From: Dendrobates tinctorius
Lineage: Eukaryota
NCBI RefSeq assembly: GCF_039654945.1
Contig: NW_027361878.1
Location: 23,002,001 to 23,066,000 of the forward strand
Direction of reading: 5' to 3'
DNA length: 64,000 nucleotides
The notes beneath the pieces are model-generated. The model was not told where the DNA came from. It did not search any database and saw nothing but the letters and a program-made list of their open reading frames with translations. Made by a program: the position numbers and the translations under genes. Shown here piece by piece: positions 1-64,000 of the stretch (positions within the stretch are counted from its first letter, which is position 1; each line of letters opens with the position of its first letter).

Positions 1-123
1 TTGTCTGCCATTATCTAAATTTGAGCACAATTTCTGCCTACAAGGTTTTAACTCTCCACAGTAAAGAACTGAATGGCAGCTCAGAAGTGCCATTACCTGA
101 CTTCACTCCTCCGCAGAGAACGG

Positions 124-255
124 TTAATCCTTCTCACTCTCCGACTCACTCTTCTCTTTGCTCTTCCATCGCAATAAATTAAGAATCATGTCCCGTATAC
201 TCTTGTTTCCAGTCATCTGGGCAGCGGCACCTGCGCTTTTAGGACGAGGAAGACC
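124..255 (-). CDS. bad: BAD last coding exon, GLPRPKSAG...SEKD*
   Basis: Acceptor ttttgtcccccag|GGT (phase 0); GLPRPKSAG is the conserved BAD C-terminal motif; TAA at 126-124. Spliced CDS = 150 aa. Confidence 0.95.
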   Translation of the reverse strand, partial: GLPRPKSAGAAAQMTGNKSIRDMILNLLRWKSKEKSESESEKD

Positions 256-1552
256 CTGGGGGACAAAATTTAGTGACCAAATTGTATTACACAAACCAGA
301 CAAATAATAATCATAGTGATATATTGATTGTTGGCATAAATCTGCTTCTGAATAGTAGATACGGCGAGACATTATCATTGCACCACATCAGGCTTACTAT
401 GCAGAAATGGCACTGGGGATGCTGAAAACTCTAGTAGGAGGTCGTAGTAATCCATAGATGTCTGCAGAACTGTCCGTCAATCATCACTGACGGGGGTGAG
501 CGCTCCCCTCAGGAGGACTTATTACTAGTAATGTGCTGCTTTCTGGGATCGACCCTGATGCACAATGAGGCTCGGATCAGCCAGGATGTCTTTGGTCGGC
601 TATACCTCGTAGAAAATGTGTCCTGTCTAATCACCTCTAATGCAGGACCAAAAGTGAAGTCTCTGCCCTCCGTCCCACCTGAGATCCTACTATAGATTAA
701 TGTGATGCAAACATCAGAAGCCATAAGTGTCATTGAGTTATCACGTTCCAGCAAACTTACAGCAGAAACATTGTTTTTTATAGAAGCTGCCAATACTATA
801 AATTATGCCATGTATAAACCCCATGTATCATAGAAAAAGCCATTCATTTTCATAATTTATGATTGTCTGCTATGCCGCCAGGTCTACTGCTCTGCCGCCA
901 AGACATTTACTGCTCTCTTGCGCTGTCTAACCCAAGAAATAGACAACTACAGGCTAGAGTTGATCAAAAAGACTTGCAGGATCCTGGTCCAGCAGCCACG
1001 ACTGTGCTCCATCACGTGACTGGGGGTCCTGAGAGATAGCAGTCGGACGAATGTTTGAGCTATCCCATGTGCTTGGCCAGCTATAGTCATTACCTGTAAA
1101 GATCACTTACTTTTTGGGGTTTTTTTTCCCCTCTTCTATGACACTGCTGTGTGCAGTATTCCTTTCATAATCAACACATTAATATTTCTGTACAGCGACA
1201 TCGATGTGCATAAAGTCACATTTCGTGACATCATCCGTACATCTTTGGTACCACATCATGGTCACGGTGCAGCGATGACACAGCTTGTTATCTTGGTGGC
1301 ATGGCATCACAGAGCTAATAAGTACAGTGATGTCACAGTGCAGGGTTAATAAATACGTGATGTTTATGGTGGGATATTGTTGTGTGCTTAATGCTGGTTC
1401 CGTGACATAACCCTGAGAATTACTGCTGTGCAGAGGTCACAGTGACGTCTGTATGGTGGTGCCTAAAATCACCCCAACACATAAGCAGAATCCAGTGCTT
1501 TATAATTGTAGGTATAGAGGAGCTTCGCTGCACATATTGCAATGTGGCCTGG

Positions 1553-1930
1553 GAATCTGTCAGCAGGTTTTACTATGTAATCCACGAGCAGTGTGACGTG
1601 GGGCAGAGAGACGCAGATTTCAGTGACACATCATTTACCCAGTGTTTTATCAGCAGGAGATCATCATTACAGCACTAGGTTTCTCGTGACTCCAGGTCCA
1701 ACCACAGCCTCAACACAGACAGGTAGCTTTCTGTCTACAATGTACAGTATGTTGACAGGTAGCAGCCTATCGGGTGGAAGTGGTGTGGTTGGCCCCGGAG
1801 GCATGAAACACCCAGTCCTGTAGTGATAATCTCCTGCTGATAAAACATTTCTATTCTTAATACAAAAACACAGTTTCATAAGTGAGACATTGCTGGAATC
1901 AGGCGCTCTTCCCCTACATCATGCTACTCT
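1553..1930. mobile_element. Degenerate palindromic T2/Kolobok-like MITE
   Basis: Internal inverted repeats (ttttatcagcaggagat.. / ..atctcctgctgataaaa); related copy at ~23410-23835 ending ...gatagattttctttaa. Confidence 0.5.
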
Positions 1931-3271
1931 CACATTACATACAATACACAAAAAGAACTGTGGTTCTCAATTAAAATTAGAGGTCCAGTTCCAAGAAGAG
2001 ATCCATGATAAAATTTATAATTTATTAATTCAAAACAAGTATACCAACAAATGTCATGAAGGGGATGCCGTTCGAAAGGACTCTTTAAACATCCGTAGTA
2101 TAATAGCTGATATATGGAAGAACAATAAATCATATACCTGAGCCGACTTCCCAACAATATTATAATTCCTCCCTATCTGAATAGTGCAATTCTATAACCG
2201 ATAGCATATCATACAGCAATAGTCCGTATAAGTAGCCCTGCAAGTAGGGGGTCCAAATCCCAATTATGGGTAAATAAAGTGCTCTAGTGCCCAACGGACT
2301 ACTGTAATGATATAGTTACCCATGGGGGGGGGAAGCAATAAGTCCTATAATTGGATAAAATTTCCAACAATGTCATAATTCTTCCCCTTCCATCTAATGG
2401 AATGCTCCAAAGCTGAAAGGTATATAATATATTATACAATAGTAAAGTGCACAATAGTGCTGCCAGTTGGAAGATAGGATCCCAATTATAAATATGTAAA
2501 GTGCTCTAGTGTCAGGTTATCCAAATGAAAAAGGGACCCAACCCCAACTGTCAGAGACCAATTTAGTCAAATGTCACATTACCTTGATGGATGTATGCAG
2601 TGGTCACGGTGTCCAGTACAGCGTCCCCTCACCCCGACGCGTCAGCTTCTTCCAGGGGAATCAGGCTCTCAGCCCCTACATCATGCTACTCTCAGATTAA
2701 ATAGCAGAAATCAGATTCCCATTAAAACAACTCTCCACACTGGCATTGAAAAGAGACCAAACATTCGTCATGTATAGTATCCCTACCTGGTGCCTTCCGT
2801 TTGCCTCCTGCTGTCTCCTCCTCGGAGACCAGTATTCTCCCTGCATCCAAGATGGGAACTGCAGTGGCCGAGGGAATAGAGGCAAGTCTAAACCACAGGA
2901 AAGACGGAGAAAGCATGGTTTTAGACTTACCACCGCACTCCTCATTCCACTGCAGTGGCCATAATGGATGTTGGATGACCAGAATGCCAGCCTCAGTGGA
3001 GGAGGCAAGAACCAAGGGTGCCAGGTAGAGCAACTATACATGACGAAAGCAGCCACTTTCAGTGCCGGGTAAAAGTGGGGTTGAGTCGCTTTAGGGTACA
3101 CCTCTGCTTGTGGCGATTCTGATCCTTCAATAAAATGCCTTCTAATTTCTACATTTGGAACCAAACTTGATACGTTTTACAGAGAGATGAGGAACAGATC
3201 AGCAGCACATCTTTCAGATGGTGATTTCAAGAGAACGGAGGAATGACATTTTATAAGCCAGCAGTGATTAC

Positions 3272-3447
3272 CGTGAAGCTTTGGTCAAATTCATCACTCA
3301 TTCTCCTCAATTCTCGTCCATACCGAGCGGCAACCATTAGGGAAGATGGAGCAGAGCGAGAACGGGAACGGAACTGGTTGAGCTCACCCACGGGGTCCGT
3401 CTCCAGCGCCTCTGATGCAGATTCTGTCCGATTGCGAGGTTCTTTTC
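3272..3447 (-). CDS. bad: BAD exon 3: 14-3-3/AKT phospho-sites and BH3 domain
   Basis: Encodes RNRTES, FRSRSRSAP and AARYGRELRRMSDEFD (BAD BH3); acceptor ttttttggcag| (phase 1), donor ACG|gtaatc (phase 0); 176 nt. Confidence 0.97.
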
Positions 3448-3899
3448 CTGCCAAAAAAAAAAAATAAAATAATTTTTATAATAAATGAAACGTAAATCAG
3501 TTTGCAACATTTGTATCCAGCAGAGCTACAGCCAATGTAAAGCAAAGAGCATGCAGTAAGTACACCCCTACCCCAGGCTGGGGAATAATAGCAAGCTCCG
3601 CAATTTGGACCATAACTAGGAAGCAATCAGACTCGCTCTACTGGTCGAGGTCTGTCCCTTCAGCAACCCGCCAAAAAATGAAAGGTTTTAGGATTATATT
3701 AACACCAAGTATTGTTTACAGGCAGTGTCACACAGTCTAGATTCTTAGCGGACATTTCTGCCACATTCATCTGAATGGACTTTGCAGAAAGCCATGCACC
3801 TGCTGCAGAATCATACCTATTTGGATGAAAAAAAAATTATATAATTTTTGATTGGCAGAAATTTTGGCAGCAAAAGTAAAGTGCGATTATTATCTATAT

Positions 3900-4373
3900 C
3901 AGGGGTCCCAAACACGCGGCCCACCACGTCTCACTCCCTGAGGCAGGGGGAAGGCACGCATTCAGGAGCGGCGATGGCATTGGCTGTTCTGTGTGCACAC
4001 ACTGCACAGGACCTGTGATGAGGTCACATAATCAAGGGCCCCAGTGTGTGCAGGACGGACGCTGCTGTCTGTGTGCTGGCTGTCATGGCACTGGATGAAG
4101 GTAAGTTTATGCGTGGGTTCAGGAGGGGTTTACAGGGTGTGCGGAGCCGAGCCCTGCGCGTACGAGGTGTGCGGAGCCGAGCCCTGCGCGTACGAGGTGT
4201 GCGGAGCCGAGCCCTGCGCGTACGAGGTGTGCGGAGCCGAGCCCTGCGCGTACGAGGTGTGCGGAGCCGAGCCCTGCGCGTACGAGGTGTATTAAGTTTG
4301 AAAGGAATGCGGCCCTCCAGCTCAATTTTTTTTTATGTGCGGCCCATTTACTCTGCCGAGTTTGAGACCCCTG
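3900..4373. mobile_element. Non-autonomous hAT element with an internal 30-bp minisatellite
   Basis: TIRs caggggtcccaaac / gtttgagacccctg; perfect 8-bp TSD atctatat (3892-3899, 4374-4381). Confidence 0.88.
4136..4290. repeat. 30-bp tandem repeat, ~5 identical copies
   Basis: Unit ggtgtgcggagccgagccctgcgcgtacga. Confidence 0.95.
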
Positions 4374-6357
4374 ATCTATATATTACACATCAATGGATAG
4401 AAGAACCTGGCACTCAACTTAATGCAGTAGAAGAGAGAGGTCAGTGTCAGATCGGTGTGGGGTTATAAGCTCAGTACACTGAGCAGTGGCTACTAGCAGG
4501 TACGGTAAATGTGCTCCTATTCTCCCCAAGAGGAGCCGATCTGCAGCAGCCAGAAGCAGCGAACAGAGCTGTGCATTTACAGCCCCCCCAATCTGACATG
4601 GACATCTATCCTAAGAATATACATCAGTATAGAAGTAGTGGACAACCCCTTTATAGCATTTGACTAAATTCCTCAGATACGCGTATGTGGGGTGCATCAT
4701 TTGTTTTGTACTGTCATAGGAAAAAAAATATTGCACATTGTCCTCGTCATTTTCAATACTGATGGAAACAGACTTCCAGCACGACTCTTCCCGCAGTGAC
4801 TGCTTATTGAAGTCAAATAAAAATGTGTTTTTTTATGACACAAACAAAATGCATGGAGAATTTTTTTTAGGCAGCTTGTGAAAGTGAAATACTAGGTACC
4901 AGGGTTACAGTGATTCTACCCACAATGAGGGGGGGGGGAGAGGGGGGGGAGAGAGAGAAAAAATAATAAAATAATACCGCTCCAAAAAAACGTTACATTG
5001 TCCGTCTACTCCAGCCGGCGGACGCTACAATTCAAACGGATCCGTCAATAAATGGATGCAACGGACGACCATCAGTCAAAATCTGCCGCTAATGCAAGTC
5101 TACAGGGGAAAAAAAAACGGATCCGCCAGAAAAATGGCGGATCCTTTTTTTTTTTTTATAAAAACGGCAGATTTTGACTGACGTCAAATAACTGAAGTGT
5201 TAAACAGGCCTTAGAAAGACATTTTATTTCAATGCTTTAAGCATTCTCGCATTACAGAAGTTATCCAGGACTAACACATTGGATAGGTCATCAATATCAG
5301 GTTTCTGGTGGTCCGACACCAAACACGCACAAAGATCAACTGTTATTTGTTCCCGTGTCGAAAAGATGTATACGATGTACTAGAGTATACATATTAGGAA
5401 GAGCTGAATGGAGACTATAGGGAGCGACCTGACTGGTCGGTACGGTGTCGTTACCGGACGGCTTCTCCCAGTTCCACTCCAGTTGATTGACAGTTTTCTG
5501 CTCATGCATTTCAATAAGAAGAGACCAATCAATCAACTGAGCAAGGCGGAGAGAAGCCGGCCGAGAACTGCTACAGATAGGTCAACAATATATTAGGTCA
5601 TAGTTATATCAGTCCTGGCAACTCCTTTAACCCCTTCCCGACCTGTGACACAGCGTATGCGTCATGAAAGTCGGTGCCAATCCGACCTATGACGCATACC
5701 CTGTGTCATGAATTCAAAGCCCCCCTGCGGGTCGGGTGACCGGGGTCAATGAAAGGTCACCTGACCCGCAGATACAGGGGGCTTTGTAATTCACCACAGG
5801 GGGCGTGGCTTCGCCCCCACGAGGCTACGATCGCTCTGATTGGCTGTTAAAAGTGAAACAGCCAATCAGAGCGATAGTAATATTTCATCAATGAAAATTG
5901 ATGAAATATTACAATCCAGCCATGGCCGATGCTGCAGTAGCATCGGACATGGCTGGAGACACCGATTTGACCCCCCCCACCGGCGATCGCCCCCCCTGCC
6001 ACTGAATGACAGCGGCGATCTGCCGCCGCTGTCATCATCTGCCCCCCCTCCCATTCCCTTCGCTCCCCGCCAGCTTCCGATCCCCCCCTCACCCACTCTC
6101 ACCGCCCCCGGCACCTTCCAAGTCCCCCCGTCGCTCCCGGTGTCCGGCGGGTCCGGTTCATGGGCGCCGCCATCTTAGAAAATGGCAGGCGCATGCGCAG
6201 TGCGCCCGCCCGAATCTGCCGGCTGCAGATTCCATTATTTCATTTTGATCACTCTCACAGTGATCAAAATGAAATAAAAAGTAAATGAACCCCCCGATTA
6301 TCACCCCCATAGGTAGGCAGAACTAATAAAATAAAGAAAATATTTTTATTTTTCCAT

Positions 6358-6500
6358 CAGGGTTAGGGTTAGGGTTGGAAAGAGGGTTAGGGTTAGAATT
6401 AGGGTTAGGCTTATGGTTAGTGTTGGGTTTAGGGGTGTGTTGGGGTTAGGGTTGGGATTAGGGTTAGGGATGTGTTGGGGTTAGGGTTGGAGTTAGAATT
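6358..6500 (+). repeat. Interstitial degenerate (TTAGGG)n tract
   Basis: gggttagggttagggtt... with variant units. Confidence 0.85.
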
Positions 6501-6504
6501 GAGG

Positions 6505-9170
6505 GGTTTCCACTGTTTAGGCACATCAGGGGGTCTCCAAACGCGACATGGTGCAACCTTTGATTCCAGCCAATTTTGCGTTCAAAAAGTCAAATGGTGC
6601 TCACTCCCTTCCAAGCCCCGACGTGTGCCCAAACAGTGGTTTACCCCCACATATGGGGTATCAGCGTACTCAGGAAAAATTGCACAACTTTTGGGGTCTA
6701 ATTTCTCCTGTTACCCTTGGGAAAATAAAAAATTGGGGGCTAGAAAATTATTTTTGTGGAAAAAAAAAAAATGTTTTTTTCATTTTCATGTCTCTGCATT
6801 ATAAACTTCTGTGAAGCACTTGGGGGTTGAAAGTGCTCACCATACATCTACATAAGTTCCTTGGAAGGTCTAGTTTCCAAAATGGGGTCACTTGTGGGGG
6901 GTTTCCACTGTTTAGGCACATCAGGGGCTCTGCAAACGTAATGACGACTGCAGACTATTCCATCAAAGTCTGCATTTCAAAACGTCACCACTTCCATTCC
7001 GAGCCCTGACGTGTGCCCAAACAATGGTTCCCCCACACATATGGGGTATCAGCGTACTCAGGACAAACTGGACAACAACTTTTGGGGTCCAATTTATCCT
7101 GTTACTCTTGTGGAAAAAAAAATTGCGGGCTAAAAATCATTTTTTTTGAGGGAAAAAAATGATTTTTTATTTTCACGGCTCTGCGTTATAAACTTCTGTG
7201 AAGCACTTGGGAGTTCAAGGTGCTCACCATACATCTAGATAAGTTCCCTGGGGGGTCTAGTTTCCAAAATGGGGTCACTTGTGGGAGGTTTCTACTGTTT
7301 AGGCACACAGGGGCTCAGCAAATATAACATGACGCCCGCAGACCATTCCATCAAAGTCAGCATTTCAAAATGTCACTACTTCCCTGCTGAGACCCAAAGT
7401 GTGCCCAAACAGTGGTTCCCCCCACATATGGGGTACCAGCGTACTCAGGACAAACTGGACAACAACTTTTGGGGTCCAATTTCTCCTGTGACCCTTGTGA
7501 AAATAAAAAATTGCGAGCTAAAAATTCAATTTTTGAGGAAAAAAAGATTTTTTATTTTCATGGCTCTGCGTTACAATCTTCTGCGAAGCACTTCGGGGTT
7601 CAAGGTGCTCACCACACATCTAGGCAAGTTCCTTATGGGGTCTAGTTTCCAAAATGGGGTCACTTGTGGGGGGTTTCCACAGTTTAGGAACATCAAGGGC
7701 TCTGCAAATGTAACATGATGCCCGCAGACTATTCCATCAAAGTCAGCATTTCAAAATGTCACTACTTCCCTTCCGAGCCCCGACGTGTGCCCAAACAGTG
7801 GTCTCCCCCCACATATGGGGTACCAGCATACTCAGGACAAACTGGAAAACAACTTTTGGGGTCCAATTTATCCTGGTACCCTTGTGAAAATAAAAAATTG
7901 CAGACTAAAAAATTTTTTTTTAGGAAAAAAAAAAGATTTTTTATTTTCACTGCTCTGCAGTATAAACTTCTGTGAATCACCTGGGGTTCAAAGTGCTCAC
8001 TATGCATCTAGATAAGTTCCTTAGGGGGTCTAGTTTCCAAAATGGGGTCATTTGTGGGGGAGCTCCAAAGTTTAGGCACACAGGGGATCTCCAAACACGA
8101 CATGGTGTCCGCTAACGATTGGAGCCAATTTTCATTTCAAAAAGTCAAATGGCGCTCATTCCCTTCTGCGCCCTGCCGTGCACCCAAACAGTGCCCCCCC
8201 CCCCCCCCCCCCCACATATGGGGTACCAGCGTACTCAGGACAATCTGGACAACAACTTTTGTGGTCCAATTTCTCCTGTTACCCTTGTGAAAATAAAAAT
8301 AGCGTGCTAAAAAATCATTTTTGAGGAAAAAAAATGATTTTTTATTTTCACTGCTCTATGTTATAAACTTTTGTGAGGCACTTGGGGGTTCAAAGTGCTC
8401 ACTACACATCTAGATAAGTTCCTTAAGGGGTCTAGTTACCAAAATGGTGTCACTTGTGGGGGAGCTCCAATGTTTAGGCACACAGGGGCTCTCCAAACGC
8501 GACATGGTGTCCGATAACGATTGGAGCTAATTTTCCATTCAAAAAGTCAAATGGCGCTCCTTCTCTTCCGGGCCCTGCCCTGCACCCAAACAGTGGTTTA
8601 TGACCACATATGAGGTATTGGTGTCGTCAGGAGAAATTGCCCAACAAATTTTAGGATCCATGTTATCCTGTTGCCCATGTGAAAATGAAAAAACTGAGGC
8701 TAAAAGATAATTTTTGTGAAAAAAAAAAGTACTTTTTTTTTTACAGATCAATTTGAGAAGCACCTGGGGGTTCAAAGTGATCACTATGCATCTAGATAAG
8801 TTCCTTGGGGGGTCTAGTTTCCAAAATGGGGTCACTTGTGGGGGAGCTCCAGTGTTTAGGCACACAGCGACTCTCCAAACGCGACATGGCAACCGCTAAA
8901 TATTCCAGCATATTTTCCATTCAAAAAGTCAAATGGTGCTCCTTCCCTTCTGAGCCCTGCCATGCGCCCAAACAGTGGTTTATGACCACATATGAGGTAT
9001 CGGTATACTCAGGGGAAATTGCCCAACAAATTTTAGGATCCATTTTATCCTGTTGCCCATGTGAAAATGAAAAAATTGATGCTGAAAGGAAATTTGTGTT
9101 GGAAAAATTAAAATGTCCATTTTTTCCTTCCACATTGCCTTAGCTGTTGTGAAACACCTGAAGGGTTAAT
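6505..9170. repeat. ~385-400-bp tandem satellite, ~7 diverged copies
   Basis: Anchor ctagtttccaaaatggggtcac recurs at ~6870, 7257, 7642, 8030, 8432 and 8815. Confidence 0.9.
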
Positions 9171-9704
9171 AATCTTCTTAAATGTGGTTTTGAGTGGCTT
9201 GAGGGGTGCAGTTTTTAGAATGGTGTCACTTTTGGGTATTTTCTGCCATATAGACCCCTCAAAGTGACTTCAAATGTGAGGTGGTCCCTAAAAAAAATGG
9301 TTTTGTAAATTTTGTTGTAAAAATGAGAAATCGCTGGTCAACTTTTAACCCTTATAACTTCCTAACAAAAAAATATTTTGCTTCCAAAATTGTGCTGATG
9401 TAAAGTAGACATGTTTGAAATGTTATTTAGTAACTATTTTGTGTCACATAACTCTCTAGTTTAACAGAATAAAAATTCAAAATTTTCGCCAAATTTCTGA
9501 TTTTTTCACAAATAAACACAAAAATTATCGACCTAAATTTACCACTAACATGAAGCCCAATATGTCACGAAAAAAACAATCTCAGAATCGCTAGGATGCG
9601 TTGAAGCGTTCCAGAGTTATTACCTCATAAAGGGACACTGGTCAGAATTGCAAAAAATGGCCAGGTCATTAAGGTCAAAATAGGCTGGGTCATGAAGGGG
9701 TTAA

Positions 9705-10097
9705 GGGGCCCGTTACACATAGCGATATCGCTAGCAATATCGCTGTAACGTCACCGATTTTATGACATAGCAGCGATATCGCTATGTGTGATACTTACCT
9801 CCGACCGGCTCCCCCGCTGATTATCGCTGATCGCGCGAGAACGTCCTGGACCATTTCTCGTTGGGCGCTTCCTGCTGGGCTTCCTGTGGCGCCGACGAGC
9901 GACATGTGGACGCGGGCGGGAGGACGCAGGATCGCCGCATCTGACAGGTAAGTAGCGACTCCCGACCGCTGCTATGTCGCTGGTGAGAGCTGCCTGTGTG
10001 GCAGCTCACTAGCGACCACTTAGCGATGCACCAGCGATCCTGACCGCGTCATATCATTGTCGGGATCGCTGGTACATCGCTAAGTGTAGCTGTACCC
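9705..10097. mobile_element. Harbinger/PIF-like MITE, same family as 26771-27166 in the opposite orientation
   Basis: Termini ggggcccgttacac / gtgtagctgtaccc, repeated AGCGAT/ATCGCT subterminal motifs; inserted at the TAA of the piggyBac end. Confidence 0.7.
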
Positions 10098-10177
10098 AAA
10101 GGCTGGAGTGATAAAGACGACAAACACTTTTTTGTTAAGCCTGGGATAAAGCAAACAAAAGTAGCAAGCAGTTTTAC

Positions 10178-10322
10178 CTTTGCCTCGTCTCAAGTTAGGA
10201 GAACTCTGATTTCCTCTTGTCTCTTTGTAGGATTGAGGAATGGCTCCTGGGAAAGCTGCACCTTGCTCATGTGGTGGGAATTCTTCTATGGAAAACATAG
10301 AGGATGGAGGAGAGTCAGCCAT
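10178..10322 (-). CDS. bad: BAD (BCL2-associated agonist of cell death), first coding exon (exon 2), MADSPPSSMFSIEEF...NLRRGK(G)
   Basis: Pyrimidine-rich acceptor ...cttttctgatcccacag immediately before ATG (10322); donor G|gtaaaa at 10178/10177 (phase 1) matches the phase of the next exon; MFSIEEF resembles the mammalian BAD start MFQIPEF. Confidence 0.88.
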
Positions 10323-11380
10323 CTGTGGGATCAGAAAAGAAGAAGACATAAATGTTGGCGCCATGTATAATCTGGGAAGTCTATCGGCACACAGAATGGC
10401 AGGAAGCCACAAGAGAGCAGGACAAAAATATATAAAAGTTTATATAATATGGACGCGTATAAGATCACTTATGTCCGCTAACCGTGGAAACACAAAAAGT
10501 GTATATTGTGAATAAACAAAAGACATACTGGCAAATATTCACCGTACAGATGCATCGATCCAAGTAGTGTTCCGCCCAAGAATCCGGTCATAGACTACAT
10601 ATAAATCATATGTAAAGACACACAGCAAAGATGAAAAGGGGCTCCCTATTAGGCTGGAGTCGCATGCCTAAAGTCGCCATGTAGCCCCAACCTTATGGCG
10701 GTGGGCATTTCCTACCTAAAGGGTCCAATGTTGCACCCCTGGCTGATTACCAAAGCAAACAACCTGTCAATCAGCCAAGAAAGGGGTCGCTAAGTAGAGG
10801 GAGAGGATAAAAGTTTCTGCCTGGGTTCACTTAAAAAGGTTTTAGCCACCTTTGGGTTTCATTAAAAACTTTGCGTTGTTTTCCTTCTATTGCTGACTGC
10901 AGAATGAGTTTAATGAAAGGCTTGTTTAGACTGTCTGAACAGTGGCCATAAACGGCCACCAATCCGCTACAAAAGGGTCAATCAGTGGTCATTTACTACA
11001 ATGTTTAGGAAGGCCAACCTCACAGACTGATTGCCCACAGGCTGTTATCATTCTCGACAGCATATACTCTAGATGTGCTCCCGAGAACGATTAAATTAAA
11101 CTCAACTTTGATGATATGGTGATAAATGAGCTCAGTGAAAGGACAGCTGCAGACGAGGGCATTTTCAGTCCCGAGTGTAACCCGACCAATCATCCAATCG
11201 CACACGGACCAATGTCAGTCTATGGAGTCGTGCACGTCAGATGTGTTTCCTTGGACCGCTGTCTCAGCCACGTTTGCCGTACACAGGAGAGCACGCTACC
11301 TGTCACCTCTGGGAGAATACGAGGATCGACAGTCCAAAATCAGACACGCCGGTTCCTTCTCCCCCCCACATACATGAAGG

Positions 11381-11541
11381 CAGGGTTCCCCATCTCCAAT
11401 CCACAAGGCCCGCCAACAGGTCATGCTTTCAGGATTTCCTTTGTATTGTCCAGTGATGGAATTATCACCTGAGCAAGACTAAGGAAATCAAGAAAACATG
11501 ACCTGTTGGCGGGCCTTGTGGATTGGATGTGGGGAACCCTG
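11381..11541. mobile_element. Short palindromic hAT-like MITE
   Basis: cagggttcccc...ggggaaccctg; nearly the whole element is self-complementary; imperfect 8-bp TSD catgaagg/cagtaagg. Confidence 0.7.
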
Positions 11542-11899
11542 CAGTAAGGCTCATGCAGAGATCTGTGCCCATCGGGCCGCAATGCCCGGACTGACCGCGC
11601 GTCTCGCGTATTACTGACACTGTCTGTCACGCTCGGGTCTGCCGTGAGATCTCAGACCGATGTGCACAGACATCTGAGCCGCTCACTGTCCGCAGGCTAA
11701 CATCAGCCCAGTGTGTATGGGGGCTTTACCCAAGTTATCCCGCAGCCAGAGAGGAGGGAAACATACCAGGCAACACTTTTAATGAAACCCAATAGCAAAA
11801 ATTCCTTTCGGATTCCAAGGCTGTGCGGCGCTGCCCGGACTCAGGATCATACAAGTGACAAGTGCAATGTCTGACCTGTACACCGCTAACTGCCAGCCA

Positions 11900-11913
11900 C
11901 CTCTAGGGGGCGC
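11900..11913 (+). promoter_or_regulatory. CTCF-like motif in BAD intron 1
   Basis: CCTCTAGGGGGCGC fits the CTCF core consensus. Confidence 0.5.
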
Positions 11914-12040
11914 ACTACACCTCCAGCTCACAGATGGTGCCAGCCCGTGACTCACCCGTGTATGGTGAGTGAGCAGCCCTCAGTAATGGCGGCCCCCACT
12001 CTCTGCGCTCCCGGCACACCGCCCCGGCACCAGCCCTTAC

Positions 12041-12200
12041 CTCCTCAGCCGCCCTCCGGTCAGTGCCGCCTCTGTCGCCGGGCGCTCTCACTCACTCTCA
12101 GCCCGTGTCCAGCAGCAGGCGGCGTCCTCATCGCTCCTCCCACAAGACATGTTTACTTCCCTCCTTCCTTCCGGGTTCTCTCATAATCTCCGCCCCCTGC
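12041..12200 (-). other. bad: Putative non-coding exon 1 (5'UTR) of BAD
   Basis: Strong donor GAG|gtaagg at 12041/12040 inside a CpG-rich region; splicing gives good Kozak context gag|ATGG. The 5' boundary is approximate. Confidence 0.65.
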
Positions 12201-12445
12201 CGCTGTTTCCTGGGTAATTGTTTTCTGCCCCAACCAATCATAGCTCTGAGCTCCAGGAAGCGCCGCCCATCAGTCCTGTCTATACGTCCCACGTGACATA
12301 GAAACAGCCGGTAACCATAATAACGCGGGAGGTGTCGGAATGCAGACAGTTAATAGCGAGGTCATGTGACCAGACTGGAGGAAGGAGAGAAAAGGGAGAT
12401 GGGGCAGTGTGACCTGAAGAGAGGAGACAGCATAGGAGGAGAGAG

Positions 12446-14116
12446 GGGACGTGTAGGAGAGGGCTGTTATGGGGGATGTGTAGGAGAGGACTGTTATGGG
12501 GGACGTGTAGGAGAGGGCTGTTATGGGGGACGTGTAGGAGAGGGCTGTTATGGGGGATGTGTAGGAGAGGGCTGTTATGGGGGACGTGTAGGAGAGGGCT
12601 GTTATGGGGGACGTGTAGGAGAGGGCTGTTATGGGGGATGTGTAGGAGAGGGCTGTTATGGGGGATGTGTAGGAGAGGGCTGTTATGGGGGATGTGTAGG
12701 AGAGGGCTGTTATGGGGGATGTGTAGGAGAGGACTGTTATGGGGGACGTGTAGGAGAGGGCTGTTATGGGGGACGTGTAGGAGAGGGCTGTTATGGGGGA
12801 TGTGTAGGAGAGGGCTGTTATGGGGGACGTGTAGGAGAGGGCTGTTATGGGGGACGTGTAGGAGAGGGCTGTTATGGGGGATGTGTAGGAGAGGGCTGTT
12901 ATGGGGGATGTGTAGGAGAGGGCTGTTATGGGGGACGTGTAGGAGAGGGCTGTTATGGGGGATGTGTAGGAGAGGGCTGTTATGGGGGATGTGTAGGAGA
13001 GGACTGTTATGGGGGACGTGTAGGAGAGGGCTGTTATGGGGGACGTGTAGGAGAGGGCTGTTATGGGGGATGTGTAGGAGAGGGCTGTTATGGGGGACGT
13101 GTAGGAGAGGGCTGTTATGGGGGACGTGTAGGAGAGGGCTGTTATGGGGGACGTGTAGGAGAGGGCTGTTATGGGGGACGTGTAGGAGAGGGCTGTTATG
13201 GGGGACGTGTAGGAGAGGGCTGTTATGGGGGACGTGTGGGAGAGGGCTGTTATGGGGGATGTGTGGGAGAGGGCTGTTATGGGGGATGTGTGGGAGAGGG
13301 CTGTTATGGGGGATGTGTAGGAGAGGGCTGTTATGGGGGATGTGTGGGAGAGGGCTGTTATGGGGGATGTGTGGGAGAGGGCTGTTATGGGGGACGTGTA
13401 GGAGAGGACTGTTATGGGGGATGTGTAGGAGAGGGCTGTTATGGGGGATGTGTGGGAGAGGGCTGTTATGGGGGATGTGTGGGAGAGGGCTGTTATGGGG
13501 GATGTGTGGGAGAGGGCTGTTATGGGGGATGTGTAGGAGAGGGCTGTTATGGGGGATGTGTGGGAGAGGGCTGTTATGGGGGATGTGTGGGAGAGGGCTG
13601 TTATGGGGGATGTGTGGGAGAGGGCTGTTATGGGGGATGTGTGGGAGAGGGCTGTTATGGGGGATGTGTGGGAGAGGGCTGTTATGGGGGATGTGTGGGA
13701 GAGGGCTGTTATGGGGGATGTGTGGGAGAGGGCTGTTATGGGGGATGTGTAGGAGAGGGCTGTTATGGGGGATGTGTAGGAGAGGACTGTTATGGGGGAC
13801 GTGTAGGAGAGGGCTGTTATGGGGGATGTGTAGGAGAGGGCTGTTATGGGGGATGTGTAGGAGAGGGCTGTTATGGGGGATGTGTAGGAGAGGGCTGTTA
13901 TGGGGGATGTGTAGGAGAGGGCTGTTATGGGGGACGTGTAGGAGAGGACTGTTATGGGGGACGTGTAGGAGAGGGCTGTTATGGGGGATGTGTAGGAGAG
14001 GGCTGTTATGGGGGATGTGTAGGAGAGGGCTGTTATGGGGGATGTGTAGGAGAGGGCTGTTATGGGGGATGTGTAGGAGAGGGCTGTTATGGGGGATGTG
14101 TAGGAGAGGGCTGTTA
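12446..14116. repeat. G-rich 27-bp minisatellite (VNTR), ~62 copies
   Basis: Unit gga[c/t]gtgt[a/g]ggagagg[g/a]ctgttatggg with only three variable positions. Confidence 0.97.
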
Positions 14117-15675
14117 CGGTGGATATTTAGAAGAAGGCTGTAATGGGGGATATGAAGGAGGGGTCTGTTGGGTGATGGTGGGGTGGGGCAATGCTGGCAC
14201 CGGGATGAGCATGTCTTGTTTTAACAGCATTGGGTGAAAAATCTTTTTAAAGTGGCTTTCTTAAGTTTGAAAGTAATCCCATATCCATGGAAGTTTTCTC
14301 CAGCGATGGACTTTATGAATAAAACGTAACATTTATTGTATTATCATTATAAAAGCAAGGACAATGGCATACCACTTATACCCTGGAGGCAAAACCAACA
14401 CGTTTAGACAGCTAGGTCTTAGTCATTCTAGTCGCTGTGGGTCTGACCCTCTGAAATCCCCTGTGTGAATCATACATAGGTCAATCATACGCACTGCTGC
14501 GCCATTCATTCTAATGGGCGTGCCAAAGACCAGCCTTGGCATTGTTATAAAATAATGTAAATTCTGTCTCGCCGTACTTGGAGTTGCCTCGGGTACTTTC
14601 TGTGCTCACACCACCTCTTGGTGAGTCAGAATGTACACCTATACCTGGCATCGGCCCATGTACCCATGCTGCCAATCACCTGATGAACAAGAAAAAAGGC
14701 TCATGTATACCAGTATAAAAATCATCGGCAGCACATCCCCCATGTTAACAGGTGATGTGCTGCCGATGACAAGATACTGGACAGTATCTGGATTGTCTTA
14801 TCCATTGGTCTGTCCCCTCAGTTTGTGTGGCCCCGTCGAACTGGCCAGGAAATAAGCCCTGATGAGTTTTATATGGTAGATCGGCGCTTATTAATGGGCA
14901 TTTACGAAAACAGCGATCCCTCCTGGCTCCCCTGTACACATGCAGATCCAACCAAGTTTTTTAAAGTGCTGTCCCCAGCAGGACAAGTAATAACATTCTG
15001 ATCAGTGGGAGTCTGACTGCTTGGCCGTCTACTGATCTCGAGATCAGGGCTCTAGAATGCCCTCAAAGGAATGGAGTGTTGGCCACGCGTGCTGGAGAAA
15101 GCTGTGTGCTGCACTTTGCTGTCTCCACCAGTCCCATAAAGGAAAGGCGCAGAGGTTCTCATACACTTTCAGTTCTGTGCAGTGTGTGAGGAAATCTGCA
15201 AAAGAAAGTATTCAACCCCTTTAACCACTACCCCTTTCAAGTGCAACCTCCACCCCTCTGGTCAGGTCAACGCTAGCACGCATGAGAGCACCATATTCAC
15301 CACCTGTCCAGTCAAATGCTGCTGTAGGTGAGTGCACCACTCCTCCAACTATCTGTCCAGTCAAACACTGTTGGCCATGACCACATATGCAAGACACCAC
15401 ACCACCAGCCTCCTCCTCCAGTGAGGGTTCTCTGGTGGCGGACATGTGACCACAAGTATGCGATTTGCATACATGAGGCCACGTGCTGACTAGACGTGAG
15501 CATCTTCATTCAATGTAAGTGTATTGGACAAGGCTACTTCTAGTCAATGTGGCCTGAAGAATGCAAATCGCATACTTGCATTCTCATGTCTGCTCTCTCC
15601 TGGCATTGAAAAATCATCACCGTGTGCTATGAGGATTCCCAAATTTGCAGTTACATAGAGTAGCTGTCACAACTC

Positions 15676-16050
15676 TGTTGTTGGGTATCCCGGGACCAGG
15701 GGCTCCTTCCCTGTCCCTAACACTAGGGGTGCCCTAGCTCACCCTGTTCCCCTAATTACTTCTGATGGTGAAGATGCCGGGGTCATGTACCTTGCCTCAG
15801 CTCCTGAATCCACGCTCAGTCTCTACCCTTCTCCCTCCCATGGAAGAAGGGAGAAGTAGTGAACCTTAATACACCAACCAGATTAACAAGGTAATACGAA
15901 CAGGGATAAAGGAAAATACCAATCATATAAATATACTCACACATACAACAGAGGAATGCATCGGGGAGTGAAGGATGGATAAAACCAAAGTAGGAGAAGA
16001 AGTGACTGTAGCTGCAGACTTGTACACCACAGCCGGACAACCACTTTAAA
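15676..16050. mobile_element. Truncated LTR-like fragment
   Basis: Starts tgttg.. with ccctgtccctaacactagggg..ccctagct, resembling the LTR at 16487; no second end or TSD found. Confidence 0.35.
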
Positions 16051-16486
16051 CCTGTGTGTGTTCCTTGCCCACATGTCAAGAACCACAGCACAACTGCACC
16101 TTGTAAATATACTCTATAAACCTGAAATATGTGGTATGTCAACACTTTTTTATTGCCACTCCATAAAAAGAAAAAATCTACATCAAAGTTATACGTTTGA
16201 TTTCCTTGTACATGCAACTAAACTGTTTTGCCTTCCTCACCTTTTTTCAACATTTGATTTATTTTCTGTATCCTACTTTTTTCTTTTAAAACTTTTTTTA
16301 AAACTTTTCAAATTAATTTTATAATTTATCTGTCAGCACAAAATGACTTTTCAAACTAAGCACAGGTGCTCGTTGCCCTTGTGGCTGAACAGATCACTGC
16401 AGCTTCCCAGCTACTTGTTTTCCATCCATCATCCATCTCCACTCTCTTCATCTTTGATTGACAACTCTGGCTTTACAAGATCCAAG

Positions 16487-17078
16487 TGTCATGCTGGGTG
16501 AGGGTGAAGCAAAGTGCAAAAAGACTGGAAGAGGGAGGGGAAGCCCAAATACTAGGGAAGGGGGAGTGGAGACCCCTAGGCAGATCTAACAACACTCTTT
16601 GTCGCCTGATGTCCCTAAATAGGTTCCGCACCTATTGCAGAGCAGGAGCCTAATCCCTGCCTGACCCTAGCGATAAGCCTTGGGTAGGGAGGGGACGGGT
16701 TAGGCACTAGTCAGCTCCCACTACAACTAAAGACAGAAAGTGTGGACAAACAAGGGGATACACTCAACTTGAGAAGCCTACTGAGATATCAAGCCAGTAA
16801 TCCTCCAAGAGTACTCCAAGAAGACACTAGTTGACTGCTAGTACTTCCAAACCGACAGAGGAAATTGAGCTAACACCAGCACCTTGCTGAAGAGACTTAA
16901 GGTATTTAAACCTTCAGCAAGGGTGTGTTAATTGGCAGCAGAAGGTGGAGGTAACTGTTGGGTCCTAGAGGGAGAAGGATATCACTCCATAGAGATGCAA
17001 AAATCAAGACTGTGCATGTAGAGAGAATCGCAATGACCTTCTACAGCCGGATCCAGGATGACTGACACACCCATGACA
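16487..17078. mobile_element. Solo LTR (592 bp)
   Basis: TGTCATG...CATGACA termini and 5-bp TSD ccaag (16482-16486, 17079-17083). Confidence 0.85.
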
Positions 17079-18459
17079 CCAAGGGAGGGTGGAGATAGAG
17101 GGAAAACAAGAAGGTGCATGGCCACGACAAGGGTGCACAGAGCGTCTGTGCTTGGCTTGAGCAGTCATTTTGTGCTTACGGAGTTGCTTTAAGTACATCA
17201 TGCGGCATAATTGGTGCATTTCCAATCTTTTACGTTATACTACAAGCTCGTTTCCTCTGCATTATAGCAGTTTTTGTAACAAAAACAGATTGCGGCTTAA
17301 AGGATGCGGCGTACAATGTAACATTAAATCTCATTTGTGGCCGTTAGTTCTGGCAGAGCTGCTAGGCGGCTCGGGTCTGCGCTCTGCTTTAGGGCGACCA
17401 TATTGTCTTTTGTCGCGTTAGCATTTCTGTCTTAAGCTCGCCTGCCTATCTCCGAATGAAGACGAGATGATCATCAGACGTCGAGGATTTACATAAATTA
17501 CGCTTTTAGCTACTTCTCGTCCCTTTGATGAAGACAGATCACCCGGCCCCTAGGACTTTTAGTGGTTCCATGTGATAAGGAGAATGTCAGCAGCATTTCA
17601 CATCCTGACGGTTTCATTGCAGTAGTGGAGCACGCAGGGCAGATGTCAGCCCGGAAAAACATAATTAATATATTCTTACCATAGGAAGGCAAAAGAAATG
17701 ATATTTTTAGAGATATTTGGGCGTAAATCACCCTAGGATCTTGTGAAAGGTTCAGGCATTTTGTAAAATAGGCTCTTTTTTTACATTTTCGGTTGCATTT
17801 CACGCACCTACTATATGATTTGTATGGCAGAACACACATTTTATATACCTTCGTTGTGCTGTTCTCATTTGCTGATGCTTTTTATAGACGAGGCAGTAGT
17901 TGTGCCGCTCTATAATTACTCTTTTTCTAGGGCTCGTGCATTCGACAGTATTGTTGATCCAAGTGCTATCCATCAAAAAACGGACAGTACTCGGACCAAT
18001 GTTATTCACTGGGGCGCTGCAGAGGAACGGTTTTTGTTCTCAGACCGAAAAAAAACTCAGCATGCAATAGCTTCCTCCAAAAATTGGATAAAACTTCTCC
18101 ATTCAAATCTATGGGTGCGAGAAAAAAATTTCATGCCATGCGGAACCGCAGTATAACATCCGATTTTTATGGATACACTGCTTTCTGTATAAATGATTAA
18201 TAACTGTTGGGTAATTATGCCAACTACTATTTTATATAAGAGGATAGAGCAACAGCAGAGAGGCCCACCGGGGGATTCTCCTGCTCTACCGTGGGCTAGT
18301 CCAAGATCGCATGTGCTATATGTGTTTTTCACGGATCCATAGACTTATATTGGCCCTTTTCATCCGAGCGGCCGGAAAAAAGACATGTCTCCTTGTGTGT
18401 TACATGGACACACAGTCTGTGAAATAACCTGGACATGTGATCAGCACGATGGATTATAA

Positions 18460-18837
18460 GGCTACATGCACACGTTGCGGATTTGTTGCGGATCCGCAGC
18501 CGATTTTCCACGCGGAACCGCTGCAGATCCGCAAGTGTGAAACAAAACAATGTTATTCAATGAGAAAAAAAAATTGCTGCGGAAAATTCCGCACGGAATT
18601 CGCAGCGGTTTATTTTTCGCAGCATGTCAATTCTTTTTGCGGATCCGCATGTGTTTTACACCCATTGAATTAATGAAATCCATAGGGGTAAAAATGCATG
18701 TCAATCTGCAACAAATCCGCACTAAATCCGATCAAAAAACGCACAAAATCATGGATTTCTACATATGTTTTCTGACAAGAGATGCAGAATCCGCTCAGGA
18801 AATTCTTGAGCCCAATCCGCATGTGTGCACATACCCT
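18460..18837. mobile_element. Harbinger-like MITE, apparently nested in an older MITE (~17930-18880)
   Basis: TIRs ggctacatgcacacg / catgtgtgcacatacc; repeated tgcgga/tccgca motifs; T-W-A flanks. Confidence 0.65.
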
Positions 18838-19246
18838 GATGGAAGAAAAGGATGTAACACAGAGGTCTGAATGAGGCCTTTAAAAGGGACGGAACTTGGA
18901 TGGAACTCTGATCTATAAAGTCTGTCTTGAGCGTTCGACATAGACTTTTATAGCCAAATCTGATCCACAGAATGGATGAGAATAGTCCGTGCTCTGAGTC
19001 TCACTGACCGGAGACATGGATCCACTTGTAAACCTGATTTATTTATGGATCAAAGAAACTTTATGAATCAGTGTGATGTGCGGAAAAAAAAACGGACAGT
19101 GTTAGGAGGTGGCACGCGAATGTTTCAAGGTAGGTTTAAGAAAAAACTAATATACACTTCTCCATGTACCTGTTTACATGGGCAGACCTGAAGCACTAAG
19201 AGACCGCCGATCAAGTGGTTTGTTTGCCGTTCAAAGGTCAATTAAT

Positions 19247-21817
19247 AGTTTAGTGCTCCTGGACAGTCTGTGGTGCAACGTGGCATTGGTGGGTGGAACG
19301 AGATATGATGTCCCAGATGTGCTCGATTGGATTCAGGTCTGGGGAACAGACAGGCCAGTCCATAGCATCAATGCCTTCATCATGCAGGAACTGCTGACGT
19401 TTCAGCCACATGAGGTCTAGCATTTTCATGCAGCATAAGGAACCCAGGGCCAACCGCACCAGCATATGGTCTCACAATGGGTCTGAGGATCTCATTCGAG
19501 TACCTAATGGCATTCAGGCCACCTCTGGCGAGCACATAGAGGGCTCTGCGGCCCTCCAAAGAAATGCCACCCCACACCATTACCAACCCACTGCCATACC
19601 GGTCATGCTTGAGGATGTTGTAGGCAGCAGAACCTTCTCCATGGCTCTGGGCCAGCATCAGCACCCGGTTCACCAGGGCATGTGCCAGGGCCCTATGCAG
19701 GCAGAGGGGCCCACTTGCTGTCGGGTACACCGGAGCGATATGGGGGCCCAGTGTCTGTGCCATGGCCCACGAGTGCCCCCCACTTGATCAGGGCTCTGGC
19801 ACTTGCGATACTTACCTCTCCCCGTTCCACCGCTGCGGCGTCTTATGCGTCCTCTGACTGTGACGTTCAGGTCAGTGGGCATGATGACGTCAGGTCTGGG
19901 CACCCTCTGCCTGAACAGTCAGTGCAGAGAGCCAGAAGACGGTGACGGTGAGGAGTCCGGAGCAGAGCAGCAGTCAGCAAGGAGAGGTGAGTATTTCTTT
20001 TTTTTTAAGTTTGGACATTATACATGGGGACCATCATATATGGAGCATTATATTATTGAGCCCATTATACCCTGGAGAATCATATATGTGGTCCCTTCAT
20101 GCACTGGGGAATCATAAGGGACCCATTATATTTGGAGCATTATATGGGGCCTATTACATATGGAGCATTATATGGGGATTATTTTGTATGGAGCAACAAA
20201 TGGGGCACATCATATACTGTATGGAGCATTATATGGGACTCATACTGTATGGAGCAAGATATGGGGCTCATTATACTCTATGGGGCCCATCCTATACTGT
20301 ATGGAGCATTATATGGGGCCCATTATATAATGGAGCATTAAATGGAGCTCATCATATACTGTATGGAACATTAAACAGGACCCATTATGTATCTAGCAAT
20401 ATATGGGGCTCTTTATTCTTTATGGAGCATTATATAGGGCCCATTATACGGTATGGAGCAATATATGGGGCTCATTATACTGTATGGAGCAATATATGGG
20501 GCCTATTATATACTGTATGGAGCAATATATGGGGCCCATTGTACATTATGAAGCAATATAGGGGGCTCATTCTAATTTATGGAGCAATATATGGGGCCTA
20601 TTATATACTGTGTGGAGCAATATATGGGGCCCATTATACATTATGGAGCAATATATGGGGCTTGTTCTAATGTATGGGGCAATATATGGAGCAATATATG
20701 GAGCTCATTAAACTATAGAGCACTTTGCGGTGCCCATAATACTGCATGGAGCAATATATGGGGCTCATTATTCTGTATGGAGCACTATGTGGTTCCCATA
20801 ATACTGTATAGAGGACTATACTGTCCGGTTTCTGACCTATTGCAGAATTCACAATAGATATCACTTATGTAATGTAAGAAATAAGTGAAATCTTTGGCAT
20901 TGTTCTATACCTATATTTGTCTGCCGTATCCGTGCATCATGAATTGTGGTATGACCTAGAGGGGCCCACTGAAACTCTCCTGGGGCCCATGAAAACCTTG
21001 AGCCGACCCTGCCATGGCTCTCCAGACTCTGTCACGTCTGTCACATTTGCTCAGTGTGAACCTGCTCTCATCCTTGAAGAGCACAGGGCGCCAATGTCGA
21101 ATCTGCCAATCTTGGTGTTCTCTGGTGAATGCTAATCGTCCTGCACAGTGTTGGGCTGTAAACACAGCATCCACTTGTGGACGTCGGGCCCTCATACCAC
21201 CCTCATTGAGTCTGTTTCTAGCAGTTTGAGCAGACACATGGATGTTAGTGTCCTGCTGGAGGTAATTTTGCAGGGCTATAGCACTGCTCCTCTTGTTCCT
21301 CATTGCACAAAGGAGGAGGTAGCGGTCCTGCTGCTGGGTTGTTGTTCTTATACAGCTCTCTCCATATCTTATGGTATACCGGCCTGTCTCCTGGTATCTG
21401 CCCCATTGTCTAGGCACTGTGCTGACAGACACACTTACGCGTCTTGCCACAGCTTGCATTGATGTGCCATCCTGGATGAGCTGCACTACCTGAGCAACAT
21501 CTGCCTCATGATGCTACTGTACTGTACCTCTAGATGTCAGAGCAATGACAAAATGCAAAAGTGATCAAAACAACAGCCAAAAGGATGAGAACAGAGAAAT
21601 GGTCTGTGGTCACCCCCTGTAGAACCACTCCTTTATAGGGGTTGCCTTGCTAATTGCCTATTATTTCTACCTGTTGTCAGTTCCATTTGCACAACAACAG
21701 GAGAAATTGATTCATAATAGGTGTTGCTTCATAACTGGACAGGTTGATTTCATATAAGTGTCATTGACTTGGAGCTACATTTTGTTTAAGTGTTCCCTTT
21801 ATTATTTTTGAGCAGTG
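19247..21817 (-). mobile_element. Decayed Tc1-family transposon, interrupted by a hAT element
   Basis: Minus-strand fragments: HTH ([16 protein letters not shown]), [44 protein letters not shown]; terminus ...tttttgagcagtg|ta at 21817. Confidence 0.9.
19647..21011. mobile_element. Non-autonomous hAT element with an internal ~28-33-bp minisatellite (~20020-20820)
   Basis: Termini ctgggccagc / gccgaccctg; perfect 8-bp TSD ccatggct (19639-19646, 21012-21019); repeat tatggagcaatatatggggcccattata. Confidence 0.85.
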
Positions 21818-21837
21818 TATATCCCCCATCCTGGTAT

Positions 21838-22030
21838 ATGCCACGTTCACACGCTCAGTATTTGGTCAATATTTTCCATCAGTATTTGTAAGCCAAAACC
21901 AGGAGAGGGTGATAAATACAGAAGTGGTGACGTGTTTCTATTATACTTTTCTTCTGATTGTTCAACTCCTGGTTTTGGCTTACAAATACTGATGTAAAAT
22001 AAACTAAACTAAATACTGAACGTGGCCTTA
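21838..22030. mobile_element. Palindromic Harbinger-like MITE
   Basis: gccacgttca..catcagtatttgtaagccaaaaccagga / tcctggttttggcttacaaatactgatg..tgaacgtggcc|tta. Confidence 0.65.
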
Positions 22031-23857
22031 AAGTGAATGGGTCAGCAAAAGAAGTGAACAGAGCAACCATCCATTTTTCACTTGGACTGAAAAAATGTCT
22101 CAATGAGATCTAATAATAGAAGAATTTTGGAAAACCTCCATGTTTGTTCCTAAAAACAAATAACACATGGATCAAAAATGAATGAAAATCAGATCCATCA
22201 CTCCGTTGTTTGTTTTTTTTCTTGCATACCAGGAAAATTACTTACGTGTGAATTTGACCTTAGGAACAGGGTGCTACTAACCTTGACCTCATAGATATAG
22301 GTCAGTGATATCCAAAACCATGGTGGATAGCAGCATAAATAGGACGTAAGGATATTCCGCCATCATCAGAGCACACAAGGATATTGCCATATTATTATCC
22401 AATCTGTTTGTACAGGTTAGTGAAAGTATCCCAGCCATTCTCTCTGTAGGACCATTTTTGGACATACCATACCAGTTGGTTTCCGATATTGTAGTAAGAC
22501 ATATGGGACTAACAGACTGAATGCCATTGCTATAGTAGCAAAGTTACAGCTCATTCTGCATTGCGACCACTTTCTGGATGAGCTCGTCTTATGTGACGCC
22601 TCGGGGCTCCTCGGTTTTTTATGTATGTGTGTACAATAAATTCTATGACAATGAACCTCTGTAATCTTTTTGCAATTTCTTCCCATATTGCTGCCAACAC
22701 TTTGTTTTGTTTGATGTGTCCTTGTATAATTACGTCTGGTGTCAATTGTGGTAGCTGCCATTGCCACTTGGCAGGGATTGCAGCTGTGAATTCCAAGGCG
22801 GCATGAATCATAATAAAACTTCAATCAGTTTCATAATGTGCTGCTCGAGAGCTCCCTGAGTCATTCCCATCTCATTTACTCGCATATTTAGCACACCCTG
22901 CACCATACATCATGATTTGGTCCGGAACGTGGAGTAAATGGAGCACGATACAGTCCGTCTGCTGAATATGCATATGGGCTTATTAATGGGAACAATCACA
23001 TTTATTAGGAAATGAAATGAGTCATGATGTTACGTATAGGAGGCTATAGCACCATCAGTACAAGCAGTGGGACATCTCAGTAGGGTGTAAAGATGTGTGT
23101 GACATAGTTTGGATCCAACCGAACCTATCGGCACAGCATATAACACAGAATACTCTAAAAAAAAAAACACAAAAAAAACACATTATAAAAAGTGAGCACA
23201 GAAAGCCACACTGTTTGTAAATATTTATTTAATGTGTTCTCTCTAAAATGTAAAGTGCTGCAGAATATTTGGACAAAATGGTAATAAAAATTATTATTAT
23301 ATGTTCCTATGGATTTACACTGTTGGTTGTTTTGCACTTGGCATTTTTTTGTTACTAAAATGTATTTTTTTTGGCATTTTGCTGCATAGGCTTTAAATGG
23401 AATTGGTCAGTAGGGTTTTGCTATGTAATCTTGAGTGCAGTATGAGGAAGGGACAGAGACCCTGATTCCAGCGATGTGTCACTTACTGGAGTGTGTGTTG
23501 CTGTTTCAATAACATCAGTGTTTTATCAGCACGAGATTATCACTACTGGACTAGGTGTCTTGTGCCTCCCAGTCCCACTAAGCCCCAACCACTGATTAGT
23601 TGCTTTTGGCCTATGCACAGTGCACACAGAAAGATACCAATCAGTGGCGTGGCCAAGGTCACGCAGGGCTCAGCATTCCGAGAAATGCTAGATCTGCAGA
23701 AGATAAATCAGTGAGCTTATCAAAACTGCAGCAAGCAGCTAAGTAAGCGACACATTGCTGGAATCAGGATCCCTGCCCAAACATTGTGCTGCTCTTAGAT
23801 TATATAGCAAAAACCTGCTGATAGATTTTCTTTAATACCAATCTAGGCAGAGCAAGA

Positions 23858-24367
23858 TATTTATTTATTTTACTCACTTATCTAGCGCCATTAATTCTGC
23901 AGCGCTTTACAGACATTATCATCACTGTCCACATTGGGGCTCACTATCTACATCCCCTATCAGTTTGTCTTTGGAGTGTGGGACAGTGGGAGGAAACCCA
24001 CGCAAACACGGGAAGAACATACAAACTCCTAGAACTAGGCGTTTAAGATTATGGCTATTTTTGGTATGGTAAAACAGAATTTAGATAACCAGTTTTACGA
24101 CATGGAAATTTTTTTGATTTTTCACAGCTCTAAATCTCTTTCTTGATTGGATATGCATATTTCTTTTACCTCTTTTTTTCCAACACACAATTTTGCTACT
24201 ATATGTGAATTTATTTGAAGTGTTCCAAAATCCACACAATCACGGGGAGAACATACAAACTCCTTGCAGATGTTTTCCTTTTTGGGATTTTAACCCAGGA
24301 CTCTGGCACTGCAAAGCAACAGTGCTACCCACTGAGCCACTGTACAGTGCTAACCACTGAGCCACCG
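23858..24367 (-). mobile_element. tRNA-derived V-SINE (interrupted)
   Basis: Reverse complement of the V-domain (ggaggaaacccacgcaaacacgggagaacatacaaactcc) and L2-like tail; same family as 26340-26566. Confidence 0.7.
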
Positions 24368-25094
24368 TAAGGTATGCCTTTATTAAGAGGCACTGATAAA
24401 AGAATATGGTTTGCTATATATTGTTTTCCATATGGAATTGTAATCACTTTCTCAACGTAAGGCTGGAGTTACACTAGCATTTATAAATTTGATCCGACGT
24501 CGATCCAGATAAGTCGGACGAGTGTCATGTGGGTACAATGCGATTTTTCTCACCTACCAGCCATATGACATCCGTATAACATGCGTTTTTAACATCGTTT
24601 TTTACATACAGTAATTATGACATTTTCCAACTAAGAAAACAATCTTTTCTACAGATAGAGATAGATTGGATAGACAGACAGACAGATAGAAAAAGAAAAT
24701 AGAGCAGCACTCTGCAAGATATATGCAAACACTGAAGATCAATTGAATCTAAACTATGCTATTACTCAGTAAGATGTTCTTACAAAAATGAAGGTTCTTA
24801 GTGCATAAATTGGCCAATTCATGTGTGCCCGTCAACCATGGCAAGGTGACCTTCCTCTGATGGGTCCTTATTCTACTGTACATATCTCTCTTGAGCTATC
24901 AGCCTACATTTAAAAGGACAAACATGTCCCTCCTGGGACATGAGCCTACAATTCAAATGAATAAGTAACACTGATGAACCTGCTGGTTAATGGGAGGAGT
25001 GCAGAGTCAGGCTGGAGGCAGTCACACCTCAAATAGTGGAGGTCACCTTGCCGTGGATTCAGAGATCCACAATGAACTTCTGGAGTGAGTTTGC

Positions 25095-25315
25095 TGCACT
25101 GAAAGTAAAGGGGCCGAATAATATGGCACGCCCCACTTTTCAGTTTTTGAATTTCCACAAAAATTTAAAATAACCAATAAATTTCGTTCAGCTTCACAAT
25201 TGTGTCCCACTTGTTGTTGATTCTTCTCCAAAAATTTACATTTGGCATCTTTATGTTTGAAGCATGATATGGGGGAAAAGGTCCAAGGGGCCAAATACTT
25301 TCACAAGGCACTGTA
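25095..25315. mobile_element. Tc1 terminal fragment
   Basis: Ends ..gggggccaaatactttcacaaggcactg|ta, with an internal direct repeat ggggccgaataa. Confidence 0.6.
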
Positions 25316-26339
25316 CTTCAGTGTTTGTTAGACATCAGGTTCCTGCCTCTGCACAGCAGGAATCCTGAGCCTTGCCCTCCACAGTCTCCCATTTCTCTCC
25401 AGCTGCAGAGGAGAGTGCTCAGCAGAGACGTCATTCCCAGCATCTTGCTCAGTCTACTGCTGTTGGCTTGGTTACTGCTGCCAATCAGGGTTCAGCTATA
25501 GTAACCTGCAATAGCCAGCAGCGAGCAGCTCCTGGGACTGTCCTTCTTTCGGTCCACTGAGCATGCCTGTGGGAAGTCCTCTCATTGGAGGTCTGAGGTC
25601 ACATGCTCAGGTCCTATTGTTGCTCGCATTGGACCACTAGGAAGGTCCCGGAAGGACACTGCTCATGGTGGGAACATAGCCTCGCTGTGCAGACTTCACA
25701 GTCACCAAATGAACCAGAGCAGAATTAATTCCTGACCAATACTTTATGAAATAATACAGGACACGTCCCTGCTGCTTTATGTCCTTTCACATTTCATGAT
25801 ACCCTTTTACTCAAGAGCGTTAACCACATGGTAGAGATGTCTCAGGACGGATAAATATAGAGGAAGGAGCTGTTATCCATCCTTAGACTTTCTGCCCAGT
25901 CTTGTGGAAATGAAGGCTCTCATGGCAGATGAGTTCCACCATCAGAATATGTTTTCCTGAAGAGCCGTCCTGGCGATGCTGGAGCTCTGCATCCATCATG
26001 TGTGCGGTCAGGTTCAATGTGATGGGCGAGATGTAGAGGAGCTTGTGAGACGTTGATGATGGGACCATGTTAGCGCCAATGCATGACATTAAAGAGCAGC
26101 CCCACATTTACATATCAGACGCCGACAGCTGTTGTCATCCGCGCGCCAATCTTACCATTCCCCTTCCTTAGCTGATGTCTGACAGATTGGCGAGGCATGA
26201 CTCCCCCATCCTGCACAGCCACATCGACTTTTTCATACATATTGTGCCGAAACTGCAGAATATTGGGTGTGCGTAATAAATTCTGATACGTTTTATTTCC
26301 TTATGTAATCAAGTCAGCAGTCGTCAGATTTTATTATTT

Positions 26340-26566
26340 GCAGCGCTGGAGTCCTGGATTCAAATCCCACCAAGGACAACATCTGCAAGGAGTTTGTATG
26401 TTCTCCCCGTGTTTGCGTGAGTTTCCTCCGGGTACTCCGATTTCGTCCCACATTCCAAAGACATACTGATAGGGAATCTAAATTGTGAGCCCCAATGGGG
26501 ACAGAGATAATGATGTCTGTAAAGCGCTGTGGAATATGATAGCGCTATATATGCAATGCATAAATA
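26340..26566 (+). mobile_element. tRNA-derived V-SINE with L2-like 3' tail
   Basis: B-box-like gattcaaatcc; V-domain ggagtttgtatgttctccccgtgtttgcgtgagtttcctccggg; tail gtaaagcgctgtggaatatgatagcgctata. Confidence 0.75.
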
Positions 26567-26721
26567 ACAAATGGGGGTCTCAATACATTTCTAAATACTT
26601 TGGAGATTTGCTTTCATGTTTTATTTATTTACTCTGGCTAATGTTAGCTGCAAATTTGTATAAAATGTGCAAAGAAGTTGAAACGCTGCATCCACATTTT
26701 GTCCAAAGACTGGAGTCTAGA

Positions 26722-28399
26722 TAGGGGACTATCACAGACTTGGCCCTCTCCTGGATCTCATCATACCTAAAGGTACTGTCACACTTAGCGATGTACCAGC
26801 GATCCGGACCAGCGATATGACGCGGTCAGGATCGCTGGTACATCGCTAAGTAGTCGCTAGTGAGCTGCCACACAGGCAGATCTCACCAGCGACATCGCTG
26901 GGGACGGGGATCGCTACTTACCTGTCACACCAGGCGATCCTGCGTCCTCCCGCCTGGCTCCACGCGTCGCTCGTCGTCACAGCAGGAAGCGCCGCAGGAA
27001 GCTGACGACAAGAAACAGTCCTGAACGTTCTCGCGCGATCAGCGATAACCAGCGGGGGAGCCGGTCGTAGGTAAGTATCAGACACAGAGCTATCGCTAGC
27101 AATATCGCTATAACGTCACTAGTTATAGCGATATTGCTAGCGATATCTCTTAGTGTGACATGCCCTTAACAGACCGGACATTCAGCGTCTCCCACTCACA
27201 CACCACCTCCTCACCTCGCCCCCTATCTGTCGGAGTCCCACAAGGTTCAGTCCTAGGGCCCCTGCTGTTCTCTATTTACACCTTTGGCCTGGGACAGCTC
27301 ATAGAATCTCATGGCTTTCAGTATCATCTTTATGCTGATGACACACAGATCTACATCTCTGGACCAGATATCACCTCCCTACTAACCAGAATCCCTCAAT
27401 GTCTGTCCACTATTTCATCCTTCTTCTCCGCTAGATTTCTGAAACTCAACATGGACAAAACAGAATTCATCATCTTTCCCCCATCTCACGTGACCCCCCC
27501 TACGAACCTATCCATTACAGTAAATGACTGCCCACTCTCCCCAGTCCCACAAGCTCGCTTCCTCGGAGTAATCCTTGACGCTGATCTCTCCTTCAAACCA
27601 CATATCCAAACCCTTTCCACTTCCTGCCGACTTCAACTCAAAAATATTTCACGAATCCGTTCATTCCTCACCCAAGAATCTGCAAAAACCCTAGTCCATG
27701 CCCTCATCATCTCTCGCCTTGACTACTGCAACCTCATGCTCTGTGGCCTCCCATCAAACACTCTCGCACCCCTCCAATCTATTCTAAACTCTGCTGCCCG
27801 ACTAATCCACCTGTCCCCCCGCTATTCCCCAGCTTCTCCCCTCTGTCAATCCCTTCACTGGCTCCCAATTGCCCAGAGACTCCATTACAAAACCCTAACC
27901 ATGACATACAAAGCCATCCACAACTTGTCTCCTCCATACATCTGTGACCTCGTCTCCCGATACTTTCCCGCACGCAACCTCCGATCCTCACAAGATCTCC
28001 TTCTCTACTCCCCTCTTATCTCCTCTTCCCACAATCGCATACAAGATTTCTTCCGCGCATCCCCTCTACTCTGGAACTCTCTACCACAACATATCAGACT
28101 CTCGCCTACCATCGAAACCTTCAAAAAGAGCCTGAAGACCCACCTCTTCCGACAAGCCTATAACCTGCAGTAACCACCGATCGACCAAACGGCTGCACGA
28201 CCAGCTCTACCCTCGCCTACTGTATTATCACCCATCCCTTGAAGATTGTGAGCCCTCGCGGGCAGGGTCCTCTCTCCTCCTGTACCAGTCATGACTTGAA
28301 TTGTTTAAGATTATTGTACTTGTTTTTATGTATACCGCTCCTCACATGTAAAGCGCCATGGAATAAATGGCGCTATAACAATAAATAATAATAATAATA
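26722..28399 (+). mobile_element. 5'-truncated L2 LINE (RT C-terminal half), interrupted by a MITE
   Basis: ORF 27160-28173 with [48 protein letters not shown]; (AAT)n tail at ~28380-28399; removing the MITE restores ..SWISSYLTDRTF. Confidence 0.93.
26771..27166. mobile_element. Harbinger/PIF-like MITE inserted in L2
   Basis: TIRs aggtactgtcacact / agtgtgacatgccct; TAA TSD (26768-26770, 27167-27169). Confidence 0.85.
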
Positions 28400-29657
28400 G
28401 GGGTCAGGGACAGACGGGGACTAAAGCCCCCGTCACACACACAGCGACTGCTGAGTTCATATCGTTGTCGGGATCGCTGGTGAGTCGCTATGTGTGACGG
28501 GGCCCTAAGTCCTCCTTCACACGGCCGTGTTTCCAGTACGTGTGGTATCCGTTCTTTTCATGGATCCCACACATGCACATTATAATCTATGGTGCAATGC
28601 ACGTCTGTGTTTTTAATGTCTATATTTCCAATAATACTGCTATATAAGATTTATTATTAGTTCTGCAATAATAATATTGCATTAAAAGGTTAGGTTTATG
28701 AGTTTTGGAGACAGAATACTTTTGAGCAAAGAACGCAGCGTCTTACAGTTGCAGCAAAGTGGATGGGATTTATAGAGCTCTCATGGCCACTGTGCTTTTT
28801 TTTACGTAGCGTAAAATGTCCCGCGGTGCGGGTTTTAAATCTGCCCCAAATACTCATCATGGGAACATAGCCCGAGTATTAGGTTAGTTTTTCATATTGC
28901 AGAATTTCTGCACCTATTATTTGAATTAGGTTACTTGCATTTTTCTATTGCGTTTTTGTGTGCGGCATTTTATATGTGTTTTTCTCACATTTTTGACTCT
29001 GCTTTTTTTGGTCTCTTGTTAATACATCATGCTTTAAATAAAGCTGCTTTGTTTTTGAAACTTCCTGGTATTTGGCTTTGACAAAATTTTATTGATCTAC
29101 TTAAGTGCAAAGTTCATTTAGTTTTTGATGTGTTTACAAAGCGGAAACACACTAAATACACAAGTGCATTTTTTACCAGCAGAATTTACGCATCTAATGC
29201 AAGTCTGTGGGGAAATTACGCACAGAAAACTGTGTACCCGCAAGAGAAATTGCCATGTTATGGATTGGAAACGCACCGCAGGTCTGTTCACGCTGAGTAA
29301 AAAGAAGTACAGCGGCCATGAGAGCTCTATAAATCCCATCCGCTTTGCTGGAACTGAGAGCGTTTTTTCAGCATTTTTCAACCATTAAAAGTAATGGGTG
29401 GCGAAGAAAAAGCTGAAACAACGGAGGTATAAGTTTTTGCCGCGTTCTTTGTGACAAAACTTGATGATGATAATGTGTGCAAACAGTAAAGCGCTGCGGA
29501 ATATGTTAGCGCTATATAAAAATAAAGATTATTATTATTATTATGAAGTAAAATCAGATTTTTTTTGCCCTAATCTTTATCAGCATGCACAAGAGACAAA
29601 TGTATTATTGCAAAAACGCTGTAAAAATGCATCAAAAACGCAATGTGTGAACATAGC

Positions 29658-30089
29658 TGTAACGGGGTCTACCCAAGCTGGGGCACCTCTTTCAGTACCA
29701 CCCCGTGTTTTCGGAGGTCCACTCTGCGTTGGCTGGAGTCTGAATGAATGACGCTGGCTGGAATTCACTGTTTACATGGGCGCATATAAAAGATCACTGC
29801 TTCTCCATGTATTTCCAGTCTGACAACACTTTACTCACAGGGCACAGGATATATCACACAGATACAGAGGGCAGGCCAATAGAAAAGCGGCAGGCCAGAC
29901 ATGCATTACAAAAGCCACAGGTGGCCGGAGCCTGCCGATGTTTACTGTGGAAATTACAAAGGTGGGGGGAGGGCGGACAAAAGGGGAATGCTGATGCATT
30001 AGGGACATGCATCTCACATAGAACCTATTATACATCCATATAACTGCACAACATATTCTGGGTGCTAATTGGTTCTGTAACACGTAACA
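29658..30089. mobile_element. Solo LTR (432 bp) inserted into the terminus of a Harbinger MITE
   Basis: TGTAAC...GTAACA termini, 5-bp TSD atagc (29653-29657, 30090-30094); removal restores gtgtgaacatagcctta. Confidence 0.75.
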
Positions 30090-30216
30090 ATAGCCTTATT
30101 CAGATGAATGAAATAGTTGCAGAAATTTTTGAAGTCATCCAGAGACTCCTCCATCCAGTAGGGTCCTCCTGAAGGCTGAAGAACCAAGCTCTGCTCATAG
30201 TGGGCGCACAGACTAA

Positions 30217-30374
30217 GGGATCATACTCACTTGCGAGTGATTCGCATGAAAACCCGTCACTGCCACCGGCACTCGGACCGGAGCGTATGGCTACATGTAT
30301 TTCTATTCAGCCGCGCACGCTCCGGTCCGAGTGCCGGGTTTTCATGCGAATCTCTCGCAAGTGAGTATGAGCCC
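30217..30374. mobile_element. Short palindromic Harbinger-like MITE (relative at ~40797-40975)
   Basis: gggatcatactcacttgcgag / ctcgcaagtgagtatgagccc with TAA/TTA flanks. Confidence 0.75.
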
Positions 30375-31236
30375 TTATACTCTAAAGCTTTCACTCTGGT
30401 AGTTAGTAAAACAGTTTGCATGTGCATTTAGGAGAAAGCAAGAGCCATTAGACAAAAGAAATACTATAGCGCTCGTTATTACTAATAACACCTTGGAAAG
30501 AGATTAAACATCAAATTTACTGCTCGATTCCATTAAATCAGATGTTTTATATGAAAATTGTGCTTCATTTATTAACCAATTAGGTAAAGTACCCGAGAGG
30601 AGGAGGCTGCAAACCAAAGAATTTTTTTTTTCTTTAGCATTGCGGCGCCATCTTCTGGCAAAGTTGTAAATGTTCGTTTTATGGCACTAATAGTTTGTTA
30701 CATTATTATTTTTATTATTATTTATTTATATAGCGCCATTAATTCCATGAGAAGGGGGTTTACATACAAAGTTATAGATATTGTTAACAGTAAACAAATT
30801 TACAATGACGGACTGGTAGAGAGGGGAGAGGACCCTGTCCTTGCGGACTTACATGCTACATTACAACAAAGGTTAAGGCTGTCTAACTAAGGGCTTGTAC
30901 ACATGGCCATATTTTCGGTCCTAGTGAGGGATGTCATAAGGATGCAAGGTGATAAAAATCACAGTGTACGCTCATGACATTCGTCCGACTTTTCAGGAAC
31001 AACAGAGGACCGATTTTATTAATGCTGATAGGTATGAGCCCTTACTGAGATATTCTGCAAGACCGGGTCATTGAAATAAAAAGGGGAGAACCTTTCTTGG
31101 CCAATCTGAATAATAATACAGTAGTTTTAAGTGACTAGGTCACCAAATATTTTAGCGTATTGGCTAGCCGTAATTTAACAAGCGATAAACAGAAAGGACA
31201 AGGATAGCAAACTGTGTGGTGTATTTGGCTGCTTAA

Positions 31237-31432
31237 CCCCTTCCTTACATTGGATGTACTATTCCGTCCATGTGACCCGAGACTTAAGTCCCATGGACAG
31301 AATAGAACGTCACACGCGATCAGCGGCGCTCACCATGTGGGCGCCGCTGATCGCTGTGACGTACTATCCCGTCCCTTGGATTTAAGTCCCAGGGCACATA
31401 GACGGGATAGTACGTCACATGACAGAAAGGGG
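31237..31432. mobile_element. Small palindromic piggyBac-type MITE
   Basis: TTAA|CCCCTT...AAGGGG|TTAA; central palindrome gcgatcagcggcgc..gcgccgctgatcgc. Confidence 0.8.
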
Positions 31433-31436
31433 TTAA

Positions 31437-34400
31437 TAAATTCTTTTTTTTTGTAAATTCAAAAAAACAATAAAAATACACATATTTAGTATCGCCGAGT
31501 CCGAAACAACCCGCCCTATAAAACTGTCCCACTAGTTAACCCCTTTAGTGAACTCCTTCAAGAAAAAAAAACCAAGGCAAAAAACAAATGCTTTATCATC
31601 ATACCGCCGAACAAAAAGTGCAATAACGCGCGATCAAAAAGACGTATATAAATAAACATGGTACCTCTGAAAACGTCATCTTGTCCCGCAAAAAACGAGC
31701 TGTGATACAGCATCATCAGCATAAAACAAAAAAAGTTATAGCTCGCAGAATAAAGCGATGAAAAAATAATTATTTTTTATATAAAATTGTTTTTATTGTA
31801 TAAAAGCGCCAAAACATAAAAAATGATATAAATGAGGTATCGCTGTAACCGTACTGACCCGAAGAATAAAACTGCTTTATCAATTTTACCGCACACGGAA
31901 CGGTATAAAAGCCCCTCCCAAAAGAAATTCATGAAACGCTGGTTTTTGTTCATTCTGCGCCCCAAAAATCAGAATAAAATCAATCAAAAATGTCACGTGC
32001 CCGAAAATGGTACCAATAAAAACGTCATCTCGTCCCGCAAAAAATAAGACCTCACATGACTCTGTGGGTCAAAATCTGTAAAAATTATAGCTCTCAAAAT
32101 ATGGTGATGCAAAAACTATTTTTACAATAAAAAGCGTCTTTTAGCCTATGACAGCTGCCAAACATAAAAACCACCATAAATAGTAACTCAAACCCCCCGT
32201 TATCACCCCCTTAGTTAGGGAAAAATAATAAAATTTAAAAAATGAATTTATTTTCATTTTCCCGTTAGGGTTAGGGTTAGGGATGAGATTAGGGTTAGGG
32301 GTGTGTTGGGGTTAGGGTTGGAGTTAGAATTGAGGGATTTCCACTGTTTAGGCACAGCAGGGGCTCTCCAAATGCAACATGGCGTCTGATCTCAATTCCA
32401 GCCAATTCTATGTTGAAAAAGTGCTCCTTCCCTTCCAAGCTCTGCCACGCGCCCAAACTGTGGTTTACCCCCACATATGGGGTATCAGCGTACTCAGGAC
32501 AAATTGTACAACAACTGTTGGGGTCCAATTTCTCCTGTTACCCTTAGGAAAATAAAAAAATTGGGGGCAAAAATATCATTTTTGTGGAAAAAAATATGAT
32601 TTTGTTAATCTTTATGGCTCTATGTTGTAAACTTCTGTGATGCACTTGGGGGTTCAAAGTGGTCACCACACATGTAGATAAGTTCCTTGAGGGGGTCTAG
32701 TTTCCAAAATGAGGTCACTTATGGGGGGTTTCCACTGTTCTGGCACATCAGGGGCTCTCCAAACACGACATGGCGCCTGTGGAAACTGTTTGGGTAAGAA
32801 TACAAGGACAGAACAATGGAAAGGACACCATTGTAGGCATTTACTACAGGCCGCCTGTGCAAGCTGAAGATATGGATGAACTCTTTATGCATCAAATGGC
32901 CAAGTTCTCCAAAAAATATGACATAGTTGTCATGGGAGATTTCAGCTATCCAGACATTTGTTGGGAATCTCTCTCGGGCAAAACTAACAGGTCAAGGAAA
33001 TTCTTATCCTCTCTTGCTGACAACTTTATCTTCCAAAAGGTAAGGGAGAAAACAAGGGGAACTGCTACCTTGGATCTAATCCTTATAAACAGGGAGGAAA
33101 TGGTTGAGGAGGTAAAAGTGGCTGGGACCCTAGGAGGTAGCGACCATGCTATTTTAGAATTTTGGATAACTAGAGGAGGAAGACCTGTGAAGACTCAGAC
33201 GTCAAGGTTAGATTTCAGAAAGGCAGATTTTAAGGGATTCAGAAAGAGAATTGGAGGGATCCAATGGCTGGATATCCTTAAAGACAAAAATGTCCAGGAA
33301 GGATGGGAAATCTTGAAAAATGAAATTCTCAAAGCACAATTGTTAACAATTCCGACAAGAGGGAAGAATAGGAAGCATTTAAGGAAACCAGCATGGATGA
33401 ACACAGAACTTAAGCACATGCTAAAAAGGAAGAAAAAATGTTTATAAAATGGAAAGAGGGAGGCATATCTAAAGAAGAATATAATGCTGTCTGCAGAGCC
33501 TGCAGGGCACAAATCAGATTATTAAAGCTGACAATGAATTGAGGCTTGCAAGAGATGTCAAAAGCAATAATAAAGAATTTTGGGGATATGTCAAAAGTAA
33601 AAGAAAAGTCAAAGATGCTATAGGATTTTTACAGGATGAAAATGATGAAATGGTAAGACAGGATGTTGAGAAGGCCGAACTTTTAAATTCCTATTTTGCA
33701 TCTGTTTTCTCTCAGAAAGGAAATGTAACATCAATTGTTCTTCACTGTCCTATTAATGGAATAGAAGAATCCAGGATATCTATAAAGAGAAAGATAGTGA
33801 GGAAACACTTAGCTAACCTAAATGAATTCAAGTCTCCAGGTCCAGATGAATTACACCCCAGAGTTCTGAAGGAGATAGCAGAAGAAATTTTTGAACCCCT
33901 CCCCTCTCCATAATCTTTGAAAATTCTTGGAGAACAGGAGAAGTCCCAGAAGACTGGAGAAGAGCAAATGTTGTTCCTATCTTCAAAAAGGGGAAGAAGG
34001 TGGACCCAGGCAACTATAGGCCGGTGAGTCTGACTTCTATACCAGGAAAGATCTTTGAACAAATTATTAAACAACATGTATGTCAGTACCTGGATAAGAA
34101 TGAAGTGATTAAACAGAGTCAGCATGGGTTTGTAACTAATAAGTCATGTCAGACTAACTTAATTTCCTTCTATGATGGAATCACTGATTGGGTGGATCAA
34201 GGAAATGCTGTAGATATAGTATATCTTGACTTCAGCAAAGCATTTGACAAAGTATCTCATATAATCCTTATTGAAAAAATGACTAAGTATGGAATGGGCA
34301 AGGCAACTGTTAGGTGGATTCACAACTGGCTTAGTGATCGGACCCAAAGAGTGATCGTAAACAGCTGCACATCCTGTTGGAAGAATGTCTCAAGTGGGGC

Positions 34401-35820
34401 ACCACAGGGCTCTGTCCTGGGCCCTGTATTGTTCAACATCTTTATAAATGATTTAGATGAAGGAATTGAGGGTAAACTGATTAAATTTGCTGATGACACA
34501 AAGCTAGGAGGGATAGCTAATACTAGAGAAGAGAGAGAGAAGATTCAAAAAGATATAAATAAACTGGAGAAGTGGGCAGCAACTAACAGAATGGTTTTTA
34601 ACAGGGAAAAATGCAAAGTACTACATCTGGGCAATAAAAATGAAAAAAGCATATACAGAATGGGAGGAATAGGGCTAAGCAACAGCACATGTGAAAAAGA
34701 CTTGGGTATACTAATAGATCACAGACTGAATATGAGTCAACAGTGTGATGCAGCAGCAAAAAAGGCAAATGCAATTCTAGGATGTATTAACAGAAGCATA
34801 CAGTCTAGATCACGTGAAGTCATTATTTCCCTCTACTCCTCTTTGGTCAGACCTCATCTGGAATATTGTGTCCAGTTTCGGGCTCCACATTTTAAAAAAG
34901 ACATCAACAAACTGGAGCAAGTTCAGAAAAGAGCGACCAGAATGGTGACCGGTCTGCAAACCCTGTCTTATGAGGAAAGGTTGCAGGATTTGGAAATGTT
35001 TAGTTTGCAAAAGAGAAGACTGAGAGGAGACTTAATAGCTGTCTACAAATATCTAAAGGGCTGTCATAATGTAGAAGGATCAACTATATTCTCATTTGCA
35101 CAAGGAAAGACTAGAAGCAATGGGATGAAACTGAATGGGAGGAGACACAGATTAGATATTAGAAAAAACTTTTTGACAGAGTGATCAATGAGTGGAACAA
35201 GCTGCCACGAGAAGTGGTGAGTTCTCCTTCAATGGAAGTCTTCAAACAGAGGCTGGACAGACATCTGACTGGGATGATTTAGCGAATCCTGCTTTGAGCA
35301 GGGGGTTGGACCAGATGGCCCAGGAGGTCCCTTCCAACTCTATGATTCTATGATTCTATCTCAATTCCAGACAATTTTGCATCAAACGGCGTGCCTTCCC
35401 TTCCGAGCTCTGCCATGCACCCAAACAGTGGTTTACCCCCACATATGGGGTATCAGCATGCTCAAAACAAATTGCACAATAACTTTTGGGGTCCTGTTTC
35501 CCTTGGGAAAATAAAAATTGGGGGTGAAAAGATCATTTTTTTGGAAAAAATATCATTTTTTAATTGTACGGCTGTACGTTATAAACTTCTGTGAAGCCCT
35601 TGGGGGTTCAATGTTCTCACCCCCTATCTAGATAAGTTCCTTGGGGGGGTCTAGTTTCCAAAATGGTGTCACTTGTGGGGGGTTTCCACTGTTTAGGTAC
35701 ATCAGGGGCTCTCCAAACGTGACATGGCGTCCGATCTCAATTCCAGTTAATTTTGCATTGAAAAAGTCAAACGGCGCTCCTTCACTTCTGAGCTCTGCCA
35801 TGCGCCGAAACAGCGGTTTT
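31437..35820. mobile_element. Second, partial copy of the telomere-repeat/satellite-bearing piggyBac-derived family, interrupted by CR1
   Basis: 32190-32340 matches 6287-6500 (ccccccg.ttatcaccccc..ttagggttaggg); ~390-bp satellite units at 32340-32777 and 35360-35820. Confidence 0.7.
32778..35359 (+). mobile_element. 5'-truncated CR1 LINE; ORF2 (APE endonuclease + RT) broken by frameshifts
   Basis: ORFs 32770-33447 (VVMGDF.YPDICW, GSDH), 33539-33913 (KSPGPDELHPRVLKE) and 34000-35184 ([31 protein letters not shown]); 3' tail (ATTCTATG)n. Confidence 0.95.
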
Positions 35821-35829
35821 CATATCTCC

Positions 35830-36308
35830 CTTTCACAGGACTCACACAGGGAGTGTCGGACTGGACTGCCAATTACCCACAAGTAACTCCACTCAACTTT
35901 CCATTAATCTGCTTGGATATAGCACTCTGTGAACAGCCAGCTTCTTTAGCAATGACCTTTTGTGGCTTACCCTCCTTGTGGAGTGTGTCAATGACTGCCT
36001 TCTGGATATCTGTTAGTCAGCAGTCTTCCCCATGATTGTGGAGCCTACTGAAACAGACTGTGACCTTTTTAAACGCTTAGTACGCCTTTGGAGGTGTTTT
36101 TTGTTAATTATTCTAATTTACTGAGATAATGACTTTTGGGTTTTCATTGGCTGTAAGCCAAAATCATCAACATTAACAGAAATAAACACGTGAAATAGAT
36201 CACTCTGTGTGTAATGACTATATAATATATGAGTTTCACTTTTTGTATTGAGCAACTGAAATAAATTAACTTTTTGATTATATTCTAATTTTGTGCAAAG
36301 CGCCTGTA
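35830..36308. mobile_element. Tc1-like terminal fragment
   Basis: Tc1-like terminal sequence ending ..ctaattttgtgcaaagcgcctg|ta. Confidence 0.5.
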
Positions 36309-36583
36309 CCAGATCATTAATGGATCTCATCCAATTCAATTTCCCTTTTTTTTTGCTCATAGTCTACAAAGTATGTGAATATCCCTCCTCATCCTGTTCT
36401 GTTGTTTCAGCCACAACCATTGCAAATAGCTCCATAAAACCAAGCACACAGCCTTTTAATCTACGATGGTAGTAATATGTTACATACTAAAGAAATTAGT
36501 GGCTTTAAACATGGCACTGTCCTAAGATGCCAGCCTTGCCAGATCATTGCATTTCTGAAGGATCTAATGAGTCCAAGTGTATT

Positions 36584-37771
36584 TGTGGTGCCCCTGAGGG
36601 TTCAGTCGCCACAGAGGTACTGCACCTCAGCCAGAGGTGTGGTATCCCACTATCCAGGTAAGATGGAGACACCTGACCACGCTCAGACACCTGCATCCCA
36701 CACACACTTAGAACAGCAGGGCACCCTATATGACCCCTGCTTGGTTCATGAAGGGTGTTGAGAGTTGGGTGGAGCTTAGGTTTAGAGCGGGAGAGCTGTA
36801 GGAAGTTAGGACAGTTCCCCTTAGGGGGAGGAAGTGAGAGGATGTGTCTGCAGCAGCTCCTAGTCAGGAGGAGCTGCTGGACGGAGTGGACTTTGGAATG
36901 ACGTTCCCTGGAGGGGAAAGGGGTTCTCCCAGAGGCACGGGTGGAGAGTGCTGCACGTGGGGCTCGTTCCACGCTGACGGACGTTAGGTGGGGAGAATCC
37001 AGGTCACAGAAGGGTCTCAGCCCCTAGCCTGGTGGAGTGAACATCAGGACTCAGCTAGAAAGACAATAGCTGTAGCAACTTTAGGGGCCACAACCAACTA
37101 TCACAGTTATCTTCTCCGGAAAGGCCGCCAGCAAGGATCAAGGAAACGTAGTGGGTCACGTTGTCTGACAGGATCCGCAGCAGCTGGCCTGGGACACTGA
37201 CTGTGAGGTGCTGGATTGGAAGGAAAGTGGAAAGCAGCACTGTGGAGATGGCCAGGAAAAGCACATATTGAAGGGAGTGCTGGAAAGGTGTACTTCATCT
37301 GCCTGAGAGTTGACTGAGCCCCTCACCTGAAGAACAAAGTACCAAGCGAGCATCTGTGCGCACCAGAAACTGTGAGTAAAGCTTTGGAACTGCACCCCAC
37401 TGTGTTCTTTGAATTCTTGTGTCAACACTCACCCAGCACTGCTACATCTAACATCAGCAACTATTGCATCTTTAACCAATTACCACTGCCCTGGGACAAC
37501 ACCTCTGCCTGTGGAGAGCTATTCCAGGACAGCTGCAATACACCATCAGTCCCAGAGGATCTGCACTGCAGCGCTGGTCCCTATTGATCAGATACCACAG
37601 GTGGTGTCACGAACTCTTTCCAAAAACTCTTTATTTTTCATTCCCCTGTAAATACACCCCTTTTACTGGACGCCCAGGGCCACGGACCGGGTCACCGCCG
37701 CTGTGACACTGCCCCTTTATGAAGCGGCCTGGCACTGAGTACCCCATTGCCCTGCCCTGGTGGGCAATCTA
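36584..37771 (+). mobile_element. Solo LTR related to the LTRs of the 51224-56231 element
   Basis: Starts tgtggtgcccctgagggttcagtcgccacagaggtactgcacc (near-identical to that LTR's 5' end); shares gtaaagctttggaactgca and cccagggccacggaccgggtcaccgccgctgtgaca; 4-bp TSD tatt. Confidence 0.85.
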
Positions 37772-38648
37772 TATTCAGTCTCTGTCCCCCCAGCCTGACT
37801 GACAGCTGCAGCTGGTACTGAACAGTGTAAGGTCTCAGCAGCAGGGAGGAGGGACACTGAGGAGCTGTCAATCAGTATAGATGTACAGAGTTTGAGTTTA
37901 ATATCTCATAAAGAATCCTACATCTGCCTCATCAGGAGTAAGATATTTATTTAATAATGTGTTTATTGTTTACTAGACTCCTTTTGTTCTACAAGGAGAT
38001 AAAATGCTGTCGGCCCATAGAGAACCCCTGAGCCTACATACAAAGTAGTGAACTGACTGAGGGGGTCTATAATCCACCTCTGTCTTGTCAGAAAGACAGA
38101 CTAATATTGTGTCCAACCTTTGCCATTCTGCATTCTGTAATGCTAGAGGCACATCCCATTGATCAGAGAAATAGTAACACATTTATTGATTTATTTATTG
38201 TTACAGTTTCAGAGGGAAAAAAACAAAACAATGTTATAAGAAAATATTCCCCAGTATGGTTCTTTCATTTGGAACACAAGCATTTACTAAAGCAAACATG
38301 TTAGAGAAGATGACAGCTCTTCTTTCACGCCATTTTGGTTGCTCTCCTTGCATATTTCTGCTAATTTTCCCATAATTCATGATTGTGATGACATCGAAGC
38401 AGCCATAAATAAATGACTGCCATCGTCTTGCCGTCTGCTCATCCTTTGCTTTCCATCACCTCCCACAATTTCTCTTTTCTGGACTTCCTTTGCTGCCTCT
38501 ACAAGAAGCTGACCTTGTACTTACTTAATGACACATGGACAAAGATGAATCTCGTACGATGCATTCTGCGGCCGGACCCCATGTTATCACAGCTCGAAGT
38601 TGAAGTGACGATTCATTTGCGTTTTATTGCCTGAGTTGCAATCACCTG

Positions 38649-40740
38649 CAGGGCCGCCATCAGGGCATTACTGCCCTGACTGGCGTATGGGGCCCGGTGG
38701 GCAGAGGGGGCCCACATCGGGCCCCATCTCATCTGCTCACCGGGCCCCTACCAGCAGGCTAAACCGACCTGCCGGCCCGCACGTCAATAGTTAACAGCCG
38801 CCAGCCAATCAGAGGCTGGCAGCTGACGTCAGCCACAGCGTGCACGACGCCGGCGTCTGATGTCACTGTCAGTCGCCAGCGAGTGCGCGCTTCAGTTATT
38901 TTTTTTATTTTTATTGAAAGCGGCGATCCGGGGGGCCCAGGGCAGACTGTGACAAGGGGGCAGAATGCAAGACATGGGGGTAGAATGCAAGACACGGGGG
39001 GCAGAATGCAGATATGGGGGCAGAATGCTGGACATTGGGGCAGACTGTGACACAGGGGCAGAATGCAGACATAGGGGCAGAATGTCGACATGGGGGAAGA
39101 TTGCTGGACATGGGGGCAGATTGCTGGACTAAGGGGCAGATTGCTGGACATGGGGCAGAATGCTGGACATGGGGGCAGAATGCAGACATGATGGGGCCGA
39201 ATGCAGACATGGGGGCAGATTGCAAGACATGATGGGGCAGATTTCAAGACATGGGGCAGAATGCAGACAGGATGGGGGCAGAATGCAAGACATGATGGGG
39301 TAGAATGCAAGACATGATGGGGGCAGAATGCAAGACATGATGGGGGCAGAATGCAAGACATGATGGGGCAGAATGCAAGACATGATGGGGGCAGAATGCA
39401 AGACATGATGGGGGCAGAATGTGACAGTGAGACACAGGAGGGGGCAGAATGTGAGACACAGGAGGGGCAGAATGTGAGGCACGGGGGGAGAATGTGACAG
39501 TAAGACACAGGAGGGGCAGAATGTGAGACACAGGAGGGGGCGGGATGGGAGACACATGGTGCAGGATCATGGGGCAGGATGGATACGATGGAGACAGATG
39601 AGGAGATCATATGGGGCACAATGGATACTCATGAGGGCGGGAATGGGAGAACATATTGCTGAAGCCAGGAATGAGACACATGGGGGTCAGGGTGGGGGAT
39701 ATTATTACCATGGCGCTAATTAAGGGATATTTTTACTGCAGTGATGTATTTATTTTATATTTTGAGGATACTGTTTTAAATGGGGGGTCGGTCCTGTTAC
39801 TGTGCAGAGCGACACTATGTCGCCTTTTTTTCTTCATGTGGTGTAATGTAGAAGTTGGGAAAAAAATAAGTAATGTGTTCTGCAAGCGGAGCTCTATATA
39901 ACTGTGTTATTTCCTGCAGAGACGAGTCCTGGCTGGAAGAAGTGATGGCGATCTGTGCTGGATGAAAGATGAAAAGCAAGGATGAAGGACTTCACCTAGA
40001 GACATCACTGGTGAGTTAGTGTTTTACCTATGCACTGACCCTATACACTGAATACTATATACAGAGGTCCTGTGTATAATGTCACCAGTAATCACTGTAT
40101 TACCTGTTCATTATATACAGAGCTCCTGTGTATAATGTCATTGACCACTGTATTACCTGTACACAGACACTGCATACTAAGTACAGATCTCCTGTGTATA
40201 ATGCTACTTATGGTGATAATATTATGTTTTTTTATTACTGATCAGCATTGTAGTATTCAGTCACTATGTGGTGATAATATGTGGTCTGGACATGGTGTGC
40301 GGTATTTGTTCCTTGTATGTGGTATTATAGGTCACTATGTGGTGGTAATATGTGGTTTGGACATGGTGCGGTGGTATTTGTCCCTTGTATGTGATATTAT
40401 TGGTCATTTTAAAGATTGAAAATAAATAAAAATATACCTAATTTGTATTGCATATTTTAACACGTATTTAATAGGTTAAACTAGAGTAGAGCTCAGAGAA
40501 AAATGTCTACAGTGTTGTGATGGCGGCATAGAAAATCTTTTGGCAAAAACAAGAGCTGCCGGCTATATGTGTGATCTGGTGATGGGAACTGTTAATGTGT
40601 GATTGGTGAGAAGTGGAGTTTTTCCAAGAGAGAGCGGTGGAACTGTGGACAATTTGAGGGGTGGAGCCTGGGCAGAGTCTAAAGGTGGCCCCAAAAATTT
40701 TGCCAGTATGGGCCCTGAAACTCCTAGTGCCCTGGCCCTG
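38649..40740. mobile_element. Non-autonomous hAT element with an internal ~19-24-bp minisatellite (~38940-39540)
   Basis: Termini cagggcc / ggccctg; 8-bp TSD atcacctg/aacacctg; repeat ggggcagaatgcaagacatgat. Confidence 0.8.
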
Positions 40741-41664
40741 AACACCTGACACCATCAATGTAACATTGTTTTCTCTTTGGCTATGAAAACCATTAGAGCT
40801 CATACTCACTTGCGAGAGACTCGCACTATTCTCGTGCGAGTCTCTCGCATGAAAACCTGGCACTGCCGCCAGCACTCGGACCGGACCGGAGAGTGCAGCT
40901 GCATAGAAATACATGTAGCCGCACGCTCCGGTCCGAGCGCCAACGGCAGTGCCAGGTTTTCATGCGAGAGACTCTACATGAACAGAATGTTAAAGGGGGT
41001 TGTACGGACAGAGGATATTGATACACAAATCAGTATCAGATCAGTGGGGGTCCGACACCTGGTATCCGGACCCCCCTTATCAACTGCTTTTGGCTCAGGA
41101 GGCCTTCGGATGTTAATACATGAACCAGAGCTGCAAAACGCATCTCCACTCTCTGTGTAGCACTCGCTGCTGGGTACTTCAGAACAACTCCTGCAAAAAG
41201 CAGCTAGGTGGGTGCAATGGGTGTTCAACCCTTAACAATCCGATATTGATGATGTATCCTATGGATAAGGCCCCAGAGAGAATCAACACATGGTTACTGG
41301 CTTGTACTGCTTCTAGTACTGTGCATGGCCCGACGATCCTGTCTCTTCTTCACACATCAGGTTGTCGCTACAACCAGAGCACTCTGATGTCATCTACACC
41401 CGGCACAGGCAGCAGAGTGCCCCCTGTGTATTCAGGTAGTTGGTGTTCCTGCTGCTCCACTAAACCACTACCACAAACTCGACTGTACTATACTAGTCAT
41501 CCTGGTTTCAGCACTGCAACATTGAGCCTCCTTGTCTAGCTGTACTGTTATGTGGATGCAGATGTGCTACATCAAGTGCCAATCTAAAACTCTACTGCTC
41601 AAGAGCTCAGACACTGCTGCTCTACTACTTCACAAATCTATCTCTGTTCTCTGTTATCGTAGTC

Positions 41665-42640
41665 ATTGCTGATCCAGCTCTGCAACACCAGTCACCTCTG
41701 ATCCAGCTCTGCTATACCAGCTATCCCTGATCCAGCTATGCTACACCGGTCCACGCTGATCCAGCTCTGCTACACCGGTCCATGCTGATCCAGCTCTGCT
41801 ACACCGGTCCACACTGATCCAGCTTTGTTACACCAGTCATCACTTATCCAGCTCTGCTACACCGGTCCACAATGATCCAGCATTGTTACACCAGTCATCA
41901 CTGACCGACCTCTGCTACACCGGTCCACACTGATCCAGCTTTGTTACACCAGTCATCACTGATCCAGCTCTGCTACACCGGTCCACAATGATCCAGCTTT
42001 GTTACACCAGTCATCACTGATCCAGCTCTGCAACACCGGTCCACACTGATCCAGCTTTGTTACACCAGTCATCACTGATCCAGCTCTGCTACACCGGTCC
42101 ACAATGATCCAGCTTTGTTAAACCAGTCATCACTGATCCAGCTCTGCTACACCGGTCCACAATGATCCAGCTTTGTTACACCAGTCATCACTGATCCAGC
42201 TCTGCTACACCAGTCACCCCTGATCCAACTGTGCTACACCGGTCCACGCTGATTCAGCTCTGCTACACCAGTTCATGCTGATCCAGCTCTGCTACACCAG
42301 TCATTGCTGATTCAGCTCTGCTACACCAGTCATTCCCGATCCAGCTTTGCTACACTTGTCCACGCTGAACCTGCTCTGCTACACCAGTCATGGTTGATCC
42401 AGCTCTGGTAAACCATTCATTGCTGTTCCAGCTTTGATATACCAGTCCATGCTGATCCAGCTGTGCTACACCGGTCCACACTGATCTAGCTCTGCTAGAT
42501 CTGTCCACGTTGATCCTGTTCTGCTACACCGGTCCATGCTGATCCACCTCCTCTACACTGGTCCACACTGATTTAACACTGTTACACTAGTCATTGATGA
42601 TCCAGCTCTGCTACACCAGCCATCTCTAATTCAGCTCTCC
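41665..42640. repeat. 29-bp minisatellite with a 58-bp higher-order alternation in its core
   Basis: ctgatccagctctgctacaccggtccaca alternates with (c/a)tgatccagctttgttacaccagtcatca. Confidence 0.9.
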
Positions 42641-42937
42641 TACTTCCGTTTGGCATGGAAATAGAATATTCTGCAGAATACTACGTCAATATTATTTTGA
42701 GATCTTGACTTTGTAAAAGATTAGATGTCGTTTTGATGTAATTTTTACTGCGCCTGAAATGGAAATTCATTTATTATTGTTATAATTAATTTATTAACAA
42801 CCATCAACAACAATAATTATACACGATGATGATGATGATGATGATTATGGTAATAATGTTTCCTATTGCTCTTTGTCCTTTCTCTGGTGGCTTGTGCACT
42901 CCAAATCATTATTGGTTGTAAGACTTTAAAAAAATCC

Positions 42938-43230
42938 ATCTATTGTATCATCTATCTATCTGTGTATCTATCTATCTATTATTGATCTAGTATCTATCTT
43001 CTATCTATTATCTATCTATTATCTAATTATATTTTAATTGTCTATCTATCTATTATCTATCTTCTATCTATTATCTATCTATCTATCATATATCTTATCT
43101 AATTATCTTTCAATTGTCTATCTACCTACTGTATCTATTATCTATCATCTATCTCTCTATCTATCTATTATCTATCTATCTATTATCTGTCCCATATCTA
43201 TCTATCTATCCTCTGTTATCTATCATCTAT
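42938..43230. repeat. Degenerate (TATC)n/GATA microsatellite (also 44745-44931 and 46247-46295)
   Basis: tatctatctatc runs. Confidence 0.9.
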
Positions 43231-43812
43231 TAGTACATGTGTAAATATCAGGATATTTAGGTATAAGTGTATTACCTGTCCCTAGACACTGTCTGATGAT
43301 AATATGGCTATTGATTGCTATTGACTATGATCATGTATCTGGAAATGCTGATAGGGCAGGGAATGGTTTAACCCTTTAATTGCCGCGCCCCAGCATAGGA
43401 CAGCGGGCATAACTGATGCTGGGTAGCCTTCTCTTTCCTGTGGGATGGGAGTAGATTTTGGGAAGTGCTGATCTTGGTGATGTTGGCCCCACATTCTCCT
43501 CTTTGATTTCATTTTGGATGGCAGAAGAGCAGATCTGTATAAAGTCTTGGGAAATTGAGAGAAAAGAGATGCGGCCATGTAGGCAGAACAGAGTTCAGCA
43601 AAAGTGAGGTTAATGCAGTGTATGGAGCGCTGACAGGAAAGGGGATAAGTGAAGGTTTCTATGTAGTAGACAGATCTATCAGGAATGGAGTGAAGCTCTG
43701 CGGAGGCAGGAGAGGGGTTAAGGCTGCTCTCAGCACAATGATATTATATATTTGCTTTGTGTCAGTCTGTCTGTGCAGAACCTATGACAGAGAACAGTGC
43801 ATCCCAGAGAGT

Positions 43813-43906
43813 GCAGAGCCTGAGGAGGACTGCAGAGCCCAGCAGAGCCTGAGGAGGACTGCAGAGCCCAGCAGAGCCTGAGGAGGACTGCAGAGCCCAG
43901 CAGAGC
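43813..43906. repeat. 29-bp tandem repeat, 3 copies
   Basis: Unit gcagagcctgaggaggactgcagagccca. Confidence 0.9.
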
Positions 43907-44360
43907 AAGTGAGAGCCTGAAACTCACCTCTCCTCTCCTTCCACCACCTCTCCCCACTCTGATTGATTGACTTTCTCGCTGACTTTCTTTCCCAACATTT
44001 CCCTCTATTTTTCCTTATTGAACCTAGATGTAGCAGAGCTGAATTATTGAGATGAGGCAGATGAATTGCCCCCAAAATATTTGGCACTGGAAAAACTTTA
44101 ATAATAGTCATGTAGAGATGATTCATACAATCATCATCCCATGTAAAATGACATTCAGGTTACCAATTTACATTATCTCAAAGTGTTATCGCAAAGTAGC
44201 CCCAAACAGTTCTATGGTAGATCCAGCACTGCTACATCTGGGTATGTCATCCGGCAATTATCTCTGAAGGTGCCATCCTTCATGGTGACAAGTAACGCTG
44301 ATGTATCATTAGCTTCTCTCTTCTTTTTTTAGTGGATAATCATGTCATAACTTAAAAATG

Positions 44361-44559
44361 NNNNNNNNNNNNNNNNNNNNNNNNNNNNNNNNNNNNNNNN
44401 NNNNNNNNNNNNNNNNNNNNNNNNNNNNNNNNNNNNNNNNNNNNNNNNNNNNNNNNNNNNNNNNNNNNNNNNNNNNNNNNNNNNNNNNNNNNNNNNNNNN
44501 NNNNNNNNNNNNNNNNNNNNNNNNNNNNNNNNNNNNNNNNNNNNNNNNNNNNNNNNNNN
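44361..44559. other. Assembly gap (N run)
   Basis: ~200 N. Confidence 1.
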
Positions 44560-44934
44560 ATATATGCACACACAGAAAGCAAATATAGAGCCAGCACTCA
44601 AGGAGAACACTTTTTTTTCCACTTGTACCCTTTGAACGTTGCCAAGATTTTTTACTTTTTTCTACATCCAGAAGACTTTTGTCAGTTCTGCTCTAGGAGG
44701 AATTGCACCACGGACTGAAGATGGTATTGCTATTTTTATGTTTTCTATCTATTATCTATTTGTATATCTTCCTATCTATAGATCTATCCATGTATCTATC
44801 TATCTATCTATTTATCTATCATTTATCTATATAAAAATTAATCTATCTATCTATAGATCCATCTATCATCTATCAGTCTGTCTATCTATTATGTATCTAT
44901 CTATCTATCTATCTATCTATCTGTCTATCTATTA

Positions 44935-46246
44935 CACAGGTCAACGAAAAAAAAATTTTTTTCTGGTGTCCAAAATATTTTAATGAATTTGGGGTATTTT
45001 TGGGGTGCTGATTCTGAATATGTCATCAGTTTTGCCAGATTGGCTCAAGTTTTTGAGATTTTTGGTATCTTATTTATAGCACTTGTTGGTAAATGCGACG
45101 CATCATCTCATTAATTTCTTTGGATTAGTACTTGAACTGAGCAGTTCTCAATATAGTTTTGTGTTAATTAGTGTTCTAAAAGTTTGTTCATAGCTTGATT
45201 TTTGCACTAACTTTATGTTGTTGTCTGTTTTCCAGTGAAAAGCATGAACTCATCATGAAGAAGTTGTCTTAACGATCCAGACTCATTCTGTTACATTTGT
45301 GGTGAATATACACTGCCAAAACATAGAAGAAACATAACACACTTCGTAAAAAAAGTGTATTTTGCCTATTTTGGGGTTATGCTTGGGGACCAAGACAAGT
45401 TTTGGGCACCACACATAGTGTGCAAAGCATGTATCGAATTATTACGAAAATGGAGCAAAGGACAAAGAAAAAGCTTCAAATTTGGTGTTCCAATGGTGTG
45501 GAGAGAGCCAAAAAATCATCATGATGACTGTTATTTCTGTGCAGTGCAAGTGCAAGGATTCAATAAGCATAAGAAACGAAAATGGGAGTAACATGGAATC
45601 TGCAAGAAGGCCTGTCCCTCATTGTGAAGATGTGCCTGTACCTGTGTTTACCATAAATAACAGTCATCATGATGATTTTTTGGCTCTCTCCACACCATTG
45701 GAACACCAAATTTGAAGCTTTTTCTTTGTCCTTTGCTCCATTTTCGTAATAATTCGATACATGCTTTGCACACTATGTGTGGTGCCCAAAACTTGTCTTG
45801 GTCCCCAAGCATAACCCCAAAATAGGCAAAATACACTTTTTTTACGAAGTGTGTTATGTTTCTTCTATGTTTTGGCAGTGTATATTCACCACAAATGTAA
45901 CAGAATGAGTCTGGATCGTTAAGACAACTTCTTCATGATGAGTTCATGCTTTTCACTGGAAAACAGACAACAACATAAAGTTAGTGCAAAAATCAAGCTA
46001 TGAACAAACTTTTAGAACACTAATTAACACAAAACTATATTGAGAACTGCTCAGTTCAAGTACTAATCCAAAGAAATTAATGAGATGATGCGTCGCATTT
46101 ACCAACAAGTGCTATAAATAAGATACCAAAAATCTCAAAAACTTGAGCCAATCTGGCAAAACTGATGACATATTCAGAATCAGCACCCCAAAAATACCCT
46201 AAATTCGATGAAATATCTTTGGCACCAAAAATGCTGTTGACCAGTG
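44935..46246. mobile_element. Fold-back (palindromic) Chapaev3-like (CMC superfamily) DNA transposon derivative
   Basis: CAC...GTG termini (cacaggtcaac / gttgaccagtg), TTA TSD; both arms encode a Cys/His-rich transposase N-terminus CLNDPDSFCYICG..DQDKFWAPHIVCKAC..WREPKNHHDDCYF; arms 44992-45536 and 45655-46199. Confidence 0.8.
45244..45650 (+). pseudogene. Truncated transposase N-terminal zinc-finger (Chapa-like) domain
   Basis: ATG at 45244, premature TGA at codon 5, then ..SCLNDPDSFCYICGEY..DCYFC..KRKWE, frameshift to ESARRPVPHCEDVPVPVF. Confidence 0.75.
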
Positions 46247-47311
46247 TTATCTATCTATCTATCCATCGATCCATCCATCCATCTATCTATCTCTATATTT
46301 TGTGTATCTGCCAGTGACTCCCAAACTTATCACTGCAGGGAACCCCTGAAAATGTTTCCACTCTGGGACTGCTGGGGAACTCCTAATCCGCAATATTGGG
46401 CTCATTCTTGCCCATTGCTATGTTTCCAGACTACCTTATGTTTATATTTTGACGTATCTTTATGTTTGCAATTCCTATTGTAAAAGTGACCGGTTTGTGT
46501 TGCTGGGTTCTTGGTGACCCCAGATTAGGGCTCTAGGGGTTCCTAGTTGGGGAAACACTGATATCTGATGTGGATAATTTGCTTACACAAACAAAAAGTG
46601 GTGCCGATCGACCATAAGGTGTGGTCGACCTAGCGTCGCTTTTCCCTTTAGCATACAGTGATTCAGCCCGGTTTATTACGAAGCCTACCACACATTTGTC
46701 GTGATTCATCATTCTCTTTGCACCTTGAATAAAAGTTGTTATTTTTTACATTTATTATATCTTTTGTACCAAATTTATATAATTTCTTAGGTGTATTGGA
46801 CAATTTGGGTGTGGTTTTTATTATAAAGATGTTTAGGGCTAATTTATCATTTGAGACTTTTCAAAGCACCAGCAATGTTTCCACAGCTGCCCAGCAGTGC
46901 CCCCCTGGAATACAAGACTTTATGTGGGGTGGGAGAATATAGTTGAAGACTAACTTGAAAATGTTTAAGGTTAAATTCCCACGATAAGCTTTTCATTGAG
47001 TTTTTAATGTTGCAGATTTTCTGCACCATTTCTGCCCCCTTTTAGTAAAATAGGTTAATGGAATTTTTTTTTTCAAAAATACAAAGCGTAAAAAAAAAAA
47101 TCACAGAAAGAGTAATGAGCTATATAGATCACACTGCTATTATCCTGCAGGGATAAATCACGCACAGCATATTTAAATATACACCTTAGTGGCAAATATA
47201 TGGTTATTATGATCCTCCTGACTCCATTAGCGTATGCTCCCACAGACCGTCAGTACTGCAGATCTCCCGCAGTGATACCTGTAGTGACTTTTTTCCACTG
47301 CGGATCTCATT

Positions 47312-50300
47312 TGTCATGATCCAAGGTGGATCTGACAAGTAAATGGACAAAGTGAACTTTTTTCCCTTTGGCTTGGTGCCAAAGTGGGTTGATTGCCCCT
47401 GGTGGCCATTAGAATTAGTACACGTGGTGTCGCTCCTTCTAAGTTGCCCCGGTGGTGGTGAGCGGTAGTGCACTTTAGTTTCTTTGGTTTAATGTGCACT
47501 TAATTATAAATCAGGTGTGAGGCTCTATAAAAGAGAGCCAGGTGTGTTCAATGATTTTTGGTGATATTGTGAGTTAGTCATTCTCAAGGAAGCCTTGGTG
47601 AAAGAAGGAGCTGAATGAGAGTCCTGGGCAGCCCAGCCAGAGGGGACGAGTGGCAGCTATGGAGTCTGCATGGAGGGCTGGCATGGTGTGGTGGAGTCGC
47701 AGTTTATGGTGTCAGCAGGAGGTGCTTGCATGGCTTGGTGGAGTGGCAACGATGGTGAGAGTTGCACTCAGCATGCTGGACTTGGTTGCTGAAAACTGGA
47801 CTCACGCATGCTGGACTTTTTGGCAGAAGCTGGACTCATCTTTGGGACTCTGTTTACTGGGCAGCTGCAACTGGTGGTGGACTCTGCTCCAAGGCTGCAC
47901 TATGGTGATGGATCCGGTTATGGTGATAGATCTGGGTGGAGGAGAAGATGCACACAGGTGGTGGGCTCTGTTGCTAGGAGCGTACGCAACAGAGCAAAGC
48001 TAAGTGGTGTTCCCCCTGTATTGTCATTTTCCCTTGTGTGTGTTTAGTGCAGTGGTGGGATTAGTTTCCGCACCGACCAATTCCCTAGTGAGGGTTTAGG
48101 GTCAAGGCGAGTCAGGGTTTTAAGGTTCCTGTGCGTCGCCCGGTGCAGAAGCGGCATAGGGAACATTAGGAGTGCAGGGATTCTGGCTCAGGGGAGTGCA
48201 GGAGGTCTCCACTTCCCTATTCCCTATTGCAGGGCCTACCATTGTTAATGTTACCCAGGTTCCCCTTTATTATTTAAATTCGCCTTACTGGAAGCGGGGT
48301 TTCCAGACTATTGTATAAATACGTGTAATACCTAAATTCGCCAGTTGGAGGCGGTGTATCTAGCTGCACGTCTTATTATTTAAATTTGCCCAACTGGAGG
48401 CGGTGTATTCAGGGTCACGTGTGTCATATGGGTTCGCCTTGTGGTACTCGCTGCGTCCAGACACACATGACTGTGACATTATCACCAACCCTACTTTTTT
48501 TTTTCTGGTTAGCCTTGGCCATGTGGAGACCACTGAGTAATTGCTGCCGGGCCTCACTGAGGTGAGTGAGGAGCGACATGGTGTGTTAGAGCCGCTGCAG
48601 CAGTATTTATCAGGGTCTGGGGCCTTCCCTTTGGCTTCAACCAGAAAATCAAATGGCGGCTGTGGTCTGGCAAAAAGCCCCTAGTGTCGCTGCTGGGGAG
48701 CAGGACTTGCTCATGCATGCGGAGGTACCCAGGCAGGTGGGAAGAGTTGGTGCCCCACGGAGCTGCCTGGTATTCCCCGAGGTGAAGGGGTACATCCCTG
48801 TGGTGAGCAGACTGGTGTATAGTCCGCGGGGCTCACGCCAAATCTTCCATACCATAGAAGAGGCCGCCCCCTCCTGGTCGTGTGGCGGCAACCAGAGAGT
48901 GTATTTTTCCTCCATATTCCTGTCCCCTTCTCCTCCAGGTGTGAGCCGCAGGTGTGCTGCGGAGGAGTAGGGACAAATCTCACCCCTCGCCATTATCAAC
49001 CCTGGGAGGCGCAGACCTCATGGTGAAAGGGTTGGAGGGTGGTGTCCCTTGGTGAATAGCGGGTGTGTGAGTGTGGTGACACAGGGGGACGCCTCTGTTG
49101 TTGAGTCCAGAATGAGTTCACCAAAATATGACAAACGAATGTGTGGCAATAAACGTTCAGGTCCGGACCTGTGTGTGAACGAGCATGTATGGGTGGCCAC
49201 CAAAAAACATCTTGTGGAAGTGTGTTGTGGAGTCTGATCAGCTCATAGCAAACATACACATACATAAACTTATTCCACAGGTTGGCGCTGTGGAGATGAG
49301 TGGTGCCTCCAGAACATGTATTGCCAATACCAGCTGTGCGTTTGTCATAAACCTGAAGTTTCAGGTGGTGGTGGGGTGAACCCAGGATCTGGGCGTCCCC
49401 GTTGTAGGTGTTTCCCTTATGAGGAGTAGTCTTGAGGGTCCAGAGGCCCCTCATTAAGGAAGGGGTACTGTCATGATCCAAGGTGGATCTGACAAGTAAA
49501 TGGACAAAGTAAACTTTTTTTTCCTTTGGCTTGGTGCCAAAGTGGGTTGATTGCCCCCGGTGGCCATTAGAATTATTACACGCGGTGTCGTTCATTCTAA
49601 GATGCCCCGGTGGTGGTGAGCGGTAGTGCACTTTAGTTTCTTTGGTTTAATGTGCACTTAATTATAAATCAGGTGTGAGGCTCTATATAAGAGAGCCAGG
49701 TGTGTTCAATGATTTTTGGTGATATTGTGAGTTAGTCATTCTCAAGGAAGCCTGGGTGAAAGAAGGAGCTGAATGAGAGTCCTGGGCAGCCCAGCCAGAG
49801 GGGTTGAGTCAGCTATGGAGTCTGCATGGAGGGCTGGCATGGCGTGGTGGAGTCGCAGTTTATGGTGTCAGCAGGAGGTGCTTGCATGGCTTGGTGGAGT
49901 GGCGACGATGGTGAGAGTTGCACTCAGCATGCTAGACTTGGTTGCTGAAAACTGGACTCAAGCATGCTGGACTTTTTGGCAGAAGCTGGACTCATCTTTG
50001 GGACTCTGTTTACTGGGCAGCTGCAACTGGTGGTGGACTCTGCTCCAAGGCTGCACTATGGTGATGGATCCAGTTATGGTGATGGATCCAGGTGGAGGAG
50101 AAGATGCACGCAGGTGGTGGGCTCTGTTGCTAGGAGTGTACGCAACAGAGCAAAGCTAAGTGGTGTTCCCCCTGTATTGTCATTTTCCCTTGTGTGTGTT
50201 TAGTGCAGTGGTGGGATTAGTTTCCGCACCAACCAATTCCCTAGAGAGGGTTTAGCGTCAGGGCGAGTCGGGGTTTTAAGATTCCTGTGCGTCGCCCGGT

Positions 50301-50634
50301 ACGGAACGGGCATAGGGAACGTTAGGAGTGCAGGGACTCTGGCTCAGGGGAGTGCAGGAGGTCTCCACGTCCCTATTCCCTATTGCAGGGCCCACCATTG
50401 TTAATGTTACCCAGGTTCCCCTTTATTATTTACATTTGCCTTACTGGAAGCGGGGTTTCCAGACTATTGTATAAATACGTGTAATACCTAAATTCGCCAG
50501 TTGGAGGCGGTGTATCCAGCTGCACGTCTTATTATTTAAATTCGCCCAACTGGAGGCGGTGTATCCAGGGTCACGTGTGTCATATGGGTTCGCCTTGCAG
50601 TACTCGCTGCGTCCAGACACACGTGACCATGACA
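47312..50634 (+). mobile_element. Non-autonomous LTR retroelement: LTRs 47312-48478 and 49469-50634, ~1-kb internal region without a recognisable gag/pol ORF
   Basis: TGTCA...TGACA on both LTRs, 5-bp TSD tcatt, PPT aaggaagggg just before the 3' LTR, TATA box at 47526. Confidence 0.92.
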
Positions 50635-53277
50635 TCATTGCTAAGGAGGTGCTGGAGAGCCGCACTTATTTCTGCAGCACAATGACACGCTGCAGATCTT
50701 AAACCCGGAGCCCTTGTCAGCTGATGCTATGGATAATCATGTGCTGGAGATTCCGTAAACTCTTGTACATTTTCCTGACACTGTGAAACGCAGTAGGTTT
50801 TCCGCAAGTGAATATGTATAGCACAGAATCTGCTGCGTTTTCGCTACATGGAAGCACAACATTAGATTTGCTACTAACGTGTGTTTTTCAGTATTTTATG
50901 TATAGTTTATTCCCACGGGGAAGGATAATAGCAGCTTTTTTTTCTGCTTTATTATGAGCCCCGGGAACAAAGGATTTTATTTTACGCTAAACCCAAATAA
51001 TATCTTAACTATTATTATTGTGCAGTGATTACGGTCCGCTGCTTCCTGCTATCAGCCAGTCTGGGAGGTGAGGACTGCTGGGTTTATTTGCATTTTCAAT
51101 AGTTTTCTAGTTTTCATAGTTTTTTTATGTTGAAGGTAGACATAAGTCCATCAAGTTCAAATTCCTCATGAGATGGATACTAACTGCCCCATAATAGAGG
51201 AAAAATTCCTTCCCAAATCCACATGGGTCGCCCTCCCAGGGCTGTGGGGTACTCGGTACCGGGCCGGTCTCTCAGATGGGAATGTCACAGCAGCGGCGAC
51301 CCGGTCCGTGGCCCTGGGCGCCCAAGTAAAAAGGGAGATTGAACGGTGCAATGTAGTTGAAATGAATAGTTTGTGACGCCACCTGTGGTGTTCGGCAAGG
51401 GAGGTGTTAAGCCGACGCTGCATGCAGATCCTCTTGGACTGATGGTATGGCGCAGCAAAGATGTTATAGCTCCCCACAGGTGGAGCTGTAGTCCCAGGGC
51501 AGTGTACATGTAGAGGCCAAGGGAAGGCGTAGGTGAGGCAATGTCGAGCACCAAGATGTAGCAGTGCCGGGTGTGTTGGCGCAGGAATAAGTAGAGGACA
51601 CCAGAGCATGCAGTTCCAAAGCTTTACTCACAGTCTGTTGTACAAACAGGTGCCTGCCTCCGTGCCGTGTCCTCCGGGTCAGGGACTCAGTCAACCTCCA
51701 GGCCAGATGGAATACACCTTTCCAACACTCCGCCAACATGTGCCTTTCTGAACGTCTCCTCTTATAGCGGCTTTAGATGAAGTACTCCTAGTACTGAGTT
51801 ACACTGGAGTTCCTCCTGTCCGATGTTCCTCTGAACTCTACTTGTACGGCAGACAGTTGTAGCCTGCTTCGGGGACTCCTTGCTACTAAGTTCCGGCTCA
51901 CTATCCAGTTGCTGTTGTGCCCCCAAGTCTTGTGTGGGAATAAAGTGGTCGCTACTTGTATTCCTCTGGTGTCTGCTGCAGGACCATTAGTATCCATACA
52001 ACCTCGGGGACCGGGCCCCGGCCTTGCGCTTAGAACTTCTAGGAAGGGTTCTCCTCTAACCCACGTCCTCTGTTATCTTTAACTCTTCACGTTCCGTACT
52101 AATCCTTTCTTTCTATGGAGAATCAGGCTTTCAGTCTATGTTGCTCTCTCTCTTCCTTTCCCGTGCCAGCAGACCCAGGTCACTGGGATCTGCTGCAGCA
52201 CTTCCATCCATCTATCCCTCTCTCCGGGGATCTTCTCTCCTGCTCTCTAATCAACTGACTTCCAATCCTAAACTCTTCCCGCTCTTTGTAATGTAAACTA
52301 ACTCCACCCACCTCCCAGCACGTTTCGTGTTCCAAGCAGGGAGCCACCAATGGGTGTTTTGCTACACTCCAAGCAGGGAGCCGCAGAAGGTGCTGTGCTA
52401 CACTACTTTGTGGTGTGGGGAGCAGGTGTTGGAGCGTGGTTGGGAGTTTCCACCTTACCTGGATGGTGGGATAACACACCTCAGGAGGAGGTGCAGTACC
52501 TCTGTGGCGAATGAGCCTAAGGGGCGCCACATACCCCCCGTTAAACACAACACGTCCGCGGGCTGCAAGGCAAACAAAGTTGACAATACAGGAACATACA
52601 AAAATTTTTATATTGCATAATAAGCATGTCTTATACTAAACTTCCCAATGTGGGAGGCACTGTTTCTTGAATGTTACAAACCAGTTAACTGTCTATCTAT
52701 ATTTAAAGTTATGCTACCTAATCCAAAGTGCTATAGGAACAGATTCACTATCACTCGAGCAACACATTTGCTAGTGACACATTTCTTCTCCGTTTACCTT
52801 TCACATTTTGATTTAACTCTCACATCTTTATTCAAACTCTGTAACACAGTCACTGTATTTCTTTCTCTATTAGACCCTATAAAATCTGTCATTAATACTT
52901 TCACTACACACTATCATTGCCTAGCTTCTTATTCAAAAAATATTAAGCATTATGAATAAGTGCAAAGAGTAGACACTGGTCCGGCCATTATGTCTTGAAA
53001 TGTCCTTGTTCCGAGGTAGTACTTGTTCATGGGAAGGTTCCTATGTAAAACCAAGAGAGAGCACCTAAAGAGGTGCAAACTATTTACATTTACAGTTCTG
53101 GATCACTCAGCGTCCATGATCTCCACAGTTCAAGTGCAAAGGCTGCCAATGGAACTAGGCAACAACTGGATCAACAGATAACATAATCAAAAATAGAAGG
53201 ATCTTAGAAAAACTGAGAAAACTGGCACAATGGTGCAAATACCCTCCTGGGCAACAAAGTTAGTTTACTGTAAATTA

Positions 53278-54842
53278 TTAGTGGTGATCCCCTCCTGGGG
53301 TGAAAAACGAGTTGGCAGACCACAGGTACTTCTCCTCCCAAAGGGTGAAATTGGTGACCTCTTGTACTTTCGGCTGCGGGACTGGTACTGATGCAGCTTG
53401 GCTTATGGGGGCAGATACTCGCACAGCTTTGGTGATGGCTGTGGGTGGAGGAGTAGCAGGTTGCTTCTGCCGGTAACTCTCGATGAAATCCTCCGGGATA
53501 CAGTGTATATTTAGGGCATACCACCCCCTTAGCCCCTCATGCCGGGTGAAAGTCACGTAATCCCCTGGGTGTAGGTTCCGGCAGGGTGTCCCTTTTTCAG
53601 ATGGGACTCCACGCCTCTCCGGTTAAAGAACAGATCGGAGATAAACCCGAACCCCCGCTCATGGTTCGCATTGAGAACCTGGCCCCATCCTGCCGAATCC
53701 CGGGGACCATAATGACCAGCACAGGTTTTTTCTTTGCAGCCTAGGTCAGGGCCCAGCACAGACAACCTTGTCTGTTCCATCTCCCGCTGCTCGGCTGCCA
53801 GTTGTCGGATGGTCTCCTGGCAGTGGGCCTTCGTCACTTCCTCCTCTTCCCGGGACTGATCTCTGCCCACCCTAGCCCGTGGTACTATGGTTAGGGGTTC
53901 CGGTGTTCCCCCGGGGGACTTGTATCCCGGTCCCAGACCAAATCTAGCACGACCTGGCCAGCCGCTGCGACCACGGTACACCCCAAGGTCTTCCCAGGTG
54001 CAGGGACGCCAGACGTACCTGGAGCCTCCTGGCGGCACTCCGGTGCAGGTCGGAGGTAGCCGGCGGCAGCGGGGATATCCAACGGGATGGGCCGGTGAGG
54101 CGGCAGAGGCGCCGGCGGAGCAGATGGCGTCTCCAGGTCCACGGGGGGTCTCCGGTGGGATCTGCCCAGCTGCGTCATGTCCAGGCGGGAGCTTCTCTTC
54201 CTCCGCTTCGGCTCCCTTGGCACCATGGAGCGGCAGGGAGATGCCCACAGACGCTGCCGGGGTCATTGCAGCCATTTCAGGTGCTACAGGGTCTTCCTGG
54301 GGGAGATCCGGTGCAGCGGTGACAGGTACCGGTGTTGCGGGTACCGCAGGTGCAGGCCCCTCCTGGGCGCGCTGCCGGTTCAGTGTCCATAACGCTTCCT
54401 GCCTCAGTCGCAGGCGGCACGTCAGCTGGGCTATCTCGTCCTCCAGCTGTTGGCGGTTCATCCTGGAAGCCGGGTCAGAGCCTTCAGCCATGGCGCCGGG
54501 GAGATTCAGCTCAACCTCCTCGCTCTCCGCAGGCCTCTTCCCTTCTCCTTCCAATATGGCGTTCTGGCGTTCTTCTTCCTGCCTGAGCTCTTTTCCGGCC
54601 ACTGGCCTCTGCTCCTCCTTCTGGGGGCGGCATCTTCTTCCAACTGCTCCATAGCAGGCCAGTATATGAACCCCTCGGGGGGTGGGCCATGTTGCTGTCG
54701 CATAGAAGTTCAGACAGGGGAGGCCCAGGACAGTTTGCGGTCTTTTCTTAGGACCACCCATGCTGTCACGCCCTTCTTCACCGTGCCAGCAGCCATTTTT
54801 AGCGTTCATTTTACAGTCTATTAAATTGGGTCTTCTGCACAT
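53278..54842 (-). pseudogene. Element-encoded ORF (~520 aa once one frameshift is repaired): coiled-coil and Pro/Ala-rich N-terminus, C-terminal cold-shock-like domain
   Basis: ORF 53553-54848 joins ORF 53278-53556 via a 1-nt shift near 53582; the joined sequence GQVLNANHERGFGFISDLFFNRRGVESHLKKGHP-RNLHPGDYVTFTRHEGLRGWYALNI follows the CSD pattern. Confidence 0.7.
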
Positions 54843-54896
54843 TTTCAAAAACTTTGAGTCTTAGGCACACAGAACCCGATGGCATCGGGTCTCGTC

Positions 54897-54914
54897 ATCC
54901 TGTTCGTGACGCCA
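54897..54914 (-). promoter_or_regulatory. Primer-binding site for tRNA-Ser(CGA)
   Basis: TGGCGTCACGAACAGGAT, 4 nt after the 5' LTR; complementary to the 3' end ATCCTGTTCGTGACGCCA of vertebrate tRNA-Ser(CGA), as recalled. Confidence 0.85.
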
Positions 54915-56387
54915 AAATTGGGTCGCCCTCCCAGGGCTGTGGGGTACTCGGTACCGGGCCGGTCTCTCAGATGGGAATGTCACAGCAGCGGTGACCCGGT
55001 CCGTGGCCCTGGGCGCCCAAGTAAAAAGGGAGATTGAATGGTGCAATGTAGTTGAAATGAATAGTTTGTGACGCCACCTGTCGTGTTCGGCAAGGGAGGT
55101 GTTAAGCCGACGCTGCATGCAGATCCTCTGGGACTGATGGTATGGTGCAGCAAAGATGTTATAGCTCCCCACAGGTGGCGCTGTAGTCCCAGGGCAGTGT
55201 AGATGTAGAGGCCAAGGGAAGGCGTAGGTGAGGCAATGTCGAGCACCAAGATGTAGCAGTGCCGGGTGTGTTGGCGCAGGAATAAGTAGAGGACACCAGA
55301 ACATGCAGTTCCAAAGCTTTACTCACAGTCTGTTGTACAAACAGGTGCCTGCCTCCGTGCCGTGTCCTCCGGGTCAGGGACTCAGTCAACCTCCAGGCCA
55401 GATGGAATACTCCTTTCCAACACTCCGCCAACATGTGCCTTTCTGAACGTCTCCTCTTATAGCGCCTTTAGATGAAGTACTCCTGAGTTACACTGGAGTT
55501 CCTCCTGTCTGATGTTCCTATGAACTCTACTTGTACGGCAGACAGCTGTAGCCTGCTTCGGGGACTCCTTGCTACTAAGTCCCGGCTCACTATCCAGTTG
55601 CTGTTGTGCCCCCAAGTCTTGTGTGGGAATAAAGTGGTCACTACTTCTATTCCTCCGGTGTCTGCTGCAGGACCATTAGTATCCATACAACCTCGGGGAC
55701 CGGGCCACGGCCTTGCGCTTAGAACTTCTAGGAAGGGTTCTCCCATAACCCACGTCCTCTGTTATCTTTTACTCCTCACGTTCCGTACTAATCCTTTCTT
55801 TCTATGGAGAATCAGGCATTCAGTCTATGTTGCTCTCTCTCTTCCTTTCCCGTGCCAGCAGACCCAGGTCACTGGGATCTGCTGCAGCACTTCCATCCAT
55901 CTATCCCTCTCTCTGGGGATCTTCTTCTCTCCAGCTCTCTAATCAACTGACTTCCAATCCTAAACTCTTCCCGCTCTTTGTAATGTAAACAAACTCCACC
56001 CACCTCCCAGCACGTTTCGTGTTCCAAGCAGGCAAGCAGGGAGCCACCAATGGGTGCTTTGCTACACTCCAAGCAGGGAGCCGCCGAAGGTGCTTTGCTA
56101 CACTACTTTGTGGTGTGGGATGCAGGTGTTGGAGCGTGGTCAGGAGTCTCCACCTTACCTGGATGATGGGAAACCACACCTCAGGAGGAGGTGCAGTACC
56201 TCTGTGGCGACTGAGCCTCAGGGGCGCTACACACATATAGCAAATGCACCAGTTCCCGGGATCAATGCAACATCACAAAATCTAGTGTCCATAACCTGTG
56301 TTATTATATTTATCAAGGTAGGTATCCAAGCCCTTCTTGTAATTTTTTAGTGAATTAATCATTACAACAACATGTGGCGGAGCGTTC

Positions 56388-57642
56388 TATAGTCTTACTG
56401 CTCTTACAGTAAAGAATCCATATTCTTACTGCTCTTACAGTAAAGAATCCATAGTCTTACTGCGCTTACAGTAAAGTATCCATAGTCTTACTGCTCTTAG
56501 GCTAGTTTCGCATTTGCATACCTTGGAGCTGTGGAGGGATGCAGACGTCCTCCGAGAAGCTCAGCCCACGGCTGCACCTCCTCCGGTCAGCTCCTCCGTC
56601 GGCATGCGGCTGCATGCAGCCTGCGTACCCTATCTTTAGCATTCGGTACGCAGGCCGTGCCGCAGTATGCGGATGCCGCTGCATGCGTCGTTTTGACGGT
56701 GCGGTGACTGCACCAAAATGCAACATGTTGTGTTCGACGCAGGTCACCGCACCGTCAAAATGACGCATGTGGCGGCATCTGCATACTGCGGCACCGAGCT
56801 GACCAGAGGAGGTGCAGCTGTGGGCGGAGCTTCACAGAGGGCATTTGTATCCCTCCGCAGCTCCAAGGTACGCAAATGTGAAACTAGCCTCAGAGTAAGG
56901 AATCCATAGTCTTACCGCTCTTACAGTAAGGAATCCATAGTCTTACTGCTCTTACAGTAAAGAATCCATAGTTCTTCTACTCTTGCAATAAAGAATCCAT
57001 AGGTTTACTGCTCTTACAGTATACAATCCATGGTCTTACTGCTTTTACAGTAAAGAATCCATAGTCTTATTGCTCTTACAGTATAGAATCCATAGCTTTA
57101 CTGCTTACAGTAAAGCATTCATAGTCTTACTGCTCTTACAGTAAATAATTCATAGTCTTACTGCTCTTACAGTATAGAATCCATAGCTTTACTGCTTTTA
57201 CAGTAAAGAATTCATAGTCTTACTGCTCTTACAGTAAATAATTCAGAGTCTTACTGCTCTTACAGTATATAATCCATGGTCTTACTGCTCTTACAGTAAA
57301 TAATCCATAGTCTAACTGCTCTTACAGTAAAGAATCCATAGTCTTACTGCTCTTACAGTATAGAATCCATAGCTTTACTGCTTACAGTAAAGCATTCACA
57401 GTCTTACTGCTCTTACAGTAAATAATTCATAGTCTTACTGCTCTTACAGTATAGAATCCATAGCTTTACTGCTTTTACAGTAAAGAATTCATAGTCTTAC
57501 TGCTCTTACAGTAAATAATTCATAGTCTTACTGCTCTTACAGTAAAGAATTCATAGTCTTACTGCTCTTACAGTATATAATCCATGGTCTTACTGCTCTT
57601 ACAGTAAAGAATCCATAGCTTTACTGCTTACAGTAAAGAATC
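56388..57642. repeat. 31-bp minisatellite (~28 copies) derived from CR1 ORF2
   Basis: Unit catagtcttactgctcttacagtaaagaatc; its reverse complement encodes FFTVRAVRLW. Confidence 0.92.
56500..56889. mobile_element. Palindromic Harbinger-like MITE inside the minisatellite
   Basis: ggctagtttcgcatttgc / gcaaatgtgaaactagcc; tta/tca flanks. Confidence 0.85.
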
Positions 57643-60122
57643 ACTTTCTGTAATTATGATTAAACCATTTTCCTCTAGAAGTAGAGGATACCCCCTCACT
57701 GTCAAAGGCCTAGGTGTAAAAAAAATGATTATACAGATCTCTGTACTGTCCATTCATAAATTTGTACATTATAATAAGATCGCCCCTAAGCCTTTGCTTT
57801 CCCAAACTGAATAACCCCAAGTTTGATAACCTGTCTTGGTATTGCAGACCCCCCATTTCCTTTATAACATTGGTTGCTCTTCTCTGCACCCTCTCTAGCT
57901 CAGCCGTGTCCTTCTTATACACCAGTGACCAAAATTGTACGCAGTATCTAAGTGTGGCCGCACTAGTGACTTTTACAGAGGCCAAACTATGTTCTCGTCA
58001 TGAGCATCTAGGCCTCTTTTAATGCATCCCATTATTTTACTTGCCTTGGCAGCAGCCGCCTGACACTGATCACTAAAGTTGAGTTTGCCGTCCACTACGC
58101 CCACGTTTTTTTTACCCAGCATTTTACAATTTAGTACATAATTAGGGCTTGTGTAAATCAACGTTTAAATCGGACGAACGCTATCCATGGTTTTAACAGA
58201 TAGCACTCGTCGTACCCATGCTATTATATGGGGTTGTGCACATGTTTGATCTTTTTCCTCGGACCTCTCAGGCTAAAGAAAATCAGCAACGCAAGTCTAT
58301 GGGTCCGTGGAAAACATCGGACGGCACTCAGATGACATCCGAGTGCAGTCAGATTTTCACAGGCTGACATAATGGAGAAGGTGGAGAAACTCTAGTTTTC
58401 TCTCCACCTCTGATTAAACTCTGGTCAGAGTCTCATCAGTACCGTTTTTCTCGACGGACTTTTGTGCGACCCTACCCTTATACATAATATACTGACGAAA
58501 AGCCCAGAACTTAAGTATTATATTATCTAAGTACCAAGAATTTTTTTTCTATAAGTTGCGCTTTTGTAAGATTTCTACAACACGTTTAATATCCCTTTAA
58601 GAAAAACGTCCAATTGCAACATTTCACCAGGACCACACTGCGTAAATTGGCCACAACACACATTGATCCACTGAGCAGTGACCGCAGCACTGGCAGCATG
58701 AAGCTGATTCCACTGCAGCGCTAAGGCTGACGCCTCTCAGGGTTTTTGGCTGCCCATCCATCCCGTGAAGGGGTTAAGTAGCGAGGTTAAGTGGCAGGCA
58801 GAACTTGGCATGATCTCCATTGACTGTCATCCTCATTTAATGTGCGCTGGCCGGAGATTTCGAAGACACATTAACTGTTTCATGGCTAGAAATGGGTCAG
58901 CAGAGTGGGAGGGGTTAAGTGACACTGCAGGTCTGTGACAGTAAAGGAGCTTTAAGGAAGCTCCCCTGCATTTTGGCAAGCAGGGTGGGGTGATCATTAT
59001 GCAACGCTGCGTGGTGCTAGCAGGCAAGTGGCTGATGCTCTGCAGTCTATATGTTGTATAATGAGCTATCTGGCTTGGAAGGAAAGGGTTAAAGGATCCT
59101 AAGTTTTGCCATGAGACACTGCTGTATAAATGCATGGCTGGCAGACAGAGGGTAACTGCGGCTCCTGCCGGCGCAGAAGGGTTATTATAGTCAGGGGTCC
59201 GCAGGGAGTCAGATGATTATTATTATCGTCCTATAATCTCATTAGGTAGAATGCGAAGAATTGCACTTTAGTTTAGCGTGGCTCTTACGTGATGGAAGGG
59301 TTAATCAATTGCCTTCTCTACAAGTACAGGGTAAGCGAAGATCTTCAAGATCGGTAAGAAACGTTTGCTGGGCATTGGCGAAAAAATGGTTAATTGTGGC
59401 CATTGCATTATCTTGTTGCAGGTCCCCTGGTGGAGCAGGATCATCCCCCCTTAGGTCCTGTACACATTCTGCTTCTTTTTCCATCTCCTCCGCTCGCTTA
59501 TCGCAAATCTTTCTAGTCTCGAGCTTTATCTTCTTCCCCTTCTGTCTCAATGTCTACATCTTATTTCATCCTCTCACTCCCTCTTTTCCACGCCCATGCA
59601 GTGTGTGGATAGGAGGGAGTTCTCAGTGTGGGTATCACTGTCCTCCGGGCATCGGATACAAGAGGATGGGCTGCAGGCCCTGCTGCAGGGGGCTCCTACC
59701 TGCCTGAGTGTGCAGGTGTGTGACTGTCACATCATCCGATATTGGAGATCGCTGGCAGACGGCTCCGACACCTGCCCTCCTGGTAAGTGACACCAGCCGC
59801 TCTGCACTCACTTCTGACATCTCCGCTTCCTTATATATGTCCCGATGAATATATAGGTAGTCGGATATCAGTCATATATCTGTATAGGTTAAGAACTAAC
59901 CAATACACAATAAAAAAATGGAAAAATGTACAGGTGAAATAGAAATAACCAATATACATATGTACGGTATCTATCTATCTAGACATTTAATATACACATA
60001 AATAACCAACATACAATATAAACATACACAGGAGTAAAATAAAATACATAAATACACAAAATAAATAAATCTAAACATAAATAACCAACAAATGATATAA
60101 ACATATGCAACTGTAATATATA

Positions 60123-61740
60123 CAGTGGCATGTAAAAGTTTGGGCACCCCTGGTCAAAATTACTGTTATTGTGACCAGTTAAGCAAGTTGAAGATGGAAT
60201 GATCTCTAAAAGGGCTAAAGTTAAAGATGACACATTTTCTCTGTGTTTTAGGCCAAAAAAATTATATATTGTCATTTTTTATATTTTAAAAATTACAATA
60301 AGGAAAATAGGCCAATGCAAAAGTTTGGGCACCCTGCATAGTTAGTACCTAGTAGCACTCCCTTTTAAAAATATCACAGCTTGTAAACGCTTTTAGCAGC
60401 CAGCCAAGAGTCTTTCAACTCTTGCTTGATGGATTTTCATCCATTCTTCCTTGGAAAATTCTTCCATTTCTGTGAGATTCCTGGGTCATCTTGCATGCAC
60501 TGCTTTTTTGAGGACTAGCCAAAGATTTTCAATGATGATCGAATCGGGGGACTGTGAGGGCCATTGAAAAACCTCTAGCTATCGCCTTTTGAGGTAGTCT
60601 ATTGTGGATTTTGATGTGTGTGATCATTATCCATTTGTAGAAGCCATCCTGTTTTCAAATTCAGCTTTATTACACATGGTGTTATGTTTGCATCAAGAAT
60701 TTGTTGAAATTTCATTGACTCCATTCTTCCCTCTACCTTTGAAATGTTCCCTGTGCCATTGTCTGCAACACAACCCGAAAACATGATTGATCCATCCCCA
60801 TGCTTAATGGTTGGAGAGATGTTCTTTTCCTGAAATTCTATGCAATTTTTTCTCTGCACATACCTTTGATCATTGCGACCAAAGAGTTTTATTTTAACTT
60901 CAACGATTCACAGGACTTGTTTCTAAAATGCATTGGGCTTGTTTAGATGTTCTTTTGCATACCTCTGATGCTGAATTTTATTGTGAGGGTGCAGGAGAGG
61001 TTTTCTTCTGATGACTTTTCCATGAAGGCCATATTTGATAAGGTGTCTCTGAACAGTAGAACAATTACCACAACTCCAGAATCTGCTAAATCTTTCTGAA
61101 GGTCTTTTGCAGTCAAGTGGGGGTTCTGATATGCCTTTCTAGCAATCCTACAAGCAGCTCTCTCTGAAATTTTGCTTGGCCTTCCAGACCTTATCTTGAC
61201 CTCCACTGTTCCTGTAAACTGCTATTTCTGAATTACATATTGAACTGAGGAAAGGACAACTTGAAAACGCTTTGCTATCTTCTTATAGCCTTCTCCTGCT
61301 TTGTGGGCCTCCACCATTTTCATTTTCAGACTGCTAGGCAGCTGCTTAAAAGAACCCATGGTGGCTGTTTTTTCGCACAAGGTTGGAGGAGGCTATGTGT
61401 TTCTAAACCTGTGGAATCTGCATCAGCTGGGCTTTCCTAACACTGAGGGTGAACAAGCCATAACCCTTACAGGCTAATTAAGGTCTGAAACCTTGGTCAA
61501 AGTTATCTGAGCACACAAATCTCCAAAGGTGCCCAAACTTTAGCATCGGACCATTTTTCTTTTTGTAATTTTTAAAATGTGAAAAAATGACAATGTGTAT
61601 TACTTTTTAGCCTAAAATACAAAACAAATGTGTCATCTTTAACTTTAGGCCTTTTAGAGATCATTTTATCTTCAACTTGCTTAACTGTTCACAATAACAG
61701 TAATTTTGACCAGGGGTGCCTAAACTTTTGCATGCCACCG
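60123..61740 (-). mobile_element. Full-length decayed Tc1 (IR/DR-type) transposon
   Basis: TA|cagtggcatgtaaaagtttgggcacccc ... ggggtgcctaaacttttgcatgccaccg|TA, ~200-bp TIRs; fragments RSGRPSKIS..NPHLTAKDLQKDL and PTIKHGDGSIM..LLQMDNDH. Confidence 0.92.
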
Positions 61741-61834
61741 TATACATAGCCAATATACAATATAAAAATATATAGGCCCAATATAAACATTAATAACCAA
61801 CATGTGATGTAAACATATTCAGGCGTTTTATACT

Positions 61835-61980
61835 GTATATATATATATGTATGTGTGTGTGTGTGTATGTATGTATGTATATATATATATATATATATAT
61901 ATAAACGTACAGGTGTAATATAAGCATAAATAACCAACACGTGGTATATGCAATATTGCAATGTAAAGATATACAAGTGT

Positions 61981-62016
<36 letters not shown>

Positions 62017-62040
62017 TATATATGTGTGTGTGTGTGTACA
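61835..62040. repeat. (TA)n/(TG)n microsatellites
   Basis: Direct inspection. Confidence 0.9.
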
Positions 62041-62733
62041 CATGTAATATACATATAAATCACCAACCTACAATATAAGTATACACAGGTGGAATATAGA
62101 GATATGACTAACCAATGTACAATATAAACATATACAAAATTATTATCATTAGATGGATAAATATCCATAATCAACATATGATATAAATGTATAGCACAAA
62201 CAACCAATATGTGGCTTAAAGAGGTCCAGGTTTAAATAAGTATAGATAGGCAATAGACATAAACATATACGGGTTTAATAGAAATAACTAACGTACAATA
62301 TAAACATATATGTCTGATTTGTAAAATGCTGCAGAATGTTGACGCATTAGAACAAAAATTCTCATTATTATGTGAAAGATAAACACAAGCAATACACAAC
62401 ATAAAGATATAAAGGTGTAATATAAAGATATCCACAATTGCTTCCATTTTATTGTACCTGGAAATAACTGGAAATCAATATCCATGAGGCTGATTGTGAA
62501 AGTTATATCCAAAAGCTTCATTAAAAACTTGATTTACAAGGAAGCTTATAAATATGTCAGGGTAAATTTAGTCGTAGCATTAACAGAAGGCAATGGTATC
62601 TGTTAAAACGATTGCTCCCTGGGTGTACTAATTAATTCCAATGTTTGTTACACTTCTTCCAAGTCAGAAAATTGTTGCATAGTCAGTGTTTTCCTTAAGA
62701 TGTTGGGAAGACGTGGGCATTACTTGCCATTAA

Positions 62734-63655
62734 GGCTGTGTTCACACGTAGCGTTTTTTTTGCGTTTTCGCAGCGATTTTAAACGTGCAATTTTGCCGCG
62801 AAAACGCAAAAAAACAGCATCCCATGCAATCCTATGGGATTCCGCAATGCTGTGCTAATGCTGCGGATTTTCCCGCGGCGGAATCGCATCGCAGAAAAAT
62901 ATGCAGCATGCTCATTAATTTTGCGTAATCGCAGCAATTCCGCCCACATAGGAATGCATTGTTCTGCTTACTTTCCGCATGTGGCTGTGCCCACCATGCA
63001 AAAAGTAAGCAGAACATTTGCGGATGTTACCGACGGTCCGGAGGAGAGGAGACTGTCCTCCGGGCTGTGGGTACCATATCCCTGTAAAAAATAGAATTAA
63101 AATAAAAAATATTGTTATTCTCATCTTCCGGCGTCCCGCACAGCCTTCCCACCCCTCTCTCCACGCTCCCGGTATCTTCCGGTCCCAGTAATCCTTTGCG
63201 ACAATGACCGCTATGACGTCGCGATCTCGCGGGAGCACGACGTCTCACGGTCATTCGCGCAAAGGATTACTGGGACCGGAAGATGCCGGCAGCGTGGAGA
63301 GAGGCGGGAAGGCTGTGCGGGACGCCGGAAGGTGAGAATAACAATATTTTTTATTTTTTTTATTATTTTTTACATCCTATCTTTTACTACTGATGCATAG
63401 GCAGCCTCAATAGTAAAAAGTTGGTCACACTAGTCAAACACTATGTTTGACGAGTGTGACCAACCTGTCAATCAGTTCTCCAAGCGATGCTCCAGATCGC
63501 TTGGAAAATGCTAGCATTCTGCAAGCTAATTATGCTTGCAAATCGCTAGTTCTTCCGCGGGAAAATCGCGGGAATTTAAAATGCAATTTTCATGCGGAAT
63601 GGAATTCCGGAATTCTCACGGTAACATCCGCGGGAGTTCCGCTGCGTGTGAACTT
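62734..63655. mobile_element. Harbinger-like MITE with a palindromic core (~63100-63360)
   Basis: ggctgtgttcacacg / cgtgtgaac termini; core cttccggcgtcccgcacagccttccc..cttccggtcccagtaatcctttgcg is mirrored. Confidence 0.7.
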
Positions 63656-64000
63656 ATAAATATCCACCAACCTGTGGCCCAACTGAGAGCCCACAGCGAA
63701 ACATGAGCATAACACCAATTCAAAAAATATCAAAATTTTATTAGTAATAAAGTTATTCACATAATTACAATATAGAGTACAAGAACAAAGATTGGTGACC
63801 GAAATGATTCCTCAAAATAAATTAATATTGCCGCCTAGCACATGACATGGCGCTGAAATGCTTATATTTTTGTTTATGCGCAAAATATAACCCTGCCTGT
63901 GAAAACGGAATCCCCACAGCCCATTGCTGTGTAATAACACCAGCTCAATGAGACCTCTTAGGGATACCACAGCAGAAATACAAAAACCCAGGAGTCACTG

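What the first reader, a model, noticed from the sequence alone, without database searches (positions are those of the whole stretch)
44935..46246. 1.3-kb fold-back Chapaev3-like transposon with 545-bp inverted arms
Seen in sequence: 44992-45536 is inverted at 45655-46199 with no mismatch that I could find by eye, around a 118-bp spacer. The outer ~50 bp differ between left and right, so a native right end seems retained, and the whole is flanked by TTA/TTA. Both arms carry the same premature TGA at codon 5, so the inversion post-dates inactivation or the arms are homogenised. Established knowledge: CAC..GTG termini, TWA TSD and this Cys/His N-terminal finger are typical of Chapaev3, whose finger is related to the RAG1 N-terminal region; the group is known for horizontal transfer among animals. 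Inference: a palindromic MITE formed by template switching. It could extrude a cruciform, yield long dsRNA (siRNA source) if transcribed, and may reflect horizontal transfer into this frog lineage.
Basis: partly seen in the sequence, partly recalled or inferred. Interest (0 to 1): 0.7.

Follow-up and report, generated by a model that had tools for sequence, protein, structure and literature searches.

The report
High-copy fold-back Chapaev3 transposon copy
This 1.3-kb insertion in a frog genome is one of roughly a thousand near-identical copies of a defective "jumping gene" made of two mirror-image copies of the front end of its parent's transposase gene; it is real and not an assembly error, but it is a known type of rearrangement and its suggested self-silencing role is untested.

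Summary
44992-45536 and 45655-46199 are perfect 545-bp inverted copies around a 118-bp spacer. The element (44935-46246) has CAC..GTG ends and a TTA duplication inside a TCTA microsatellite.

It is not an assembly artefact. Contigs from an independent sample of the same organism contain the arm as a 545-bp unitig, plus a unitig crossing the whole spacer and both junctions with no differences. In a deep DNA run, arm : spacer : single-copy flank depths are about 13,900 : 6,700 : 7.5. That implies roughly 900 copies, nearly all of them fold-back.

The coding fragment is the N-terminal "Chapa" zinc finger. It is colinear with ~560-aa transposases that carry D, D, C(2)C, LH, H(4)H and E motifs and a RAG1/Transib-like predicted fold. 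The ends, the TSD (A|TTA...TTA|T) and the left/right end asymmetry match full-length relatives, so the right 47 bp is a native right end.

It is best read as a non-autonomous Chapaev3 derivative, formed once by strand or template switching during repair and then mobilised in trans. Hairpin RNA, silencing and horizontal transfer remain untested.

The scan has already flagged the same 1312-bp element at five or more other loci of this genome.

The parts
44744..44931 (.). Left flank: (TCTA)n microsatellite, the insertion target
   Evidence: TRF array 44744-44932, period 4; the same repeat resumes on the right (46248-46292).
44932..44934 (.). Left copy of the 3-bp target-site duplication TTA (preceded by A at 44931)
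   Evidence: Matches the A|TWA...TWA|T rule given for Chapaev3 in PMC4079192.
44935..44991 (+). Native left terminus (57 bp): CACAGGTCAAC followed by a left-end-specific A9T7 tract
   Evidence: The same A/T-tract insertion is present in the left ends of the full-length relatives L003 and L002 and absent from all right ends.
44992..45536 (+). Left arm (545 bp): inner TIR, 5' untranslated region and the first ~97 codons of the transposase (Chapa finger)
   Evidence: perfect complement of 45655-46199. X6 unitig of exactly 44992-45536; X1 depth ~13,900.
45244..45591 (+). Broken N-terminal transposase ORF: ATG 45244, TGA at codon 5 (45256-45258), 110-aa finger 45259-45588, premature TAA 45589-45591 caused by a 5-bp deletion after 45588
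   Evidence: relatives carry A at 45256 and an extra TATCC after 45588, which keeps the frame into ...NMESARRPVPHCEDVPVPVFT.
45537..45654 (+). Spacer / hairpin loop (118 bp): native continuation of the coding region (end of the finger plus the start of the Pro-rich linker)
   Evidence: the X15 contig is colinear to 45654 and then continues with unrelated, native-looking sequence, so the breakpoint is 45654|45655. X1 depth ~6,700-6,900.
45655..46199 (-). Right arm (545 bp): inverted copy of 44992-45536. On the minus strand it carries the same broken ORF (mirror of 45244-45536 = 45655-45947), cut after ...DDCY
   Evidence: minus-strand ORF 45648-45836 with identical peptide. Junction-spanning unitigs in X6 (45507-45684) and X1 (45617-45683).
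46200..46246 (-). Native right terminus (47 bp): reverse complement CACTGGTCAACAG...TTTTGGTGCCAAAGAT, without the A/T tract
   Evidence: right-end-type sequence shared with the right ends of L003 and L002.
46247..46249 (.). Right copy of the TSD TTA (followed by T at 46250)
46250..46292 (.). Right flank: continuation of the (TATC)n microsatellite
   Evidence: array 46248-46292.

Best explanation
The stretch 44935-46246 is one copy of a young, high-copy, non-autonomous derivative of a Chapaev3-group cut-and-paste DNA transposon. The derivative consists of a native left end plus the first ~720 bp of the parent (5' region and the whole N-terminal Chapa zinc finger). At 45654|45655 this is joined to an inverted copy of positions 45536 back to 44992, and the element ends in a native right terminus. 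The most likely origin (inferred) is a single accident of double-strand-gap repair or replication. A nascent strand copying the element inward from the left end switched to the complementary strand 118 nt behind its tip and copied back outward. Its end, an inverted copy of the left TIR, then paired with the homologous right TIR, which closed the repair. Because both native termini were kept, transposase from autonomous relatives could mobilise the product. It then amplified to the order of 10^3 copies, each inserting with a TTA duplication; this copy landed in a TCTA microsatellite. It encodes nothing functional: there is a stop at codon 5, a 5-bp deletion and no catalytic core. Any transcript through it would fold into a 545-bp hairpin with a 118-nt loop that matches the 5' end of the parent's mRNA. 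Whether that happens or matters is not shown.
For: Structure.

Real and multi-copy:
- X6 is an independent sample and study of the same coded organism. It holds a unitig of exactly 44992-45536 and a 178-nt unitig 45507-45684 that crosses the whole spacer and both junctions with 0 differences.
- X1 depths are arm 13,905 / 13,593, spacer 6,934, junction unitig 45617-45683 6,703, left terminus 6,682 and unique flank 7.5. That gives an arm:spacer ratio of 2.07 and about 890 copies.
- Native-type copies with TATCC have a depth of only ~358.

Parent identity:
- The finger has 147 and 2,999 relatives.
- It is colinear with the N-termini of ~555-574-aa single-ORF proteins on ~2-2.7-kb contigs. These carry invariant D255, C328-x2-C331 and L376-H377, and near-invariant D309, H485-x4-H490 and E504/E507.
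- The AF2 model has pLDDT 90.7. Its best structural matches are the RAG1 core, HzTransib and BbRAGL, at E about 2e-7 to 6e-6.
- The Chapaev3 hallmarks in PMC4079192 are CAC..GTG, TWA between A and T, ~2.3 kb, ~556 aa, and C(2)C / LH / H(4)H. According to PMC4411706, the Chapa domain is restricted to Chapaev, Chapaev3 and TransibSU.

Native right end.

Breakpoint: the X15 RNA-library contig runs 44999-45654 and then continues with 21 unrelated letters.

Youth: apart from one position, this copy is identical to the X6 contigs over the arm, spacer and both termini.

Hairpin potential: MFE -1053.5 kcal/mol.

The scan's earlier notes list the same 1312-letter element at other loci.
Against: - No read or contig bridged flank to element at this particular locus. 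The microsatellite stopped the contigs, and the 184-bp left flank was not seen at all in X1. The locus-level placement therefore rests on the assembly, the matching TSD and the matching microsatellite.
- Copy number comes from k-mer depths of short unitigs and one 780-nt single-copy contig, so it is an order of magnitude and not a count.
- There is no usable microhomology at the 45654|45655 joint (at most 2 nt, offset), so the switch mechanism is not fingerprinted.
- Placement in Chapaev3 relative to the Repbase references could not be tested, because no Repbase is available here.
- Pfam's RAG1 N-terminal model (PF12560) did not hit the fragment directly. The RAG1 link rests on Atlas neighbours and on the literature.
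- No RNA evidence for the fold-back junction: the one RNA run laid down showed only the native form.
Confidence: 0.88

Rival explanations
1. Mobile Mu-killer-like silencer. The fold-back copies are transcribed, either from the parent's own 5' region present in both arms or by read-through. The 545-bp hairpins are processed into small RNAs that silence the autonomous Chapaev3 elements, so the family acts as a self-limiting brake. This reading adds a function to the best explanation and does not replace it.
For: [quoted passage not shown] The predicted RNA hairpin is extremely stable. The arms cover the 5' UTR and the first ~97 codons of the parent mRNA. Native-type copies are rare relative to fold-backs (depth ~358 vs ~6,700). 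This is compatible with a parent that has been shut down.
Against: No transcript with the fold-back junction was seen, and the only RNA-library contig laid down (X15) is the native form. No small-RNA data were available. A low autonomous to non-autonomous ratio is the normal end state of any DNA transposon family and needs no silencing by hairpins. In vertebrate germlines piRNAs, not hairpin siRNAs, are the main transposon defence (established knowledge).
Confidence: 0.15
2. Fold-back assembly artefact: a chimeric or mis-joined read near the gap created the inverted arm.
For: The palindrome lies 375 bp from an assembly gap. Perfect palindromes are a known artefact of some long-read libraries (established knowledge). 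Flank-to-element joints at this locus were not bridged by the contigs laid.
Against: The spacer with both junctions is present, letter for letter, in an independent sample and study (X6). It is also present at ~900 times single-copy depth in X1, with the 2:1 arm:spacer ratio expected of true fold-back copies. The structure ends in a proper native right terminus with a matching TSD in one continuous microsatellite, which an artefactual read fold-back would not produce. The scan notes list the same 1312-letter element at other loci.
Confidence: 0.02
3. Native long-TIR element: the 545-bp arms are the family's normal terminal inverted repeats, not a rearrangement.
For: Some DNA transposon families (Galileo and Foldback-like elements; PMC4168063) do have TIRs of hundreds of bp. 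In the X15 contig graph, the right-end unitig also joins the arm sequence without a visible branch.
Against: The arms contain the start of the transposase ORF, colinear with proteins whose genes continue for another ~430 codons. Full-length relatives have TIRs of only ~70-100 bp. A near-identical (98.6%) contig continues past 45654 with different, native-type sequence, where this element turns back. The outer 50 bp are diverged while the inner 545 bp are perfect, the opposite of what conserved functional TIRs show.
Confidence: 0.03
4. Source of a truncated DNA-binding repressor (KP-like). Family members without the codon-5 stop would encode a ~115-aa Chapa-finger-only peptide that competes with full transposase at the ends.
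For: A variant with A instead of T at 45256 (no stop) has substantial depth in X1 (4,010 against ~13,900 for the arm). The 5-bp deletion places a stop just after the finger. The product of such copies would therefore be the finger alone.
Against: This copy has the stop in both arms. No expression data exist. The DNA-binding role of the Chapa finger is itself unproven. Convergent identical ORFs in a hairpin are unlikely to be translated efficiently.
Confidence: 0.05

Closest known systems
Chapaev3 DNA transposons (Merrow, Garfield, Conan families; CMC / Transib-related) and their MITEs (GarfieldN1_BM, ConanN1/N2_AC), PMC4079192
   Same: CAC..GTG termini. 3-bp TWA duplication inserted between A and T. 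N-terminal Chapa zinc finger. Closest full-length relatives are ~2.3-2.7 kb with one ~556-574-aa ORF carrying C(2)C, LH and H(4)H. Non-autonomous derivatives that amplify to high copy number are known for this group.
   Different: The described Chapaev3 MITEs are simple internal-deletion derivatives under 600-800 bp. This one is 1,312 bp and is a fold-back of the left half (two copies of the transposase 5' end) with only the last 47 bp from the right end. The three poison-frog genome papers checked do not mention Chapaev or fold-back elements, and the Chapaev horizontal-transfer paper does not mention frogs. Subfamily placement is untested.
Maize Mu killer (Muk), PMC3440606
   Same: [quoted passage not shown] It is predicted to give a long hairpin RNA that matches the autonomous element's mRNA.
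   Different: Muk is a single rearranged locus, transcribed by read-through from a flanking gene, and its silencing activity is proven genetically. Here the hairpin unit is itself mobile with ~10^3 copies, sits in an animal genome, and has no evidence of transcription or silencing.
Foldback-like elements and Galileo (P superfamily) in Drosophila, PMC4168063
   Same: Most of the element consists of long inverted arms. [quoted passage not shown]
   Different: Galileo and FB arms are native, variable TIRs that often contain tandem sub-repeats. Here the arms are unique coding and 5' sequence with no internal tandem repeats. The native TIRs of relatives are short (~70-100 bp).
Fold-back Tc1 elements of the same genome (scan notes; 1,616 bp, 714-bp arms)
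   Same: Same 'two left halves' architecture, same genome, multi-copy, inserted as a unit.
   Different: Unrelated superfamily (Tc1/mariner). Known to me only from the scan's unchecked notes and not examined here.

Membership tests
Chapaev3 group of Chapaev/CMC (Transib-related) DNA transposons | Invariable 5'-CAC ... GTG-3' termini (PMC4079192) | tested here: met
   44935-44937 CAC and 46244-46246 GTG. The first 11-12 nt, CAC(A/T)GGTCAAC, are the same as in the full-length relatives L002 and L003.
Chapaev3 group of Chapaev/CMC (Transib-related) DNA transposons | 3-bp TWA target-site duplication, inserted between A (5') and T (3') (PMC4079192) | tested here: met
   A-TTA|element|TTA-T at 44931-44934 and 46247-46250. 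No empty site was available to prove the duplication.
Chapaev3 group of Chapaev/CMC (Transib-related) DNA transposons | N-terminal Chapa zinc-finger domain (RAG1 N-terminal-like), found only in Chapaev, Chapaev3 and TransibSU (PMC4411706) | tested here: met
   The 110-aa fragment aligns end to end with the N-termini of ~560-aa transposases and keeps all 27 invariant columns, including the Cys/His ligands. E-values go down to 6e-48. Atlas neighbours include PF12560 RAG1_imp_bd clusters. Pfam PF12560 itself gave no direct hit.
Chapaev3 group of Chapaev/CMC (Transib-related) DNA transposons | Parent transposase of ~556 aa with a DDE core and C(2)C, LH and H(4)H motifs | tested here: met
   Met in the closest full-length relatives only: D255, D309, C328xxC331, L376-H377, H485xxxxH490, E504/E507, with ORFs of 556-574 aa. 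The predicted fold is nearest to the RAG1 core, HzTransib and BbRAGL. The frog copy itself lacks the whole core, so it is a non-autonomous member.
Chapaev3 group of Chapaev/CMC (Transib-related) DNA transposons | Phylogenetic placement of the transposase inside the Chapaev3 clade relative to the Repbase references (Chapaev1/2 as outgroup) | not testable with these tools
The terminal motifs were not found in the supplementary files of PMC4079192.
MITE (miniature inverted-repeat transposable element) | Small size (generally <600-800 bp), no coding capacity, high copy number, homogeneous copies, TIRs and TSD | tested here: not met
   High copy number (~900), homogeneity, TIRs and TSD are met. Size is not met: 1,312 bp, with a recognisable though broken ORF fragment in each arm. 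'Non-autonomous fold-back derivative' is the more accurate label.
Foldback (FB)-type elements | Long native TIRs built of tandem sub-repeats that make up most of the element | tested here: not met
   The arms are long, but they are unique 5' and coding sequence. TRF finds no tandem array inside 44935-46246. Relatives have short TIRs.
Mu killer-type hairpin silencer | Inverted duplication of the transposase 5' part plus TIR | tested here: met
Mu killer-type hairpin silencer | Hairpin transcript processed to small RNAs that silence the autonomous element | not tested
The one RNA run laid down showed only the native form. No small-RNA data.

The most novel reading that the evidence does not exclude
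The fold-back family is a mobile, self-homogenising hairpin. Its two arms are kept identical by intra-element conversion, as suggested by a minority allele, C at 45340 with its mirror G at 45851, being present in both arms of this copy. Its ~10^3 copies jointly supply hairpin RNA against the 5' end of the Chapaev3 transposase mRNA. This would be an animal, multi-copy counterpart of maize Mu killer. With the unrelated fold-back Tc1 family noted in the same genome, it would point to a general route by which giant frog genomes tame DNA transposons.
Probability: 0.12. Interest if true: 0.65.

Novelty: new member of a known kind. Interest (0 to 1): 0.3.

Why it matters
It shows that a palindrome next to an assembly gap can be a genuine, abundant mobile element. 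This matters for assembling and annotating giant amphibian genomes. It adds frogs, and a fold-back architecture, to what is described for Chapaev3, the transposon group whose N-terminal finger is shared with RAG1. About a thousand near-identical 545-bp hairpin-forming loci are potential sites of replication stalling, ectopic recombination and dsRNA production. If the hairpin RNA were shown to feed small-RNA silencing, it would be a natural animal example of a transposon family generating its own mobile "killer" locus. As it stands it is a well-documented but ordinary product of faulty gap repair.

Tried and rejected
- Pfam on the 110-aa fragment gave only sub-threshold zinc-finger noise and no PF12560. 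PDB sequence searches with the fragment, P0202, P0181 and the profile A1 gave nothing meaningful. The RAG1/Transib relation appeared only at the structure level.
- P0202 (892 aa) is a chimeric gene call with the finger in the middle, so it was not used as a model of the parent.
- The JGI metagenome scan was run to look for a near-identical autonomous copy or a foreign host. It returned only relatives with <=69% aa and <=74% nt identity, confined to coding sequence. That gives neither a donor nor the frog's own autonomous element.
- The terminal motifs were searched in the supplements of the Chapaev horizontal-transfer paper: absent.
- A BLAST of the element against the rest of the window found no second copy.
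- I looked for microhomology at the 45654|45655 joint. There are at most 2 offset nucleotides, which is not informative.
- I considered using exact-protein look-ups to fetch other copies. This was rejected because the only callable ORFs start at GTG or are under 45 aa, and the word search showed no identical protein in the collection.
- The organisms of the sequencing runs are coded, so the RNA-library contig with the native form (X15, labelled 'metagenome') could not be used for or against horizontal transfer.
Full report
**Observation**

The region was read directly and checked by a repeat finder and by a script that walks outward from the symmetry centre.

- Positions 44992-45536 are the exact reverse complement of 45655-46199: 545 bp with no mismatch.
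- The first mismatches are at 44991 and 45537, which leaves a 118-bp spacer (45537-45654).
- With mismatches, the inverted repeat extends to 44960-45539 / 45652-46231 (580 nt, 98%).
- The element runs from CAC at 44935 to GTG at 46246, a length of 1,312 bp.
- It is flanked by TTA on both sides (44932-44934 and 46247-46249), with A before the left copy and T after the right copy.
- It interrupts one continuous TCTA/TATC microsatellite.
- The assembly gap is 44361-44559, 375 bp away.

**Is it an artefact?**

One search of public runs and one laying of contigs answer this for the structure.

X6 is a run from a different sample and study of the same coded organism. It contains:
- a unitig that is exactly the arm (44992-45536, 545 nt, one differing letter);
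- a 178-nt unitig, 45507-45684, that covers the whole spacer plus 30 nt of each arm with no difference.

Thirty nucleotides is the maximum overlap a k=31 graph gives. This falls one letter short of the tool's own 31-letter bridging rule. However, 31-mers joining spacer and inverted arm must exist in the reads for this unitig to be built.

X1 is a deep DNA run and possibly the source sample. Its unitig depths are:

| Segment | Depth |
|---|---|
| Arm | 13,905 and 13,593 |
| Arm-to-spacer unitig | 6,934 |
| Unitig across the fold-back joint (45617-45683) | 6,703 |
| Left-terminus-specific unitig | 6,682 |
| 780-nt single-copy contig in the right flank | 7.5 |

- Arm : junction is therefore 2.07 : 1, as expected if almost every copy of the arm sits in a fold-back.
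- Junction : single copy is about 890.
- Native-type sequence, marked by an extra TATCC after 45588, has a depth of only ~358.
- These are k-mer depths of short unitigs, so the copy number is an order of magnitude and not a count.

An assembly artefact cannot produce these results, so the family's structure is real and highly repeated.

What was not obtained is a contig bridging the flanks into the element at this locus. The microsatellite stopped all contigs, and the short left flank was absent from X1. The matching TSD and the continuous microsatellite argue for a clean insertion.

The scan's earlier notes record the same 1,312-letter element at five other loci and a folded-back Chapaev-type fragment in a hoxb7 intron of this genome. 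These were leads that agree with the depth data. I did not see those sequences.

**What the coding fragment is**

- In the left arm an ORF starts at ATG 45244 and has TGA at codon 5. It then reads 110 codons of a Cys/His-rich domain to a TAA at 45589.
- One frame over, the sequence continues as ...NMESARRPVPHCEDVPVPVFT up to the joint.
- Relatives in the reads carry A instead of T at 45256 (no stop) and five extra bases after 45588, which make the two frames one.
- Pfam and PDB sequence searches gave nothing significant.
- The word-based protein search found 147 unnamed relatives of 50-72% identity, mostly from arthropod-type sources. Atlas neighbours include RAG1 importin-binding (PF12560) clusters.
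- The exhaustive HMMER search found 2,999 relatives. The long ones (P0181, P0236, P0253) show that the domain is the N-terminus of ~560-aa proteins.
- A second word search with P0181 found 2,196 such proteins (E <= 1e-10), mostly alone on 2.0-2.7-kb contigs.
- In alignments the frog fragment is colinear with their first ~110 residues and keeps every invariant column.
- The relatives then continue into a core with D255, D309, C328-x2-C331, L376-H377, H485-x4-H490 and E504/E507.
- An AlphaFold model of P0181 (pLDDT 90.7) matches the RAG1 core, Helicoverpa Transib transposase and amphioxus RAG1-like best (E 2e-7 to 6e-6, TM ~0.45).

**Comparison with the literature**

- PMC4079192 gives the Chapaev3 hallmarks: CAC..GTG termini, a 3-bp TWA duplication inserted between A and T, ~2.3-kb elements, ~556-aa transposases, and C(2)C, LH and H(4)H motifs.
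- PMC4411706 names the N-terminal RAG1-like finger the Chapa domain. It states that the domain occurs only in Chapaev, Chapaev3 and TransibSU.
- All of these features are met here, either by the copy itself (termini, TSD, finger) or by its closest full-length relatives (core motifs, size, fold).
- Placement against the Repbase references could not be tested.

**The right end is native**

Full-length relatives from JGI metagenomes carry single ORFs of 556-574 aa. Their termini begin CAC(A/T)GG(T/C)CAACA.

Aligning the left and right ends of the frog element with those of L003 and L002 shows two things:
- a 10-bp A/T tract is present in all three left ends and absent from all three right ends;
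- the frog's right end shares the right-end motif (CACTGGTCAACAG ... TTTTGGTGCC...) with their right ends, most closely with L003.

The asymmetry between the ends is thus an old family trait. 46200-46246 is a true right terminus and not a diverged copy of the left one. The native TIRs of relatives are ~70-100 bp, so the 545-bp arms are not native TIRs.

**Breakpoints and origin**

- A contig from a poly-A RNA library labelled 'metagenome' (X15) is 98.6% identical over 44999-45654. It then continues with 21 unrelated letters that read on as Pro-rich linker.
- The inner breakpoint is therefore exactly 45654|45655. It lies in the disordered linker after the finger, which corresponds to the low-pLDDT segment 142-161 of the model.
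- The inverted copy begins at 45536, 118 nt behind the tip. There is no useful microhomology at the joint.
- The outer changeover from inverted-left sequence to right-end sequence lies at 46199|46200, inside the stretch where left and right TIRs are homologous.

The simplest model (an inference) has four steps:
1. A nascent strand copies inward from the left end during gap repair or replication.
2. It switches to the complementary strand.
3. It copies back out.
4. Its inverted left TIR anneals with the right TIR, which completes the repair.

This is the abortive or template-switching gap repair invoked for defective P, Galileo and Tc1/mariner derivatives (PMC4168063; PMC3814204). Because the joint is identical across ~10^3 copies, it happened once. 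The product was then mobilised in trans.

**Age and arm identity**

- This copy differs from the majority sequence of an independent individual at one arm position only, and at none in the spacer or termini. The family is therefore very young.
- Assuming ~1e-9 substitutions per site per year (an assumed rate, not measured here), this implies on the order of a million years or less.
- The one difference is informative. This copy has C at 45340 and the mirrored G at 45851. X6, organism B (X5) and X15 have G at 45340, and in X1 the C form makes up only roughly a quarter to two-fifths of arm depth.
- Likewise, the stop-free allele at 45256 has a depth of ~4,010. That is far more than the ~300-500 available for non-fold-back copies, so the T/A polymorphism exists among fold-back copies, yet this copy has T in both arms.
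- Symmetric minority alleles suggest either conversion between the arms or amplification from a master copy in which conversion had occurred.
- This rests on summed depths of overlapping unitigs and needs the copy-by-copy test described under next steps.

**Function**

- The copy encodes nothing usable.
- As RNA it would form a 545-bp stem with a 118-nt loop (MFE -1053.5 kcal/mol). The stem covers the parent's 5' UTR and first ~97 codons.
- This is the architecture of maize Mu killer (PMC3440606).
- No transcript of the fold-back form and no small RNAs were examined, so silencing is a hypothesis to which I give about 0.15.
- At the DNA level, the 118-bp spacer should make cruciform extrusion much less likely than for a spacer-less palindrome (established knowledge). 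Hairpin formation on single-stranded templates remains possible.

**Horizontal transfer**

Chapaev3 is documented to transfer horizontally among animals (PMC4079192). For this family I found no near-identical sequence outside runs of four coded organisms that hold the DNA, plus three coded RNA sources. The nearest sequences elsewhere are <=72% (protein) and <=74% (DNA) identical. The claim can be neither supported nor refuted here. The three poison-frog genome papers checked do not mention Chapaev, CMC or fold-back elements.

**Verdict**

The element is a new member (a frog fold-back family) of known kinds: Chapaev3 non-autonomous derivatives, and fold-back products of faulty repair. The scan has already met it repeatedly in this genome. 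Interest is modest unless the hairpin is shown to be processed into small RNAs or the arms are shown to be actively homogenised.

Noticed in passing
window 45064 and 46128-46132 (loose ends in run X1): Other contigs share only about the outer 130 bp of each end of the element and then continue with different, AT-rich internal sequence. This looks like a second non-autonomous family using the same Chapaev3 termini. The termini also show higher summed depth (~22,600) than the arms (~13,900).
   Followed up: no
window 45256 and 45340 (mirrors 45935 and 45851): Two polymorphisms within the fold-back family: T/A, which makes or removes the codon-5 stop, and C/G. Both are symmetric in the two arms of this copy, which hints at conversion between arms.
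   Followed up: partly
L003:13-92 and L003:2528-2607; L002:60-139 and L002:2323-2402: Full-length ~2.6-kb relatives from JGI metagenome contigs (ORFs of 567-573 aa) share the frog element's terminal 12 nt. They also share its left-only A/T tract and right-only motif, although the rest of the non-coding sequence is unalignable. Their contig flanks read TAA/TTA or TTA/AAA, perhaps because repeat contigs have chimeric flanks.
   Followed up: partly
L016:531-596: A perfect 33+33-nt spacer-less palindrome lies just upstream of the transposase ORF of a full-length relative.
   Followed up: no
window 32770-35184 (+) and 27160-28173 (+): LINE fragments: an endonuclease (PF14529/PF03372) followed by a reverse transcriptase (PF00078, E 7e-33), and a separate RT C-terminal fragment (E 9e-17).
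   Followed up: partly
window 20959-21486 (-): Tc1-type transposase N-terminal fragment (HTH_Tnp_Tc3_2, E 2e-14).
   Followed up: partly
window 51224-52534 and 54919-56234: Two direct copies of ~1.3 kb, 93-98% identical and ~3.7 kb apart. They could be an LTR-like pair or a local duplication. The 431-aa ORF between them (53556-54848, minus strand) has no Pfam hit.
   Followed up: partly
window 12366-14237 and 56355-57720: Two minisatellite arrays. The first gives long artefactual repeat ORFs (GEGCYGG...). The second has a 31-bp period.
   Followed up: no
same genome, other loci (scan notes): An unrelated Tc1 fold-back family (1,616 bp, 714-bp arms, 'two left halves') is noted repeatedly in the same genome. 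Two superfamilies with the same architecture may reflect a host repair bias or an amplification advantage of such hairpins.
   Followed up: no

What the first reader, a model, noticed from the sequence alone, without database searches (positions are those of the whole stretch)
53278..54842. LTR retroelement whose only gene encodes a cold-shock-domain (CSD)-like RNA-binding protein instead of gag/pol
Seen in sequence: a structurally complete LTR element (two 1.3-kb LTRs, CACA TSD, tRNA-Ser PBS, PPT) has a ~2.4-kb interior with one long ORF starting ~55 nt after the PBS, where gag normally sits. There are no RT, RNase H, integrase, protease or CCHC motifs. Repairing a 1-nt frameshift at ~53582 (cac cct gc|cgg aac cta) gives, at 53684-53506, GQVLNAN-HERGFGFIS-DLFFN-RRGVESHLKKGHP-RNLHPGDYVTFT-RHEGLRGWYALNI. 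Established knowledge: the CSD pattern in CspA/YBX1/LIN28/CSDE1 is G.VKWFN..KGFGFI (RNP1) ... DVFVH (RNP2) ... L.EG..VEF....G.KG..A.NV, and all five strands line up in order. Upstream are a coiled-coil-like segment (RMNRQQLEDEIAQLTCRLRLRQEAL) and a Pro/Ala-rich linker. Inference: this may be a family of non-autonomous retroelements that keeps its own nucleic-acid chaperone, either substituting for nucleocapsid in tRNA annealing, dimerisation or packaging, or mimicking amphibian oocyte Y-box mRNA masking. I know of no described LTR lineage defined by a CSD cargo.
Basis: partly seen in the sequence, partly recalled or inferred. Interest (0 to 1): 0.9.

Follow-up and report, generated by a model that had tools for sequence, protein, structure and literature searches.

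The report
Pol-less LTR element with cold-shock-like ORF
A dead, 5-kb LTR retroelement that has all the signals for reverse transcription but no gag or pol carries one long orphan gene whose tail looks, modestly but beyond chance, like a cold-shock nucleic-acid-binding domain; only this single copy could be examined, so a "family" and a function remain unproven.

Summary
The element lies on the minus strand. Its LTRs are at 54919-56231 (5') and 51224-52531 (3'), TG..CA ended, with K2P distance 0.031. A 4-bp CACA duplication flanks it. A TGG-initiated PBS-like site lies 4 nt after the 5' LTR and a G-rich PPT abuts the 3' LTR. The interior is 2387 nt.

The only long ORF is 431 codons plus about 92 more in another frame. 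The frame break falls inside a CSD-like segment (53506-53684).

Read through with X, that segment hits Pfam CSD PF00313 at E=2e-5. The score is 24.8 bits, just under the 27-bit cut-off, and covers profile positions 3-64 of 66. A window-wide control with frameshift-joined peptides gave 17.8 bits here, 5.7 at the next locus, and at most 12.3 in 31 null windows. An AlphaFold model guided by a shallow alignment is a five-strand barrel; the single-sequence model was uninformative.

No other frame of the interior has a Pfam hit, so no gag, pol or zinc knuckle was found. The rest of the ORF is orphan: 0 hits among 1.84 billion representatives. No second copy could be found, so family, selection and partner are untested. 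The host looks like a squamate reptile, not an amphibian.

Verdict: a non-autonomous LTR element with an unusual CSD-like cargo ORF. It is interesting, but rests on one decayed copy.

The parts
56232..56235 (.). target-site duplication CACA (5' side of the minus-strand element)
   Evidence: read from sequence
54919..56231 (-). 5' LTR, 1313 nt, TGT...CCA
54897..54914 (-). PBS-like site starting TGGCG, 4 nt after the LTR; tRNA identity not established
   Evidence: flank print-out
54874..54890 (-). 8+8 nt perfect palindrome in the leader between the PBS and the ORF start; role unknown
53553..54848 (-). ORF piece A, 431 codons (first ATG at 54842). G/P/A/R/E-rich, with no Pfam, PDB or database relatives
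54360..54464 (-). charged helix-prone segment with a roughly 4-heptad hydrophobic pattern (ORF A residues about 129-163)
   Evidence: composition; heptad pattern read by eye, no coiled-coil predictor run
53889..54368 (-). Pro/Ala/Gly-rich low-complexity region (ORF A residues about 161-320; P+A+G 40-55%)
53754..53858 (-). second charged, helix-prone segment just upstream of the CSD-like domain
53506..53684 (-). cold-shock-domain-like segment, split by the frame break
   Evidence: Pfam PF00313 E=2e-5, 24.8 bits, profile 3-64 of 66. Best PDB match CspLA, E=0.006, 21 of 59 identical without gaps. 40% and 35% identity in the alignment to two bacterial CSDs. Null control. Model and fold search
53576..53609 (-). 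interval in which the reading frame changes (between strands 3 and 4 of the domain). It contains short homopolymer runs, so an assembly indel cannot be excluded
53278..53601 (-). ORF piece B (second frame): CSD strands 4-5 plus a Pro-rich C-terminal tail, ending in the stop at 53278
52543..53277 (-). AT-rich non-coding 3' part of the interior
52532..52542 (-). polypurine-tract-like AACGGGGGGTA next to the 3' LTR
51224..52531 (-). 3' LTR, 1308 nt
51220..51223 (.). target-site duplication CACA (3' side)
36585..37771 (+). solo LTR of a related subfamily (70-88% identity in the matched pieces) with its own 4-bp duplication TATT

Best explanation
This is an old, inactive copy of a non-autonomous LTR retroelement. 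It keeps every cis signal needed for reverse transcription and integration: LTRs, a PBS-like site, a PPT, and a 4-bp duplication from integration. It encodes no protease, reverse transcriptase, RNase H or integrase, so it must have been copied by the enzymes of an autonomous relative.

In the position where gag normally sits it carries one gene of about 520 codons. The product is mostly low-complexity (Gly/Pro/Ala/Arg/Glu-rich). It has two short charged helices and, near the C-terminus, a divergent cold-shock-type OB fold.

The most likely role (inferred, not shown) is an element-encoded single-stranded nucleic-acid binder or chaperone. It would coat or mark the element's own RNA and help it into the partner's particles. 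That is the job done by the nucleocapsid part of Gag, or by the coiled-coil plus RNA-binding ORF1 protein of L1.

In this copy the gene is broken by one frame change inside the domain.
For: Shown, element anatomy.

Shown, no pol or gag: no Pfam domain in any frame of the interior other than the CSD-like segment.

Shown, the ORF is real:
- It is longer than any of 1000 shuffles.
- It has codon periodicity that the flanking non-coding parts lack.
- One frame break and no in-frame stop is what neutral decay predicts, given 3% LTR divergence and 3 indels per 1.3 kb of LTR pair. This implies the ORF was open when the copy inserted.

Shown, CSD resemblance:
- Pfam E=2e-5 over the whole domain.
- NCBIfam CspE, CspC and CspD models.
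- 21 of 59 identities to Listeria CspLA without gaps.
- 40% and 35% identity in the alignment to two bacterial CSDs that share HERGFGFI.
- It is the top locus by 12 bits in a window-wide scan of 14730 frameshift-joined peptides, and above all 31 null windows.
- The alignment-guided AlphaFold model has pLDDT 82 with five strands in CSD order. Its best PDB matches are all CSDs at TM 0.7-0.8.

Shown, the LTR type is a repeat family: a related solo LTR with its own duplication lies at 36585-37771.
Against: - The Pfam score is below the curated cut-off (24.8 against 27).
- The single-sequence model was poor (pLDDT 49) and put helices where strands 1-3 should be.
- The good model leaned on an alignment of three genuine CSDs.
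- Several nucleic-acid-contacting aromatics are missing. Strand 1 reads VLNAN where Csp has VKWFN. The RNP2 histidine is N, or the motif is absent, depending on the alignment.
- Only one copy of the interior was available, so conservation, intact copies, expression and a partner element are all untested.
- The ORF has no relatives at all. That fits a lineage-restricted gene, but it also fits a non-functional one.
Confidence: 0.5

Rival explanations
1. The CSD resemblance is genuine homology, but the ORF is a passenger. A piece of a cellular or foreign gene was picked up by the element (transduction or template switching) and carried along, with no role in the element's replication.
For: Non-autonomous LTR elements often carry unrelated inserts. 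The Ala/Pro/Gly-rich stretch before a CSD loosely recalls the layout of Y-box proteins (plus my own knowledge of YBX1). The CSD binding surface is partly degenerate.
Against: No donor was found. ORF A has 0 relatives among 1.84 billion representatives, a library drawn from the same collection that returned many reptile, bird and turtle proteins. The CSD is only about 30% identical to YBX1, YBX2 and LIN28B structures, and no closer to them than to bacterial Csp. A recent capture from a conserved host CSD gene is therefore excluded. The ORF sits exactly in the gag position and was apparently open at insertion.
Confidence: 0.2
2. The CSD resemblance is coincidental. The ORF is a fast-evolving, unrecognisable gag-like or other protein, and the frame join creates the impression of a domain.
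For: The score is sub-threshold. Each half alone is insignificant (E about 0.1). The single-sequence fold was not a barrel. One of 31 null windows reached 12.3 bits.
Against: The two halves match consecutive parts of the profile, in order and with the right spacing. The joined score is 12 bits above the next locus in the window and 5.5 bits above the best null. HERGFGFI is an exact RNP1 motif shared with real bacterial CSDs, which then align at 35-40% identity over the whole domain.
Confidence: 0.15
3. There is no gene. The GC-rich interior simply has long open frames by chance.
For: The opposite strand also has a 264-codon open stretch. ORF A is compositionally simple.
Against: 431 open codons exceeds all 1000 shuffles, whose maximum was 309. 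Periodicity is present in the ORF but not in the LTR or the 3' part. The CSD match lies in this frame.
Confidence: 0.05

Closest known systems
Pol-less LTR elements of Xenopus laevis (1a11, xretpos(L), lambda-olt 2-1), as summarised in PMC4585706
   Same: Vertebrate LTR elements with LTRs and a single ORF. They have no amino-acid similarity to pol and are presumed unable to move on their own.
   Different: 1a11's ORF is reported as Gag-like. No CSD is reported for any of them. Sequence relatedness could not be tested, because no nucleotide collection of vertebrates was available. The host here looks squamate, not amphibian.
Non-autonomous LTR retrotransposons in general (LARD, TRIM, BARE-2, mouse ETn mobilised by MusD) - from established knowledge
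   Same: Intact LTRs, PBS and PPT with no polymerase; dependence on a partner's proteins.
   Different: LARDs and TRIMs are defined by a non-coding interior. Here a long ORF occupies two thirds of the interior.
L1 ORF1p and retroviral/retrotransposon Gag nucleocapsid (nucleic-acid chaperones) - from established knowledge
   Same: An element-encoded protein in the first-gene position. It combines helical (possibly oligomerising) segments with a small single-strand-binding module.
   Different: The module here is CSD-like, not an RRM or CCHC knuckle. No capsid-like domain was detected. No biochemical evidence exists. This is an analogy only.
Cold-shock domain proteins (bacterial CspA/CspB; eukaryotic YBX1-3, LIN28, CSDE1), Pfam PF00313
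   Same: Full-length alignment to the domain, an exact RNP1 motif (RGFGFI), five strands in the canonical order in the guided model, and TM 0.7-0.8 to solved CSDs.
   Different: The score is below Pfam's cut-off. The strand-1 aromatics and the RNP2 histidine are not kept. The loop between strands 2 and 3 is shortened, or strand 3 is non-canonical. The domain is embedded in an orphan protein inside a retroelement.

Membership tests
LTR retroelement (structural definition) | Two direct long terminal repeats ending TG...CA | tested here: met
   1313 and 1308 nt, 96.9% identical at aligned sites, TGT...CCA
LTR retroelement (structural definition) | Short target-site duplication flanking the LTRs | tested here: met
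   CACA on both sides
LTR retroelement (structural definition) | Primer-binding site complementary to a tRNA 3' end next to the 5' LTR | tested here: inconclusive
   TGGCG... starts 4 nt after the LTR. No tRNA set was available to name the tRNA, and the window has no tRNA gene.
LTR retroelement (structural definition) | Polypurine tract next to the 3' LTR | tested here: met
   AACGGGGGGTA at 52532-52542
Autonomous LTR retrotransposon / endogenous retrovirus | gag and pol (PR, RT, RNase H, IN) coding capacity | tested here: not met
   No Pfam hit for any such domain in any open stretch of the interior. The interior is only 2387 nt.
Gag / nucleocapsid | Capsid-type domain or CCHC zinc knuckle | tested here: not met
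   No Pfam gag family and no CCHC. No PDB sequence match. No relatives. Fold-level similarity of the N-terminal 380 residues was not tested.
Cold-shock domain, Pfam PF00313 | Score at or above the curated gathering cut-off (27 bits) | tested here: not met
   24.8 bits, E=2e-5, profile 3-64 of 66, with X at the frame break. Each half alone scores E about 0.15 or is not reported.
Cold-shock domain, Pfam PF00313 | RNP1 motif [KR]-G-[FY]-G-F-I on strand 2 | tested here: met
   RGFGFI; HERGFGFI is shared exactly with two bacterial CSDs
Cold-shock domain, Pfam PF00313 | RNP2 motif (V-F-V-H type) on strand 3 and aromatic residues on strand 1 | tested here: inconclusive
   The MAFFT alignment gives DLFFN against DLFFH (His replaced). 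The HMMER ungapped alignment gives RGVES against VFVHF. Strand 1 reads VLNAN against VKWFN.
Cold-shock domain, Pfam PF00313 | Five-stranded antiparallel beta-barrel (OB fold) | tested here: inconclusive
   The alignment-guided model has pLDDT 81.9 and strands 2-12, 17-20, 23-26, 48-56, 59-67. Its top PDB matches are CspA, CspB and YBX1 at TM 0.7-0.8. That alignment consisted of CSDs, and the single-sequence model was pLDDT 49 and not a barrel.
Cold-shock domain, Pfam PF00313 | Binding of single-stranded RNA/DNA | not testable with these tools
   Needs a biochemical assay
LARD/TRIM-type non-autonomous LTR elements | Interior without protein-coding capacity | tested here: not met
   A 431+92-codon ORF fills about 1.57 kb of the 2.39-kb interior

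The most novel reading that the evidence does not exclude
A lineage of non-autonomous LTR retroelements, apparently in a squamate reptile, has replaced gag with its own gene for a disordered, helix-bearing protein ending in a cold-shock-type OB fold. That protein would act as the element's private RNA chaperone or packaging adaptor while it parasitises an autonomous partner's capsid and polymerase. It would be an ORF1p-like strategy arising inside an LTR element, built on a domain not previously tied to retroelements.
Probability: 0.22. Interest if true: 0.8.

Novelty: new variant of a known kind. Interest (0 to 1): 0.5.

Why it matters
Retroelements are known to use zinc knuckles (Gag NC) or RRM-type folds (L1 ORF1p) to chaperone their RNA. 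A cold-shock-type fold in that role would be a third, independent solution.

It would also show that a non-autonomous LTR element can keep a gene of its own rather than being a pure cis-acting parasite.

If further copies prove to be conserved, the element would offer a simple system for asking what a parasite-of-a-parasite must encode for itself. If not, this is one more decayed LTR element with an odd insert.

Tried and rejected
1. Relatives of the ORF: none found by any route.
- Word-indexed search of 5.8 billion proteins with ORF A.
- The same search with the X-joined domain.
- Exhaustive phmmer against 1.84 billion representatives.
- PDB sequences.
- Back-translated scans of metagenome and viral contigs.
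- Exact scans for a 27-mer conserved between the two LTR subfamilies.

2. A second copy of the interior in the window: none by tblastn or sensitive blastn.

3. Single-sequence AlphaFold of the domain: low confidence and uninformative.

4. Rfam over the whole window: nothing, so no ribozyme or known structured RNA. The bacterial-type promoter/terminator scan is irrelevant here.

5. Literature: full-text searches for a cold-shock domain together with LTR retrotransposon/gag or ORF1 found no description of such an element.

6. Rejected, recent capture of a host Y-box, LIN28 or CSDE1 gene: identity is only about 23-30%, and no donor exists for the rest of the ORF.

7. Rejected, amphibian host: the neighbouring CR1-type LINE is closest to squamates.

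8. Not human: the window carries CR1 and Tc1-type repeats, and nothing suggested human sequence. The N run at 44361-44559 was left untouched.

Full report
**What is there**

The finding lies inside a 5.0-kb LTR retroelement on the minus strand.
- The two LTRs are at 54919-56231 (5', 1313 nt) and 51224-52531 (3', 1308 nt). They differ by 40 substitutions and three indel events, K2P 0.031.
- On the sense strand the LTRs begin TGT and end CCA, and are flanked by a 4-bp duplication (CACA on the plus strand).
- Four nucleotides after the 5' LTR comes a TGG-initiated PBS-like site. Directly before the 3' LTR is a G-rich purine tract. These two signals, and the long ORF, all agree on the minus-strand orientation.
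- The interior is 2387 nt.
- A solo LTR of a related subfamily, with its own 4-bp duplication (TATT), sits at 36585-37771. The LTR type is therefore a genuine repeat family in this genome.

**The gene**

- One frame is open for 435 codons (ORF 53553-54848, first ATG at 54842). Coding then continues in a second frame down to the stop at 53278. The frame change can be placed anywhere in about 53576-53609.
- A 431-codon open frame exceeds all 1000 composition-matched shuffles, whose maximum was 309.
- The ORF has weak but significant codon periodicity (G at 38% in first positions, p=0.004). The LTR and the AT-rich 3' part of the interior do not.
- The LTR pair shows 3% divergence and three indels per 1.3 kb. 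One frame break and no in-frame stop in about 1.57 kb is therefore what neutral decay of an ORF that was intact at insertion would give (inference).
- The break interval includes short homopolymer runs, so an assembly indel cannot be ruled out.
- No other open stretch of the interior, on either strand, matches any Pfam family. The element has no protease, RT, RNase H, integrase, capsid family or CCHC knuckle.

**The protein**

- ORF A is dominated by Gly, Pro, Ala, Arg and Glu.
- It has a charged helix-prone segment with a roughly four-heptad hydrophobic pattern (residues about 129-163). I read that pattern by eye; no coiled-coil predictor was run.
- A Pro/Ala/Gly-rich stretch of about 160 residues follows, then a second charged segment, then the CSD-like segment, then a Pro-rich tail.
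- Outside the CSD-like part it is an orphan. It has no hit in Pfam or NCBIfam or among PDB sequences. The word-indexed search of 5.8 billion proteins found nothing, and exhaustive phmmer against 1.84 billion representatives found nothing.
- The word-indexed collection plainly contains many reptile, turtle and bird transposon-derived proteins, and the representative library is drawn from the same proteins. The blank is therefore informative for annotated proteomes. It says little about unannotated repeats.

**Is the cold-shock resemblance real?**

Sequence evidence:
- Taken separately, the two halves are insignificant. The C-terminal half matches CSD profile positions 38-64 at E=0.15. The N-terminal half matches an S1/CSD-like family at E=0.08.
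- Read through with X at the break, the 72-residue peptide matches PF00313 over positions 3-64 of 66 at E=2e-5. The score of 24.8 bits is just below the 27-bit gathering cut-off.
- It also matches the NCBIfam CspE, CspC and CspD models.
- Its best PDB sequence matches are all bacterial cold-shock proteins. The best is Listeria CspLA, E=0.006, 21 of 59 residues identical without a gap.
- A scan of prokaryotic genomes for its short peptides returned two genuine CSD genes carrying the same HERGFGFI motif. tblastn identity to the peptide is 41% and 37%; in the multiple alignment it is 40% and 35%.

- I generated every stop-free frameshift-joined peptide of the same geometry on both strands of the window (14730 peptides). 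I scored them against two Csp sequences taken.
- This locus scored 17.8 bits and the next best locus 5.7.
- In the reversed window and 30 locally shuffled windows, the best score averaged 5.9 (sd 1.7) and never exceeded 12.3.
- The resemblance is therefore beyond chance for this window. By extrapolating the score tail, which is my estimate, the window-wide p is of the order of 1e-4 to 1e-3.

Structure:
- AlphaFold on the single X-joined sequence was uninformative (pLDDT 49).
- With a four-row alignment (the peptide plus three bacterial CSDs) it gave pLDDT 81.9 and pTM 0.68. It had five strands in the canonical order and a low-confidence loop around the break.
- Foldseek returned only CSDs at the top: CspA, CspB, CspE, YBX1, YBX2, LIN28B and UNR, at TM 0.7-0.8.
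- This shows compatibility, not independent proof, because the alignment consisted of CSDs.

Departures from a canonical domain:
- RNP1 is perfect.
- The aromatic pair on strand 1 is lost (VLNAN for VKWFN).
- RNP2 is either DLFFN, with a six-residue deletion of the strand 2-3 loop and a five-residue insertion after strand 3 (MAFFT), or is essentially absent (ungapped HMMER alignment).
- Identity to vertebrate Y-box and LIN28 structures is no higher than to bacterial Csp.
- I conclude that the segment is very probably a diverged CSD-type OB fold (about 0.8). It is not a recent copy of a host CSD gene.

**What could not be done**

- No second copy of the interior exists in the window.
- None of the collections available holds vertebrate repeats.
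- The tRNA-Ser assignment of the PBS could not be checked. The window has no tRNA gene. From memory the site matches the Ser 3' end at only about 12 of 18 positions and shares CGAACAGG with the Lys3-type site. That is a recollection, not a test.

**Host**

The neighbouring CR1-type LINE (32770-35184) is 81% identical to a Salvator merianae protein. It is about 70% identical to Podarcis and Anolis proteins and about 60% to turtle and bird copies. The window is therefore most likely from a squamate reptile. This removes the basis for the amphibian-oocyte masking idea. Nothing suggested human sequence. The N run at 44361-44559 was left alone.

**Mechanism, most likely**

Shown:
- The cis machinery is complete and pol is absent.
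- A real ORF sits in the gag position.
- Its C-terminal part has a CSD-like fold.

Inferred:
- The element was mobilised in trans by an autonomous relative.
- Its protein bound single-stranded nucleic acid, plausibly the element's own RNA. It would act as a chaperone or packaging adaptor in the manner of Gag nucleocapsid or L1 ORF1p.

I give this 0.5. The main rival is that the ORF is a captured passenger with no role in replication (0.2). Chance resemblance in an unrecognisable gag-like ORF gets 0.15, and no gene at all 0.05.

**Comparison with the known**

- Pol-less LTR elements with a single ORF are known in vertebrates, for example Xenopus 1a11, xretpos(L) and lambda-olt 2-1 (PMC4585706). 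Non-autonomous LTR elements in general (LARD, TRIM, ETn) are commonplace.
- What is unusual is the CSD-like module. Three full-text searches found no description of a cold-shock domain encoded by an LTR element or a LINE ORF1.
- I therefore rate it a new variant of a known kind.

**Limits kept**

The element is a retrovirus-like insertion in an animal genome. I therefore read the broken gene only with X at the break.

Noticed in passing
window 47312-50638: A second small LTR-type element lies directly beside this one. Its LTRs are 47312-48482 and 49469-50638 (1172 nt aligned, 95.7% identical, TG...CA ends). It has a 5-bp duplication TCATT, an interior of only about 986 nt, and a purine run before the second LTR. 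The 211-codon ORF at 48996-49631(-) has no Pfam hit. Its LTR divergence is similar to that of the CSD element.
   Followed up: partly
window 36585-37771: Solo LTR of a subfamily related to the CSD element's LTR (70-88% identity in the matched pieces), in plus orientation, flanked by TATT on both sides.
   Followed up: partly
window 56355-57720, interrupted at 56494-56895: A 31-bp satellite array starts about 120 nt from the element's 5' end. It is split by a roughly 400-nt insertion made of nested inverted repeats: 100-nt arms 87% complementary, and inner 52-nt arms 92% complementary. The insertion looks like a hairpin-forming MITE or foldback element.
   Followed up: partly
window 41554-42700: A 29-bp tandem satellite with at least 31 copies.
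   Followed up: no
window 12366-14237: A strongly G-rich, C-poor block (962 G against 104 C, GC skew 0.6) built of a roughly 40-nt degenerate tandem unit. It produces a spurious 623-codon open frame with no Pfam hit.
   Followed up: partly
window 32770-35184 and 27160-28173: CR1-type LINE pieces (endonuclease and reverse transcriptase). The RT is 81% identical to a Salvator merianae protein and about 70% to Podarcis and Anolis, which points to a squamate host.
   Followed up: partly
window 20956-21486: Tc1/mariner-type transposase N-terminal HTH domains on the minus strand.
   Followed up: no
window 54874-54890: A perfect 8+8 nt palindrome (ACCCGATG / CATCGGGT, one base between) in the leader, between the PBS-like site and the ORF start. 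It might be a dimerisation or packaging hairpin. Not tested.
   Followed up: no
window 44361-44559: A run of 199 N (assembly gap or masked stretch). Left untouched.
   Followed up: no
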